NCBI GenBank assembly: GCA_043228905.1
Contig: JBHGNT010000015.1
Span: forward strand, 17,856,001 to 17,920,000
Direction of reading: 5' to 3'
DNA from: Azolla caroliniana
Lineage: Eukaryota; Plantae; Polypodiophyta
Length of the DNA stretch: 64,000 nucleotides
Part shown: positions 1 to 64,000 of the stretch, in pieces
Numbering within the stretch: the stretch's first letter is position 1
How the letters are laid out: every line of letters begins with the position of its first letter
Program-made: the position numbers and the translations under genes
The notes under the pieces: model-generated
What the model saw: only the letters and a program-made list of their open reading frames with translations
Databases searched by the model: none
What the model was told of the DNA's origin: nothing

Positions 1-178
1 CACCCAACCCCCATGGCGTCTCCCTTGGTTCGCACACACAACCTTCCACGAATGGCTCGCCCTCCACCCCCCCGAGCTGCGCACCAACCCCACCTTTTTT
101 CCCCTTCCTCGTCGTTGGCCATGGCCCGATTTTCACGCCGCCCAGGCACGCCTACCCACCCTTCAATTCAACTGGTCG

Positions 179-748
179 TTGTTCCCCCGACCCCCGCGCA
201 CATCCCCGACCAAACCCGACATGATCCGGGTCATGCAACGATTCCTACGTACATACCTTGACGTCCCGGACCCCGACATTCAAGCCAGCCTTCATTTTCT
301 ACAACTTCAACTCATTCTCCTTGACTCTGGCCCGTACGAAGCCCCCCCCTTCCAACGGCACAACCACCCAGCGTGGGGCCTCGCCTTCGATTTGAACAAA
401 GGTCCAACTCGCCACCAACTGGTCGGCCTCTGGACCCACGTCAACATACTCCCCGCAACCTACAAACGGGATTTTGAAACCATGATCGACACGCATTTTT
501 TCCCCGCTTACATAAGCTTTAGTCGAAACCCCCCTTCTCCCTTCGCTGACCACAACACCTGCACCTGGCTCACCGGCCCCAAGAAAGATTTCTTCACAAC
601 AACCGACCAACTGCAGGAAATTCGGCTACCACCACAGAACATCCGCCGTCTTCGCCATCATCTCCGCCGCCACCCGCCCCCCGACGAACCCCCCTATTCA
701 ATTCTCCTCGCCCCCGACGCCCGAAGCTCCCCTCCCACAGTGCACTAG
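179..748 (+). CDS. Unknown ORF in the 3' internal region of an LTR retrotransposon
   Basis: 189-aa open frame ending about 20 bp before the PPT (GTTGGGGGAGA, 768-777) and LTR; no RT, RH or IN motifs. Confidence 0.45.
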   Translation: MFPRPPRTSPTKPDMIRVMQRFLRTYLDVPDPDIQASLHFLQLQLILLDSGPYEAPPFQRHNHPAWGLAFDLNKGPTRHQLVGLWTHVNILPATYKRDFETMIDTHFFPAYISFSRNPPSPFADHNTCTWLTGPKKDFFTTTDQLQEIRLPPQNIRRLRHHLRRHPPPDEPPYSILLAPDARSSPPTVH

Positions 749-777
749 GGAGTGTGCACTCATTAAGTTGGGGGAGA

Positions 778-1345
778 TGTTAAGCATTGGGATAACAACA
801 CAACCAGTCACGAATAAGAATGCATCAAGAAGGACGTAGTACGAAGAGGAAACCGCAAGAGGAAAGGAAAGCAAAGAGATGGCCAAATGTGAAAGGCCCA
901 TACCTTAAACGTGAAAGTTATACAAACCACATAGTAGTGACTTTGTGGGGGTTCTCCCATTTGTAAAGATCTCCTATTGATTAGAGCTAGAGCTTCCTCT
1001 CCTCTTTCTTGTAACCTTTGAGCTTAAGAGAGATTAGTGAAGTGTTGAGTTAGAGAACACTAATCTCTCTCCTTGTTGGTGCTAGACCTCTTAACAAAGA
1101 GGGTTAATAATAGACATACTCTTGCTTCTTATTGTCTATACCTATTGATCTATTGTCTACGAGAGAGAGCTTGAGAGAGTGAGAGAGATATCGTGCTTAA
1201 TCATTTACTAATCGTTGAGTGAGTGTGAGACTCGGAGGTATCCAACAACCATCTCCGCCCGATTTGCCATCAAGAGGGTATACGTCGGTCTGAATCCTGC
1301 CAAGACATCAAGGAGCTTACTCCATCGATACATAGATCCTTAACA
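778..1345 (+). mobile_element. 3' LTR of an LTR retrotransposon whose body extends off the left edge, inserted into copia A
   Basis: TGTTAAG...CTTAACA perfect 7-bp terminal inverted repeat, PPT directly upstream; copia RT (RQIVGSL, minus) resumes at 1346. Confidence 0.8.
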
Positions 1346-3268
1346 GGCTCCCAACAATTTGTCGGAACCATTTCTCATTGCAAGCCGGTCCGGAGTCGGG
1401 ACGGAGCTTTTGGTTCCGGTTCAGGGGTGTGGAGATCGGTCGGCATTCCATCATGCCGAACTTGTACAACATATTCAACACATAGTGTCTTTGTGAGAGC
1501 AATATGTTGTTGGGGGTTCGGATCACCTCGATCCCAAGGAAATAATGAAGGTCCCCCAGGTCCTTCATCTCAAATGCGCCCGACAGGTGAGACTTGACTC
1601 GGTTGATTTCATTGAGTCAGGGTTCGGTGATGCCTAAATCATCAACATACAGCAAGATGCAAACCAGATTGCCCGTACCTTGCCGGATGAACAACGAAGA
1701 GTCGGACTTGGAGGCCGCAAACCCCATCTTACGCAACCGGTGTGTGATCTTCACATACCAAGCTCGGGGGGATTGCTTCAGGTCATAAAGTGACTTCTTC
1801 AACTAGCATACCACCGACTTGTTCATCTCCGACTGGAAACCGGGGGTTGAGTCATAAAGACCTCTTCTTCCAGATTGCCTTGAAGAAATGCATTCTTCAC
1901 GTCCATCTGGTAAAGATGACACCCCCTTGCTGCAGCAACCGCCAGCACCACACGAACTGTCGTCATCTTCGCAACCGGAGCGAAGGTCTCGTCGTAGTCC
2001 ATTCCGTGGGTCTGTGTGTATCCCTTCGCCACTAACTGGGCCTTGTACCGGTTAACCGAACCGTCGGCATTGTACTTAACCTTGTACACCCATTTGCAAC
2101 CGATCGGTTTATAGTGTCAGGGAGGGTGAACGAGGTCCCATGTGTCGTTGGCATCGCATGCCCGTATTTCTTCTTCCATAGCGGCACAACAATTTGCGCC
2201 CTTTGCCACTTCTGCATAGCTCTCCGGCTCACACACTTCCGCCACTTTGTTCATGTATGCATAGTGATGCACCATGTACTCATTGTACCCATACCGCGTA
2301 ACAGGGTTCTTCTGGCGGGAAGACCGGCGTAACTTATCATCACCCAGTTGGGGGCCCTTCTTGGCGGAAGCACCTTGTGTCTGATCCGGTTCTGGAAGTA
2401 GACGGTCGTCTGGACTGCCTCAGTCCAGTAGAATTGGGGCATGCTCTTTTCCTCCAGCATTGCCCTTGCCACATCGACAATCGACTAGTTCTTCCTTTCG
2501 GCCACACCATTTTGTTCTAGGGTGTATCTGCAACTAAATTCTCTCTTAATTCCGTTCTGCTGCAGATAATTATTGAATTGGCCAGAAAAGTATTCTTCCT
2601 CTCCGTTTCCCGTTCAACTAAGCTTTGAAGGTTTCGGAAACATTCGAAGACTTCGCTCTTCCTCTCAATGAGGTAGATCCATGTGTGCCAGTTGTAGTCG
2701 TCGATGAAGGAGACGAAATACCGACCCCCGCCAAGGCTAACGTTCTGTGTCGGTCCCCATACATCCGAATAGATTAGGTCGAGCTTGTTATGGCTCCGGT
2801 CTCGTTCGGTGGGGAATGGAAGCCGGTGTTGCTTCCCAAGTTGGCAGGCTTCACAAATTTTGGCCTTCTAGCCACTCAATTTCGACAAACCAAAAACAAC
2901 TTGTTTCGATTGCAGGTCCTAAAGCCTCCGGTAGTTGACGTGGCCGATCCGCTTGTGCCACGGTTCGATGTCTGACTCGACCTTCTGCCCTTTCGCAAAC
3001 ATAGCAGTGCCGACGTCATTAGTGTTGAGGATGAACATCCTCCCTTCTCGGCGCCCTTGCGCGATTATCCGGCCTTCTTCTTCGATGAAGCACCTAAGGT
3101 GCGTAAATTGTCCAACCGACACCAGGTTCTTTGTGATAGTCGAAACGTGTAGTACGTTCATCAACTTCCCCTTTTGTCCGACATGGCTTAAAGGGACTTC
3201 TCCGACAAGCACAATCGGGTGAGGGGTGTCGTCTACGGTTTCGACAATCCCTGGTTGTTCCAGTTTCT

Positions 3269-6080
3269 TGTTGTCCACCGGAATAGTAACCGACGGACAG
3301 AAGCACAAAATTATTAGAATACAGTAAAAGCGTAAGAAACGCATGTAACGATCCACGCGGGAATCGTGAACAGCTAAAAGACCCTGTGTATATAAAGGGC
3401 AGAAATCCTCTGTAAGAGGTAGGGTGTAATTTTGGGACACAGAGCGCTTTCGTAATAGAATACTATCTTCTTTGAGTTTTGTGCGTATCTGTGGTTTTTA
3501 TCAACTGTGTTTTTTGTTCTCTGTTGCGTACTGCTAATCGTAAGGGTGTAGGCGTAAGTGCGGATACTAGTGCACTTCCCAGGGAGTTCGGTTGTAGCCG
3601 TTTCCCTTATACGCTATTAGGATACGAGGGAGTATCCCATTACGTATTACAGTGCGACGGTACCATTCCTTGCAATATAGTCACCTTGAAGTCTACGTCA
3701 AAGGACTGACCGTAGACGGTGTTCCTAATCGGTAACACGTTTGGCACACTTGGTGATCTGTGTCTTCTCGCAGACGAACAGCGACGAATGGATATTTAGC
3801 CGTAGACATCCCAGAGAACCAACACGACAAGACCGACCAATCACAAGGTCCATCACACACCAGGCAAATGAACGCACAAGGAAAAAACCTCGCCTCAGTG
3901 ACCTCATTGATATCTGTCGGGACCACAAAATCAACTTCCTGCTCACCAAATACCCCAACGAGACGCACGAAGTTCCGTCACCACACAAGTATTGTGGTCT
4001 TTCCCTGCCCGTCGTAGCGTCCAGCATGGCCTTCTCCTATCCCCGCTTCAATGGAAAAACAGACACCGCAACCCACATTCGCCTATTCCTGAATGTCTGG
4101 AATGTGAATCACATGGCACAGAGACTTCCAGAAGAGGTAGCGCACCAATCCAAAATGACAGAGTTTGGATTAACTCTGGATGGTAGAGCTGCATTTTGGC
4201 ATTCGCAGATGGATCTGCCAACAATCACGACCTTCGACCAGCTGTAGTCGGCCTTTCTGTGTTTCTTCCATCGGAGGGTGCCGCAACGCGAAACTCTCGG
4301 GTAGTTCTATACAATCAAACAGTTGCCAGCCGAGACTGTCGCGGACTTCTGTTTACGCTTCCAAAATCTGCGACAGAAATTAGAACGGGGACCGACAGAG
4401 GACGAGGCTCGGGAGACATTTCTAACAGCCTTACGGCAACCTATACAGACGACGCTCAACCACAATAGCATGAAAGGAGAAACAACCGATATGGCCATAG
4501 AGCGGGCGTTACAGCTCGAGCTGGACAAAGAAGAGGAACGGTTTTCCATGTCCTCATTATGACAAGCGTTACCTCAGGACGAGGAACGACATTTTCGTCA
4601 GGCAATCCAATGCACAATTTGCCTCAATTCCGGGCATTCCGTAGTGGAATGCAACATGCGAAACCACTGCCCACACACTGTCGAGCAGTGTGAATACAAT
4701 ATGCTAAATAGACCTACGCCCACAGTACAAAGCATAGAAACACAGCGACCACCTCGCCGAAATGATCAAAGGCACCAAGAAGAGCGACCCTGGTATATGG
4801 ATCGGAATCCACGCGACGACCGGCACTACCGGAATCGACGGAATAACAACGATTCCGAGGAAGAAGAGTTGGAGGACGAAGACTATCGGGGCAACTACAG
4901 ATACAATAAAGGAGGACGACGTTACGAAAACTACCGACCAGCGAACAAACGTGGTGGCTTCAATGGGCCTCACGGGAAACATCGACAGTATAGGGACCAA
5001 CGGCGTTACGACGAAAGTTCGGAAGATGAACGGCACCAGGAGCCGCATCGGGACCAACAACAACCATCGCGGAATTTCAGAAGAATAAACCAAGACCAGG
5101 AGGAGCAAGTCACACCTAGGGAGAGGAACACGCCACCAGCTACCGAGAAAGGCGAATCCAACGTCTATTGTTTCGTTTGCCAACAGCCCGGACTCCGCCA
5201 ATCCTCCGACAGAGAAAAGGACATCCAGGCCAAAGGCCGAAAGGTAGAGAAGAACCTCGAAGAGAAACTCGAAGTGGAGGCAGCAGCACACACCCGCACG
5301 AATGAAGAAAACACCAAACTACGGGAGGAAGCGCAAAAATCGAAAACGGAGATCATAAGACTCTGCGCGTTATTGGAAAAGAAGAAAGCGTGGTTCAATG
5401 AGCAGCTTGTACTGGAACAGGAGGTTCAGGTCGAAATCCGCCTGAACAATGAAATGGGAAAACTGGAGGAATTACACTCGAAGGAATCTCAGTTATGGGC
5501 AGGAATGAAGAGCAATTATGAGGATGCGGCGCAGTCAGTAAGCAAGAAATCGAAAACCTCAAGAAAACCTTGGAAGAAGCGCGTAACCGCAACCAAGTAA
5601 AAACCGACAACGTGCGCATACTTCTTCAAACAAATCGGGAGAGGTTTACGGTGCAATTACAAGCGGCGCTAGACAAAGGTTGGATGGTGTGGGCTGCACA
5701 AGCGGCGGAGTTGCATACTTACCGAATGGACTAGGAGAACCGAAGGAAAGATGGCCGAGGTTTCTACAAACTCAATGAGGAAAGCTTTGTGGCAGTAGCG
5801 AGGACCTAGCGCAGAATTATCGCACGCTAGCGAACCAGCACTCCGAGGAACTCACGTAGCTACTAGACGATTTTGGCGAAAGTCAGGAGGACATGTTTCA
5901 CCAAATCATGCAAGCCGGCAACACGCGACCAAACGAGGAACCCATCGCAATACCAGTAAATGATACTGCCGAACAAGAGGAACCTCAGCCCACGTCACCG
6001 GAAATAACAACTACAGCAGGCAGCACGGAACAACGCGCGGAGCCCCTCGCAATACCGGAGAGTGAGACCTCCGAACAGAA
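3269..6080 (+). mobile_element. Truncated Ty3/gypsy-type element (LTR, gag pseudogene, coiled-coil extra ORF) nested in copia A
   Basis: Begins TGTTG exactly where copia homology breaks; probable LTR to GGTAACA at about 3737; retrotransposon gag-like frame (YPRFNG, LDGRAAFW, ETVADFCLRF) with stops, Zn knuckle CTICLNSGHSVVEC; no pol or 3' LTR. Confidence 0.7.
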
Positions 6081-6877
6081 GTGTCGGCCTTTCCTTGCCA
6101 GTTCTGCTCCTGCCGGCCACCTCCAATGCGTGCCGACCCACCTCATCCTCCACACCCACGGGGCCGATTCGCCTCCATATACAGCATCCGGTTGTTGATG
6201 GTCCTCGACCCACTCACGTGGTTTTCTTCGACCATCAACATGGATTGTAAGTCGAAGAAAGACGGTGGCTTCTCCCGCATGCAGATTGTTGTTCGGGTTG
6301 GTACGTACCTTTGCACTAGACCACCGAGGCAGATTTGTACCATCTCGTCTTCGTCCACCGTCACGTTGATGAACCCGAGCGCATCACAAATCTCCTTTAT
6401 CTTGGTGGTGTACTCCACAACCGACATGTCTCTTTGGCGGATGTTGTTTAGCTCTTGCCGGAGCTATAATTTACGGGTTGTGGTACTCGCGGAAAAAATA
6501 TTCCGTAGATTTTCCCATGCCTCCTTAGGTGTAATTGCATCCTTGATGTAGCTGAGCATCTGATTGTGCACACCGGACGCGAGACAGTACAGTACTTGGC
6601 TCGCTCCTTACTCCCATGCCAGGAAGTCTTTGTGTGTCGGCTCCGGTGCTACCTCGTTGGTTCCTTCCACGTAGCTCCAATAACCATGCCCCAGCAAGTG
6701 CCGGTGCATTTTATATGACCAAGACGCATAGTTGCTCCGGTCGAGTTTCTCTGTTGGAAGTGAACTCGCCATACCTCTGTCCATACCTTTCTCTGTCTGT
6801 TGTTACCAGTTATTAGGGTTTGTCTTCGAAAGCATGTGTCGGCCGCAGAGGTTCTCAACCCTCTCGTTCTGATACCA

Positions 6878-7343
6878 TGTCAAAGTAATCGTGCGGGAGC
6901 GTTTAACAAACCGGCTCTGCCGGATAGCAACAGAAAATGAGATGAAGCTTTAATGGAGAAGCTTAATACACAGAGAGTATACGCGGGAGAGACAGAGAGA
7001 GCAGAATGTAAATGTAGATTCAAAAAATAAAAACACTCTGTACATACAACGTGCTAAACAACACTATTTATACAAGTCCTCTGAAGGACTGACAGAAATA
7101 CTATGTACTTCAATGCTCATACGAGCAACTGACACTAACTACGAGACAATGATTACCTAGTAGTCTAGGCTACTACTAGGCTTCTGGTTCACACTCGAAT
7201 CCGGCTCCCCGATCCGGCCGGTTGTTTCCGGATACCAATCCAGCTCGTCCTTCCTGATGCCGATCCAGCTCTCTGTTCCGGATACCGATCCAGCTCTGGC
7301 TTATTCAACCGGTCCGGATCTGGTTGAGCTTGCTCACTCAACA
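6878..7343 (-). repeat. 5' LTR of copia A
   Basis: Starts TGTTGAGTGAGCAAGCTCAACC on the minus strand, ends CA adjacent to the tRNA-iMet PBS. Confidence 0.85.
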
Positions 7344-7930
7344 ACCAAGTCTCGATTTTCCATGTCTTTATACTCTTCACAATCACGTAATCAATGTTCG
7401 AGACTATTGCACCACATGCATCGAGGTTGAAATGGTTCCCTTGACCTCGAAGTCTGACCATTCTCAAGCTTTACCACTTTAATTGTTAAATCTTTTATAC
7501 TTTGAACTAAATCATCAAGCAAAGTCTCACTCTTAGTTTTGGTCACCTCTCGTTGTTGATGCACCATTTCATGAGATGGTTCTCGACCAAGTCTTTGAAC
7601 TTCGATGTTTTGCTTGAGCCGATTCGTGATTCCCACATGTGGTATTTGTAACATTGCTGCCATTGCACCATTCCTTTGCATTCTTTTCATAAATTTATTA
7701 CAAGCATTTGTTACCTCATTCCAATCTGTAGTTATACCATCCTCGGTATTTGGTACCTCAAGCATAAATTCCAATTCTTTTCTATATCTCTTGTCAATTG
7801 CCTGCAAAAATAAAGCAACCATTTGCCAAGACAAAGAATTTCTTTCTTCTGGCTTTAAGTGTCCATGCAATCTATCAAACTATTTTTTCGTGTCAGCCAC
7901 AGATAATCTGTTATCTTCTTTTAGGGCCCA
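7344..7930 (-). pseudogene. Retrotransposon gag remnant, target of copia A
   Basis: ORF 7391-7870 ends in CMWCNSLEH*LRDC, a CX2CX4HX4C knuckle with a stop. Confidence 0.6.
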
Positions 7931-7969
7931 TTCATTGAATGAAAACATAGTAACGCATGGTTTAGACTA

Positions 7970-8404
7970 TACAATGCTACTTCAAATAAAACAACGCATT
8001 TTCTTTTACACATATAATGAGTATTGGCTAAATGGTAGGCTTTGAGGTTCATAATGTGGAGGTTGTTGGTTCAAGTCTTCTCTCGCTTATGTAATACAAT
8101 ATATGGTGCACAATTCAAGTTAGTGAGCTGAGTGAGAGGAGAATATTGCTTTCATTACCAGAATGGCTTTCTACTCCTGCATGCAGCACCCATGTTGGTT
8201 GGGCTGGCAAATGCTCACCACCCGTGCATGCCCGCTATGAGTTGCAAGTACCTACCTCCATAATTTCCATACAATATTACTTCAAATAAAACAAGACATG
8301 TAGTTTTATATGTACTACAAGTATAGGGTAAATAGTAAGGTTTTAAAGTTATAAGGTGGGGTTTATTGGTTCAAGTCCTCTATTGTCCATGATATAATAT
8401 ATAT
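7970..8404 (+). repeat. Two diverged ~135-bp tRNA-like units, 300 bp apart
   Basis: TTCAAATAAAACAA at 7981 and 8281; A-box-like TGGCTAAATGG 8025-8035; B-box-like GGTTCAAGTC at 8068 and 8368. Confidence 0.5.
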
Positions 8405-8514
8405 CTTTTTTATTTGCCTCTCCATATAATGTATAATATTATCATAGCGTGTTTTTAATATTACCTTTATAAAACATTATCAAGATATATTTTATTTTAG
8501 TTAGGTATTTATCT

Positions 8515-9383
8515 TATTGTAGACTTTTAATGTGAAGCTTTCGTACTTCACGACAACGTCCAGTCCTCCCGTCCATCGGTGGTCAGTGGATGTGTGTGAT
8601 AGGGAGATTAAAAACATAACCCTTACGGACTAGCTTCCTTTGAATTATCTCCCTTCTAATATAAATTTTCTCTAAATACAATACACCAGATGCTAATTCT
8701 GCCCCTGGTGTTGTTCGACCTGCCTCATCATCCGTAGATCTTGAGGATGATGACTCTGACATCTTTGTTACTTTTTTCTTCGGTGGCCTCGAGTGTGTGG
8801 ACCCTTTCTTGGGTGTTGCCTTCACAGGGGAGGGGGAAGGCTCTCTCAATGTGACATGACCTTGAATATATGGTTGCAAAGTCACGATCAACTTTCTCGT
8901 TTATTCAATTGATATCTTAAAGGCTTCATGTCCACAAGCTTCTTTAACCAACCTTTCCTCCGAGACAAACATTTTATGTACGCCCTTAGATGATTCCATT
9001 AATAAAATGAGGTTTTGCGAATCAGGGTCTTCATAATCCAATCGCAATATGCGACCATAGAAAAAAGGTCGTTCTTTGGCGAGTTGTCCATCACCCTTAG
9101 CCCGAGCAGTAATAAGTATAACTTTTTTACTCGAGTCAACGTACTGCATCACCCACTCATAATGTGTGAAGTCCTTATCATGGAAATTTTCACCCCCCAC
9201 TACTACCACCACTTTCTTCTGGCTCACTTCATCGGAAGGTTGTCGAACCACATCGTTCTCGAACATCAACTTTTTTCCTTTGCCCTAATATGTAACAATG
9301 GGTAGCTTTCTAGCATCCTTTGGGGAACTTTGATATTTAATTCTAATCTTTTTAATTTGACGTTCCTCTTAAAGTCTCTTGAC
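8515..9383 (-). pseudogene. Decayed ORF of unknown function, probably cargo of the CACTA-like element
   Basis: ORFs 8901-9269 and 8583-8891 are in the same frame separated by one stop; the frame extends on both sides through isolated stops; candidate acceptor TAG at about 9384. Confidence 0.55.
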
Positions 9384-9600
9384 CTAGTGTAAATGATAAA
9401 AAGTGAACCAATTAGTATCAATTTCACAATAGAGATTGATTGTTAACCATGAAAGGAGAAAGTTATGTGGATAGAGATTTATTAGAGAACAAAAAGTGTT
9501 GAATTTAGGGTGTAAGATATGCAAAATTGTGAACAATTTCTCCTCAAATTGTTGTCAGATATTGGTATATTTTATCAAGTCTAGGTTAGAAATCGTTAAA

Positions 9601-9825
9601 TTGTATCGACTTTTTTCCTAAATCAGGGGAATTCGATACAATGTATTGAGTTGGCACACAAACTCGATACATTGTATCGAGTTTGGGCAGAAAATGCTCT
9701 ATCTCAATACGATGTATCGAGTTGGTGTCCCAGCTCAATACATTGTGTTGAGTTTGTGTATCAACTCGATACAATGTAACGAGTTGTTGCACAGACTCGA
9801 TACAATGTATCAAGTTTGGGTAGTG
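9601..9825 (-). mobile_element. CACTA-like transposon terminus with subterminal palindromic repeats
   Basis: Minus strand begins CACTACCCAAAC (TAGTG 9821-9825), then six copies of the palindrome AACTCGATACA-W-TGTATCGAGTT. Confidence 0.6.
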
Positions 9826-10852
9826 TTAGGTGAGTATACAATGATGAAATGTGTGAGAAAAATAGAAAAACTAAAAATTGTCCATACAACTCAAGATGTT
9901 AACCTGGATTCTATCCACTAGGTCTTCCTCGATCACATGGTGGTTGATTGGGATGGGTGTGGTGTTGGGAAATCGGTCTCTCCGAATGGGATCCGGTGAT
10001 GAATAAAGAGGACCCGGTGAGAACCGGAAGAGATCCGGAAACCGGAGGAGACCTGGTGAGAGTCGGAAGAGAAGACATATCTGTAAATATGTTTTTTGAG
10101 TAAGCCTATTGAGGCTATATTTGTAAATAGCCCTAAGCTCATATAAGTATAAATATGACCTAGGGCAATCACTTTGTAAGGTAATTGTCATATTGTTGTA
10201 TGTGCTAACTACTGTACAGAGAGCGACAGAGAGAGTGAGAGTAGCTACGAGCACTCTCTATTGTAACCGTCGTTTGGCGAAGATCGCGAGCACGAGGTCG
10301 TTGCCTCTGTGCCTCCACTTTGTATTTCCTCTCATATAGTGATAGTTGGAGTCCGTGGGCTCCCGTGGTTTTCCCTATTAGGGTTTTCCATGCAAACATC
10401 CTGTGTCATTTCTGTGTACTCTCTCGTTCATTCCCATTTCTGTGATTCAAGACTCGGTTGAGGTCGAGCGATATTCCGCGCTATTCTCATCATGTGGTAC
10501 ACGTGCTTGAAGTGCTCTAACTGTTGTAGGTAAGAATGACTTAGGTGCTCTAGTGCTCAAGTGCTCTCAAGTGCTCTCTTGTACTCTCGTAGAGAGAAAA
10601 TGAAAATGTCCCCTATTTATAGGGAAGGAGGTAAGTCGGGTTAGTTAGTGGTAACCATAGTGAGTCATAGAAATAATACAAAAAGTTTGTAGAAACTAGG
10701 TAGAATTTACAAATTTATAATGCTCCCTTCAGAGACAAATTCACAACACATATTAGATGCTACAAAGGTTTATTTATGTGAAAAAAATATTTACATATGA
10801 ATTTCCACCTATTTGACCTTATTACTAGGCCCATACTATAGCATCCCTAACA
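9824..10852 (-). repeat. Old LTR hosting a nested solo LTR
   Basis: TGTTAGG...CCTAACA inverted ends, minus-strand TATA (CTATTTATAGG at about 10613); no TSD seen. Confidence 0.5.
9963..10492 (+). mobile_element. Solo LTR with 5-bp TSD
   Basis: TG...CA ends flanked by TGTGG at 9958-9962 and 10493-10497; TATA box and GTGGTTTTCCC...GGGTTTTCCA U5-like motif. Confidence 0.8.
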
Positions 10853-13725
10853 AGAGAATCTAGTTAATGTGGATTGAATAATGAAACGACAAATTATTTT
10901 TTTTCCAAAAAGCACTACTTCACATTAGTTAGCAAATATTATATAGCATAGTTTACTCGAATCCACAATGAAATCAATATATACAACTCGGAGGACCAAC
11001 TCCAAAACTATAAAAAAAAAACAACAAAAACTCACACGACCCTTAACTCCAACAAAACTGAAATAACCCTCATTTTACCCCAACTCTACTTCTCCGAACG
11101 AACTCTTTTATAACAAAGTTATCCGGGCAACGCAATTATGCTAACCCACTTGTGCTTTACCTATACATTAGTTAGTATAGTTACGTAACTTTTTCAAATA
11201 ATTAGATATCAAGGGTATTGATGACCTTTCCCAAAATGAAGCTACTTTCCCATTAGTTAGGTAAGATTATTACAAAGAGACTGTACAAGGAGGCTTAAGC
11301 ATAGATCGGGGAATCCCCCTCCGATCAAGTCCTAGAAATTGAGACTAGTTACATCGCCTTTCGGACGGACTACTTAGTGTAAGTACCTATAGCTAAAACA
11401 GTGCCCTGTAGTGATGGCTAGTATGAGACAACTCTTGGGGTCGACAACAGAGGGAGGGTGGTAAGTGAGCCGGAAACAACTAGCGTGGGGGCTAGTAGTT
11501 CCACCTCGGGCCACTTCCTCCTGGTGTCACCATAGGCGTGTTCCACCATTTCTGCCAAAAGCACAAACGAGGAATGGTTGCAAACCTCGGCCAATTGCCC
11601 TCGTAGGCAGCTAATAAGCGCAAATCATATGTCCATGCTCACTTCCTCCGAGGGTCGCACCAGATCCTGGAAGACCTTTAGGCAACGCACTTTCCATACG
11701 TACCACAGGGTGAAGCCTGCGATTAGCATCCAAATGTCCGGGAACCTAGGGGATGCGGACTTTAAGCCTCTCTCAAATCGAATCTTGGAGATTTTTCCTC
11801 GCATGCATACATAGCACCAACTATCCGCATTGAAGGCATCCGTCCACCTATCACCAGAATGATCAAGCCATGCCGCAACACTCCACGATGTTGTTCCTTC
11901 CACTTCACATGCCGCAAGGAGGCGAGTCACTCTATCCCATACCTTTTGAGCGTGAGGGCAAGCCCATATGCAATGCCTCAAAGTCTCAATAGGTGAATGG
12001 CAAAATGGGCAGCCTAACGGGCCGCCACGTTTACCTAGCCATTCGCCAACTGGGACCACATTATGCCCGATTTGCCACCAAAAAAACTTTATCTTTTCCG
12101 GCAAGTGGAGACGCCAGAGACCCTTCCAAAAGGTAATGAGCACCTTATTAGGGATGCCCAATGTACGCCAGCCATTGCATAAGGGGCCGTCTAGCTGCAA
12201 TTGAAAAGCCCGACCTAGTTTAGTGTTGTACTCAAAGAAATGGCGAAATCTGCCATCATGTTTCCACCTGAAATCCCCTGGGTCCCATTCTAGTTCGACG
12301 AGGGGACGACAACCATATACCCATAACTTCCAATGGGGTTCCACCTTAGCAACATCCAGGGCTGTCTTCCAGATGTTACCAACCTGCGCCACCACGCGGA
12401 TAGGGTGCCAAGAGCCCCTATTCTTACTCTCCCCAAAAATCCTATCTCTTTCCGATCCGCTCACGCCTTTCAGCGCCTTAACCCTTCCAGCTTCATCAAA
12501 GAGACCGAACCAAGCATCTTCTCTCACCTCCCCCATCAAAACCCTATCAACTGCCTCAGCTAGCAATCTCCACATTTTCATGGCTCCCTTGAGGGGAGGG
12601 AATGGGACCTCCTGGGCTCCTCCTAAAGCCACCATGCGTCTCCAATCATCTAAAGGGTGAAGCCTTGTTTGCGCCTGCTTTCCCCATGGTAGGCCCTTAA
12701 GCTGGCCTAACATCATGTCGTCACGTGTTCGCACCTAAGGGTTCCAAAATAATGGTTGTCTAGACCACTCGGTTAGTGTCTCTGGCGTGTGTTTGAACAA
12801 ATGATGTCGTACGTGACACCATGCCCACAAGATGGAGTTCGTGGCCCTCTCCTCCAGAAGACAAGCCATCTTGGGTGGGACGCCGCTCATGCAACACCAA
12901 TTCAAGGAGTCAGGCCAAGGCCTACCATACTTGGGAGTCCCTGCCTGCAACCTATTGCAAAGTAGAACCTTCCAACACCCCTTACCTGGCAAGAGGCAGA
13001 GAACCACCATTTTGGTTAGCAAAGCTCGACTCTGCATTAAGGGGTCTATGAGGCCAAGCCCACCTTTGGCCCGCGATTGTGTTAACCAATGCCATGACAC
13101 TCTAGTGGCAGCCATCAGGTTGTCCTTACCTGACCATATAAACCCCTTGATGGCAGCCTTAACCGCGTGCAAGCCTGAAGGGTCCATAATCCAACACGAG
13201 ACTGAGTGCCACATGGTGACGAGCATCACTTGGTTCGCAATAAGAACCCTACCAGCAAAGGATAGTTTAGACCTGCTCCATTGGTTCAACTTCTTGCTTA
13301 GTTTGGCTTGCACATGTGACAATTGCGCTCCCTTGGGGATTGCCCTCCCCATCGTAAATCTGAGGTACTTGAATGTCGTCCCGTCAGGGACCCATGCAAA
13401 ATCAGCATGGGGATGCCACCTTGGCTTCTCTTGTTCATTGAACCAGAGGCCTTGGGTTTTATCCCAATTGATCTTCGCACCGGCAGCCTGACAAAAAAAG
13501 GACCGTATCGTCGGCATATTTGCATCATCGCCCTACAAAAAAAGGACTGTATCATCGGCATATTTAGATAACAAAAGATCCTCAGTCGCATTGGGGATGG
13601 GCAATCCCCTTAGTCCGCTGCTTGGTGCTTGTAAGAAGGCTGAGAAAGCCTCGGTTACAAAGAGATAGAGATATGGGGCTAGGGGACAACCTTGCCTCAC
13701 TGAGCGATGTAGTTGGAAGGCGGGG

Positions 13726-14199
13726 TGTTATGTACACATAACGTTGGTGAGGGTAGGTCACTAATATTTACATTAGTGAAGGGTATGTTCACTATTATTA
13801 AAAAGGGGACTAATGATTGGATAGAATGAATGATATGTGCATGCACTATCATGATTTAGACAACCAATGAATAGAGAGCCTTTTAGAAAGGCACATCTAT
13901 TCAAGGGGCCTAGGAAAAGGTATAAATATGAGGCTTAGCTACCCTCATAGAGATCATCACGTCGGAAGGCTGCTGTCGTAGACACCGGTGGTGCGGGCTA
14001 GGCTTTCGTCTCGACGATCGTGTTTATCTCTTCCAAGGTATTAGTCATCCTAATATCCGGCGGTATGGGACGTCGGTGGTAGGTTGGCTATGTCTAGATC
14101 ATAGCTCGGGGGTGGTCGGGTGGAACGGGTTCTTCTATCCAATCTATTTTCTTCCTTTTTTCTTGATTTGGTCTATTGATTAGTAATAGACTCTTAACA
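13726..14199 (+). repeat. 5' LTR of the chromovirus
   Basis: TGTTA...TAACA; matches 20369-20842. Confidence 0.95.
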
Positions 14200-14444
14200 G
14201 TGGTATCAGAGCGATTACTAACAATTTTTTTGTTGTTTTGATGTTTTTTGCGTGTGAGCGAGGGGGATCTAACAAGGCTCGTCATGCTCTTCTCAGGATC
14301 AAAACAACACTCTAAACCCGGTATTCTTCTTTTTTGATCTCTTCTCTTTTTCTATTATGCGTTCTTTATGGTCGAATCAAATTGGTATTACGTTTTATTC
14401 TCTTTCTTTCTACCTCCTACTACGCTATGATTTTACTTATTATT

Positions 14445-14970
14445 ATGCATCGGGCCGAGCGTGTTTGCACTAATCGCACACGCTCAACTCATGGCCTTTT
14501 GCATATTGCGATATATATCCCACTCTCTCCTCTCTTGAACTCTTACGATAATAATTATTCTTGTGCATTGGGTCGAGCGTGTTTGCTCTAATCGCACACG
14601 CTTATCTCATGGCCGTTTTGCATATGATGTTGAGTATACCACTCTTCCCCTCTATTGAGCCATCACTTGGCCGATTCTAAGGGATGATGTGGCCTTGACG
14701 AGGTGTATGTTGCCTACCTATGCCACTCTACTCTCTATTAAGCCATCAATTGGCCGATTCTATGGGATGTTGTGGCCTTGACAAGGTATATGTAGCTTAC
14801 ATATGCCACTTTCCTTTTTAATTAGCCATCAATTGGCCGATTCTAAGGGATGATGTGGCCTTGACGAGGTATATGTCACTTACCTATGCCACTTTCCTCT
14901 TTAATTAGCCATTACTTGGCCGATTCTAGGGATATGTGGTGGTCTTGAGGAGGTGCATGTCAACTACCCT
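14445..14970 (+). repeat. Tandem repeats in the gypsy 5' leader (2 x ~117 bp, then 4 x 83 bp)
   Basis: GCCAT...TTGGCCGATTCTA at 14659, 14742, 14825, 14908; two GAGCGTGTTTGC...GCACACGCT hairpin units. Confidence 0.85.
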
Positions 14971-15957
14971 AGGGTTTCGTATCTTAGGGCATGTTTGATT
15001 CCATACACCTAATTGTTGATTATTCTAATTAAATTTTAATTTCATAAGTATTGTTTCACTTATATGATTTTCTAGTAATTATTATTTACCCGCCCACAAT
15101 TAACTCTCCTTTTTTCACTTCCTTTTCATGTATAAAGTATTTACATCGTTTATTTTAATGTAACCTTTACGTGTAGACTATTTTTTCGTATGGAGTGGCT
15201 TGTTGAACGATTTATTTTTTTTCAACGGGTCATCTAGGTTTAACTCTTATCATCAAGCCTTAGAAAACGAGTAAAACCATATGAGTTCCCTTATTGATGT
15301 TTTACTCATGGATTTGAGTATTACATCTTTGTGCACAACACCGTCATCACTTGTATCAATTTGTGGCTTATGTCACAATTGTGCAAGTTATAACAATCAT
15401 ATTGGGATGTATATGTGCATACCTTGCACTTCCCATTTATTTGTGACATTGCTTTTTTCATAGGTAACACATGGGTTCTTTTTTTTTTTACCCTTGTTTT
15501 CGTCACTACTTAACTCTTATGAGTAGTGCCTTATTTTATCATTTTATCATCACGTTTGCTTATTGCTCGCAAGACTAGAATATTACTTGTGAGTGCACTT
15601 GTTTTTTCACGTAATACACTTTCTCGACCATATAATACATGATGGGTTGGCATTAATATAAGGCTATCTAGGAAATTTCATTGATGTAAGAACCATGGTT
15701 GAGCCTCAGGGAGCCGCCATGATTACTCAAGATAGAGATCCGAGAAATACATCTTAGCTATGTTTTCCCCCATGGTTTTTAAAACACCATAGTGTTACCA
15801 TAGTTATCGGATCTCGAATCACATCTCATATGTCTAGAGGGGTAAAGACATGAGATACTTTCTTGGATAAAGTTCTTTCAATCAAAATTTCAAGCATTCA
15901 TTTTGCTTGTGTATTTTCTGAACCTCCTTATTTTATTGCATACCCACAGCGTGCATC

Positions 15958-18900
15958 ATGGAACAAGTTTTGAACGCAGTTGGAACGATCTCTCCAAATG
16001 AGACCTCTCAACCCCAATCCGCATCTCGCACACAAGCTGAGATCACTATTGAGCAATTGCTCACTACTACCTTGAATCAATTGGCCGAAATGAGACAGGC
16101 CAATATGGCATTGGAAAAGAAATTCCAAGAATTAACTATTGAGTCCAAGAAAGAAGGTGAACCTTCCTTCGTAGTCACGCCTTTCAAGGGAGATAAGAAA
16201 GAAAGAACCGAGGAGGCCATTAGCACTTGGCTTGGTCGTTGGGAGTCTCACTTTGAGCTTCATCCCAAGCCCGATGTAGTAAAAATTGGTTATGTCGGTC
16301 GTGAGTTAGGTGGCCGAGCTGCTGCTTGGTGGCGTGGCCTAAGGACCGCAAAAAACTTACCCACAACTTGGGAAGGTTTCGTTGATGTTTTTAAGAAACA
16401 ATTCTTGCAGCCACCTTCTCAAACCGAACAAGCGCAACACTTGCTCACATTGTCTAGTAAGCCATTTACCTCTCTCGAGGATTATGTGCATCACGCTCGG
16501 ACCCAGATCCAAAAATCGGGACTTACGGGTGAGAAATGGTTTGTCGCTTGTTTTTTGAATGGTATTCCCAATGGGGATTATCATTGGATTGTCCATGACA
16601 AGGACCCCACAACTTTCGAGGAAGCCGTCAACATTGTGTTGCGATACCATAGGACTTCCAAGAAAGACCACAATAAACCTGAGTTCGCCAAAACTCCGAA
16701 TGTCAAGTTCATTGGGAAACGTAAGCAATCCAGTGACACTCTTGACCGCGACTCAAAGAAACCGAACCTCTTCTGTGCATATTGCAAGAAGCGGGGCCAC
16801 ACAAAGGATACCTGTCGTCGTCTTGAGAGGAAGTCAATGAACACCCCTCCTCAAGACAAATCTACGAGTCACACAGGTGAGTCTTTTGATATTGTTGAAG
16901 TTCATACCAATCACTTAAGTTTATGTGAATGCACTTTTCCTTCACATTTACTTAGACCTAATGATTTACTCCGAGCAGTCGGATATATCAATGGAACACA
17001 AGCACATTTCTTGTTTGATTCCGGTAGTTCTCACAATTTTCTTAATGATCACTTTGTGCAGCAAATGGAGCTCCACATAAACGCAAGTGATCATATCTAT
17101 CAAGTTCACATGGCAAATGGAAACGTTCAATACATCAGTGGCATTGTTTGTCAACTGCCAATTCAAATAGATACTTATTTGGAGAAGCTTGACTTTCATG
17201 TTATGAAATTACAATCCGCAGATGTCATTTTAGGATATCCTTGGTTTTTTAATAAAAACCCTTCTTTGTCCATTGATTGGGTTAATCACTCAATCACATT
17301 TGAACTTAATAATTGTAAACATTTTATTCAATGTTCCAAACTTCCTTCTCATTCACTTGTGTCTTCTAAATCTTTAAGTGAGTATTCTAGTTCATTAATT
17401 TATTCGTGTGTAATTGATCCTGCGGTTCAATTTTATTATTTTAATATTGACGCCACACAATTACCACATTTTGAGCAACGATTACTCGACTCTATTTTAG
17501 AGGATTTTCAAGATGTGTTTCCTACTGAATTACCGCTTACTTTACCACCTAAACGTAATGTGGACCATCAAATTGAACTCATCCCTGGGGCTGCTCCTGT
17601 GAGCATTCCACCTTACCGACTTAGTCGATTAGAAGAGGATGAGATCGCTAAACAACTTAAGGAATACTTGAGTATGGGCCACATTAGGTATAGTAAATCA
17701 CCTTGGGGTGCGCCAGTTCTATTAGTCAAGAAGAAGGAAGGTTCGTGGCGAATGTGTATCAATTATCGCCGTTTGAATAAAATGACAATTAAGAATGCAT
17801 ATCCATTACCTCATGCCGATGATTTGATTGATCGTTTGCACAGGGCTCGATATTTTACGAAAATTGACTTACGAACTGGTTATCATCAGATTCGCATCGC
17901 CGAGGATGATATTCCTAAAACCGCTTTTCGTACGCGCTATGGCCATTATGAGTTTTTAGTCATGCCGTTTGGGTTGACTAATGCTCCAGCCACATTCCAA
18001 CAAGCGATGAATGATGTTTTCCGAGATCAACTCGGTGATTTTGTTGTCGTCTTCTTGGATGATATTTTGATATATAGCCGTACCTTGCAAGATCATGTTC
18101 AACATGTTCGATTTGTTTTGCGAAAGTTGTGTGACAACTCTTTCTATGCAAAACATTCAAAATGTGACTTCTTCCAAAAATCTATTGTGTACCTAGGTCA
18201 TTTAATTACAGAAAATGGCGTTGAAATTGAACCTTCTCGTATTGAAAAGGTTAAACTTTGGCCCATTCCTCGTAATATTCGTGAACTTAGATCATTCTTA
18301 GGGTTTGTTGGATTTTTACGAAAATCAATTCGTAACTATCCCAAATTGACTACGCCATTAACTGACCTTTTAAAAGGTCATCCACGTAAGTCTGTCAAAC
18401 CAATTTCATGGAATGAACAACTTGACAAATCATTTGAGACACTCAAGGAGCATGTGTGTCAGGCTCCCACTCTTCTATTACCAGACCCTTCTAAGCCTTT
18501 CTCAATTGAAACCGATGCTAGTGATTATGCTATTGGTGCCGTTCTTTATCAAGGTGGTCACCCTATTGCTTTTGAAAGTAAGAAGCTTGATGCTACTCAA
18601 TCTCGGTATTCGGTTCAAGAGAAAGAGTTGTTTGCGGTGATACACGCACTTAAAACATGGAGGCACTATCTCTATGGAAATAAATTTGTGGTTACAACAG
18701 ACCATCAATCATTAGAGTATTTTTGTGACCAGTCCGATCTTGTTGGTCGTAAAGGCCGTTGGGCTGACCTTATGCAAGATTTTGATTTTTCCATATGATA
18801 TCGCAAGGGTTCTATGAACACCATTGCTGATGCTCTTAGTCGCATTAAAGAAGTTAACATGCTTAGCTTCACGGAAATAAAATCTGATCTTTTAGATCAC

Positions 18901-20361
18901 CTTCGAGGGAAATACCTTGATGACAGTTATTTCTCAAAATACTGGACGAAAGCCGAATCTGGTTTAGATGCCGATACTAGCACTCTACCCTCGAAGGCGA
19001 CCTTTCACATTACAAACGGTTTGCTCTACCGTAGTGGAAAGGTCTGTGTTCCAGATTTACCAAATGTTAAACAGAAATTTTTTCATGAATGTAATGATGC
19101 ACCATCTGCTGGTCATCCTGGAATACAATGCACACTCGTTCTCATCTCGTGTACTTTTTTCTGGCCTAAGATGCGCTTTGACGTGCATAAATACGTAACT
19201 CAATGCTTACAACGTCAGATTAATAAGTCGGAACGACTTAAAGCTGCTGGTCTTTTACATCCCTTAGATATTCCCAACAATAAATAGGAAAGTATCTCGA
19301 TGGATTTTATTGTTAGTTTACCTCGTACACAGAGGGGTCATGATGCCATATGGGTTGTCGTTGACAGGCTAACAAAATTAGCTAGATTTATTCCTACAAA
19401 AACCACGGTAACCGCTCAACAGTTGGCTTATCAATTTGTTGATGAGTTATTTCGTTTTTATGGATTACCGATGGATATTGTTAGTGATCGAGATTCCAAG
19501 TTTACTAGTGACTTTTGGACTCAGGTCTTTAAGAAACTAGAAACTACGTTGAGCATGAGTTCCGCAGATCATCCTCAGTCTGATGGACAAACTGAACGAG
19601 TTAATCAAATTATTGAGGACATGCTTCGAGCTTATGTAGCAAAAACCCCTTCTAAGTGGGAGCAATACCTTCCTATCTTAGAATTTGCCTATAATAGCTC
19701 TAAACATACATCCACTGGATATAGTCCTTTTATGTTGATGTATGGTTTTCAACCACGTGCCCCAGTTGATGTCACGATTCATCGTGATACATTAGACAGT
19801 ACACGCAATTTTTTGCAAGACATGAACCAAATGTTGCATATTGCCAAAGAAAATGTCAAGACAGCTCAAGATCGTGCTCGATTTTATGCTGATCAGGATA
19901 GACGTCCTCGTGCATTTACTATTGGTCAAAAAGTTTTTTTGCGTGTCCCGACTGATTCTACGTCATTATCTACGGGCAAGTGCGCTAAGTTAGCCCCACG
20001 ATATTGTGGCCCATTTGAAATCCTTAAGCGAGTTGGGTCATCTGCTTATCACCATGCCTTACCTCGTAACATTGGTATTCATCCTGTTTTTCACGTCAGT
20101 CGTCTAAAACCATTTTTAGGCTCTGGTGATAACACCATCACAATCCAAGATCTTGTAACATTAGAGGATTTTTCTTACAAACCTCATGTTCCTGAACGAA
20201 TTCTTGATTCTCGTACTAAACGTTTACGTTCTAAAGAGATTCGGCTATTCAAGATCAAATGGATGGATAAACCTATTGATGATGCCACATGGGAACGCGA
20301 GCATTCGCTTAAGGCACAATTTCCTCACTTTATATTGCAAGAGTGCAATCTTTTGAAGTAG
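15958..20361 (+). pseudogene. Gag-Pol polyprotein with chromodomain and two in-frame stops
   Basis: Single frame; Zn knuckle CAYCKKRGHTKDTC, PR LFDSGS, RT FLDD, RH TDAS, IN, chromodomain KIKW...ATWE; stops at 18796 and 19285. Confidence 0.93.
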
Positions 20362-20368
20362 GGGAGTA

Positions 20369-20842
20369 TGTTATGTACACATAACGTTGGTGAGGGTAGG
20401 TCACTAATATTTACATTAGTGAAGGGTATGTTCACTATTATTAAAAAGGGGACTAATGATTGGATAGAATGAATGATATGTGCATGCACTATCATGATTT
20501 AGACAACCAATGAATAGAGAGCCTTTTAGAAAGGCACATCTATTCAAGGGGCCTAGGAAAAGGTATAAATATGAGGCTTAGCTACCCTCATAGAGATCAT
20601 CACGTCGGAAGGCTGCTGTCGTAGACACCGGTGGTGCGGGCTAGGCTTTCGTCTCGACGATCGTGTTTATCTCTTCCAAGGTATTAGTCATCCTAATATC
20701 CGGCGGTATGGGACGTCGGTGGTAGGTTGGCTATGTCTAGATCATAGCTCGGGGGTGGTCGGGTGGAACGGGTTCTTCTATCCAATCTATTTTCTTCCTT
20801 TTTTCTTGATTTGGTCTATTGATTAGTAATAGACTCTTAACA
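20369..20842 (+). repeat. 3' LTR of the chromovirus
   Basis: Follows the PPT; followed by TSD CGGGG. Confidence 0.95.
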
Positions 20843-22769
20843 CGGGGCCCCTTGCACCAAATACCAACACGCTACTAGTAGCAGTCCGATAGAGTGAAAA
20901 AGTGCAATTCCTCCATTGTGGGGGAAGGCCCATAGCTCTCATCACTCTTTCTAGAAAGGGCCATAACACCCTATCGTAGGCCTTCTCAAAGTCTAACATC
21001 AGAATAGCCGAGCTCGATGCGGTGCGGTCTGCCAATGCCATAACTTCCCAGAGAAGCAGCACATTATCAAAGATACACCTACCTCTGATAAACCCTGTTT
21101 GATTCTCATGTATGATGTCCGGTAGGAAGCTTGCTATTCACCTAGCTAGGACTTTTGCGAGTATCTTGTATATCGTGTTAAGAATCGTGATTGGGTGCCA
21201 TTGACGCAGCTCGAGGCTTCGCCCTGCCGCTTTAGGGATGAGATAGATCATCCCCTCCGCTAGTCCAGTTGGCATCGCTCCTGAGGACCAAATCTCTTGA
21301 ATCCCAGCTTCCACTATCGGGATAACGGTTTCCCAATGAATCTCAAAAAAATCTCGTGAGAGACCATCAGGGTCGGGGCATGCTCCTCTCCGCAAATCCC
21401 AAAGTGCCTCCGAGAGTTCTAATCAAGAAATGGGGCTATCGAGCACAACTTCCATCTCTTGGGTGACCTTGGGGTGAATGCAAGCCATCACTCTCTCAGC
21501 CAGCTCCGTGTTTTGCTCCATATGCATAGATGCAAGCAGGTCACGATAGTATTGGGTTGCCATATGCAGAATCTCATCCTTGTCCTCCGTTATTGAGTCG
21601 TCTGGTTTGTGCAGCCCTTGTATATGTCCACCACCACCATTGGGTGCCTTGGAGTGAAAGAAATGACGGTATTGATGACCTTTCAATTTTAATCGTGACT
21701 TCATAATCAAATAAAGTTATCCTTTATCCTATGCCACATGTCACTTTAGAATTTATGGACTCCCAACTAAATCCCACTTTTGAGAGTCATTTTGACAACT
21801 AATCTTGACTTTATACCAACATCAAGTGCACCAAAGTCAAAAATCTTACTTACTTTTTTCATGTATTGGATGAGTGTTGGTCACTCCTAATAATCAATAA
21901 TCATACTTTCTTTTCCTATATTCATTATACTTACGTGTGCACTTCCCTTATATTTGCCCTTTTGTATATATGGAGAATTCCTTTTCAAAAGTAGACCATT
22001 TGAAAAGTAGACAAACAAGTGATAATGTACCCACCATTGGTTAGAGTTACAATTATCAATGCTTTTGGAGGGCAAACTCATTTGACGTTTAGGTATACAA
22101 ATGCATGTATTTTATGTTTAGAATATGTTTTAGAATACTTTAAAGTATTTTAGAACAACCATTTTATACTATTCACATATTCTTGTGTTGATATATTATA
22201 TTGTTAGTTTTAGAGGAATTGGTCTGCACTTACTCCCTATTGCTAGCAAAAGTAACTAAACAGTTTTTTTCTATTTAAAGTTTCCAAAAATTTTAAAATT
22301 TTAAGGAGCATTTAACGTATTTTACACATATTCTATATATTTCGCGTATTCTACCTTCAACATGTTCTATGTATTTAATGTATTCTACCTTCAACATTTC
22401 TCTCACATCTATTTCATTAGGTTCACAAGATAAATTTTGAGGTATTTTTCTTCTATTGATTGTATTTATTGAATCATTTCATCTTATACATGTGCATGCC
22501 ATATGTTTTGATTAAATTAATTGATTATAAATACATAAACATATAAACATATATCTTCATACATAGGAAAATGGTTGGTTAAAGTTTTTGAAATTCAATT
22601 AGGTAATGAGAAATAGAAAAAATTTCAATAGGGATTAAAAACTTTGCCCAACACTACTCACAAGTATGTGCTTAAATGGAATACACATGCTCAAGTTACG
22701 TGTACATAAGTTATTGATGCCCAAGGCTAAGAGGGAGTGTCAAACAGTTGAAGCATACCATAAGGATGA

Positions 22770-24090
22770 TGATGAGCTCTTTCCAAACAAGTACATGTGT
22801 CACATGTTTTAATGAATTCCTGGACCAACTTCCATTGTTGTGGCCACCAATAACTTTGCGAGATTAGATCAAGGTCTTTGCTACACCGAAATGATCAAGA
22901 GTGCTTCATCATGACATTCTTTTAAGATGTAGATTCAACGTGCAACTCGTCTAGGGAATAGACTATGTTGTTTCAAAAGATCAACTCATTGTAGAACATA
23001 AATTGATTGAGATCATTATGTGTGGCCCCTTCTTAAGGGTTGTTGCAACTTTTCATAACACCTTGTGTGAACTAATCCTTATCGTGGGTATCTCGATGAT
23101 TGGTGGTTCATCCATAAGAGTGTAGGTTGCATACATATGATTTGTTCAAGTTTTAAAAAGCAGTGTGATTGTTTGATGTAAGCTACGTCCCTAGCTTGAA
23201 GCTCAAACTCTAACCACAAAGGGAGAGGATCTACTTTACCATGTTGGGAACCTAGTTGAAATATAATTCCGAAGTTGTAGTTGGCAAGAAACTTTGACCA
23301 ATGAGCTAGCCTTCAATTCAAAGTGAGGATGGTGGTGAAATAGAAGAGGTTTTTGTGATCCATCACTACTTGGACTCGGTATTGAGCTCCCACCAAGAAG
23401 GTTCTCCACTCCTCAAAGGCAAAGATAATGGTGAAGAGCTCCTTATCATATATTGGGTAGTTGACTTCAAGTAGGCTGAATTTTTGTGAACTTATAATGC
23501 CACAAGGTGTAGCATTCCATTGTCATTTGGTTGGGACAGGATCGCGGCACTAGCAAAATCAGAGGTGAATAGTTTTGTTGGGTTCATATGAAGAAGCATT
23601 GGAGCCTACATGAAGGGTGTTTTTAGGGTCTCAAATGCAATTTGAGTCGTAGGTGCTAGTTAACAACACCTAGGAGGGATTATACCTCTTTAAGACAAGT
23701 TGGAGTTGCCCAATCTTGGATTTTTGGGACTTTCTTTTTATCCATAGTGATACCAATTTGGCGAAATGACATATTTGAGAAACTCTACCAAAGTATTGTC
23801 CAAAGTGCCCATATTCTCAGAGTTTGAAAAGAACTAGACAAACATGTTGGGTGTGTTCCACTCCAGTTTTGTGAGAAGATCAAGATGTCATTGACATAGA
23901 TGACTATAAAATGATCTAAATACTCTCTAAAGATTTCGTTCATCATATGTAACTAGAAGGCATGCGAGAAGTGGGTTTGTGATGGAGCCCAAATGGCATT
24001 ATCATGTATTCAAAGTGCCCATCCCATAGTGTGTTAGAAAATGCAGTTTTCCATTCATCAACAAGCCAATTCAGGCGCAGTGATAACCTA
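22770..24090 (-). mobile_element. Highly degenerate Ty3/gypsy pol remnant
   Basis: DEWKTAF...GHFEYMIMPFGL (RT) and DHKNL-like RNase H traces. Confidence 0.65.
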
Positions 24091-24099
24091 TCGATGGGT

Positions 24100-24474
24100 T
24101 CAAATGGAGGACAAGCATTACAAGAAAAAGGAATACTCAAGAAGAAAGTGTATATTCACAAGTAGAATAGCAAATACAAAATGTAGCATTACAAGGAGTC
24201 ACAACCAACTTAGTATGAAGTATGAGGAGGGTGCTTTATATATAGTCACCCTCTCTCTTCATTAACTAACTACAACAACCACTCTCTCTTGGGGAATGTG
24301 AAGACTCATAGTCATGAGGAATATGTAACTCATTAGTTATGTGTCATAGAATATGATTCTATGACACATAGTTAATGTGTAGAGAGTAGTGGTGTGACTC
24401 TTGACCTTTGAGTAATCATAGATTCTCAAAAGGTGTGTTCACATGTTGCACTATGTTGAGCTTGATTCTTAACA
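24100..24474 (-). repeat. LTR fragment abutting copia B RT
   Basis: Ends CTTAACA where copia sequence starts; TATA-like TTTATATATAG; left end uncertain. Confidence 0.4.
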
Positions 24475-24814
24475 GTACTCCACACGTAGTGGTGTTGACT
24501 TATCAGTATGCCTTCTGGGGTGCAGATCACTTTGATCCTGAGGAAGTAATGAAGGTCCCCAAGATCCTTCATGTCAAACGATGCCGCAAGGTTGGACTTG
24601 ACGCGATCAATTTCGTCCAGGTCGGCGCCAACGATGACTAAATCATAAAGTAAAATGCTTACCAATCTGTGGCGACCTTGCTGAATGAACAGTGAAGAGT
24701 CTAACTTCAACATGGCAAACCCCATCCGACACAGTCGCTGCGTGATTTTCGCGTTCCAGGCACGCGGGGCTTGCTTGAGTCCGTAAAGGGACTTCTTTAG
24801 TCAACAAACGACCG

Positions 24815-25020
24815 ATGTGTTTAACAATCGGCAACGGTTCGATTTGAACCAAACCGATACGTGAAACCGTGGTTTCATGGTTTAATGGTTTCAACGGTTC
24901 GGCTCGGTTTGGTTCGGTTTCAATAGTCAAAAACCGCGGTTAAACCATTTTTTATTTTTTATTTTTTATTTATTTTTTAAAAAACTCTAAAACAAATCTA
25001 AAAAATTTTAAAAAATCTAA
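24815..25020. mobile_element. DNA-transposon (hAT/MITE-like) end fragment replacing part of copia B RT
   Basis: Clustered AACCG/CGGTT motifs followed by an AT-rich tract; about 200 bp of copia RT is missing here. Confidence 0.45.
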
Positions 25021-26739
25021 GCGTAGCCCTTTGCCACTAACCGGGCCTTGTACCGGTTGACGAAGCCATCGGTGTTGTATTTGACCTTGTATACCCACCA
25101 ACAACTAATTGGCTTCACTCTTGTCGATATGTCCACCAAGTCCCACGTCTCGTTTTCCGTGAGTGCGTGCATCGCTTCCTCCATGGCCTTCTGCTAGTTC
25201 AAATCCTTAGCCGCTTCTACGTAGCTTTCCGGCTCACACACGCTTGCCACCTTCACCATGTACGCATAATGATGCGCCATATACTCATTGTACCCTTACC
25301 TCTTCACGGGGTTTTTCTGGCAGGTGGATCGGCGTAACTTCTCGTTCGCCGATTGCAAGGCCCTCTTGATCGACTCGAACTTCGTCTTTGAAGATCTGTC
25401 TTTGTTTAGTCTGGAGTCGAATTCGCTCCGATCCGACTCTGCTTTGCCAGTGTCGTACTCCGGCATCTTCTTCTTCCCCTTTTCTTTGCGCGTGAACCGT
25501 CTCCTCAGTTCCTTGCATGGGGAGAGGACGGCCGAGTCATCACTACTCACCAGCAAATCATCCGGTTGACCACTCCGGATCAACCAGTCTGGATTCAGTC
25601 CACTCATCCAAAGGGAAGTCGAACTATCCGGCTGTTCGGATTCCGCGACGCTTCTCTCGGTTCCGGATTCGACTTGATCATCTACAACATTCGGTCCGGG
25701 CTCGGGTTTGGGTGGTGAGAAGTACCAAGATGCCGATTCATCAAAAACGACATCTCGATTGACTCGAACCGTTTTCAATCGGGCGTTATAGCACTTATAC
25801 CCCTTCTATTCATCCGAGTAGCTGACGAGAATGCACTTTTCGGCTTTCGCGTCTAACTTCCTCCGTTTTTCCTTCGGTACATGCACATATGCAATGCTAC
25901 CGACCACTCGAAGGTGTTCCAAATCCGGCTTCCACTCGACATACAGTTCGTGCGGCGACTGCGACACCTTTGTCCCTGAGGTAGATATCTGATTCTGTAT
26001 GTAGATAGCTATCTGAATTACTTCGGCCCAATAAAACTTGGGCATGCTTTTCTCCTCAAGCATCGCCCTTGCCACTTCTACCAGTATCATGTTTTGACAC
26101 TCGGCCATGCCATTCTACTCCGGCGTGTATCTGTAGAAGAATTCCCGGCGGATTCCCTTCATTTGTAGATAACTCGTTAACTGGCCTGGAAAAGTACTCT
26201 TTTCCACCATCCGATCTCAGACACTTGAACTTTCTTCCGAGCTCACGGTCGACAAGGTTCTTCAAATCCCGAAAGCACGAGAAGACTTCGCTTTTCTTCT
26301 TAGTTAGATAGATCCAAGTGTGTTGGGTGAAATCGTCAATGAAGGAGACGAAATACTGACTCCAGCCGATACTCACATTTTGTGTCAGACCCCACACATC
26401 CGAATGGATGAGATCGAGTTGATTCCGGCTCCAATTCTTCTCTTTTTTAAGATTGCTTAAAGTGTGCGGCACTTCATCGGGGGTTGTTTGGGGTGGACTC
26501 AAGTTTAGATCTTATTTGTATGTCTAAACATAAGTAGTGATATAGTTTTAGAAGAATAGAAAAGTGAGGGCGTGGGTGGGGGTTAGGGGAGTGTAGCTTA
26601 TTGAAGTTATCAAAAGTATTTAAACCTAATCAAAGCTTTTAGAACATATTAAAGATCATTGGGATAACTTAAGTTATTAGACACCAATAAAGTACTATTA
26701 AAACACCAATATAGCATATTATTAAAACGGGACCACACG

Positions 26740-27296
26740 CTTAGATGAACGGGAGTTGTTTAAACACACGCTTAAGCAAACACTTAAAAGAAAGATTATT
26801 ATAAAAAAATAGAAATAAAAATAGAAAAGAGAGATTGAGATTAAAAAATGATTATGGTTAAGAAGGGATTATGATTAAGGGGGAAGGGGTTGCTAAACAA
26901 AGTACTTAAATGAATGTTTAAACAAATATTTAGATAAGAAAACACTTGGGCAAACACTTAACGCAAGGTTATGATTAAAAGAGAAGGGAGGGATTATGGT
27001 TAAAGAAAAGGGGTCATGGTTGAGAAGAGAATGATTATGATTAAGAGAGGAGAATACTTAAACAAATGTTTAAACAAAAAGTTAAACCTAAAAATGATTG
27101 AACAAGTACTTAAAAAAAAGGGGGTTAAACAAGTACGTAATAAAAATGATTATTAAACAAGTACTTAATAGCAAATGATTAAATAAATACTTAAAAACTT
27201 AAGACAAAAAAAAAAAATTGATAAAAAAGTGATTAAACAAGTACTTAATAAAAATTTATTAAATAAGTACTTAAGAACTTAAGACAAAAAATTAGA
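26740..27296 (-). repeat. AT-rich degenerate tandem repeats in the PLE 3' UTR
   Basis: Recurrent AAACAAGTACTTAA and GATTATG(A/G)TTAA motifs. Confidence 0.7.
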
Positions 27297-27345
27297 TAAG
27301 AGCAACACATAGAAGGAAAGAAAGTTTTACTATCATAAGGCAACG

Positions 27346-27391
27346 ATCGGCAAATGCATTTCGCCTCGATGGAGGCTCTTCAGTGCCCGAT
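27346..27391 (-). ncRNA. Minimal type I hammerhead ribozyme
   Basis: Minus strand ATCGGGCA CTGAAGA GCCTC CATC GAGGC GAAA TGCA TT TGCCGAT: CUGANGA and GAAA core, 5-bp stem II, palindromic stem III, stem I with one bulge. Confidence 0.85.
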
Positions 27392-27553
27392 GTACAAATG
27401 ATGAAAACTAAGCCTACTAGGTTGCTCTTTTTATAGGGAGAGGGAAGAGAGTCCTTTGTATGTGGGACATACAAAAGTGTGTACAAAGGGAAGGTAAAAG
27501 AGTGTACACAAGACTTTAGGTGGGGGTTAAGAGGGGTGAGAGTACATAAAACA

Positions 27554-28888
27554 TTAGGTGGGGGGAAAGGATGCGTGTACTAGGTGGTTTCTTAGTTTTT
27601 TACCATTTAGCCAACACGTGAGAGGGGGTGTAAGGGAACTGTATTGTGGTTGTCCTAGAAGGGGTTTAAGTTTGTTTCTCACGAGCGCTCCGATTTGGAG
27701 TTTTTTGATACATGGGGAGTAACGAAGCTTAAAAACAATGGGTGGAGGTTTTTTGTTGTTGGGTTGGTTAGAGAGTAGTTGGTTTCGTATGGAGTAGGGG
27801 ACGGTCGAAAAACACTTGAGTAGGAACTTCGATGGGTAGCCCCTAGCTCTTAGGCGGTCGTAGAACTTTTTGCGTAGTTCCATGTAGCCATTTTCCGAGC
27901 TCTCCCGGATAGCATACCGTTTTAGTTCTCCCGTGATGAAGCCCTTTTTGTGTGCTATGGGGTGCGAGGATTTCCACGGGAGGTACATGTAGGCATTGAG
28001 AGGTTTTTGGTGGCATGCGGTGTCGAGGATGCCGAATTCTTTAAAGTATGGGCCTTTGAAGAGGACGACGTCTAGGATGGTGATCTCTTTAGGGGAGGTT
28101 GTTGATTCAATACAGATGTGTTGTTGTAGAGGCACGCCGTATTGGTGTAAGAAGGTGTGAAGTGTATCGGGGGAACCTTCCCAAACTCCTATGGCATCAT
28201 CGATGTAGCGTTTGTAGTAGAGTAGTTGCGGTGTTTGGAAAGCTAGGTTGTCGTCCTCTAGCTGTGAAAGAAACAAGCAAGCGTAAACAACGGCAAAATT
28301 ACTACTCATCGCAGTGCCTTTAATTTGTAACCAAAAAGCATTATTAAAGGAGAGAAAATTGTTTCTAAGTATAAGTTCGGCAACACTCATAATGATTTTG
28401 GTTTTGTGTGGTGGGAAATGATGTGAAATAGATTTTTTAAAAACCAATAGACCTTCCGTGGTAGGTATACTGGGATATAGTGACACTACGTCAAAAGAAA
28501 GCAACATGCAAGTTTTGGGGAAGGTGTGGTGTGCTAGGTCCTTAACAAGTGTTAAGGAGTCTTTGAGGTGTTGTTTTTTAGACAATAAGACAGGATGTAG
28601 TAGATGGTGTAGCCATTTAGAGGCTCTTTCGAAAACATAATTGTTGTAGGCGCAAATAGGGCGTCCTACAACAATGGGCTTGTGGATTTTGGGGATGATG
28701 TAGAAACGACATATCCTGAAACCATGTTTGGGTTTCTGAAGGAGGAATCTAATTTCCTCATTGGAGAGGTGGGGGGAAGCTTTCAGACATAGGTGTTCAA
28801 GTCGACTGTGGAGAGTTTCTAGGGGGACATCTTTGACGGGGGTGTAAGTGTTTTTGTCGTTGAGTTGTCTAAGGCATTCGTTAAGGTA
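27554..28888 (-). CDS. Penelope-like reverse transcriptase (partial, open frame, no C-terminal GIY-YIG)
   Basis: Motifs FYIIPKIHK...GRPI, SFDVVSLYPSIP, QIKGTAM, YKRYIDD, HPIAHKKGFITGELKRY, RLRARGYP; stop after LVHASFPPT. Confidence 0.88.
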   Translation of the reverse strand, partial: YLNECLRQLNDKNTYTPVKDVPLETLHSRLEHLCLKASPHLSNEEIRFLLQKPKHGFRICRFYIIPKIHKPIVVGRPICAYNNYVFERASKWLHHLLHPVLLSKKQHLKDSLTLVKDLAHHTFPKTCMLLSFDVVSLYPSIPTTEGLLVFKKSISHHFPPHKTKIIMSVAELILRNNFLSFNNAFWLQIKGTAMSSNFAVVYACLFLSQLEDDNLAFQTPQLLYYKRYIDDAIGVWEGSPDTLHTFLHQYGVPLQQHICIESTTSPKEITILDVVLFKGPYFKEFGILDTACHQKPLNAYMYLPWKSSHPIAHKKGFITGELKRYAIRESSENGYMELRKKFYDRLRARGYPSKFLLKCFSTVPYSIRNQLLSNQPNNKKPPPIVFKLRYSPCIKKLQIGALVRNKLKPLLGQPQYSSLTPPLTCWLNGKKLRNHLVHASFPPT

Positions 28889-30460
28889 CCAATTCTTCTC
28901 GTTAGGGAACGGAAGCCTATATTGCTTCCCGAGTTGGCAAGCTTCACAAATTTGGCCTTTTCGGCCATTGAACTTCGGCAGTCTAGAAACTACGTGTTCC
29001 GACTGCATGTCCTGAAGCTTCTGGAAGTTGATGTGGCCAATCCGCTTATGCCATATGTCGATGTCCAACTCAACCTTTTTCCCTTTTGTGAACATAGCGG
29101 TGCCAACATCATTCGTTTCGAGGATAAACATCCTCTCGTCTGATCGCCCTTGCACAATAACTTTGCCCTCTTCTTCAATGAAGCACCCGAGGTGCATGAA
29201 CCGAACATAAAGACACCAAAATAGGCAAACCACCCCCCATTGTTCCAGTTTTTCTAAATAGGCAAACCACTCTGAGTGGCTTGTCATATGGTTTGACTCT
29301 CCGAAATCAACATACCATACCTCGTTCAGTTTCAAGGTTTTTTTCTTCATCGAGTTAGCCTTGTGTTTCATCACAAAGGTTGGGCTCGATCCATTTCCAA
29401 AACCGAAACCTTCCAGTCCTTCAGAGTAGTGTGAGCTTTGCCGGCTTCCCCGTCCGGCCTTGCCGGATCCGGTCTTGCTTTCCAACACTCGCTTTCTCTG
29501 TGGCCCTTCCAGCCATAGTACCAACAATCCACCGTAATCTTCTCTTGCCAGTTTCCGACGCCACTTTGACTCCCCTTGCTTGTGGAGGGTCCGGAACTGT
29601 TGTCGACACCATCATTGTGCCTCCGATTTTGCTCTTGTTGACTGCTTCCACCGCTGTCAATCCGCCTCGTCTACCACGACCACGGGGCAAATCTGCCTCC
29701 ATGTACAGCATCTTGTTGTCAGTGTGTGTGCTCGTCCTCTACTAGGAGCATCGACAGTAATTCGAAAAATGAGGGTGTATTCTCCCTTGTACAAATCGTT
29801 GTCTGGAATACTCCGAACTTCAACGTTGGGCCCCTGAGACAGACCTGCACCATCTCATCTTCCTGGACGGTCACGTTGATATAATCAAGTGAGTCGTAGA
29901 TGTCTTTGATCTGGGCCTTATAGTCGGTCACCGACATGTCCTTCTATCGGACATTGCTCAACTCCTGTCAGAGTTGTAGCTTCCGAGTTGTGGTGCTTGC
30001 GGCGATGACCTTCTTCAGGTTTCCCCAAGCTTCCTTTGGCGTCTTGGCGTCCCGGATATGGCTCAACAATTGATCGTTGACGTTGGACGCAAAGTAGTAC
30101 ATAACTTTGCTTGTTGCTTGTTCCCAAGCCGGGAAGTCCCTGTGTGCCACATCAGGTGCCATATCGTTAGCTCTGTCGACATAACTCCAGTAATCGTGCC
30201 CGAGCAGGTACTGGTGCATCTTGTACAACCAAGATACATAGTTGGATCTATCGAGCTTCTTCATCAGGAGCAAGCTAGCCATTCCTCGGTCCATGTTTTT
30301 CTTCTGTCTATTTGTACCGAGTGTTAGGGTTTGTCTTCAGAAAATGCTTGTCGGCTGCAAAGGTTCTCAACCCTTGTGCTCTAATATCATGTAAAAGAAT
30401 ACGATTCCGGAAGCTAAGAAAAAACCGGCTCGTCCGGATAGCTAAAGAATATAAACACAG

Positions 30461-31110
30461 TGTCGCGTTACTACGCGCGTGCGTGGAGAAACGAGGCGGG
30501 ACCGCCGGGGTCTTGAACCGAAGAGCAGGTGATAGGAGGGGAAAGAGAAAGAGAGAGACGACCGGTTACGTATGAGCAAAGAAACACAGGGACACGGCCC
30601 GTCAACGCAGAAAACACGAATGGACACAGAGACAGAGAGACACGAAAGTTTGTATATTAACGAATAACAAATACACAATAGAGCACGCGAGCGGTTACAA
30701 CCGAACAGGCCGGCGAACAGATGCCGATGCCTGTTCGTCTGCGCACGAAAGGGAAAAAGGATGGAGGTGTTGCCGGAAGCACACAGGCGTTCCTCGAAGC
30801 AGCGCGAGCCTCCCGAAAACCTGCAGCGAAGAGCGATGGAGAACAAACAGAGGAGAAGCGTTTGGTTACGGTCCGACAGCACTTCGTCCTCCTCAATGCG
30901 CGATCCCCTCCTCCCCGCGTCTCCCTTTCTTTTATAGCTTCATGAAGGGAGCCGTCTCCCTCATTTACTTCCTACCTACCGAATCTAACTACCCAGATAT
31001 ACCTATGTACCTAATTCCCTATTATATACATTAAATGGCGTGCACGCGTGAAGAGCCGGTTCACGCGCGCTATGCACCGATTGCGCCAAGGAACGGTTTT
31101 CTTCACGACA
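30461..31110 (-). mobile_element. Solo LTR inserted in the copia B 5' LTR
   Basis: TGTCGCG...CACGACA ends; copia LTR homology resumes on both sides; TSD imperfect (ACAG/ACGG). Confidence 0.7.
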
Positions 31111-32958
31111 ACGGGTTTAATGGAAACCTTACACGGGAGAGATAGAGAGAGCAAAACAGTAAACTCAATTTCAATATAATAACACTCTATACATAGAATG
31201 TGCTCAAAGAGCACTTTTATACAAGTCCTTACACAAACTGATAGAAGTACTAACATGTGCTTCAATGCTCATACGAGTGACTGACATTGTCTCCCAAAAG
31301 TATGCATACGTACTAGGCTAGATCCGTAGGCCTCTAACGGCCTACAAATTACAATCTGATCCGGCTCTTGGTTCCGGATACCATTTGGACACCGATCCAG
31401 TTCTCCGTTCCGGACTCCGATCCGGCTCTAACTTATTCAGCCGATCCAGATCCGATTGAGCTTGTTCGCTCAACAAATTGGTTACATACAAGCATCCCCT
31501 TCCTAAGATTCTCTCGTGAGGCTTGTAGAAACATGAGAGAATCATTAGCCAAAGCTTGTGCTACTAGTTGCCCTTTAGACGGAAGGTGTAGATCCACAAT
31601 GTCACCATTTGTTGTTTTAAATATTAATGTGTGAATTAGTCAGCATTCACTAGGGGATCCATCTAGGAAAACCCTCCCTTCGAAGAAAGGGCTCCTTCGT
31701 GGAATTGAACGGCCTCCCTCTTCAGAAAAGTTTTCTTGAAATTGCAAAAATACCCCTTTTTCTCAAACATTGTTTGGTCGACAAGACGCTAGCCTCGGTT
31801 GGCGTGGCAAGTTCAGCTCCTATCATTTGCAACATAGTTCAGAGTTTGGATTCACATTCCAAAAATGTTGTCATGTTCCTTCTTGTGATCCTTTGCGTCT
31901 GCATTACAATCCTTACAAGGTAAAGCTCTAGATTCCATCTTTCATCAAATTTGTGACAATTTCACATATCTTCCTGCTTCGTACTCAAATTCTTGAGCCA
32001 AAAAATCCACCGCAATCCTAGAATGATTGAAAAACTCACAGTAACAAAAGGAATATTTTTTTGTAGGTATATAAAAAAGAAATATTGTAATACATCGAGT
32101 GGTTCTAACTTAGATACAAGCAAGATGAAATCTTGACTATGTTACATGGAGTAGCTTGATCAACAAATAGATAAGTTAGAAATAGAAAAATTAGGGAGAA
32201 AAGTTTCAAGATCAAATGTTTGAGTTTTTGTACAATCTCCCATTTGCCATTGTTGGCCTAGCACACTTTCTTGATTTGCAAACTTGGGCTCAATATAAAA
32301 AAGGGATCCCTAACAATGAGCTCTATTGTCCATTTTATAGCCCGTTGGATCTCCCCTTGCAAATAAAAATAGTAATCTCCTCTCTCAACACGCATGGAAA
32401 CCTATCTTCCTAAGGCGACTTGTGTGAGAAAAATATTGATCACATCCATCGATTCACATTACCTTCCATGTTGCCTCGGTAGGATTCAAACCCTTGAATT
32501 TTTCATTCCGAGATAAAGCTCTTGTTGATTTGAGGTACATCTTTTTTTTGTCTTGAACCTCTAGTCGTACCTTCTTCCTAACCTTCAACCTTCGATAAAC
32601 CTAGAGTTTGATGTTTTCCTTCCCATGATCACCCCGCATCACGACAATGTGTTCCCTTAATTTCACTTGCATGCACCTTTCACATGTTCACAGTTCAGGT
32701 GACCTTTTTACACAAACTCTAGATCATTTTTCTCTTTTAATATCTTATTTATAGGATTCTCAAGCTAACACCTCTTAGCTTGAGAGAGATCATCAAGTTG
32801 ACAAGACACTAGAATATCTAAACTTGGTGTCATGGGTTCGTCTCCCATTGTCTACAATTCTCTTTTACTCATGACTTTTCATCAAGAACTCTTATTAGTG
32901 CTAGAGATTTTGTTGCCACCCTAATGGAATCCTCTAATGTACTCTAAAAGTTCACATA

Positions 32959-33388
32959 TGCAGAAGCTCATACTCAAGACACGCCCAGCCAGGCCGGACA
33001 ACAACACACAGGTAAACACAGAGAATGGAAAATACATAGAGAGAGAGACAAAGAGAGCAGACAATAAAACTTTATATTCAAAAAGATAACACTCTATACA
33101 TACAATTTTGCTCAGTGAGCACTTTTATACAAGCCATGACAACAGGCTGACACAAGTACTGACAAGCACTTGAATGCTCATACATGAGCGTCTGACAATA
33201 TCTGAACATAATATTCCTAATACTATGTTCGGCCCTAATGGCTCTATCAGCTTGTCGGCTTCTTCAACCGATTGGCATTCGGCTTTTCTAGCTAATACTC
33301 CTCAGCTGACTCCGTTGTCAGCTTCTTCAGTTGATCTAGTCTACCGGCCTATAGCCGATCCGGATCATGTTGAGCTTGTCTCTCAACA
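32959..33388 (-). repeat. Copia-family LTR abutting copia C internal sequence
   Basis: Ends GTTGAGCTTGTCTCTCAACA like the other family LTRs; copia YGYNEY region follows directly; left end approximate. Confidence 0.7.
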
Positions 33389-36300
33389 TGTACACATAAT
33401 GATGTGTCATGTACTCATTGTACCCATACCAAATTATGAGGTTCTTGTGGTGAGTCGATCGACACAACTTCTCATTGGTTGATTTGATGGCCCTCTTGGC
33501 CGAATCCGACCCCAACTCCTGAGGTCCTCCATTGCTGCTCATGGCATCGTTTGATTCACACCGATCCGAAGTCCCCTCTTCACTACCGTACTCCGACATC
33601 TTCTTCTGAATCCCCTTCTCTCTACGAGACAACCTCCTCTTTGGCTTCATCTTGGAGGACTGCATGGTTGAGTCCTCTTCACTCGTTGGTTGCTCAATTG
33701 ACTGGTCGTTTTGGCTTGGTTCCTCAATCAACCACTCAGTCGAAATGAAATCAAACTCTCCTCCTGAGTGTTGATTTCTTCCTCAATCATGTCATCCTCA
33801 CTTGCCTCATCTTTAGAATTTGGCACGGACCTGACTGGGGTTGGATTAACTGGAAGTGAATACCATGATGCTGATTCGTCGAAAACAACATCTCGACTTA
33901 CTCAGACCTCCTTGGTTTGGGGGTTATGGCATTTATAACCCTTTTCCTCTGATTCGGCTTCTGTCCGAAGTACAATTCATGTGGCGACCTTTTGCTCTGT
34001 GTGCAAATATCTGATTCTGTATATACACAGTCGTTTTGACCACTTTGGCTCAATAGAACTTGGGCAAGCTCTTCTCTTCCAACGTCACCCTCTCCGCCTC
34101 TACAATTGTCCAGTTCCTTCTTTCGGTCACGTCATTCTACTCCAGCGTGTATCTATAGGAGAATTCGCATCGCATTCCCTTCTGCTACAAATAACAGTTC
34201 AATTGGGCGGAAAAGTATTCTTTTCCACCATCCAATTGCAAGCACTTGATCTTTCTTTCTATTTCCCTCTCGGATCAGATTTTTCAGATTCCAAAAACAG
34301 GAAAGGACGTCACTCTTCTTCTCTATCAGATATATCCATGTGTGTGGGTGTAGTCATCGATGAAGGAAACAAAATATCGGCTCCCACCAATACTAGTGTT
34401 CAGTGCTAGTCCCCATACATCCGAATGGATCAGGTCAAGGTTGTTTTGGGTCTGATTGCACTCATTGGGGAATACAAGCTGGTGTCGCTTCCCTAGTTGA
34501 TAAGCTTCATATAATTGGCCCTCTCGACCATTTAATTTTGGCAGGCCGAAAACCACCTATTTCGCATGCATCTCTTGAAGCTTCGAGAAGTTGATGTGGC
34601 CAATCCACTTGTGCCATAAGTTGATGTCAGGCTCGGCCTTCTGCCCTTTGGTGAACATAGCAGTGCCGACAACATTGGTATCAAGGATGAACATCCTCTT
34701 GTCTCTACGTCCTTGTGTGATGATCCAACCTTCATCGTCGATGAAGTACCATAGTGAGTGAAGCATACCTACATGCCTTGATCGACAATTTGTCCCACTA
34801 ACACCAAATTCTTGGTGATCGTCGACACATGCAAGATGTTCCTTGTGATTCCTCTCTAGCCGACATGGCTCAGAGGGACATCTCTAATGTGCTCAATGGG
34901 GTGAAGGGTGTCGTCGCGGGTCTTGACAACACCTGGTGGCTCTAGCTTCTCAAGAGTTGAGAACCATTCCTTATGGTTCGTCATGTGGTTCGATGCTCTG
35001 AAATCAACATACCACACCTCGTTCAGCTTTGAGGTGCCCACTCCCATTTGATTGGCCTTTTCTAGGAGCATCGATTGCAAGTCAAAAAATGAGGGCAGAT
35101 TTTCTCTCGTGCAAATAGTTGTCTGAATCGGCCCATATTTCTAAGCTAGACCATCGAGGCAGATCTCCACCATCTCATCTTCGTCGACCGTCATGTTGAT
35201 GAACCCCAATGCATCACAAATCTCCTTGATCTTCGTGGTGTAGTCTATTACCGACATTCCTCCCTACCAGATGTTGTGTGGTGTTGGCTACAAAAATCTT
35301 CTTCAAATTTTGTCATTCCTCTTTCGACAACTTCGCATCCCTGATGTACCCAAGCATTTGGTCGTGGACACACAATGCCAAGCAGTACAAGACTCGGCCT
35401 GCTGCTTGCTCCCAGGCTGGGAAATCTCTATGTGTCAGCTCTAGAGCTTCAATATTTGCACCATCCACATAACTCTAGTACTCGTGTCCAAGTAGGTATT
35501 AGTGCATCTTGTATGCGCAAGATGCATAGTTGCTCATGTCGAGTTTCTCTGTTGGAAGGGAGCTTCCCATTGCTCTGTCCATGTTTCTGGCTCTTCATAT
35601 ATCCGAAAGACACGAAAGCTTGTTTGTGCAAGTACGCTTGTCGGTTGTAGAGGATTCTTCTCAACCCTTGCGCTCACATACCATTTACACACCAGAGAGA
35701 GCCATCTGAGTCAGACAACAGTAGACAGTTAGGTAAAACACAGAGAATGAGTGAGAGAGAGACAGAGTCTGCTGACAACAAAAACAATTCAAAATAACAA
35801 CACTTCTATACATACAATGTGCTCATAAAGAACTTTTTATACAAGCCCTAACAATGGGCTGACACAAGTAATGTCAAATACTTTAATGCTCATAAGTGAG
35901 CACCTGACACTAACTAAACTACCTATTATATTCCTATTACTAAAATAGGAATATAGGCCCTAACGGCTTGTCAACGTCCAATCGATCCGGCTTATACCAC
36001 TAATCCAACTTTTGCCTTATTCAGTCGATTCTTCTTAGTTGATCTAGCTTTCAGCTTCTTCATCTGACTCGGCCTTTAGCTTATTCGGCTCATGTTGAGC
36101 TTATCACTCAACATTCCCCCTCAAGCTCAACTTGAGGTTCCTCTTCTCTACTTCAGTCAGTTCTCAACACTCAACTTTGGCTCCTTCTATCAGCTTGCCT
36201 CCTAACCCAGGCTCCACAACCCATTTGGTCTTGCGCTCCTTGACCTATTCAATCGGCTTGTCGGCTCCTTAGGCCTTTGTCATCTTTCTTCCAACCTCTA

Positions 36301-36805
36301 TGGCTTTGACACCCCTTGATCCGTCGGCTTCTCTGACTTGGTTTCGGTTTCAGCTGGCCTCTCATCTATCCGGCATTCTCTTGATTCGGCTCATTCAAAT
36401 CATCTCCTTTGTCTAATTTGTCTTCTCCTTCAACTCTCCCCCTACCTTCAGCTAGCTCCGGCTTCGGCTCATCTATTCCACTGCTCCCCCTATCAAGTTG
36501 GTTTCCCCCCATCCAATATGCTTCCTTGTGTTCTCCACTTATCAACTTCTTTTGCTCGCCCCCTCAAGTGTGACACGTCGAGATGCTGCAAACCAAGCAT
36601 TTCGAAGAAGTTCCATAACTTGTCAAGTCCAAGAGATTTGGTGAATATATCGGCCACCTGTCGATCGGTATAAACGTGTTTCAATTCGATTTCACCACTA
36701 AGAACACAATCACGCATGAAGTGATAATGGGCTTCTATGTGCTCGGTCCAAGCGTGGAAGACGGGGTTCTTTGCTAGTTGCATGTTGCTAAGGTTGTCAC
36801 TGCCT
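33389..36805 (-). mobile_element. Degenerate copia C: two internal regions sharing one LTR (35684-36113)
   Basis: RNase H (QLAKNPVFHA) at 36493-36783, PPT 36114-36130, LTR, decayed PBS 35671-35683, then gag, PR and IN fragments. Confidence 0.82.
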
Positions 36806-38387
36806 ATATGTGTAATCTCTTTGTGAGTGTTTACTTTCGTACATATTTAAAGTTTAAGCCAATTAGGGCATTAGTGAGGTTAGCATTGCTAACAAAGCTA
36901 GCAGGTCAAGAGTGTTTCATGAAAACTTATTTATTGGTTCACCATCAATAGTGTTTCCAAAGCCCTCAACCAATTATATTGACTTGTAGTGACAACTCCA
37001 GCAATAAACCTACAACCAATTATATCGACTTGAAGATGTGAACTGCTAGAAAACCTACAACCAACACAACTTTTGGTGCCACGACCAAGGACGAAAGACC
37101 AACACTTGAATTTGTTGGTGAGCTTCTCATATGCTCCTAAAGCAAGCTTTCTTAACTTTGGGGAAGACAAGGGATTAAGAAGAGACATCTCACATATAGT
37201 TAGACCCAAGCAAAAAGGAGACAATGAATGTGAGACAAAAGACAAGATATCGAGAGAGAATGATGTACTTATGATTCCATAACTAGTGTTATTATCCTTA
37301 ATTTGGACAAGATGAACAACCAACCTTCATTATGACATTGGAAGCTAGGTGTTTGATTCCTATCTACGACAAGAGGAGCCATGGGTGTCGCAAGGTTTAG
37401 TTATTCTAGTGATTGTTAAGTGTTTTTTTTGTTCCTCATGATTTCCATTGATATTTCTTGTTATTTTCATTAAAAAAAAAATTCAATCAGGTGATTTCTT
37501 TGCTAATTACCCATTTACATTTACCTAATAAGCCTTATCATCTGATTAAATTCATGTTTTGTTTTACTTTTATTTTCTTCCTTAACTTTCAACTAATTTT
37601 AGCTATGCAGGACAATAATAAATACTAGATACCTTACATGTAAACGGCATGGGTCAAAAATGTCCATAATTTCAAAAACATAGATCACAAAATTGCATCC
37701 AAAGCAAGGCATTTTTCATGCCCTATCCCAAGAATTGTTGGAGGGCACCTAACAAACAATTTCAAATTGTACCAACAGTTTAACATAAATCACCACCTCA
37801 AGCAAATCGTCCAATCCTACTAGTCAATTTACCCTAACAACTTCCACTCCCTCCATTAAGAGCTCCATACAGCATTAAACAAACATCAACAAATGGTAGA
37901 GCATCACGTTGTGTGGGAATTACAACCATACAAAACTACTTACGTCATGCCTGGTCCAAGGACAAGAATGCAATGAAGAAATTTACTCCCCTACTCCTTA
38001 CCAATGTATTGCCCTTCACACCTAGCATATTTTACATTCACCTATTAACTCTAGCTATGTTAGAACTTGTTGCATTGGCTTAACACTCTAATTGGGAACT
38101 CAATCGGAAGCATAGGTCATGCCAGTACTCTAGAATTCCTTGTCACTTGCATCATACCATTGGGGAACATCAAGTAAAGCTTTGTTTCAAAGTCTCCTGA
38201 TTTCACTTTATATAAGGAAATCCAGTTCCAACATCATGATATACTAAGTTATAACCGAAGCCCAAAATCGTGATACATAATGTTTAGGATTTTACTGTTA
38301 CACAAAATATGTTTCTCGTGTAGTCTATATATTCAGTGCCTCTGTACACATGTCTTCTCTCTCGTACTTGAATAGCATCATCATTAG

Positions 38388-41300
38388 TCATCCTTCTACT
38401 TTAACGTTCTGAAACTCAGCAACATCCTTCTTGGCTGCAGCTTCTAGGAAGAGAAGAAACCTTGAGAGTTCAGCTGATGCTGCAATTGGCATGGATGCAT
38501 ATGCCAAGAAAGGCAGTTTGCGTAGAGTTCGACCACTTAAACCCTTACATAGCAAAAAGACAACAAAATATGCTTAGGGTTTCAAATTTGTATTAAATTG
38601 AAACAGCAAAGTTCCCCTAAAACAAGTATGGGCATACTATATAAGTTTGATTATAGTTTAAAACAACATTCCCCTAAAAACTTTTGGGATATTTTTAAAA
38701 TTCTCCCTCAGCTTTCAAATTTTTACTAGACGAGAATACCCCCTCTAGTAATACTCCTGAAGACCGTGGTAATTTTTAGAAACCATGAGTAATCTGGTAA
38801 ATATCCAAAAGGTCAAGGGTATTTTTCTGGTAAATATTCTGGTATTTTTACCTTGGTATGTTAAGGGTAGTATTTAATGTGTTTTTCCCTTGCATATATC
38901 CGTTTTAAGGAAAAGAAATATCAAGCTTGATTTCAATAAGACAAATGGAGCAAGATAAGAACACCTCTGAGATTTGAGCTGTGATCAAAAGTGACCTTGA
39001 GAATGAGAGCTCTTGTGCCTCTGGCAACTGTCCAGAAGAATTTAACGCATCGTAGGTTACAATCATTGTTTCTTTATTCTCAGTTTGCTGCATAGAGAAT
39101 GCTGTGAATTTATTAATGTTTCTAGTACTTAATTCTAATACTCACATGAATTTCTTCTACCAAGTTATATTATCAACTTCAGCAAACAATTTTTTCTCAT
39201 ATATACATGAATTATTTCCATCAAGGATATTATCAACTTCATCAAACCATGCATTACCGATTTGAAAGTAATTAGTCCAACTCTATACAGCTCTTTCACA
39301 CAAGATCGAAGGATTTCATATCGCGCTGCAAGTGATGGAGGCCCTACATAAGCTTTTATATCTGCCCGATCTACAAATGCAATATCTGCAGAGACAGGCT
39401 GTCACGTACTGAGAAGTATTTGATCAACGACAATGCTTTCTGTGACAGTGTATCCTTACCAATTGCACCAGTAATATTTGATGTAGTGAGAACAAAAACA
39501 TTTGGGCATGATTTCAATCTATCTAGCTGAGTCAAAAGAGCATTAACCACCTGCCAAAATGTGGCATACATGATAATAAGATTAGTGCTCTTGTCAGCAC
39601 TTCAAAAGAATTGACTAACAAATTAGACAAAAGAAAATAGAGACAGATTACATAAGAGTCTGGCATTTCCAGTGCTGCCAATGGAGCTTAGTGATAATTT
39701 ATGGCTTTAAGATTAATAAGGTAATAGTTTCAGAAAGAGAGAGTGAGAGTGAGTGAGAGAGAGAGTATATACATACTCTAATAGAGTCTGAAGGCTCTGA
39801 TCCTGATAGAGCAGCTTGCCTGGCAGATGCTAAACTTTCAACCTCATCTATTCAAAATCATTAGATATCAAATTTTGTGTATAACAGAAGCATGGGTCTC
39901 TCTGAGAAATACAATCAGAGAGTTAACATGGATTTTATGGATAACTGATACCATGTTAACTGACGGAACGGTACTCTATCCGAAACCCATGCTACCAGAA
40001 ATCAGAAACATTGTACCTTTCCGTCAGTGAATTAACATGGTATCTATGAAATGATATTGGCCAGAGGATTGGCAACTAGGGTTCTTTATTGAAACAGCAT
40101 ACACTCAAATACAAGCATGAAAAGATGAGCCATCCTAAGAAACCATGTTTCTTGAGATTTATTAAAATTTCAGATTCCTAAATAATAAAAAATTGTACTT
40201 ACCAATAAGTAGAAATATCAGCGTATGGTCCTCAAGAAAAGAGTGTATTTTCTGAAATAGCTTTGTGACCTGTAGAAGAACATATGTAAATGAAATTGTC
40301 ATCGCCTCTACTAGATTAGAAACAAATCTAGCAATTTTGAACATGAGCAAGAGTTATAGTGTTAGAGATTTGCATCAGCATTATGCATATTTTTAAAACT
40401 TTTTTTTTTACATCTTTATTGTAAAATAATGGGTGAGAAAATAAAGTTCACAGACTATAACTTTGACAAAAGTAATATAAACAAGTCAGAGTTTTCTAGT
40501 TATATACCAGCAGTTGTAGCAGTCAAAAAAAGAAAATTGCATACCCGTCCAGAAAAGACTGATGAAGTCTACAACAAGCAAACACATATCTAACTATGGC
40601 TAAATCTTGAAAGCTCCTATTTCCAAAAGGATAACAGAATGGTAGCAAATCCAATGGATGAATACACTTTTAGATGATGAATCCATATGTATCGTATTAC
40701 ATGGTGTCTCACTTCAATGTTGCACATTTTCTGGCATTGGGTAAAAATTGGGTGATAAATCAGTGGGAGAAAATTCTCACAGAGAAATGGTATTCACAAT
40801 TGAAATATCTGCTAAGGAATATGGTTCTATACATCATGGTGACCTGCATTGCCCTAGTTTGTTAGCCAGGTTGCGTATTACAGCATTGGAAGCTCTTTCG
40901 TGATTAGATTCTAGAGTAGCCTCTTATAAACATTTTTGCCGAAACTCATTGAGGGAGCCAATCCTGGGTCTAGGTACATAATCCATACAAAATAGAATCT
41001 TCCAAATTCCACAACTGTAAACTCATCTAGCACTTTTGAGAAAGCAGCACGCATTATGCCTCAGCAACAAGAGATAATAGTCAATTGACTAAAGGTGTCC
41101 GTAGTAGACACAGATCCCATTTTGAACCCTCTATCAAGCTGTTAATTGACAAGTGTGAAATGTCTTTAAAAAAACATGTAGTCCTCTAAAAACTGACATT
41201 TCTGAAATGCAGAACAAATCAAGCATAATTAAGATAAGTTGAGTTAATATCAAGAATCGCCCTTCATTGAAGATACTCTGAGGAGAATGTCCCCGGCTAG

Positions 41301-44300
41301 AAGTGACAAGGGAATAGATAATTCACATCCACATACTTGCCTCATCCTCAAAAGTCTTTTCAGTAGGGTCTACAATGGTATAGCCTGGTTATGCATATAT
41401 AAGATGTCATAAGCAAAAACTACACATGTTCACCATTTCAGATGCAAAATAGTGTAGGAAACAACAAAGAAACAGAAACACGTCAGCATGGGGGTGGGGG
41501 TGACATTCTAATCAATTAAAAATACTTTAATATAGTCAAATTTTCGTTCGGGTTTCCTATATAAAACACATCCTATTTCAAATAATGCTACATATATATC
41601 AATGGAGAAATACTTCAAGGAGCCATAAACCAACAAAATGTTGAAAGAAGGAAAATGTGAAAGAGATCATCTACATTAGAAGACAGACTATTAAAGTGTA
41701 AGGCGGCTTGGGGGCATGTTGAATAAAATAAGATAGTCAAAAACAAACAAGTGAAGAGGTTGAATGTAACTGTTACATATGCCCCTGTGACACAAAGTAA
41801 TCATGAAATTGAATTGATAAATTAGGACATTTACAATACATGAAATAAAAGGACTGAGTCTTCATGAGATCAATGATTGAGGTATGAATCATACCAACTT
41901 CCCACTCTCTGAAAACCATTTGCTAAAAAGGGAATGTGCATTGATCTCCAGCAACTGTGACTCTGGATATCTGATAGTGTTCTCTTTCTTAGTACCCCCA
42001 CATAATTCTTTAAACAATAACGATGGAATTTCATATTAGCCCTCTAAATAACCATATAATAATTGCAAGAAATAAATTAAGATATAGGAAGACTTGCACT
42101 CTCATATATTAGCCCTCTAATTACATTCTTGGTAAATATTATTTACTCATCCACTTCATCTTTAGGTTGCACTCATTATTATTATTTAATATCCTTACAT
42201 AGCAGTTAAACACAATGCTTTGACACATTTCGCATGGACAGGATCATCCAAAGCCAGATCATAATAGTTCTAAAACTTGATTTTCTTTCATCCATACTAT
42301 ATTTGCAGCTGACCACAAGCAATTTCCAGATGTTTGTGATGAAGCAATCAAAAGGAAATATTTCAGCATGTTTAGTAGACCAATGCAAGGAAACTGAAGA
42401 ACCTTCTGCTCAAACGAATTGAGAGCTTTTGCGCAATTGCCTTGCATAAGGATGTTTTACCAGTTCCAGGCGGTCCATGGAGCAAAATTACCCTGCAAAG
42501 AATTGGCTAAGCTGACCTCTTGGCACATGGAATCTGGTTAAAATTTTGAAAAACAAAATATAAAAAGCTATTCATGTCTATTTGTATTTGAACGATGTGT
42601 CATATGTCAATACAGATTAGCACACTAATGTCGTGCATGCACTTGTTTTACTTGCACTGGGGTATTGTGGAAAATAAATGTCAAAGTATGCACAAATCAT
42701 ACATTTCAGTTTTAATGGTTTTGTCATGACAGACTGCATTAAATATCATTTCTGTATGACAGACACTGCATGTCATATAAGCATCAATAGGTTGCCAACT
42801 ACACATAGCAGTGAGATATTGATGCAACGAATGTGCCATCCTCACAGGTGCAACAAATAAGACACAGGTAAAACATCAAACATTCACATTTCAAATTAAA
42901 ATGGAGGGAGTACACATAAATGTAGCATTCATAAAGCTCACTGAAAAGTTTTATTTATATTCATAGATTGACATATTCGCATTCGTGGGGTTTCCCATTC
43001 AAATGCAAACGAATACGAATACGAATGGGTAGTCAAGTATTCGTTTAAACCCCCCCCCAAAAAAAAAAACTTTTTTTAAAAAAAATTCCTAAGATAAAAA
43101 GAAAAGAACTTAACAATAAATAGGGATAATAAAAGAGGGACTTTGGAGACTTGACACTAATAAAATTTTATAATAAATGTATAGTCGTTTTATTTTTAAT
43201 AAATAAATAAAATAAAATAAAGGCTCATTAATTTCTCACTTTTTATTTCCTCAAAATTTATAGATATTTTTATCTTGACATTAAAAATGGTACTTCAAAC
43301 TAATTATATCTTCAAAGTTCATACTAATAGTAATCATATTTGTATAATAAATATAAAAATAATCGTTTTTAAAAAATTAATTAATTAAAATAAGTTTCAT
43401 AAACTCTCTTGACACTATAATCTATTAATGAATAATTGTTTTTTTGGTGAAATACATTTATTTAAATAAATAAATAATTTTTTATATTTATTTTACAAAA
43501 CGAATGGTTTTTTAATATTCTTGGGGCCATTTTGTATTCTCGAATATTGAGAATATTGCGCATGGAGAATATGACGAATATCACACATGTGTCAATCTAT
43601 GCTTATATTAATGAGCATTCCTATTCTATTTTAGAAGAGATGTTTAAGTTTCTCATTGGAGGAACAGTGTCATCTATTCTTTCTTGATGCATAAATATGT
43701 GTCGCTCTAGCTTCTTCCATTTATACCAGAATGGTATATTCAGAGTCAGAGTCAGAGTCAGTGCAAAGACATATGCTAAGCAATGATTTGCACCTAAACC
43801 AATGGCATTTAGTATCCAACAATCATCCATATTGCATGAAGGAATTTGACATTAGCATAGTTTGTAAATGGTAGAAATGAAATTCAGAATTTCAACCATT
43901 TTGAAAATAAACTTGACACCGAATCACGAGTGTATCACAATTCTATGTATAGATATAGCAATAAGTAAGATCACAATCGCATGATAATCATGAATAAATT
44001 TGGAAGAAAATGAGCTGCATCATAAGCCTTTATATTTTGAAATAAAGGCTATCCATATTAGCTATTTATGGATTAGAGCTCAGGTTAGAGCTCAGGTGGT
44101 TCACTGATCTTTTAAGAGAATTGTACTCACATGTATCCCATTTTATTCCATAAGCATCAAGATTCTAAATAGAATACAAGAAGAAAAACAAAAGATAAAA
44201 AATTAGATATTAGCTATTTATGGATTAGAGCTAAGTGGTTCACTGGTATTTTAAGAGAATTGTACTCACATGTATCCCATTTTATTCCATAAGCATCAAG

Positions 44301-47300
44301 ATTCTAAATAGAATACAAGAAGAAAAACAAAAGGTAAAAAATTAGATACCTAAAAGTTCTATAAACCAACAGAAAATAGGTAAGTCTGTTATAGAAATAT
44401 ATTAGAGTTCATAAAATGAGTGATACATAAAACATATAGAACAAAACTAAATCAGATAAGAAGAACAAATGGTGAAGGATTATAATGGAACACGGTGCCC
44501 ACGATAAAAACTTCAACTCTCATTGCAACATTTTTAACAGATTTCTGAATAGTGACATTTTCCTATATCCTAGGAAGCATTATAATAATTGACCAAACGG
44601 AGAAGATATATGGCATGATATGTAATATCTAAGTATTAATACCTATTCCACGAGACCAAATTAGAGTTAACTGATTTATCGGCAAATAGTAAAGCCACCT
44701 CTGCATACCGTACCAAACGCTGCTTCACATCTGCATCAAATATAAGACTACAAAAAGAAATTTGAGCAGTAGCAATATAGTTGATTGCCTTCTTAAGTTA
44801 CTTAATGACGGCTGCATAAAACTACACCTTTCCCAAAGACCATGAAATTCTTTTGCAGGAAGGGCCCAATCTTGAAAACTCGCAATATCTTCATCATCAT
44901 TCATCTCTTCTCCTGCTCCGTCATCATTAAGCTGCAGTTCAAGATTATCAATGGAAAAATTGAATGTTTGCCTGCTCTCAAAACAAGAATCAAAATCTTT
45001 CTATCTGTTCAAGCTCATTGAAGATGACGTAAATAAAACAAACTAACCCTATTAGGATAATCGATAATTGAAATTTGGTATGAAGGCTGCTTCACAGAGT
45101 AGAAAAGCCTTAATAGTTGATAAAATTTAGAAATTTCCTATTAGAGGATAAAAGTATCGATTTTCCAAAAGTATGGATGAATAAAAGTTTCAAAACAAGA
45201 AAGCAATGTCCAGAATCTGGTAGGAAGCTAAACCTGGAGCCTGTTTCTACATCTGCATAGAAGCCATCACAAAGGAAGTGCATCATGCAATCCTCTCCAC
45301 ATTTCCATAACAGCAATTATCTCTATGAGACATGTCAAATGCATGCATCCCTTTCTATAACCTTGACCTCTAGAAAATACATGCATCATATTTGACAGAA
45401 ACAGATTGTAGACGCACCCCAACTGAAAATGCGATACTTACAAATTCTCTCGAGTCTACGGGACAGTGTTTTCTCTCATGTTAAGTTGACACATTAGCAA
45501 CATGCTTTTGCCCCTAGGCCTGAAACTCTAAACCCTAAGCCTTCATGATTGGATGACAGGGATTGAAACAGTTCACCAAGTGATTCTGACAGTATTGAAC
45601 ACATGAACATATATAAAATAAAATGATGATATATATAGTTAAAATGCTGAATCACATGGTTTAGTTTTTGGAATACGTAAGATAAATAAAATAACAGACC
45701 TGATATACAAAAATGTTCAGAGAAATCTGCCAAAAAAGAAGGATATTCTTGTTATCCCTTTGTCCCCCCTCCATAGAACCTTCATTTTCTGGTTTGCTCA
45801 TTTCATTTAGACTAATTCAGAAATCATTTCGAATGAATGAATAAATAATTAAGGTCCAGCAAAACAAACAACCAAGAAGACCTGTATCAGAAATGCATAT
45901 GCTTGCAACATTGTCTAGAAGGAATGGATCATCCCTTTCTGTTATTGGAATCAGACCATTCGCATGAGTCAGACTTCTCTTTTCTAGCATCCTACAATAT
46001 AAAAAACAATGTCACCATTGGAAACCAATACCCTCATGAATTATTGTTAAGAATGTAATACAATTTTTTTGTTAAGAATGTATTCTTGTTATCTCATTAC
46101 AGGCCAAATTGGCCAACGAGAGTGTTGCTTTGAATTATGACCTTGGGTAGAAAATTGGAAAACGGATGATTATGACCAATGCTACTTTCAGTCTTTATCA
46201 GCTTTTAAATTAGTTCCCCACGTGTTTTTTACTTCACATATGTCTAGCCCTTTTATGGGTATCCAAAAGATACCTGCACATAACCACTATATGCACAAGA
46301 AGTACACTAAACCCTAAAGAACCCCTGATTTATTTTAATTTCACCAACAGAGAAGTTATAAATAACCAATGAATTTTGAGAATTTTGAGCTCGCTATAAT
46401 TTAGTCTCATATTTCTTTTATTGATAATTAATAGAAAATAATATAATAATATACAGCCCAAAAAATAGAAATGCCAGCAGTTTACAAATCTTTTAGCAAC
46501 TACAACCCATTTGTAGAGTTCCCAAAATATTCTATAATGAGCATACTATCAAAGACAGTACATCCGCTATGATTTCTGCAGCTTTCAGCTCTATAAAATG
46601 ACCTCCACTTCTCACCAAAAGGTTCTTTCAAGTTCAACAAAACACTATTTTAAGTTCAGTGGAATGAAGCAAGTTTTTTTCATGCTGCTGAATGTCACTT
46701 ATTCAAAAACATATCACTTATCTACTCACTTATAGCTTGTTTTCCATTTGATTCATAGCAAGTCACCAGTTGCACAAAATGAGACAATCCACACAAAGAT
46801 GAGGGCTTCTCAATAGTTATTTGAGGCGTTGTTGTTTGACCCTTGTAGCAACAGTGTATATAAGATCTGTGACGGACCTTCCATTCCACTTGGGTTAAGC
46901 AGGGAGCAAGTTCAATATTTTGAGAGCACATCCTCTCAATCACTGGTACTACTACATTTGTTTTTGAAAGGAACTTTCAGCATGATTAGTAAAAGAGTAA
47001 CCTTGATCAGAAAGATGGTACGACCACTTCCGAGGATATTACTATGATTTATACTAATGAACATTATGATAAGATATGGTCTGATTGGACACGTGTATAA
47101 TTGCATGAGTCATTTTAAACATTCCATGACTTATGTAAAAAGATATGAACCTGTTAATAGCACATTCAATAAGCTATTTAATGAGATATATTCTTTACTC
47201 ATTATACACTCAACAAATTATCATACAGGTATAGACATTTACTGATCATACAATCAAAGAGATCTGTTAAAAATGCATTCTTTCACAAGCCAAAACTTCA

Positions 47301-48160
47301 CAAACTATGGACTCGGTGAGTTGTGTCACATGATAAATCTTTACTGTGTAAGCATTCAATGATTTATGTATCAAGATCCATCATCAATAAGTACACTACA
47401 TTGCACAAGTTGTGGCACATGATAAATCAATAATTAAGAATACATTTTCAATAGTACGTAACAAGAAATATGTTCAAAAAGAAGAAAAGGAAGAAAAAGA
47501 AAAAGAGACAATTCAACAACATACACTCACCTCTCAACAGCCGAGCGTATATCATCATGACGTGCAGCACTGGTCGATTTTAAGCATACTTCCACTGTTA
47601 AGGGTAAAAACAGAACAGAAACGCATCAAAAGCCAAGAAAAGCAGGAAAATAAGTGGAAATATTCAGAAATCATTCAAAATTGGTAAGGAGACCTCAGAA
47701 GGCAAAAAGAAAGAACAGAAATAGAAATATTGTGGGAATCTGAAATGACGCATGATAGAGATGAAAGAAACGTTATTCAAACCCGGCACTGCTCAGAAAG
47801 AGAGTCGTAAGGGAGAAGGAATCAATTCACCAAAAGGAAAGACTGATCACGTGGTAATCTCGCGAAGAAGCATGAGAGAGAGAGAGAGATGAAAGAAGAG
47901 CTTCTACAAAAACCGGCACTACATCCTAACGGAGGTGGAACCCCGAAACCACAGTAAGGAAGCGTTTTGCAGAGATTTTGAGGAGTACCTGAAACGGGGA
48001 CCTTGTCGGAGGTTGGGTTCGCGGGAGGAGGCAGGAGCAGAAGGGGTGGAGAGTCATGGCGATGGTGAGGAGGAGGAGGAGGAGAAGGTTGCGATGGACA
48101 GAGGGCATGAGACGAGGCTTCCGGGGCATGGAGCTGAGGATCGAGGTCCATGGTGTCCAT
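38388..48160 (-). CDS. PCH2: Pachytene checkpoint protein 2 / TRIP13 AAA+ ATPase, 14 exons, about 481 aa
   Basis: Exons 48160-47989, 47594-47531, 45991-45882, 45788-45700, 44931-44828, 44747-44643, 42492-42403, 41970-41895, 40269-40203, 39847-39777, 39550-39460, 39385-39258, 39087-38965, 38543-38388; all GT-AG and phase-consistent (1446 nt). Motifs [83 protein letters not shown]. Confidence 0.95.
42962..43601. mobile_element. Non-autonomous hAT-type MITE in PCH2 intron 6
   Basis: 12-bp TIR CATAGATTGACA/TGTCAATCTATG, 8-bp TSD TTTATATT/CTTATATT, subterminal CGAATA repeats. Confidence 0.85.
44055..44348. repeat. ~150-bp tandem duplication in PCH2 intron 6
   Basis: Two near-identical copies starting ATATTAGCTATTTATGG. 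Confidence 0.9.
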
Positions 48161-48245
48161 GGCGAGACTGCAGAGAGCGAGCAGAGACAGACAGAAACGT
48201 GCGTGTCGTGGCGGGAGAAATGAAGGAATGTAAAATGAGTGAAGT

Positions 48246-48277
48246 GTTTAAACGGTTCGGTTTAAACGGTTTCCCGG
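48246..48277. promoter_or_regulatory. Candidate MSA (AACGG x2) and E2F (TTTCCCGG) sites upstream of PCH2
   Basis: GTTTAAACGGTT twice plus a TTTSSCGS match, 86-117 bp upstream of the ATG. Confidence 0.35.
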
Positions 48278-48599
48278 TTTAGCATTGCCACTTGATTATC
48301 TTCTGAAATATTTTTTTCAACAACCTTTTCATTTTTTTTTGATTGATTGAGTGAGTGAGTCCGATAGCGATGACAAGCCCAACGTTCGATCCTATTGCAA
48401 TTTTTTGGACCAAAAGCTTTGGTGATGATCTTCTTTCTTGTCATCCACCTAAGACTGCCTATCCCGACTCGTCAACATACTAGTCCCATGGTTCTGTTGC
48501 GAGAAAAACTTACCACATTCTTTACCTTCTTTGTTTTTGTTTGCCTTCACCTCTTGATTTCTCGATTGCATAGGCCTTTTCTTCGTTACTTTATCTTTT

Positions 48600-49990
48600 G
48601 GTAAGGTCACATGCATAGTGGCTACAGGGAATCTTATATTATGACCTCATCTTCAAGTCTTCTCTCTTCACATGACTAGAATTCCATGTAAGGTCCTCCC
48701 CGACTGTAGTGAAGCTTAGACACGACATTTCGGAGATGGCATTTGTGTCATCATCCAAACCGCCTTCTCCAACTTTTCATTTCCATTCCCTAGTATAATG
48801 GCTCTTTGGTGCGAAGCTTCGGAGATGCTCGTCATCCACCCGTCATCCATCTTTATTTGTGGCCTTGTCATTGGCCATTTCATGATCACGTGACAATACG
48901 GTGGTATGTTACATACCTTCTCCCTTAGTATTCTCTTCGTGTTGTACATGGGCCTCTATAGTGACATTTTTCACCATTTCCAAGTTCTCATGGGTTCTTA
49001 CGTCAATCGCTTTCATCAAGGAAGTCTGCGCCACCTCTTCTTTCTTCTTTTGCTCCTACTTCACTTCCACCTTCTATTCGGCATAAATCTTCCCTTTTAG
49101 TCTCTCATAAGCCTTCTTAATGATTCTTCCATTTCAACATTGATGTGCGCTTAACATTGGGTGTGATATCTCTTTTGTCCCAATTCCACAATTTTTTAAC
49201 TTCTTCTTTAGTTTTCAACACCTTGGAATAGTAGGTTGCGCATTGTTGGTTATTATGCGTGCACTAAAACCCACATATCAAATCATAGCACCTATTGAGA
49301 TGTTCACTTTCTACTTATCATATTGGTTGCATGCTCTTATTACTTCATCCAAATTCTCTATGACCCCATTCACTCTATTATCATCTTTTAATTGGATATC
49401 AAGCTTCATGCTTTCATCATGGCTAGTAGATCTTAAGAAAATATATAAATTTTGCCATCCCTGCCAATCTTTGATCTCCCCTCGATAGTTAAGAAAAATG
49501 ATGCTCAAACTCGACGAACACCATTGTTACACTATCGTCGCCTTTCTTCAATGTCACCCACTTGTCATGTCCATATTGACTTATCCCTAACAACTCTTCA
49601 TCTCCAAACTCTTCTATCAATTTGTGCTTGAAAGAACCCTAAGATGTGTGGGCTTCTTGAAGCTTAATGATTCTTTTGTGTAATGACACAACCACCGCCT
49701 CATTGAAGCATTTATGTTTGCTTGTCTTGTTCATACCATTTTGAAGCATTTCAACATTGTATGTATTTAAAAAAATTAGAAATATTTTCAAATGGGAATT
49801 GACCGCCACTCTAGACTGATCTTTCAATGGCACAACAACAACAAAGAGGTGACATGACCACCGTCAGTTGGAATGTTGCACCAAAACTTGAAGATCTTCT
49901 CCCACTTTTCTCCATAATATAATAATACATCTTCTCTTAACTATTGTCATTCAAGCCACACTGTGCAATGGAGTTGAGACTTTGTCTCAT
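48600..49990 (-). pseudogene. Possible decayed hAT transposase C-terminal region
   Basis: Traces such as STPLHSVA and a LVH motif; no long frame. Confidence 0.35.
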
Positions 49991-51549
49991 TTGCATTTGA
50001 TTCATATTTGTGAGCTTGTGATGTAATATGATGTTTAATCACTACAAAAATATGTTCTTCATAACCCTACTATAATTGTGTGTATCTTAATTAGAATTAG
50101 AAACAATGGTACACCCTGACACATGAATTAACACATAAAGAATATAAAATCAAGTACACATAACACACAATTAAAGAGAATATGTGACAACAAGAGAGAA
50201 TGGAAGTTTTTTTTGGGATAAATACCAAAATTCATGCTCCAATTGTTCCTAGATCGAGAGATCATGCCTCATTTACTGCTTCAAGAATCAAAAGAAGAAA
50301 AACAAGTGAAAACATCCGCTTAATTGTCCATAGGTCTCTTAATCTGTGAACCTAAAGACTCTTTAATCAACCTTGTGTTCGATGGGATGTACTGAAACGT
50401 CCCTAGGGATCCCCAACTTGTCTCTAGGTCCCTATTTGAGCCTACTCAAGGATCCTAAATTAGCTTTAGACGAAAATAGGAAATCAACCCTAGTTTAGCC
50501 TAATTTCATAAATAGTTTATCCCATATATGCCCTAGTTAGGGCCAATTAATTATTGGCTTTGGCTAAGGCAAATTTAGGCCTTGGACTAAAAGGGAGATC
50601 CTCTAGAGCCAAATAGTAAACAATTGCCACTCATTGAGGCTTGATGATTCGATGAGTGAGAGATGAAGGAGAAGGAGTAGTCCATTGCTTGTTCCCACCA
50701 TCAGTGTAGAAGTAGTTGCTACTATTGTAGCTTGGTGTTGGGAACCAATGCACAATACAACATCCAAATTCACTTACCAAGCCTAGGCATCACTTGCTCA
50801 CACTCCTAGGCTTCAAACTCCATGCATAGAGGCTACTATGCATGTCTGCCCCCTTTCCCACACAACATTACAGTTGTGTGTCCACACCCACCCCTAGGAA
50901 CGTCTTATAATGGTTCCCATGACACTTTTGGTCATGGCGGAGAACCTCAAAAAGCTTTTTGCCACCATTATGATTGCATGAAAGCTTCAACTCTACCAAA
51001 GGGTTCAAATTTGCCCAACAAAAGGATTTGCCTGTCAATTACTACACCCTTTTAATAAGTCTCAATGCGATCCTCTTGACTTCGTTGGGATGTGGATTGA
51101 CAAGGAATAGATGGTGGAAATACGCCTTTCCATACTTTTGCAACGATTCGTTATGGGTCGTTGTTCTTATCACAAGAAAACACCACCATTCTTCCACCTA
51201 TAATATATATAGCCGGTAGAATAAAGTTGTTTTGTCACGAAGAGCTTAGCCCCCAAAGGCCATTTTCTATGCACACTTGGATATTAATGTTTGTGGCCAC
51301 CAAACTAAAGGAAGAACAATGGGTTTTCGATAACAAAATGGAGGATAGCACGCAAACTCTCACATCCCGAGCGAAACTAAGAGTGAGAGCAAAAGAGGGA
51401 ACAAACCGCAAGAACAAAATGGAATGCTAGTGTTGGGTAGATCTTGGGCTTATCAAGGTGGATTTTTGTAATATGAAAAGTGATGTTAGCAACAATTGAC
51501 AATTCACAAATTATGCCACCATCTCCGATCATATGATGACTACAACAAT

Positions 51550-51790
51550 ATGTTTGTAATGAGGTAAAGTCCATGTTGACGAGTGCAAGCAATTGATGAA
51601 GTCTTTTTAGTGGACTCGAACACATCAAATCACATGATGAGTCATGGTGAACGATTTTGCTATCTACAAACACTTGAGCCACCTCATTACATAAAGCTAG
51701 GAAATAATAGTACACATTTGATTCGACACATCTGAGATGTCCCATTAGGAAATAACAATAGATATTGAAAATGTAGAAAGGAAAGAAGAA
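51550..51790 (+). mobile_element. Copia protease remnant
   Basis: LVDSNTSNHMMSH resembles the family motif YVDSGASNHMTSH. Confidence 0.45.
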
Positions 51791-53557
51791 TCTTATTCCT
51801 TTCATCTCTTTAAACAAATTTCATCACCATCTATGAGTCATCTTGTAGGTTGAATGAGCATGCTCTATACAAGTTTCATCATCCATGATCTCCCGCAATT
51901 AGATGGTTTGCTTTTGCTTGACATGCCACCGATAAACCACATCGACAATCCGAATTGAAACACCGCCCACATATGTTGGGGGTTTCAAACTCTTCACATG
52001 ATTCTAGTGGGTTGGTAGATGTACCAACTCCACTCACAATACCTAGGGTTATGTTTGACGGGTCGATTAAATCAATTGGCATCAACATTTCAAGCAAACA
52101 TTGCTCAAAGACATCAAGTCATTGTTTACTACCTCTTGGAAGCTAGTAAGACTCTCGTTAAAGGTTTTAAGCTAGGAGATTGGGATGAGCATAATGACAA
52201 AGATATATTGTTCTTAGCCATAACAATACTTACAATTCACCCTTAAAATTCATTCAAACTAAATAGAAAAAGACGAAACTACGTAGGGTTATTGCATAAT
52301 GTTGATTACTACTTGTGACTTACCAACCATAAATAAACAATATATTTAATAAGAGAACCTTTAATATTATATTAAAATTTATATCTTATTATAATATATG
52401 TTATGATAGTACTTTGGTTAAAGCTTAAGATAAAAAATAAGAAGTTGAACGTTTAAATGTTTTGTTTTGTTTAAGAAAATATATTAGTTCTACATCTTTT
52501 TATTTTAAACCAGCAAGTCAATTTCTTCTTAACATTAATTAACATGCATTCAATTATTATCATTATTATAAGATCATCAAACATTGACACATCTTCTATA
52601 CTCTACACATGGTGTATCCACATAAATATTTCTTTACCTTGCTTACTAAATTATCATTACCCGTGGTTGTTCTATGCATACATTTTCACTTTAAGTCTAT
52701 TTTTATATCTAATAATTATGCCATCAAATTTTATTTCACCTTACAAATCCATTTGCAACCAATTGTAGTTTGTCCATTAATTCTAAATTGTCGTATTTCT
52801 TTTGTCAGTTCCATTTACAATATGAAACCTCATAAGAGCATTGGTACAAATACATGATGGGAGATGAGAGGTTATTAAAATAAATTAACACGTCATTTAT
52901 AAAGTGTTGTTTTATCGCGTATGATGGTCATAGTCCTCCGTCTACCACTAAAGTTTGGGCATGATTGGTTATTTCAAAACTCTACCACCACCAATCTCAC
53001 ACCAATGTAATCATTATTGCTAATGCCATATCCATTGGCAACCAATTATAGTTTCTCCATAAACTCTCCACATTAATTCTCAAGTGTCATTTTTCTTTAA
53101 GGCATCCCTTCCCTTTGTGAGCTCCTTTTACAATATGAAACCTTATAAAGACTTCAATCGCTATGAAGAGCGGTGGTACACGGTGAAGTACAATAATAAT
53201 ACATGATGGAAGATGAAGGGTTGTTACTATTATCAATTAGCACTTGGTTTGGTTTGTGAAGCTTGGGAGTTAAAATGCTAAGATGAATTGAATCGACAAA
53301 TTAAATAGTATAGCTTGGATCCTACCAAATTAGTCAACAACGTAATGAGCACAACTTCTATGATATGTCAATTCATGGAGCAATCAACGAAATGAAGAAA
53401 TCGAGTGATGGATATTTAGACATGATTATTGGTAATGGTTTGTTGTTTGATAATAATGCAACTCAGAGATTAATATTAATATGAATTAATTAATTGAGCT
53501 TATGGGTGCATGGATGGAATCCTGATAGTGTATGGAGGGGAATGGAAATAATTCAAA

Positions 53558-53561
<4 letters not shown>

Positions 53562-53621
<60 letters not shown>

Positions 53622-53632
53622 GTGTGTGTGTA
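53562..53632. repeat. Compound microsatellite (CT)n(CA)n(TG)n
   Basis: Seen directly. Confidence 0.95.
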
Positions 53633-54360
53633 TGAATGAAAGCAATCGTGAATATGAACATGAAAAAGAAACCTGCATCCATTCAATTTCATAATTATTT
53701 TTTTGATTGATTTAATCATTTAGTTTTTTTTTTTGTTTGGAGCTTTATCCACAAGTATTGATGCATCCAAACAACCATTACCCAACCTTCTAATATTTGT
53801 TGTTTGGTATTGTAGATGGTAAACTTGTAATAGGATTGGTAGGCATGTCCTTTCGTGGAAAATCTTTGGAAAACATTTTTGGTGATGAACTCAATGATCA
53901 CGTGGTTGGGTCTTATAACCATAATGTATTTGATTTGATCATCTCTAAGCACGTATATTGTATTCACTATTCATATTGAAAGGCTTATCTACAATCGCTT
54001 GTTCACTCTCAAGGGATAGATGAGAGCCATCCACATGACATGTAAGAAACAGATTGTTGGGGTGAGAGACATGATATTTTGGTGCAAATAAATGAATATA
54101 TGAAAAGCATTAACAATACAATAGAATCGATACATCCCATTCCACTGCCTAAGAAACGAAGACATGGGACAATGGAATCGCAAACGAAACAAACAATCTC
54201 GGAGAGGTGTACAAAGGTGGATAATATGGTCAAGATACCAATATGTATACATACTGAGAGACGCACGCACCACATACACACGCCATGCAAACACCGATAT
54301 CCAAGATGATACCACTATACGTATCCTCGGTATCCTTTATTTATTTTTCTACAAATACGA

Positions 54361-54388
54361 GAAGAAGAAGAAGAAGAAGAAGAAGAAG
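54361..54388. repeat. (GAA)n microsatellite downstream of the MOT1 stop
   Basis: Seen directly. Confidence 0.95.
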
Positions 54389-54433
54389 AGTGTGTTGTGT
54401 GTATTCATTTATGGCTGGCACTGGCTCTATGTT

Positions 54434-55846
54434 TTATACTCCACTGTTAGTAGTAGTGGTAGTGATGGTGCCGGTGGTGGAAGATGGGAGGGGTTCACGG
54501 CGGAAGATGGAGCGGAACTTTTCGGAGACAGATGCGGGCGTCATGTCCGGGAGACAGAAGAGGATATGGACCCCCAAAGAGAATGCGAAGCCGATGGCGG
54601 CGCTCGAGGTTGCGATTGACATGGCCGCGGACCCTATCACGACGAAAGAGTCGGCCCTCTTCGTCTGATCCCGGCATGCCATCGCCAGCTCCAATCCCGC
54701 GTAGAAAAGAAGGACCCCGAGAATGCCGACAGGGTAGGCATCCAGCAATTTCACCAATGAGCTCCCGAGGAGAAGGCCCAGCAGGACCTTGAGGCCACCC
54801 AGGAACACGACGGCGGCACCGCTCCTGGCGCCGAACCGCCATTGGCCTGCGAGCCCGCCGGCCCCGTGGCATGCCGGCATGGCCCCGAACCAGCAGCCGA
54901 CAAGATTCATGAGGCCCACGGAGACCGAGACCTTGGTGGTGCTCACCGCGCTCTTCTTGTCGGGGTAGAGATCGCCCGCGAGCTTGCATACGGCCACCAC
55001 GGAATTGAGGACGGAGAGAGGGATCTGTGGAATTGCAGCACGCAAGAAACCTCTGCGCCACTCGCTGGCGGCGATGTGGGAGTAGACGATCGGCTTGGCG
55101 GGGCCGAAGCTGAGCGAGCTGAAGACGCTGGGCTTCCGGATGATGGCGAGCACGAGGCCGACAATGAAAACGATGATGGCTGTGGGGACGCGTTGGAGGC
55201 GACGGCGCCACGCCGACGACGATGGCTGCTTCTCAGTGTCAGTGGTGTCCGTTGGAAGGTCGTGGTCGGGCGGCGGAGGGCCGGATCCGCCCACCACCAC
55301 GATGAAGCAGAACATGAGGAGCGCCACCAGCATGCCGTCCAGCCCTATCCAATCCCTGTTGCCTTTCGTCTTCCCCGTCGTGAAATTCTGGTTCTTCAGC
55401 ACGTATTTCACTCCCGTGATGGCGAAGGAGAGCCCCTGCGACAGCTGGATGCCGCGAACCACGGGCAGCGGCACCAGCCGCTGCACGACGTACATGAGGC
55501 CCGTTGCGCCCAGCCCGAAGAGGAGGGCCGATGTCGTGATCCCGGCCGCCATGATCTCGGAGAGCGTGAGCCGCTCCGAGATGGCAACGGCCGCGATCGT
55601 CTTCATTGGCTGGACGGGCATGGGCACGCCAAAGCCGATGCCGGTGATGATGTTGTAGGCGCCCGTGAAGATGAGCGTGGTGCCGAGGTCGAGGCCGTTG
55701 GCGAGCGCGAGCGCGACCACGATGGGCACGAATGTGCCGAGGTCGCCCAGCGCGCCGCTCATCTCCATCCACACCGACTTGTACGCCATGTTTCCTCGCG
55801 CCTCCGCCACCAGGGCCTTCTTATCCCAACCCCTCTTCATCATCAT
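54434..55846 (-). CDS. MOT1: Molybdate transporter, MOT1 family, 470 aa, intronless
   Basis: Family motifs GALGDLGTFVP, PMPVQPMKTIAAVA, PLPVVRGIQLSQG, QIPLSVLNSV, FGAMPACHGAGGLAGQWRFGARSG; many hydrophobic helices; MOT1 versus MOT2 paralog identity not resolvable. Confidence 0.95.
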   Translation of the reverse strand: MMMKRGWDKKALVAEARGNMAYKSVWMEMSGALGDLGTFVPIVVALALANGLDLGTTLIFTGAYNIITGIGFGVPMPVQPMKTIAAVAISERLTLSEIMAAGITTSALLFGLGATGLMYVVQRLVPLPVVRGIQLSQGLSFAITGVKYVLKNQNFTTGKTKGNRDWIGLDGMLVALLMFCFIVVVGGSGPPPPDHDLPTDTTDTEKQPSSSAWRRRLQRVPTAIIVFIVGLVLAIIRKPSVFSSLSFGPAKPIVYSHIAASEWRRGFLRAAIPQIPLSVLNSVVAVCKLAGDLYPDKKSAVSTTKVSVSVGLMNLVGCWFGAMPACHGAGGLAGQWRFGARSGAAVVFLGGLKVLLGLLLGSSLVKLLDAYPVGILGVLLFYAGLELAMACRDQTKRADSFVVIGSAAMSIATSSAAIGFAFSLGVHILFCLPDMTPASVSEKFRSIFRREPLPSSTTGTITTTTTNSGV

Positions 55847-56399
55847 GTTCTTCTTCTTTGGTTTGTGTTAACTTCCTCTCTTTGCTCTTCCCACAGCCTT
55901 GTTTCTCTCTAAACAAAAAAAAGCAAAAAATAATGTGTTTTGGTTGATGATTGATGATTTGCTGTGAGAAGGGATCCAATTTTCCAAATACAAACACACA
56001 CTTAAATACAGGATCCTCTAGTTGACTTTACTATTCCCATTCCACTCTTTTTTAATCTTTTATTCCTCTTACTTAGTACGTTGTGTACTACCACATATAT
56101 TTTCATTACCCTTTTATGCCGCAAACGTCGTCGGCACATTCGTATCTTCCAAAGTCTCTGGCATTATTAATTACATCACAAATGTGATCGATCGCTCCCT
56201 CTACCGTGTCTAGAATGCCCCGATTCTTAGATTATATTTCATCTTAATATTAGTAAGGCTCTACTAATCTTACATGATCAAAATCTTCATTGGAACTATA
56301 TGCTACATAAATAATTGTCCTATCCATCCTCCTTATTTTTTGTTTATCAAGTTGTATTCCACATTTCTTAACTTGCTTTTTTTTCTTTACCGTTATTGA

Positions 56400-57046
56400 A
56401 TTTTCGAGACCTTGGCCATCAAAGTCACACTAGGAATACTCCACAGACGAGGGGCGGCGATCACACCATGAAATGGCAACGTTGACTTCCGTAGTTATAA
56501 TATTCAAATTTTGTTCATATGAATATTCACACCAACTAGAGTGTTCTTCTTCTTCTTCATTCTTATACATTACACACTTAAAAAAGATCCCTCTTGTGTT
56601 TAAAATCATTAAATATTCTTTACTTTTTCGTGTGACAAATGTCGACACGTTCTTATATTATATTCCCATTAACCGATCTCTCTCTCTCTCTCCCCTCCCC
56701 AGTTGTCCGAAAGGCCATTCTCGGCCATCACACCCCCTACCTATTCTATTCTACAATGCCACGACTCTAACACATACCTCTCTCGCCATTATTTCTCCTT
56801 AAGATTCCTAGGAAAATTCCTAAGACACTACTTGTCTTACTCGTGCAAAGTTTTCCTTCAAATTGTGTTCTTCAAATAAATTACCATCATACTCATGATG
56901 CTTATCATTATGATCACATAGTTGAGTTTCACATTCAACATTGTGTGTTTATTGTTACCAAAATTTCGAGGCCTTGCCATCAAAGTCAAACTAGGAATAC
57001 TCCAGTACAGAAGAGGGGGATCACACAAGTGCCGGCATTGACTTTC
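56400..57046. repeat. ~85-bp imperfect direct repeat upstream of MOT1 (copies at about 56400 and 56962)
   Basis: GCCATCAAAGTCA(C/A)ACTAGGAATACTCCA in both copies. Confidence 0.8.
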
Positions 57047-57189
57047 TTACGATTTGCACAAATGGGAACCTGAGAACATTGGAGTATCTCATTATCCACC
57101 TCCTTGAAAAACCCTAATCGTTTACTTTCATATTTTACCTCTAACTCTAGCCTCCACCAAATATTCACCATCTATATAAAGTGAATTTT

Positions 57190-57192
<3 letters not shown>

Positions 57193-57242
<50 letters not shown>
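57193..57242. repeat. (CA)n microsatellite
   Basis: Seen directly. Confidence 0.95.
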
Positions 57243-57244
<2 letters not shown>

Positions 57245-57484
57245 TATATATATTTTATATAACCAATGGATTACACTCATGGATTATATAACCGAGGGAT
57301 TAACATCTAGAGTGAATGTTCTAACAATACAAATAAAGGATAACCCATTTTTTGGAATTGCAAATATACACCCTAGATGGGTCTCACATTATGCCAACTT
57401 CATTTATTCATCTCACAACATGATTCCAAGTCACTCATATTGGGATGAGAATATACAATAAAACATGGATTTAACTCCATCATG

Positions 57485-57912
57485 TCTCTCCCTATCAAGT
57501 TCTCTCTCTCTCTCTCTCTGCCGTTGCGTTGCGTCTCTCTAACAGCTCTCTCTACCGTTGCGTTGCTGTCGCTGTCGTCGCCGTCGTCTGCAGCCGTTGT
57601 CTGCAGCCGCTGCAACTGTCGCCGTCTGATCTCTCTCTCTCTCTCTCACGTCCTCGTGTCTCTCTGCCGTTGCTGTCGCCGGCTAGTGTCGTCGCCATCG
57701 CCGTCGCCGTCGTCTGCCGTTATCTGCGGCCGTCGCCGTCTGCTACTGTCTGCAGCCGTCTTCTACAGTCTGCAGTCGTCCGCCGTCGTCCACCGTCGTC
57801 CGCCGTCGTCCGTCGTCAGCTGCCATCGTCTGCCGTTTGCTGTTGCCGTCGGCCGTCTGCTGCCGTCGTCTACCGTCGTTTGACGACTACCACCGTCACC
57901 GTCACCGTCACG
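57485..57912 (+). repeat. GC-rich (CGT/CGC/CTG)n low-complexity tract
   Basis: Repeated GCCGTCGTCTGC-like units. Confidence 0.8.
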
Positions 57913-58262
57913 GGGTGTTTCTTCTCCGTTTTCTCTTGATGTGGTGAAGTGCCACTTTCTTGACGAGTTCGTGAGTGGGTTCTTTTAGTGTGCTCGTCGT
58001 GTGCTACAAAATGCCGATGTGATTGCGACATACACACAAACTCGGCTAAGTCTCGAAACTATTTATTTTACCTTTTTTTTCTTATTGACACCACAATGAC
58101 GTCTAGACGGACTAAGGAACATAAGGATATACAAGACGAGGCTATAAGTAAGGAGGACTTTTTAGATATGTTTAATCGTTTAACAAAAATAGAGATGGAT
58201 ATGAAAAAATGGGTGAAAGACACCGAAACCCACAAGAAAAAAGATAGAGAGGAAAAAGACGC

Positions 58263-61200
58263 TGTTGAGCGGCAAGCTCAACCGGAGCCGGATCGGCTGA
58301 ATAAGCTGTAGCCGGTAAGCGAGATGGATCGGGCGAAACGGATCGGTATGACGGTGAGCAACCGAACCGGCAAGCAGTGGTGGCCGGGTGCAATCCATAA
58401 CCGGAAGTCCAATCGGAAGCCTAGTATAGGATAGACTACTAGGTAGCTATAGTCTCGTAGTAAGTGTCAGATGATCGTGTGAGCACTGAAGTACATGGTA
58501 CTTCTGTCAGTCCCAAGAGGACTTGTATAAATAGTGCTACTTAGCACAGTGTGTAGACAAAGTCTTGATATAATTTTGAAATTGTGTTCTGCTGTGTGTG
58601 TGTGTGTGTGTGTGTGTGTTGTTCTCTGTTTTACGCTTCCGCAAACACTTACGTTTACATGGTATCAGAGCGCGAGGGTTGAGAACCTCTGCTGTAGACA
58701 TTTACTCTTGAGAAGAAAACCCTAACAGGTCGAAAACAGACACAGTAGAAGACATGGATAAAGGCATGGCTACGTCGCTCTCGGTGGAAAAGCTCGACAG
58801 GAGCAACTACGCATCCTGGTCTTACGAGATGCACCAGTACCTGCTTGGACACGGGTACTGGAGTTATGTCGAAGGAGCGAATGATGCGGCGCCAGACTCG
58901 ACACACAAGGACTTCTCGGTATGGGAACAAGCGGCAAGCAGGGTGATGTACTGCTTCGCATCCAGTGTCGGCGATCAGCTGCTCAGCCACATCCGTGACG
59001 CCAAGACACCGAAGGATGCTTGGGGGAACCTGAAAAAGGTTTTCGCCGCAAGCACCAGTGCCCGGAAGCTGCAACTCAGACAGGAGTTGAGCAATGTTCG
59101 ACAGAAGAACATGTCCATGGTAGACTACACGGGCCGGATAAAGGAGATTTGCGACTCACTCGCCTCTATCAATGTTACCGTAGAGGAAGACGAGATGGTG
59201 CAGGTATGTCTCGGAGGCCTGACGTCCAAGTTCGGAGCGTTCCAGACTGCGGTGTGTACAAGGGAGAATACCCCCTCATTCTTCGACTTACAATCGATGC
59301 TCCTTGTAGAGGAGAACCACGTCGGTGCATCTACCAGTGCATCCCCGGACAGCCGAATGCTGTACACGAGAACGGATCGGTTCCGTGGGCGTGGTGGAAG
59401 AGGTGGGTTGGCACGCAATGGAGGCGGCCGGCAAGAGCAGGAACGAAGGCACTATGAGCGTGCCGACAGCAGTTCTGGGACTTCCACAAGCAGGGGGAGT
59501 CAAGGCGGTGCCGGAGGCCGGCAAGACAAATCTGCTACGGAATGCTGGTACTGTGGCAAAAAAGGCCACAGGGAAAGCGAGTGCTGGAGAAAGTGTGCCG
59601 ATTCAGACAGATCCGGATCCGGCAAGACCGGTAAGGATGGCCGACAAAACTCGCACTACGCAAACGGATCAGGAGGATCCGGAACCGGAAAGGCCGGTAA
59701 GGGGCCAGCCTTGGTGATGAATCACAAGGCAAACTCAATGAAGAAGACCACTTCCAAAACGGAGGAAGTGTGTTATGTTGATTCCGGCGCGTCGAACCAC
59801 ATGACGAGCCACAAAGAGTGGTTCTCCTTTCTGGAGAAACTGGATCAACCAGGAGTAGTCGAAATTGGAGACGACACTCCTCACCCAATCGTGCACGTCG
59901 AAGAAGTCCCTCTAAGCCACGTCGGACAGAAAGGGAAGCTGATGAACGTATTACACGTTCCGACAATCACGAAGAACCTGGTGTCCGTCAGTCAGATTGT
60001 CGACCTGGGGATGCACGTGCGGTTTACGCACCTTGGGTGCTTCATTGAGGATGAGGGCGAAGTCATTGCGCAAGGGCGCAGAGACGGGAGGATGTTTATC
60101 CTCAACACCAATGACTTAGGCACCGCTCTGTTCGCGGAACGACAGAAGGTCGAGTTGGACATCGACCTGTGGCACAAGCGGATAGGCCACGTCAACTACC
60201 GGAGGCTTCAAGATCTGCAAACGAAACATGTCATTTTCGGTTTGCCGAAGTTCAACGGCCGGAGAGCCGAAATTTGTGAAGCCTGCCAACTTGGGAAGCA
60301 ACACCGGCTTCCATCCCCCACCGAATGGAACCGGAGCCGTAACAAGCTCGATCTCATCCATTCGGATGTGTGGGGACCAGCACAAAGTGTAAGCCTTGGC
60401 GGGAGCCGGTACTTCGTCTCCTTCATCGACAACTATACTCGACATACTTGGATCTACCTCATTGAGCGGAAGAGCGAAGTCTTCGACTGTTTCCGGAGCC
60501 TCCAGAAGATGGTGGAACGGGAATCGGAGAGGAAGATCAAATGCCTTCGGTCGGATGGCGGAAAGGAATATTTTTCCGGCCAATTCACTAGTTATCTGCA
60601 GCAGAAGGGAATTCGGCGAGAGTTCAGCTGCAGATACACATCGGAGCAAAACGGTGTGGCCGAAAGGAAGAACCGAACACTCGTCGAAGCGGCAAGGACA
60701 ATGCTGGAGGAGAAGAGCATGCCCCGGTTCTACTGGGCGGAGGCGGTCCAGACGACCGTCTACATACAAAACCGCATTGGTGACAAGGTGTCAGCTCATG
60801 AGCTATATTTCGGGCGCAAGCCGAACTTAAGACACCTTCGGATATTCGGCAGCATAGCGTATGTGCATGTGCCGGATCAGAAGCGGAGAAAGCTGGATGC
60901 AAAATCGGAAAAATGCATCCTAGTCGGCTATGCTCAAGAGCAAAAGGGGTATAAGTGCTATAACCCCCGGATGAAGGAAGTCCGAGTTAGCCGGGATGTC
61001 GAGTTCGATGAATCGGCATCTTGGTACTCCGTACCGACTCTGACTTCCGATCCCGACCCAATGCCGGAAGATCAGGCCAATGAGCCTGAATTAGCCCTGG
61101 CAGAGGATGATGAAGCCGGGACTCAAGATGAGAGTCCAGAATCGTTACGGTTGAGTGGACCGAACGAGCGACTGAGTCGGTTGGACCAGTCGGATGAAGA

Positions 61201-64000
61201 GACGGTAAGTGGTGGAGACTCTGCCGTGCTCTCCCCGCGCAAGGCACCGAGGAAACGGTTCACGCGCAAAGAGAAGGGGAAGAGGAAGATGCAGGTATTC
61301 GAAACCGGCAACGATGAGTCGGATCGGTGCGTATCCGACTCCGAAAAGGAGAAAGGCGGATCTTCGGCAACGAAGACCGAACTGTCCAAGAAGGGCCTCA
61401 AATCAGGTGACGGTGCGTTGCGCCGATTAACCCGCCAGAAGGATCCCGTCATGCGGTACGGTTACAATGAATACATGGCGCATCATTATGCGTACATGAC
61501 TAAGGTGACAGAAGTGCGTGAGCCGGAGAGCTACGCAGAAGCGGCAAAGGACGCAAATTGGCGTGCCGCTATGGACGAAGAAATGCGGGCACTCGATGCC
61601 AACGAAACTTGGGACCTAGTTGATCCTCCCGTCACTGTAAACCGATCGGATGCAAGTGGGTGTACAAGGTCAAGTACAACGCCGACGGTTCTGTTAACCG
61701 ATACAAAGCCCGGTTAGTGGCGAAGGGATACGCGCAGACCCACGGAATCGACTACGACGAGACCTTCGCTCCTGTGGCGAAGATGACGACGGTTCGTGTG
61801 GTATTGGCGGTTGCTGCGGCAAGGGGGTGGCATCTTCACCAGATGGATGTGAAGAACGCCTTCCTTCAAGGAGAGCTTGAAGAAGAAGTCTTTATGACTC
61901 AGCCCTCGGATTTCACTCGGAGATGAACAAGTCGGCGGTATGCCGACTGAAGAAGTCGCTTTACGGCTTGAAGCAAGCCCCCCGAGCTTGGAACGCGAAG
62001 ATCACGCACCTGTTGCGTAAGCTGGGGTTTGCTGTCTCTAAGTCGGACTCTTCGTTATTCATCCGGCAAGGCTCTAACGGTCCGGTATGTATACTCTTGT
62101 ATGTGGATGATTTAGTCATCACCGGACCGGGTCTTCCCGAAATCAACCGCGTCAAGTCCCAGTTGTCGGACGCATTCGAAATGAAGGACCTGGGGGACCT
62201 TCATTATTTTCTTGAGATCGAAGTGATCCGGACCCCCGACGACATATTGCTCTCACAACGACATTACGTGTTGAATATGCTGTATAAGTTCGGCATGACA
62301 GATTGCCGACCTGTCTCCACACCCCTGGACCGGAACCAGAAGCTCCGTCCCAACTCTAGACCGGCCTGCAATGAGAAACGGTTCCGACAGGTTGTCGGAA
62401 GCCTGATCTACTTAACCATCACCCGACCCGACATCAGCTATCCGGTCGGCATGGTAAGTCAGTTCATGCAGAAGCCAACCATGGAGCACCTTCAGTGTGC
62501 GCAACGAATATTACAGTATGTCAGCGGCACTAAGGACCGGGGACTGCTATACCGGCGAGGTATACCCGAAGAGCTTGTCGGTTACACCGATGCTGACTGG
62601 GCTGGCGATGCGTCTGATCGCCGCTCCACTTCCGGCTACATGTTCTCCATAGGTAGCGCGACCGTTGCGTGGAGCAGCAAGAAGCAGCCCACAGTGGCTT
62701 TGTCAAGCACTAAGGCTGAGTACCGGGCCGCTACCGTAGCCACTTGTGAAGCCATCTGGCTTCGGCGACTGTTGCGAGACTTGCGGATCGAGGTACCGAC
62801 CCCGATCCCGATTTACTGCGATAACATGAGCAGCCTGCAGCTCGCCAGGAACCCTGTGTTCCATGCTCGCACAAAGCACATCGAGGTGCACTACCACTTT
62901 GTGCGTGAGCGGGTCCTGAGCGGTGAAGTTGACCTACGGTATGTTCATACGGATCGGCAAGTTGCCGACATCTTCACCAAGCCGCTCGGATCGGACAAGT
63001 TGGAGCACTTTACTGACATGCTTGGTATTCAGCATCTCGACGTGCCGCACTTGAGGGGGAGAAGCAAGGGCAAAGTCTCTACCGAAACTGGCAAAGACAA
63101 AAAACCTGTTGAACCCGTCGGTAAGAGGAGAGCCGGAAGAAGAGGAGACAAGAAGATGAAGGAAGCCGAGTCGACGAAGGAAGTCGACACATCTGAACAG
63201 GTCGGAGCAAGCGGTTGTGAAGAAGAGTTGTGCACTCAGGAAGAGAAGTGCATGCTGTGCGGAGGTCATCACGACGGTACTGACCATGATGCGGAGTCGA
63301 ATGAAGAATTCGATTTCGGTACACCGGCTGAAGAAGCCGAGGGAAGCATGGAGAAGGCCAAGACTCGGAAGTGGTCCGATGTGGTGAGAGGCCTGAAGCC
63401 GGAAGTTGAATTGGAGTGTACCGATTCGGACAAGAGCTGGAACGAGTCGGAGACAGCTGACTCGGATCAATAGATGGACCCGGATGAGTCGGATCGACTG
63501 AAGGCCAAGGGGACACGGGCACAGCGGAAGTTGATGCCATCATGGGAGAACCGACGGATCGGCAAGCGCCGGAGTCACAGCAACGTGAGTGCTGAGATGG
63601 GCCTATTGAGCAGACATGCTGACCGAGAGGGTCGAGGCGCGCAGAACCGAGAGGGTCGCGGCAAACGGGACCGGACCGGACGAGGAGCGCGAGCAAGGCG
63701 TAGTGACGTCAGGAGAAGTCGGTTGGAAGAACTGACTGCCACAGAGGTCGACACTACGACCCCACCTCAGGTTGAGCTTGAGGGGGAGTGTTGAGCGACA
63801 AGCTCAACCGGAGCCGGATCGGCTGAATAAGCCGGAGCCGGTAAGCGAGACGGATCGGGCGAAACGGATCGGTATGACGGTGAGCAACCGAACCGGCAAG
63901 CAGTGGAGGCCGGGTGCAATCCGTAACCGGAAGTCCAATCGGAAGCCTAGTATAGGATAGACTACTAGGTAGCTATAGTCTCGTAGTAAGTGTCAGATGA
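58263..64000 (+). mobile_element. Near-complete Ty1/copia element D (3' LTR runs off the window)
   Basis: 5' LTR 58263-58659, PBS TGGTATCAGAGC 58660-58671, order gag-PR-IN-RT-RH, PPT 63780-63788, 3' LTR from 63789; about 6 differences in 212 comparable LTR bases. Confidence 0.97.
58754..63473 (+). pseudogene. Copia Gag-Pol with two frameshifts (about 61630 and 61915)
   Basis: CWYCGKKGHRESEC, YVDSGAS, HSDVWGP/RSDGG/VAER integrase, YVDD RT, DADWAG RNase H. Confidence 0.93.

What the first reader, a model, noticed from the sequence alone, without database searches (positions are those of the whole stretch)
26431..28900. Penelope-like retroelement in a land plant with TSD, A-tail and no C-terminal endonuclease
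Seen: a 2.45-kb insert bounded by a 12-bp TSD (CCAATTCTTCTC), an A6 tail, an uninterrupted PLE-type RT that stops right after the thumb region, a 1.1-kb 3' UTR and a hammerhead. Known: canonical PLEs carry GIY-YIG C-terminal to RT, whereas the Chlamys group of green algae and Selaginella has it N-terminal, and PLEs are patchy in land plants. Inference: this is either a Chlamys-like lineage whose N-terminal endonuclease was lost by 5' truncation, or an endonuclease-less PLE mobilised in trans (the purine-rich target and A-tail resemble LINE-type insertion). The open frame inside a decayed copia suggests recent activity.
Basis: partly seen in the sequence, partly recalled or inferred. Interest (0 to 1): 0.85.

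Follow-up and report, generated by a model that had tools for sequence, protein, structure and literature searches.

The report
Nuclease-free Penelope element inside a chromosome
This is a front-truncated copy of a plant Penelope-like jumping gene whose whole family has no detectable DNA-cutting enzyme; such elements are known mainly from chromosome ends, but this copy sits inside another transposon with a clean 12-base target duplication, likely because it was pasted into a break made by something else.

Summary
The insert is real: 2,446 bp on the minus strand, an exact 12-bp TSD, a 444-codon Penelope-type RT frame, a 1,111-bp 3' UTR and a hammerhead, inside a copia element. It is not Chlamys, and no lost endonuclease was found. 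The near-complete unit of the family (L001, 98.9% identical, about 5.2 kb) has a helical ORF1, a predicted -1 frameshift and an RT ending at the same residue. It has no GIY-YIG, CxC or IFD. The RT groups with Selaginella, conifer and Ginkgo endonuclease-less elements (Coprina/Sm type, described as telomere-associated). The family forms head-to-tail chains, and a sister family ends in (CCCTAAA)n. The A6 is templated, not a poly(A) tail. The 5' junction has 8/9-nt microhomology. The copy is young but decaying (motif-B Gly to Ser). The less usual point is an internal, TSD-flanked insertion by a nuclease-free PLE, likely primed by a staggered break made by another agent. It is the only TSD case I could verify. 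Three key papers were not held. The scan had no earlier finding on similar DNA. Verdict: new member of a known kind, interest 0.48.

The parts
26431..26442 (+). TSD copy at the element's 3' end; its 3' end on the + strand is the inferred primer for first-strand cDNA
   Evidence: exact match; empty-site test; primer role inferred
26443..26448 (-). A6, the templated 3' terminus of the unit (not a poly(A) tail)
   Evidence: same A6 at the L002 tandem junction; other copies stop at 26442/26443
26460..26480 (-). conserved 3'-terminal hairpin preceded by a hammerhead-core-like CCGAUGA; function unknown
   Evidence: kept in L002, L003 (twice) and L004; weak fold, z -1.5
26443..27553 (-). 3' UTR, 1,111 bp, AT-rich with degenerate short repeats
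   Evidence: aligns to L001
27346..27391 (-). type-I hammerhead motif with palindromic stem III (predicted to need a dimer)
27554..28888 (-). 5'-truncated ORF2: PLE reverse transcriptase and thumb, no endonuclease, no start codon; motif-B Gly to Ser
28889..28900 (+). TSD copy at the 5' junction; 28889-28897 is 8/9 identical to the element's own sequence (microhomology)
24426..30336 (-). decayed copia host element (RT, integrase, gag-pre-integrase pieces), interrupted at the start of integrase
   Evidence: Pfam RVT_2, rve, gag_pre-integrs; ORFs; ends approximate

Best explanation
This is a 5'-truncated copy of a two-ORF Penelope-like element with no detectable endonuclease, from the Selaginella/conifer endonuclease-less (Coprina-type) group, that was likely reverse-transcribed by the family's own RT into a staggered DNA break made by some other agent, leaving a 12-bp duplication inside a copia element. 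Shown: the family anatomy (ORF1, ORF2 in the -1 frame, hammerhead motif, head-to-tail chains, fixed A6 end), no endonuclease hit, the TSD and the 5' microhomology. Inferred: an intact unit is transcribed and makes ORF1 plus an ORF1-RT fusion by -1 frameshifting at A AAA AAC. The RT normally primes on exposed 3' ends such as telomeric overhangs or the end of an earlier copy. Here a break with 12-nt 3' overhangs supplied both primers. One overhang started cDNA at the A6 end. The other annealed to the cDNA through 8/9 matching bases, which fixed the 5' truncation and primed the second strand. Who made the break (a LINE or other element's nuclease, or host repair or recombination nicks) is not known.
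For: L001 is 98.9% identical over 2,383 nt and has ORF1 (655 aa) plus ORF2. ORF2 lies in the -1 frame in 15 of 15 loci where both ORFs overlapped, among 22 examined. An AAAAAAC run sits at the junction in 14 of those 15, with a downstream hairpin of z -4.2 to -6.9 in 4 of 4 folded. A GIY-YIG profile hit 69 of 398 proteins and 6 of 82 DNA sequences (81 loci plus the window), but none of L001-L074 or the window. Pfam finds GIY-YIG in control P0087 but not in ORF1 or ORF2. The ORF1 core model is four helices (pLDDT 87.5), with no PDB match at E<=0.001. The RT sits in a 17-row endonuclease-less branch with Selaginella, Cryptomeria, Ginkgo and Picea (SH-aLRT 98; FastTree 0.998). Tandem junctions appear in run X2, L002, L003, L007, L008, L010 and L012. 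L017 ends in (CCCTAAA)n where L007 runs on into the next unit. An 8/9 match to the target end occurs at only 2 of 5,159 positions of L001. Family ORF2 has 203 synonymous vs 75 non-synonymous codon differences (L001/L003).
Against: Only one TSD-flanked copy is verified; the junction scan of 27 related loci gave no convincing TSD. No host genome was available, so the internal position rests on the 64-kb context and telomere attachment was not shown for this exact family. Frameshifting, ribozyme cleavage and RT priming are all untested. A 12-bp TSD with a purine-rich target is also what LINE machinery would leave (established knowledge, recalled). The tree has no Chlamys, Naiad, Athena, fungal Coprina, LINE or TERT rows, and the IQ-TREE run is the quick search only.
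Confidence: 0.7

Rival explanations
1. The element's RNA was copied wholly in trans by a LINE ORF2 protein (its endonuclease and RT), like a processed pseudogene.
For: 12-bp TSD, 5' truncation with microhomology, pyrimidine-rich primer strand and an A-rich end. A LINE-type remnant (zf-RVT) lies in the window at 11625-13532.
Against: The A6 is templated and matches the tandem junction length. Loose-end consensus sequences at 26443 in X7, X10 and X6 do not extend the T run. The family has its own selected RT.
Confidence: 0.14
2. A piece of DNA (cDNA, or a stretch of a tandem array) was captured during double-strand-break repair, with no target-primed reverse transcription at this site.
For: 5' microhomology of 8/9 nt; 1 base shared at the 3' junction; tandem arrays exist as donors. 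L020 also has a microhomology junction in a copia gene and no TSD.
Against: The 3' junction falls exactly at the unit end, as in other copies with different flanks. DNA capture would not be expected to favour that point.
Confidence: 0.1
3. The family has its own unrecognised nuclease, in ORF1 or in ORF2.
For: The clean TSD needs staggered nicks. ORF1 has no known relatives outside the family.
Against: The conserved ORF1 core is all long helices with no strands. The rest is proline-rich and poorly conserved across 11 ORF1s. ORF2 ends 96 residues after RGYP, close to Selaginella (99) and Cryptomeria (101).
Confidence: 0.05
4. It is a Chlamys-type element whose N-terminal GIY-YIG was lost by 5' truncation.
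For: Plant host; no C-terminal endonuclease; this copy is 5'-truncated.
Against: The full unit has no GIY-YIG in six frames and no CxC. It has no IFD: RT3-RT4 spacing is 55 aa against 57-58 in two C-terminal-EN references. Its motif B equals the 'Selagine1' row and differs from the Chlamys and Naiad rows of Craig et al. Fig. S1.
Confidence: 0.01

Closest known systems
Selaginella moellendorffii telomere-associated endonuclease-less PLEs (Sm1/Sm2, placed in Coprina; Gladyshev and Arkhipova 2007, not read; cited through PMC13159263, PMC4209133, PMC12477314)
   Same: RT 42% identical to Selaginella XP_024523476 and in the same branch; family motif B identical to 'Selagine1'; DKN motif; no endonuclease; type-I hammerhead with helices I-III; head-to-tail chains; C-rich telomeric repeats at 3' ends of sister families.
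   Different: This copy is internal with a 12-bp TSD. In this family the telomere-complementary end is reduced to A6, and the hammerhead lies 0.9 kb from the 3' end. Telomere attachment is not shown for this family.
Endonuclease-less PLEs of conifers (Pinus taeda, Picea abies; Lin et al. 2016, not read; listed in review PMC9033089)
   Same: Cryptomeria, Picea and Ginkgo proteins are 41-48% identical and fall in the same branch with no GIY-YIG.
   Different: Their insertion sites, TSDs and ORF1 were not examined here; whether the 2016 paper reports TSDs is unknown to me.
Two-ORF endonuclease-less PLEs: Athena and fungal Coprina-1_Alen (PMC8557442 Fig. 1 legend; PMC13159263)
   Same: Coiled-coil-type ORF1, frameshift before the RT ORF, DKN motif, 4-6 kb size, chains.
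   Different: Different hosts. Coprina-1_Alen is at chromosome ends in 13 of 13 copies of its isolate. No Athena or fungal sequence was in my tree.
Chlamys PLE-X (endonuclease-less, Chara and Selaginella; PMC8557442)
   Same: No endonuclease yet non-telomeric insertion; hammerhead present. The paper leaves open how they insert.
   Different: PLE-X has CxC and a CxCX1-8C extension, and in Selaginella targets 28S rDNA. This family has no CxC, no IFD and a copia target.

Membership tests
Penelope-like elements | PLE-type RT with N-terminal HNLS/GxKF-like and DK(G/N) motifs and thumb | tested here: met
   closest endonuclease-bearing relatives are GIY-YIG PLEs. LINE and group II RTs were not put in the tree.
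Endonuclease-less PLEs, Coprina/Selaginella Sm group | No GIY-YIG or other endonuclease in the full unit | tested here: met
   the profile was built from 19 Neptune-like ENs and could miss a very divergent nuclease
Endonuclease-less PLEs, Coprina/Selaginella Sm group | RT groups with the Selaginella elements | tested here: met
   (P0017); by-eye match to 'Selagine1'. That this row is Sm1 is my inference; no fungal Coprina row was available.
Endonuclease-less PLEs, Coprina/Selaginella Sm group | Hammerhead motif in the 3' region | tested here: met
   19 of 23 closest loci; covariation; cleavage untested
Endonuclease-less PLEs, Coprina/Selaginella Sm group | 5' truncation and head-to-tail chains | tested here: met
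Endonuclease-less PLEs, Coprina/Selaginella Sm group | [quoted passage not shown] | tested here: inconclusive
   Seen for sister family L017/L007 and as short CCCTAAA at L003 ends. Not seen for this family's 3' end; this copy is internal; short contigs cannot show a chromosome end.
Two-ORF endonuclease-less PLEs | Coiled-coil ORF1 and frameshift into the RT ORF | tested here: met
   (sequence and model only; frameshifting not assayed)
Chlamys/Naiad (incl. PLE-X) | N-terminal GIY-YIG | tested here: not met
Chlamys/Naiad (incl. PLE-X) | CxC motif upstream of RT | tested here: not met
Chlamys/Naiad (incl. PLE-X) | Insertion-in-fingers domain | tested here: not met
Chlamys/Naiad (incl. PLE-X) | Placement in the Naiad/Chlamys RT clade | not tested
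   no Chlamys or Naiad sequence came from a search tool
Penelope/Poseidon (Dryad), Neptune, Nematis, Hydra | C-terminal GIY-YIG | tested here: not met
   all intact family proteins stop at the same residue

The most novel reading that the evidence does not exclude
This plant family of nuclease-free PLEs has left the telomere niche and spreads through the genome routinely, with regular TSDs, by parasitising staggered nicks made by another element's endonuclease or a host enzyme while using its own RT. It would be an autonomous RT with a borrowed cutter, and a tractable answer to how endonuclease-less PLEs reach internal sites.
Probability: 0.3. Interest if true: 0.72.

Novelty: new member of a known kind. 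Interest (0 to 1): 0.48.

Why it matters
PLE RTs are the sister group of telomerase, and the nuclease-free ones are described as generally restricted to chromosome ends. Craig et al. (PMC8557442) state that it is unknown how nuclease-free PLE-X families insert genome-wide. A young family with intact full-length copies and at least one clean internal TSD insertion offers a system to test whether a telomerase-like RT heals internal staggered breaks, and which enzyme supplies them. The data also show a diverse, under-annotated plant branch of these elements with a conserved frameshift signal. If the census shows this copy is a one-off, it is an ordinary stray of a known group.

Tried and rejected
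No host genome was held, so no copy census, TSD table or telomere test was possible. Rfam found no hammerhead at E<=1, and single-sequence folding gave no signal; these were set aside because a descriptor and covariation worked. Pfam had no hit on the truncated RT. The viral collection gave no relative. The prokaryote genome collection gave 4 distant loci at 26-32%, probably eukaryotic contigs in bins (inference). The sequencing-run search listed no RNA holder, which says nothing on expression. Contig depth was not used as a copy number. The TSD scan of 27 related loci gave four 7-9-nt candidates at alignment edges inside elements, rejected as chance. A single-sequence ORF1 model was poor (pLDDT 59) and was replaced by an alignment-based one. 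ORF1 searches found only the family itself or weak helical look-alikes at 0.90 or below. The careful IQ-TREE search did not finish; the quick tree is used. The host's lineage was not established (one search found no cluster for the MOT1 gene). Telomere priming of this copy was rejected: the primer strand ends in TTCTTCTC, not a G-rich repeat. Earlier scan notes: none by sequence; by words only notes on Penelope stubs and fold-backs whose closest known kind is endonuclease-bearing, not used. [quoted passage not shown] 2017 and Lin et al. 2016 were not held. PMC4700185 had nothing relevant.
Full report
Observation. The 12-mer CCAATTCTTCTC is exact at 26431-26442 and 28889-28900. Three matches at up to one mismatch were found in the window, against 0.47 expected. 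Between the two copies lie 2,446 bp, read on the minus strand: a stop-free 444-codon frame (28888-27554) with no start codon, a 1,111-bp UTR and six A's. The frame continues upstream into a copia gag-pre-integrase piece, and integrase and RT pieces follow downstream. Removing the insert and one 12-mer restores the copia reading frame. The restored site aligns at 74-77% to three other copia copies in the window. The TSD is therefore a real duplication.

The family. A protein search returned 366 relatives. The best, P0002 (577 aa, 99%), and its intact cluster mates end at the same residue as the window frame, so no C-terminal domain was lost from this copy. A metagenome scan returned 77 loci. 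L001 (5,171 bp) is 98.9% identical to the insert over 2,383 nt and extends 2.8 kb further 5'; it lacks the last 72 bases of the 3' end, which L002 supplies. L001 holds ORF1 (655 aa from the ATG) and ORF2, open in the -1 frame. Among 22 loci examined, 15 had both ORFs overlapping, and all 15 were in the -1 frame (some are near-copies, such as L007/L017 and L009/L018/L021). Fourteen of the 15 show an AAAAAAC run at the junction; L005 does not. In L001 the run is in the canonical A AAA AAC phase, and the four junctions folded have hairpins at z -4.2 to -6.9. This predicts an ORF1-RT fusion of about 1,250 aa; it is untested.

No endonuclease. A profile built from 19 C-terminal GIY-YIG segments hit 69 of 398 proteins. 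In six frames it hit 6 of 82 DNA sequences (81 loci plus the window), all distant loci (L075-L078, L080, L081), and none of L001-L074 or the window. Pfam found GIY-YIG in the control P0087 but not in ORF1 or ORF2 at E<=1. In a search of longer proteins (69 hits), the best hit with a GIY-YIG annotation was 32% identical; the closest long hit, from Ginkgo (41%), has none. The conserved ORF1 core across 11 families models as four helices, three of them long, with no strands (pLDDT 87.5). It has no PDB match at E<=0.001, which fits a coiled-coil rather than a nuclease.

Placement. FastTree on 126 of 361 usable proteins and a quick IQ-TREE on 45 put the window RT in an endonuclease-less branch with Selaginella, Cryptomeria, Ginkgo and Picea proteins (0.998; SH-aLRT 98). 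A Closterium group lies just outside. This branch sits in a wider endonuclease-less set next to Neptune-like sponge elements, which matches the statement in PMC8557442 that Coprina groups weakly with Neptune. The trees lack Chlamys, Naiad, Athena, fungal Coprina, LINE and TERT rows. Chlamys is excluded by features instead: no CxC, no IFD (spacing 55 aa vs 57-58 in two references) and no N-terminal GIY-YIG. In Fig. S1 of that paper, the 'Selagine1' row has the same motif B as this family and differs from the Chlamys and Naiad rows (by eye). PMC13159263 lists Selaginella Sm1 and Sm2 as Coprina-type. A review lists endonuclease-less PLEs in Selaginella, Pinus and Picea (PMC9033089). A land-plant host is supported by the tree and a MOT1 gene; the lineage was not determined.

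Hammerhead. Rfam missed it. A strict type-I descriptor found it on the sense strand in 24 of 82 sequences (81 loci plus the insert), on the antisense strand in 0, and in 0 of 460 mononucleotide shuffles. A relaxed descriptor found it in 19 of the 23 closest loci. On 15 aligned motifs, 96.4% of cells pair and 6 of 11 pairs change on both sides. Slid controls pair 28-39% (the structure was named by me and the sequences are related). The four bases of stem III stay palindromic, as described for dimeric hammerheads (PMC4209133), and that paper reports canonical hammerheads in the Selaginella elements.

Ends. In run X2 the contig that covers the 3' end continues into a sequence matching the first bases of L001. 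L002 shows the same junction with A6. The family therefore forms head-to-tail chains and the A6 is templated. Chains are also seen in L003, L007, L008, L010 and L012. In sister family L017 the unit end runs into (CCCTAAA)n up to the contig end, while the same end in L007 runs into the next unit, the polarity expected for attachment to plant telomeric repeats. For the window's own family this was not seen. Loose ends at 26443 with other, non-telomeric flanks occur in 3 of the 4 runs (4, 3 and 1 contigs; consensus only, agreement 0.55 and 0.63 for the first two). L004 and L003 also end in unrelated flanks. This hints that dispersed copies are not rare, but no second TSD was found in 27 related loci. 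At the 5' junction the target matches the element at 8 of 9 bases, which occurs at 2 of 5,159 positions of L001. A microhomology 5' junction is reported for a rotifer Penelope copy (PMC3846280).

Age. The copy differs from L001 at 11 of 1,335 coding bases: 6 synonymous and 5 non-synonymous, including the motif-B glycine. Eight of the 11 are C-to-T or G-to-A. Between subfamilies, synonymous changes dominate (55 vs 27; 203 vs 75). The copy is young and decaying, and lacks ORF1 and a start. L001 may come from another individual or species.

Mechanism (inferred). A TSD means both strands ended in the 12 duplicated bases, that is, a break with 12-nt 3' overhangs. Exposed 3' overhangs are the proposed natural primer of nuclease-free PLEs (PMC6431247, PMC13159263). 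I propose that the family's own RT started on one overhang at the A6 end, and that the other overhang paired with the cDNA by microhomology and primed the second strand (0.7). Rivals are full LINE mobilisation (0.14), DNA capture in repair (0.1), a hidden nuclease (0.05) and Chlamys (0.01). The source of the break is open.

Literature seen. PMC8557442: parts 1-6 of 10 of the text, supplement parts 1 and 54 and search rows. Passages only: PMC4209133, PMC12477314, PMC13159263, PMC3846280, PMC9033089, PMC6431247, PMC4700185. [quoted passage not shown] 2017, Lin et al. 2016; these and their supplements may already describe internal copies or TSDs. Ten searches (listings only) showed no paper on TSD-flanked internal Coprina-type insertions in plants, which is weak evidence given those gaps.

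Verdict. A real, young, truncated member of a known group of endonuclease-less plant PLEs, with a two-ORF frameshift layout also known for the group. The internal TSD-flanked insertion is the part worth following up. Novelty: new member of a known kind; interest 0.48.

Noticed in passing
window 28901-28907: GTTAGGG, a telomere-like word, follows the right TSD directly on the + strand. It is part of the copia coding sequence, and TTAGGG/CCCTAA occur 34 times in 64 kb. Post hoc and possibly chance.
   Followed up: partly
L003:1437-1452; loose end at window 26521 in runs X7 and X10: Telomere-like repeats next to junctions in the polarity opposite to telomere capping; unexplained, perhaps an inverted copy of the 3' tail or insertion at internal telomere-like repeats.
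   Followed up: no
window 26460-26480: Conserved 3'-terminal hairpin after a CCGAUGA word, like half a hammerhead core, kept in L002-L004; it may define the fixed 3' end.
   Followed up: partly
L020:660-690: A sister-family copy joins a copia RNase H gene through a microhomology that is also in frame (ALS/NIEAKY); no TSD seen.
   Followed up: partly
ORF1 of L007, L008, L010-L017: Runs of (CCCTAA)n inside ORF1 encode Asn-Pro repeats: telomere-like DNA used as coding sequence.
   Followed up: no
protein P0183: A Picea glauca protein named as a mitochondrial gene (KUM45112) belongs to this PLE branch; likely nuclear sequence in that assembly (inference).
   Followed up: no
proteins P0012, P0141, P0142, P0144, P0176-P0182: Several Cryptomeria and JGI members share the same longest-contig length, which suggests tandem arrays in gymnosperms too.
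   Followed up: no
window 54434-55867 (-): Single open frame for a MOT1-type molybdate transporter (Pfam PF16983).
   Followed up: partly
window 11625-13532 (-); 15922-20361 (+); 58712-63473 (+): A LINE remnant with zf-RVT, a gypsy-type element and a nearly intact copia relative (the last two named from their translations only).
   Followed up: no
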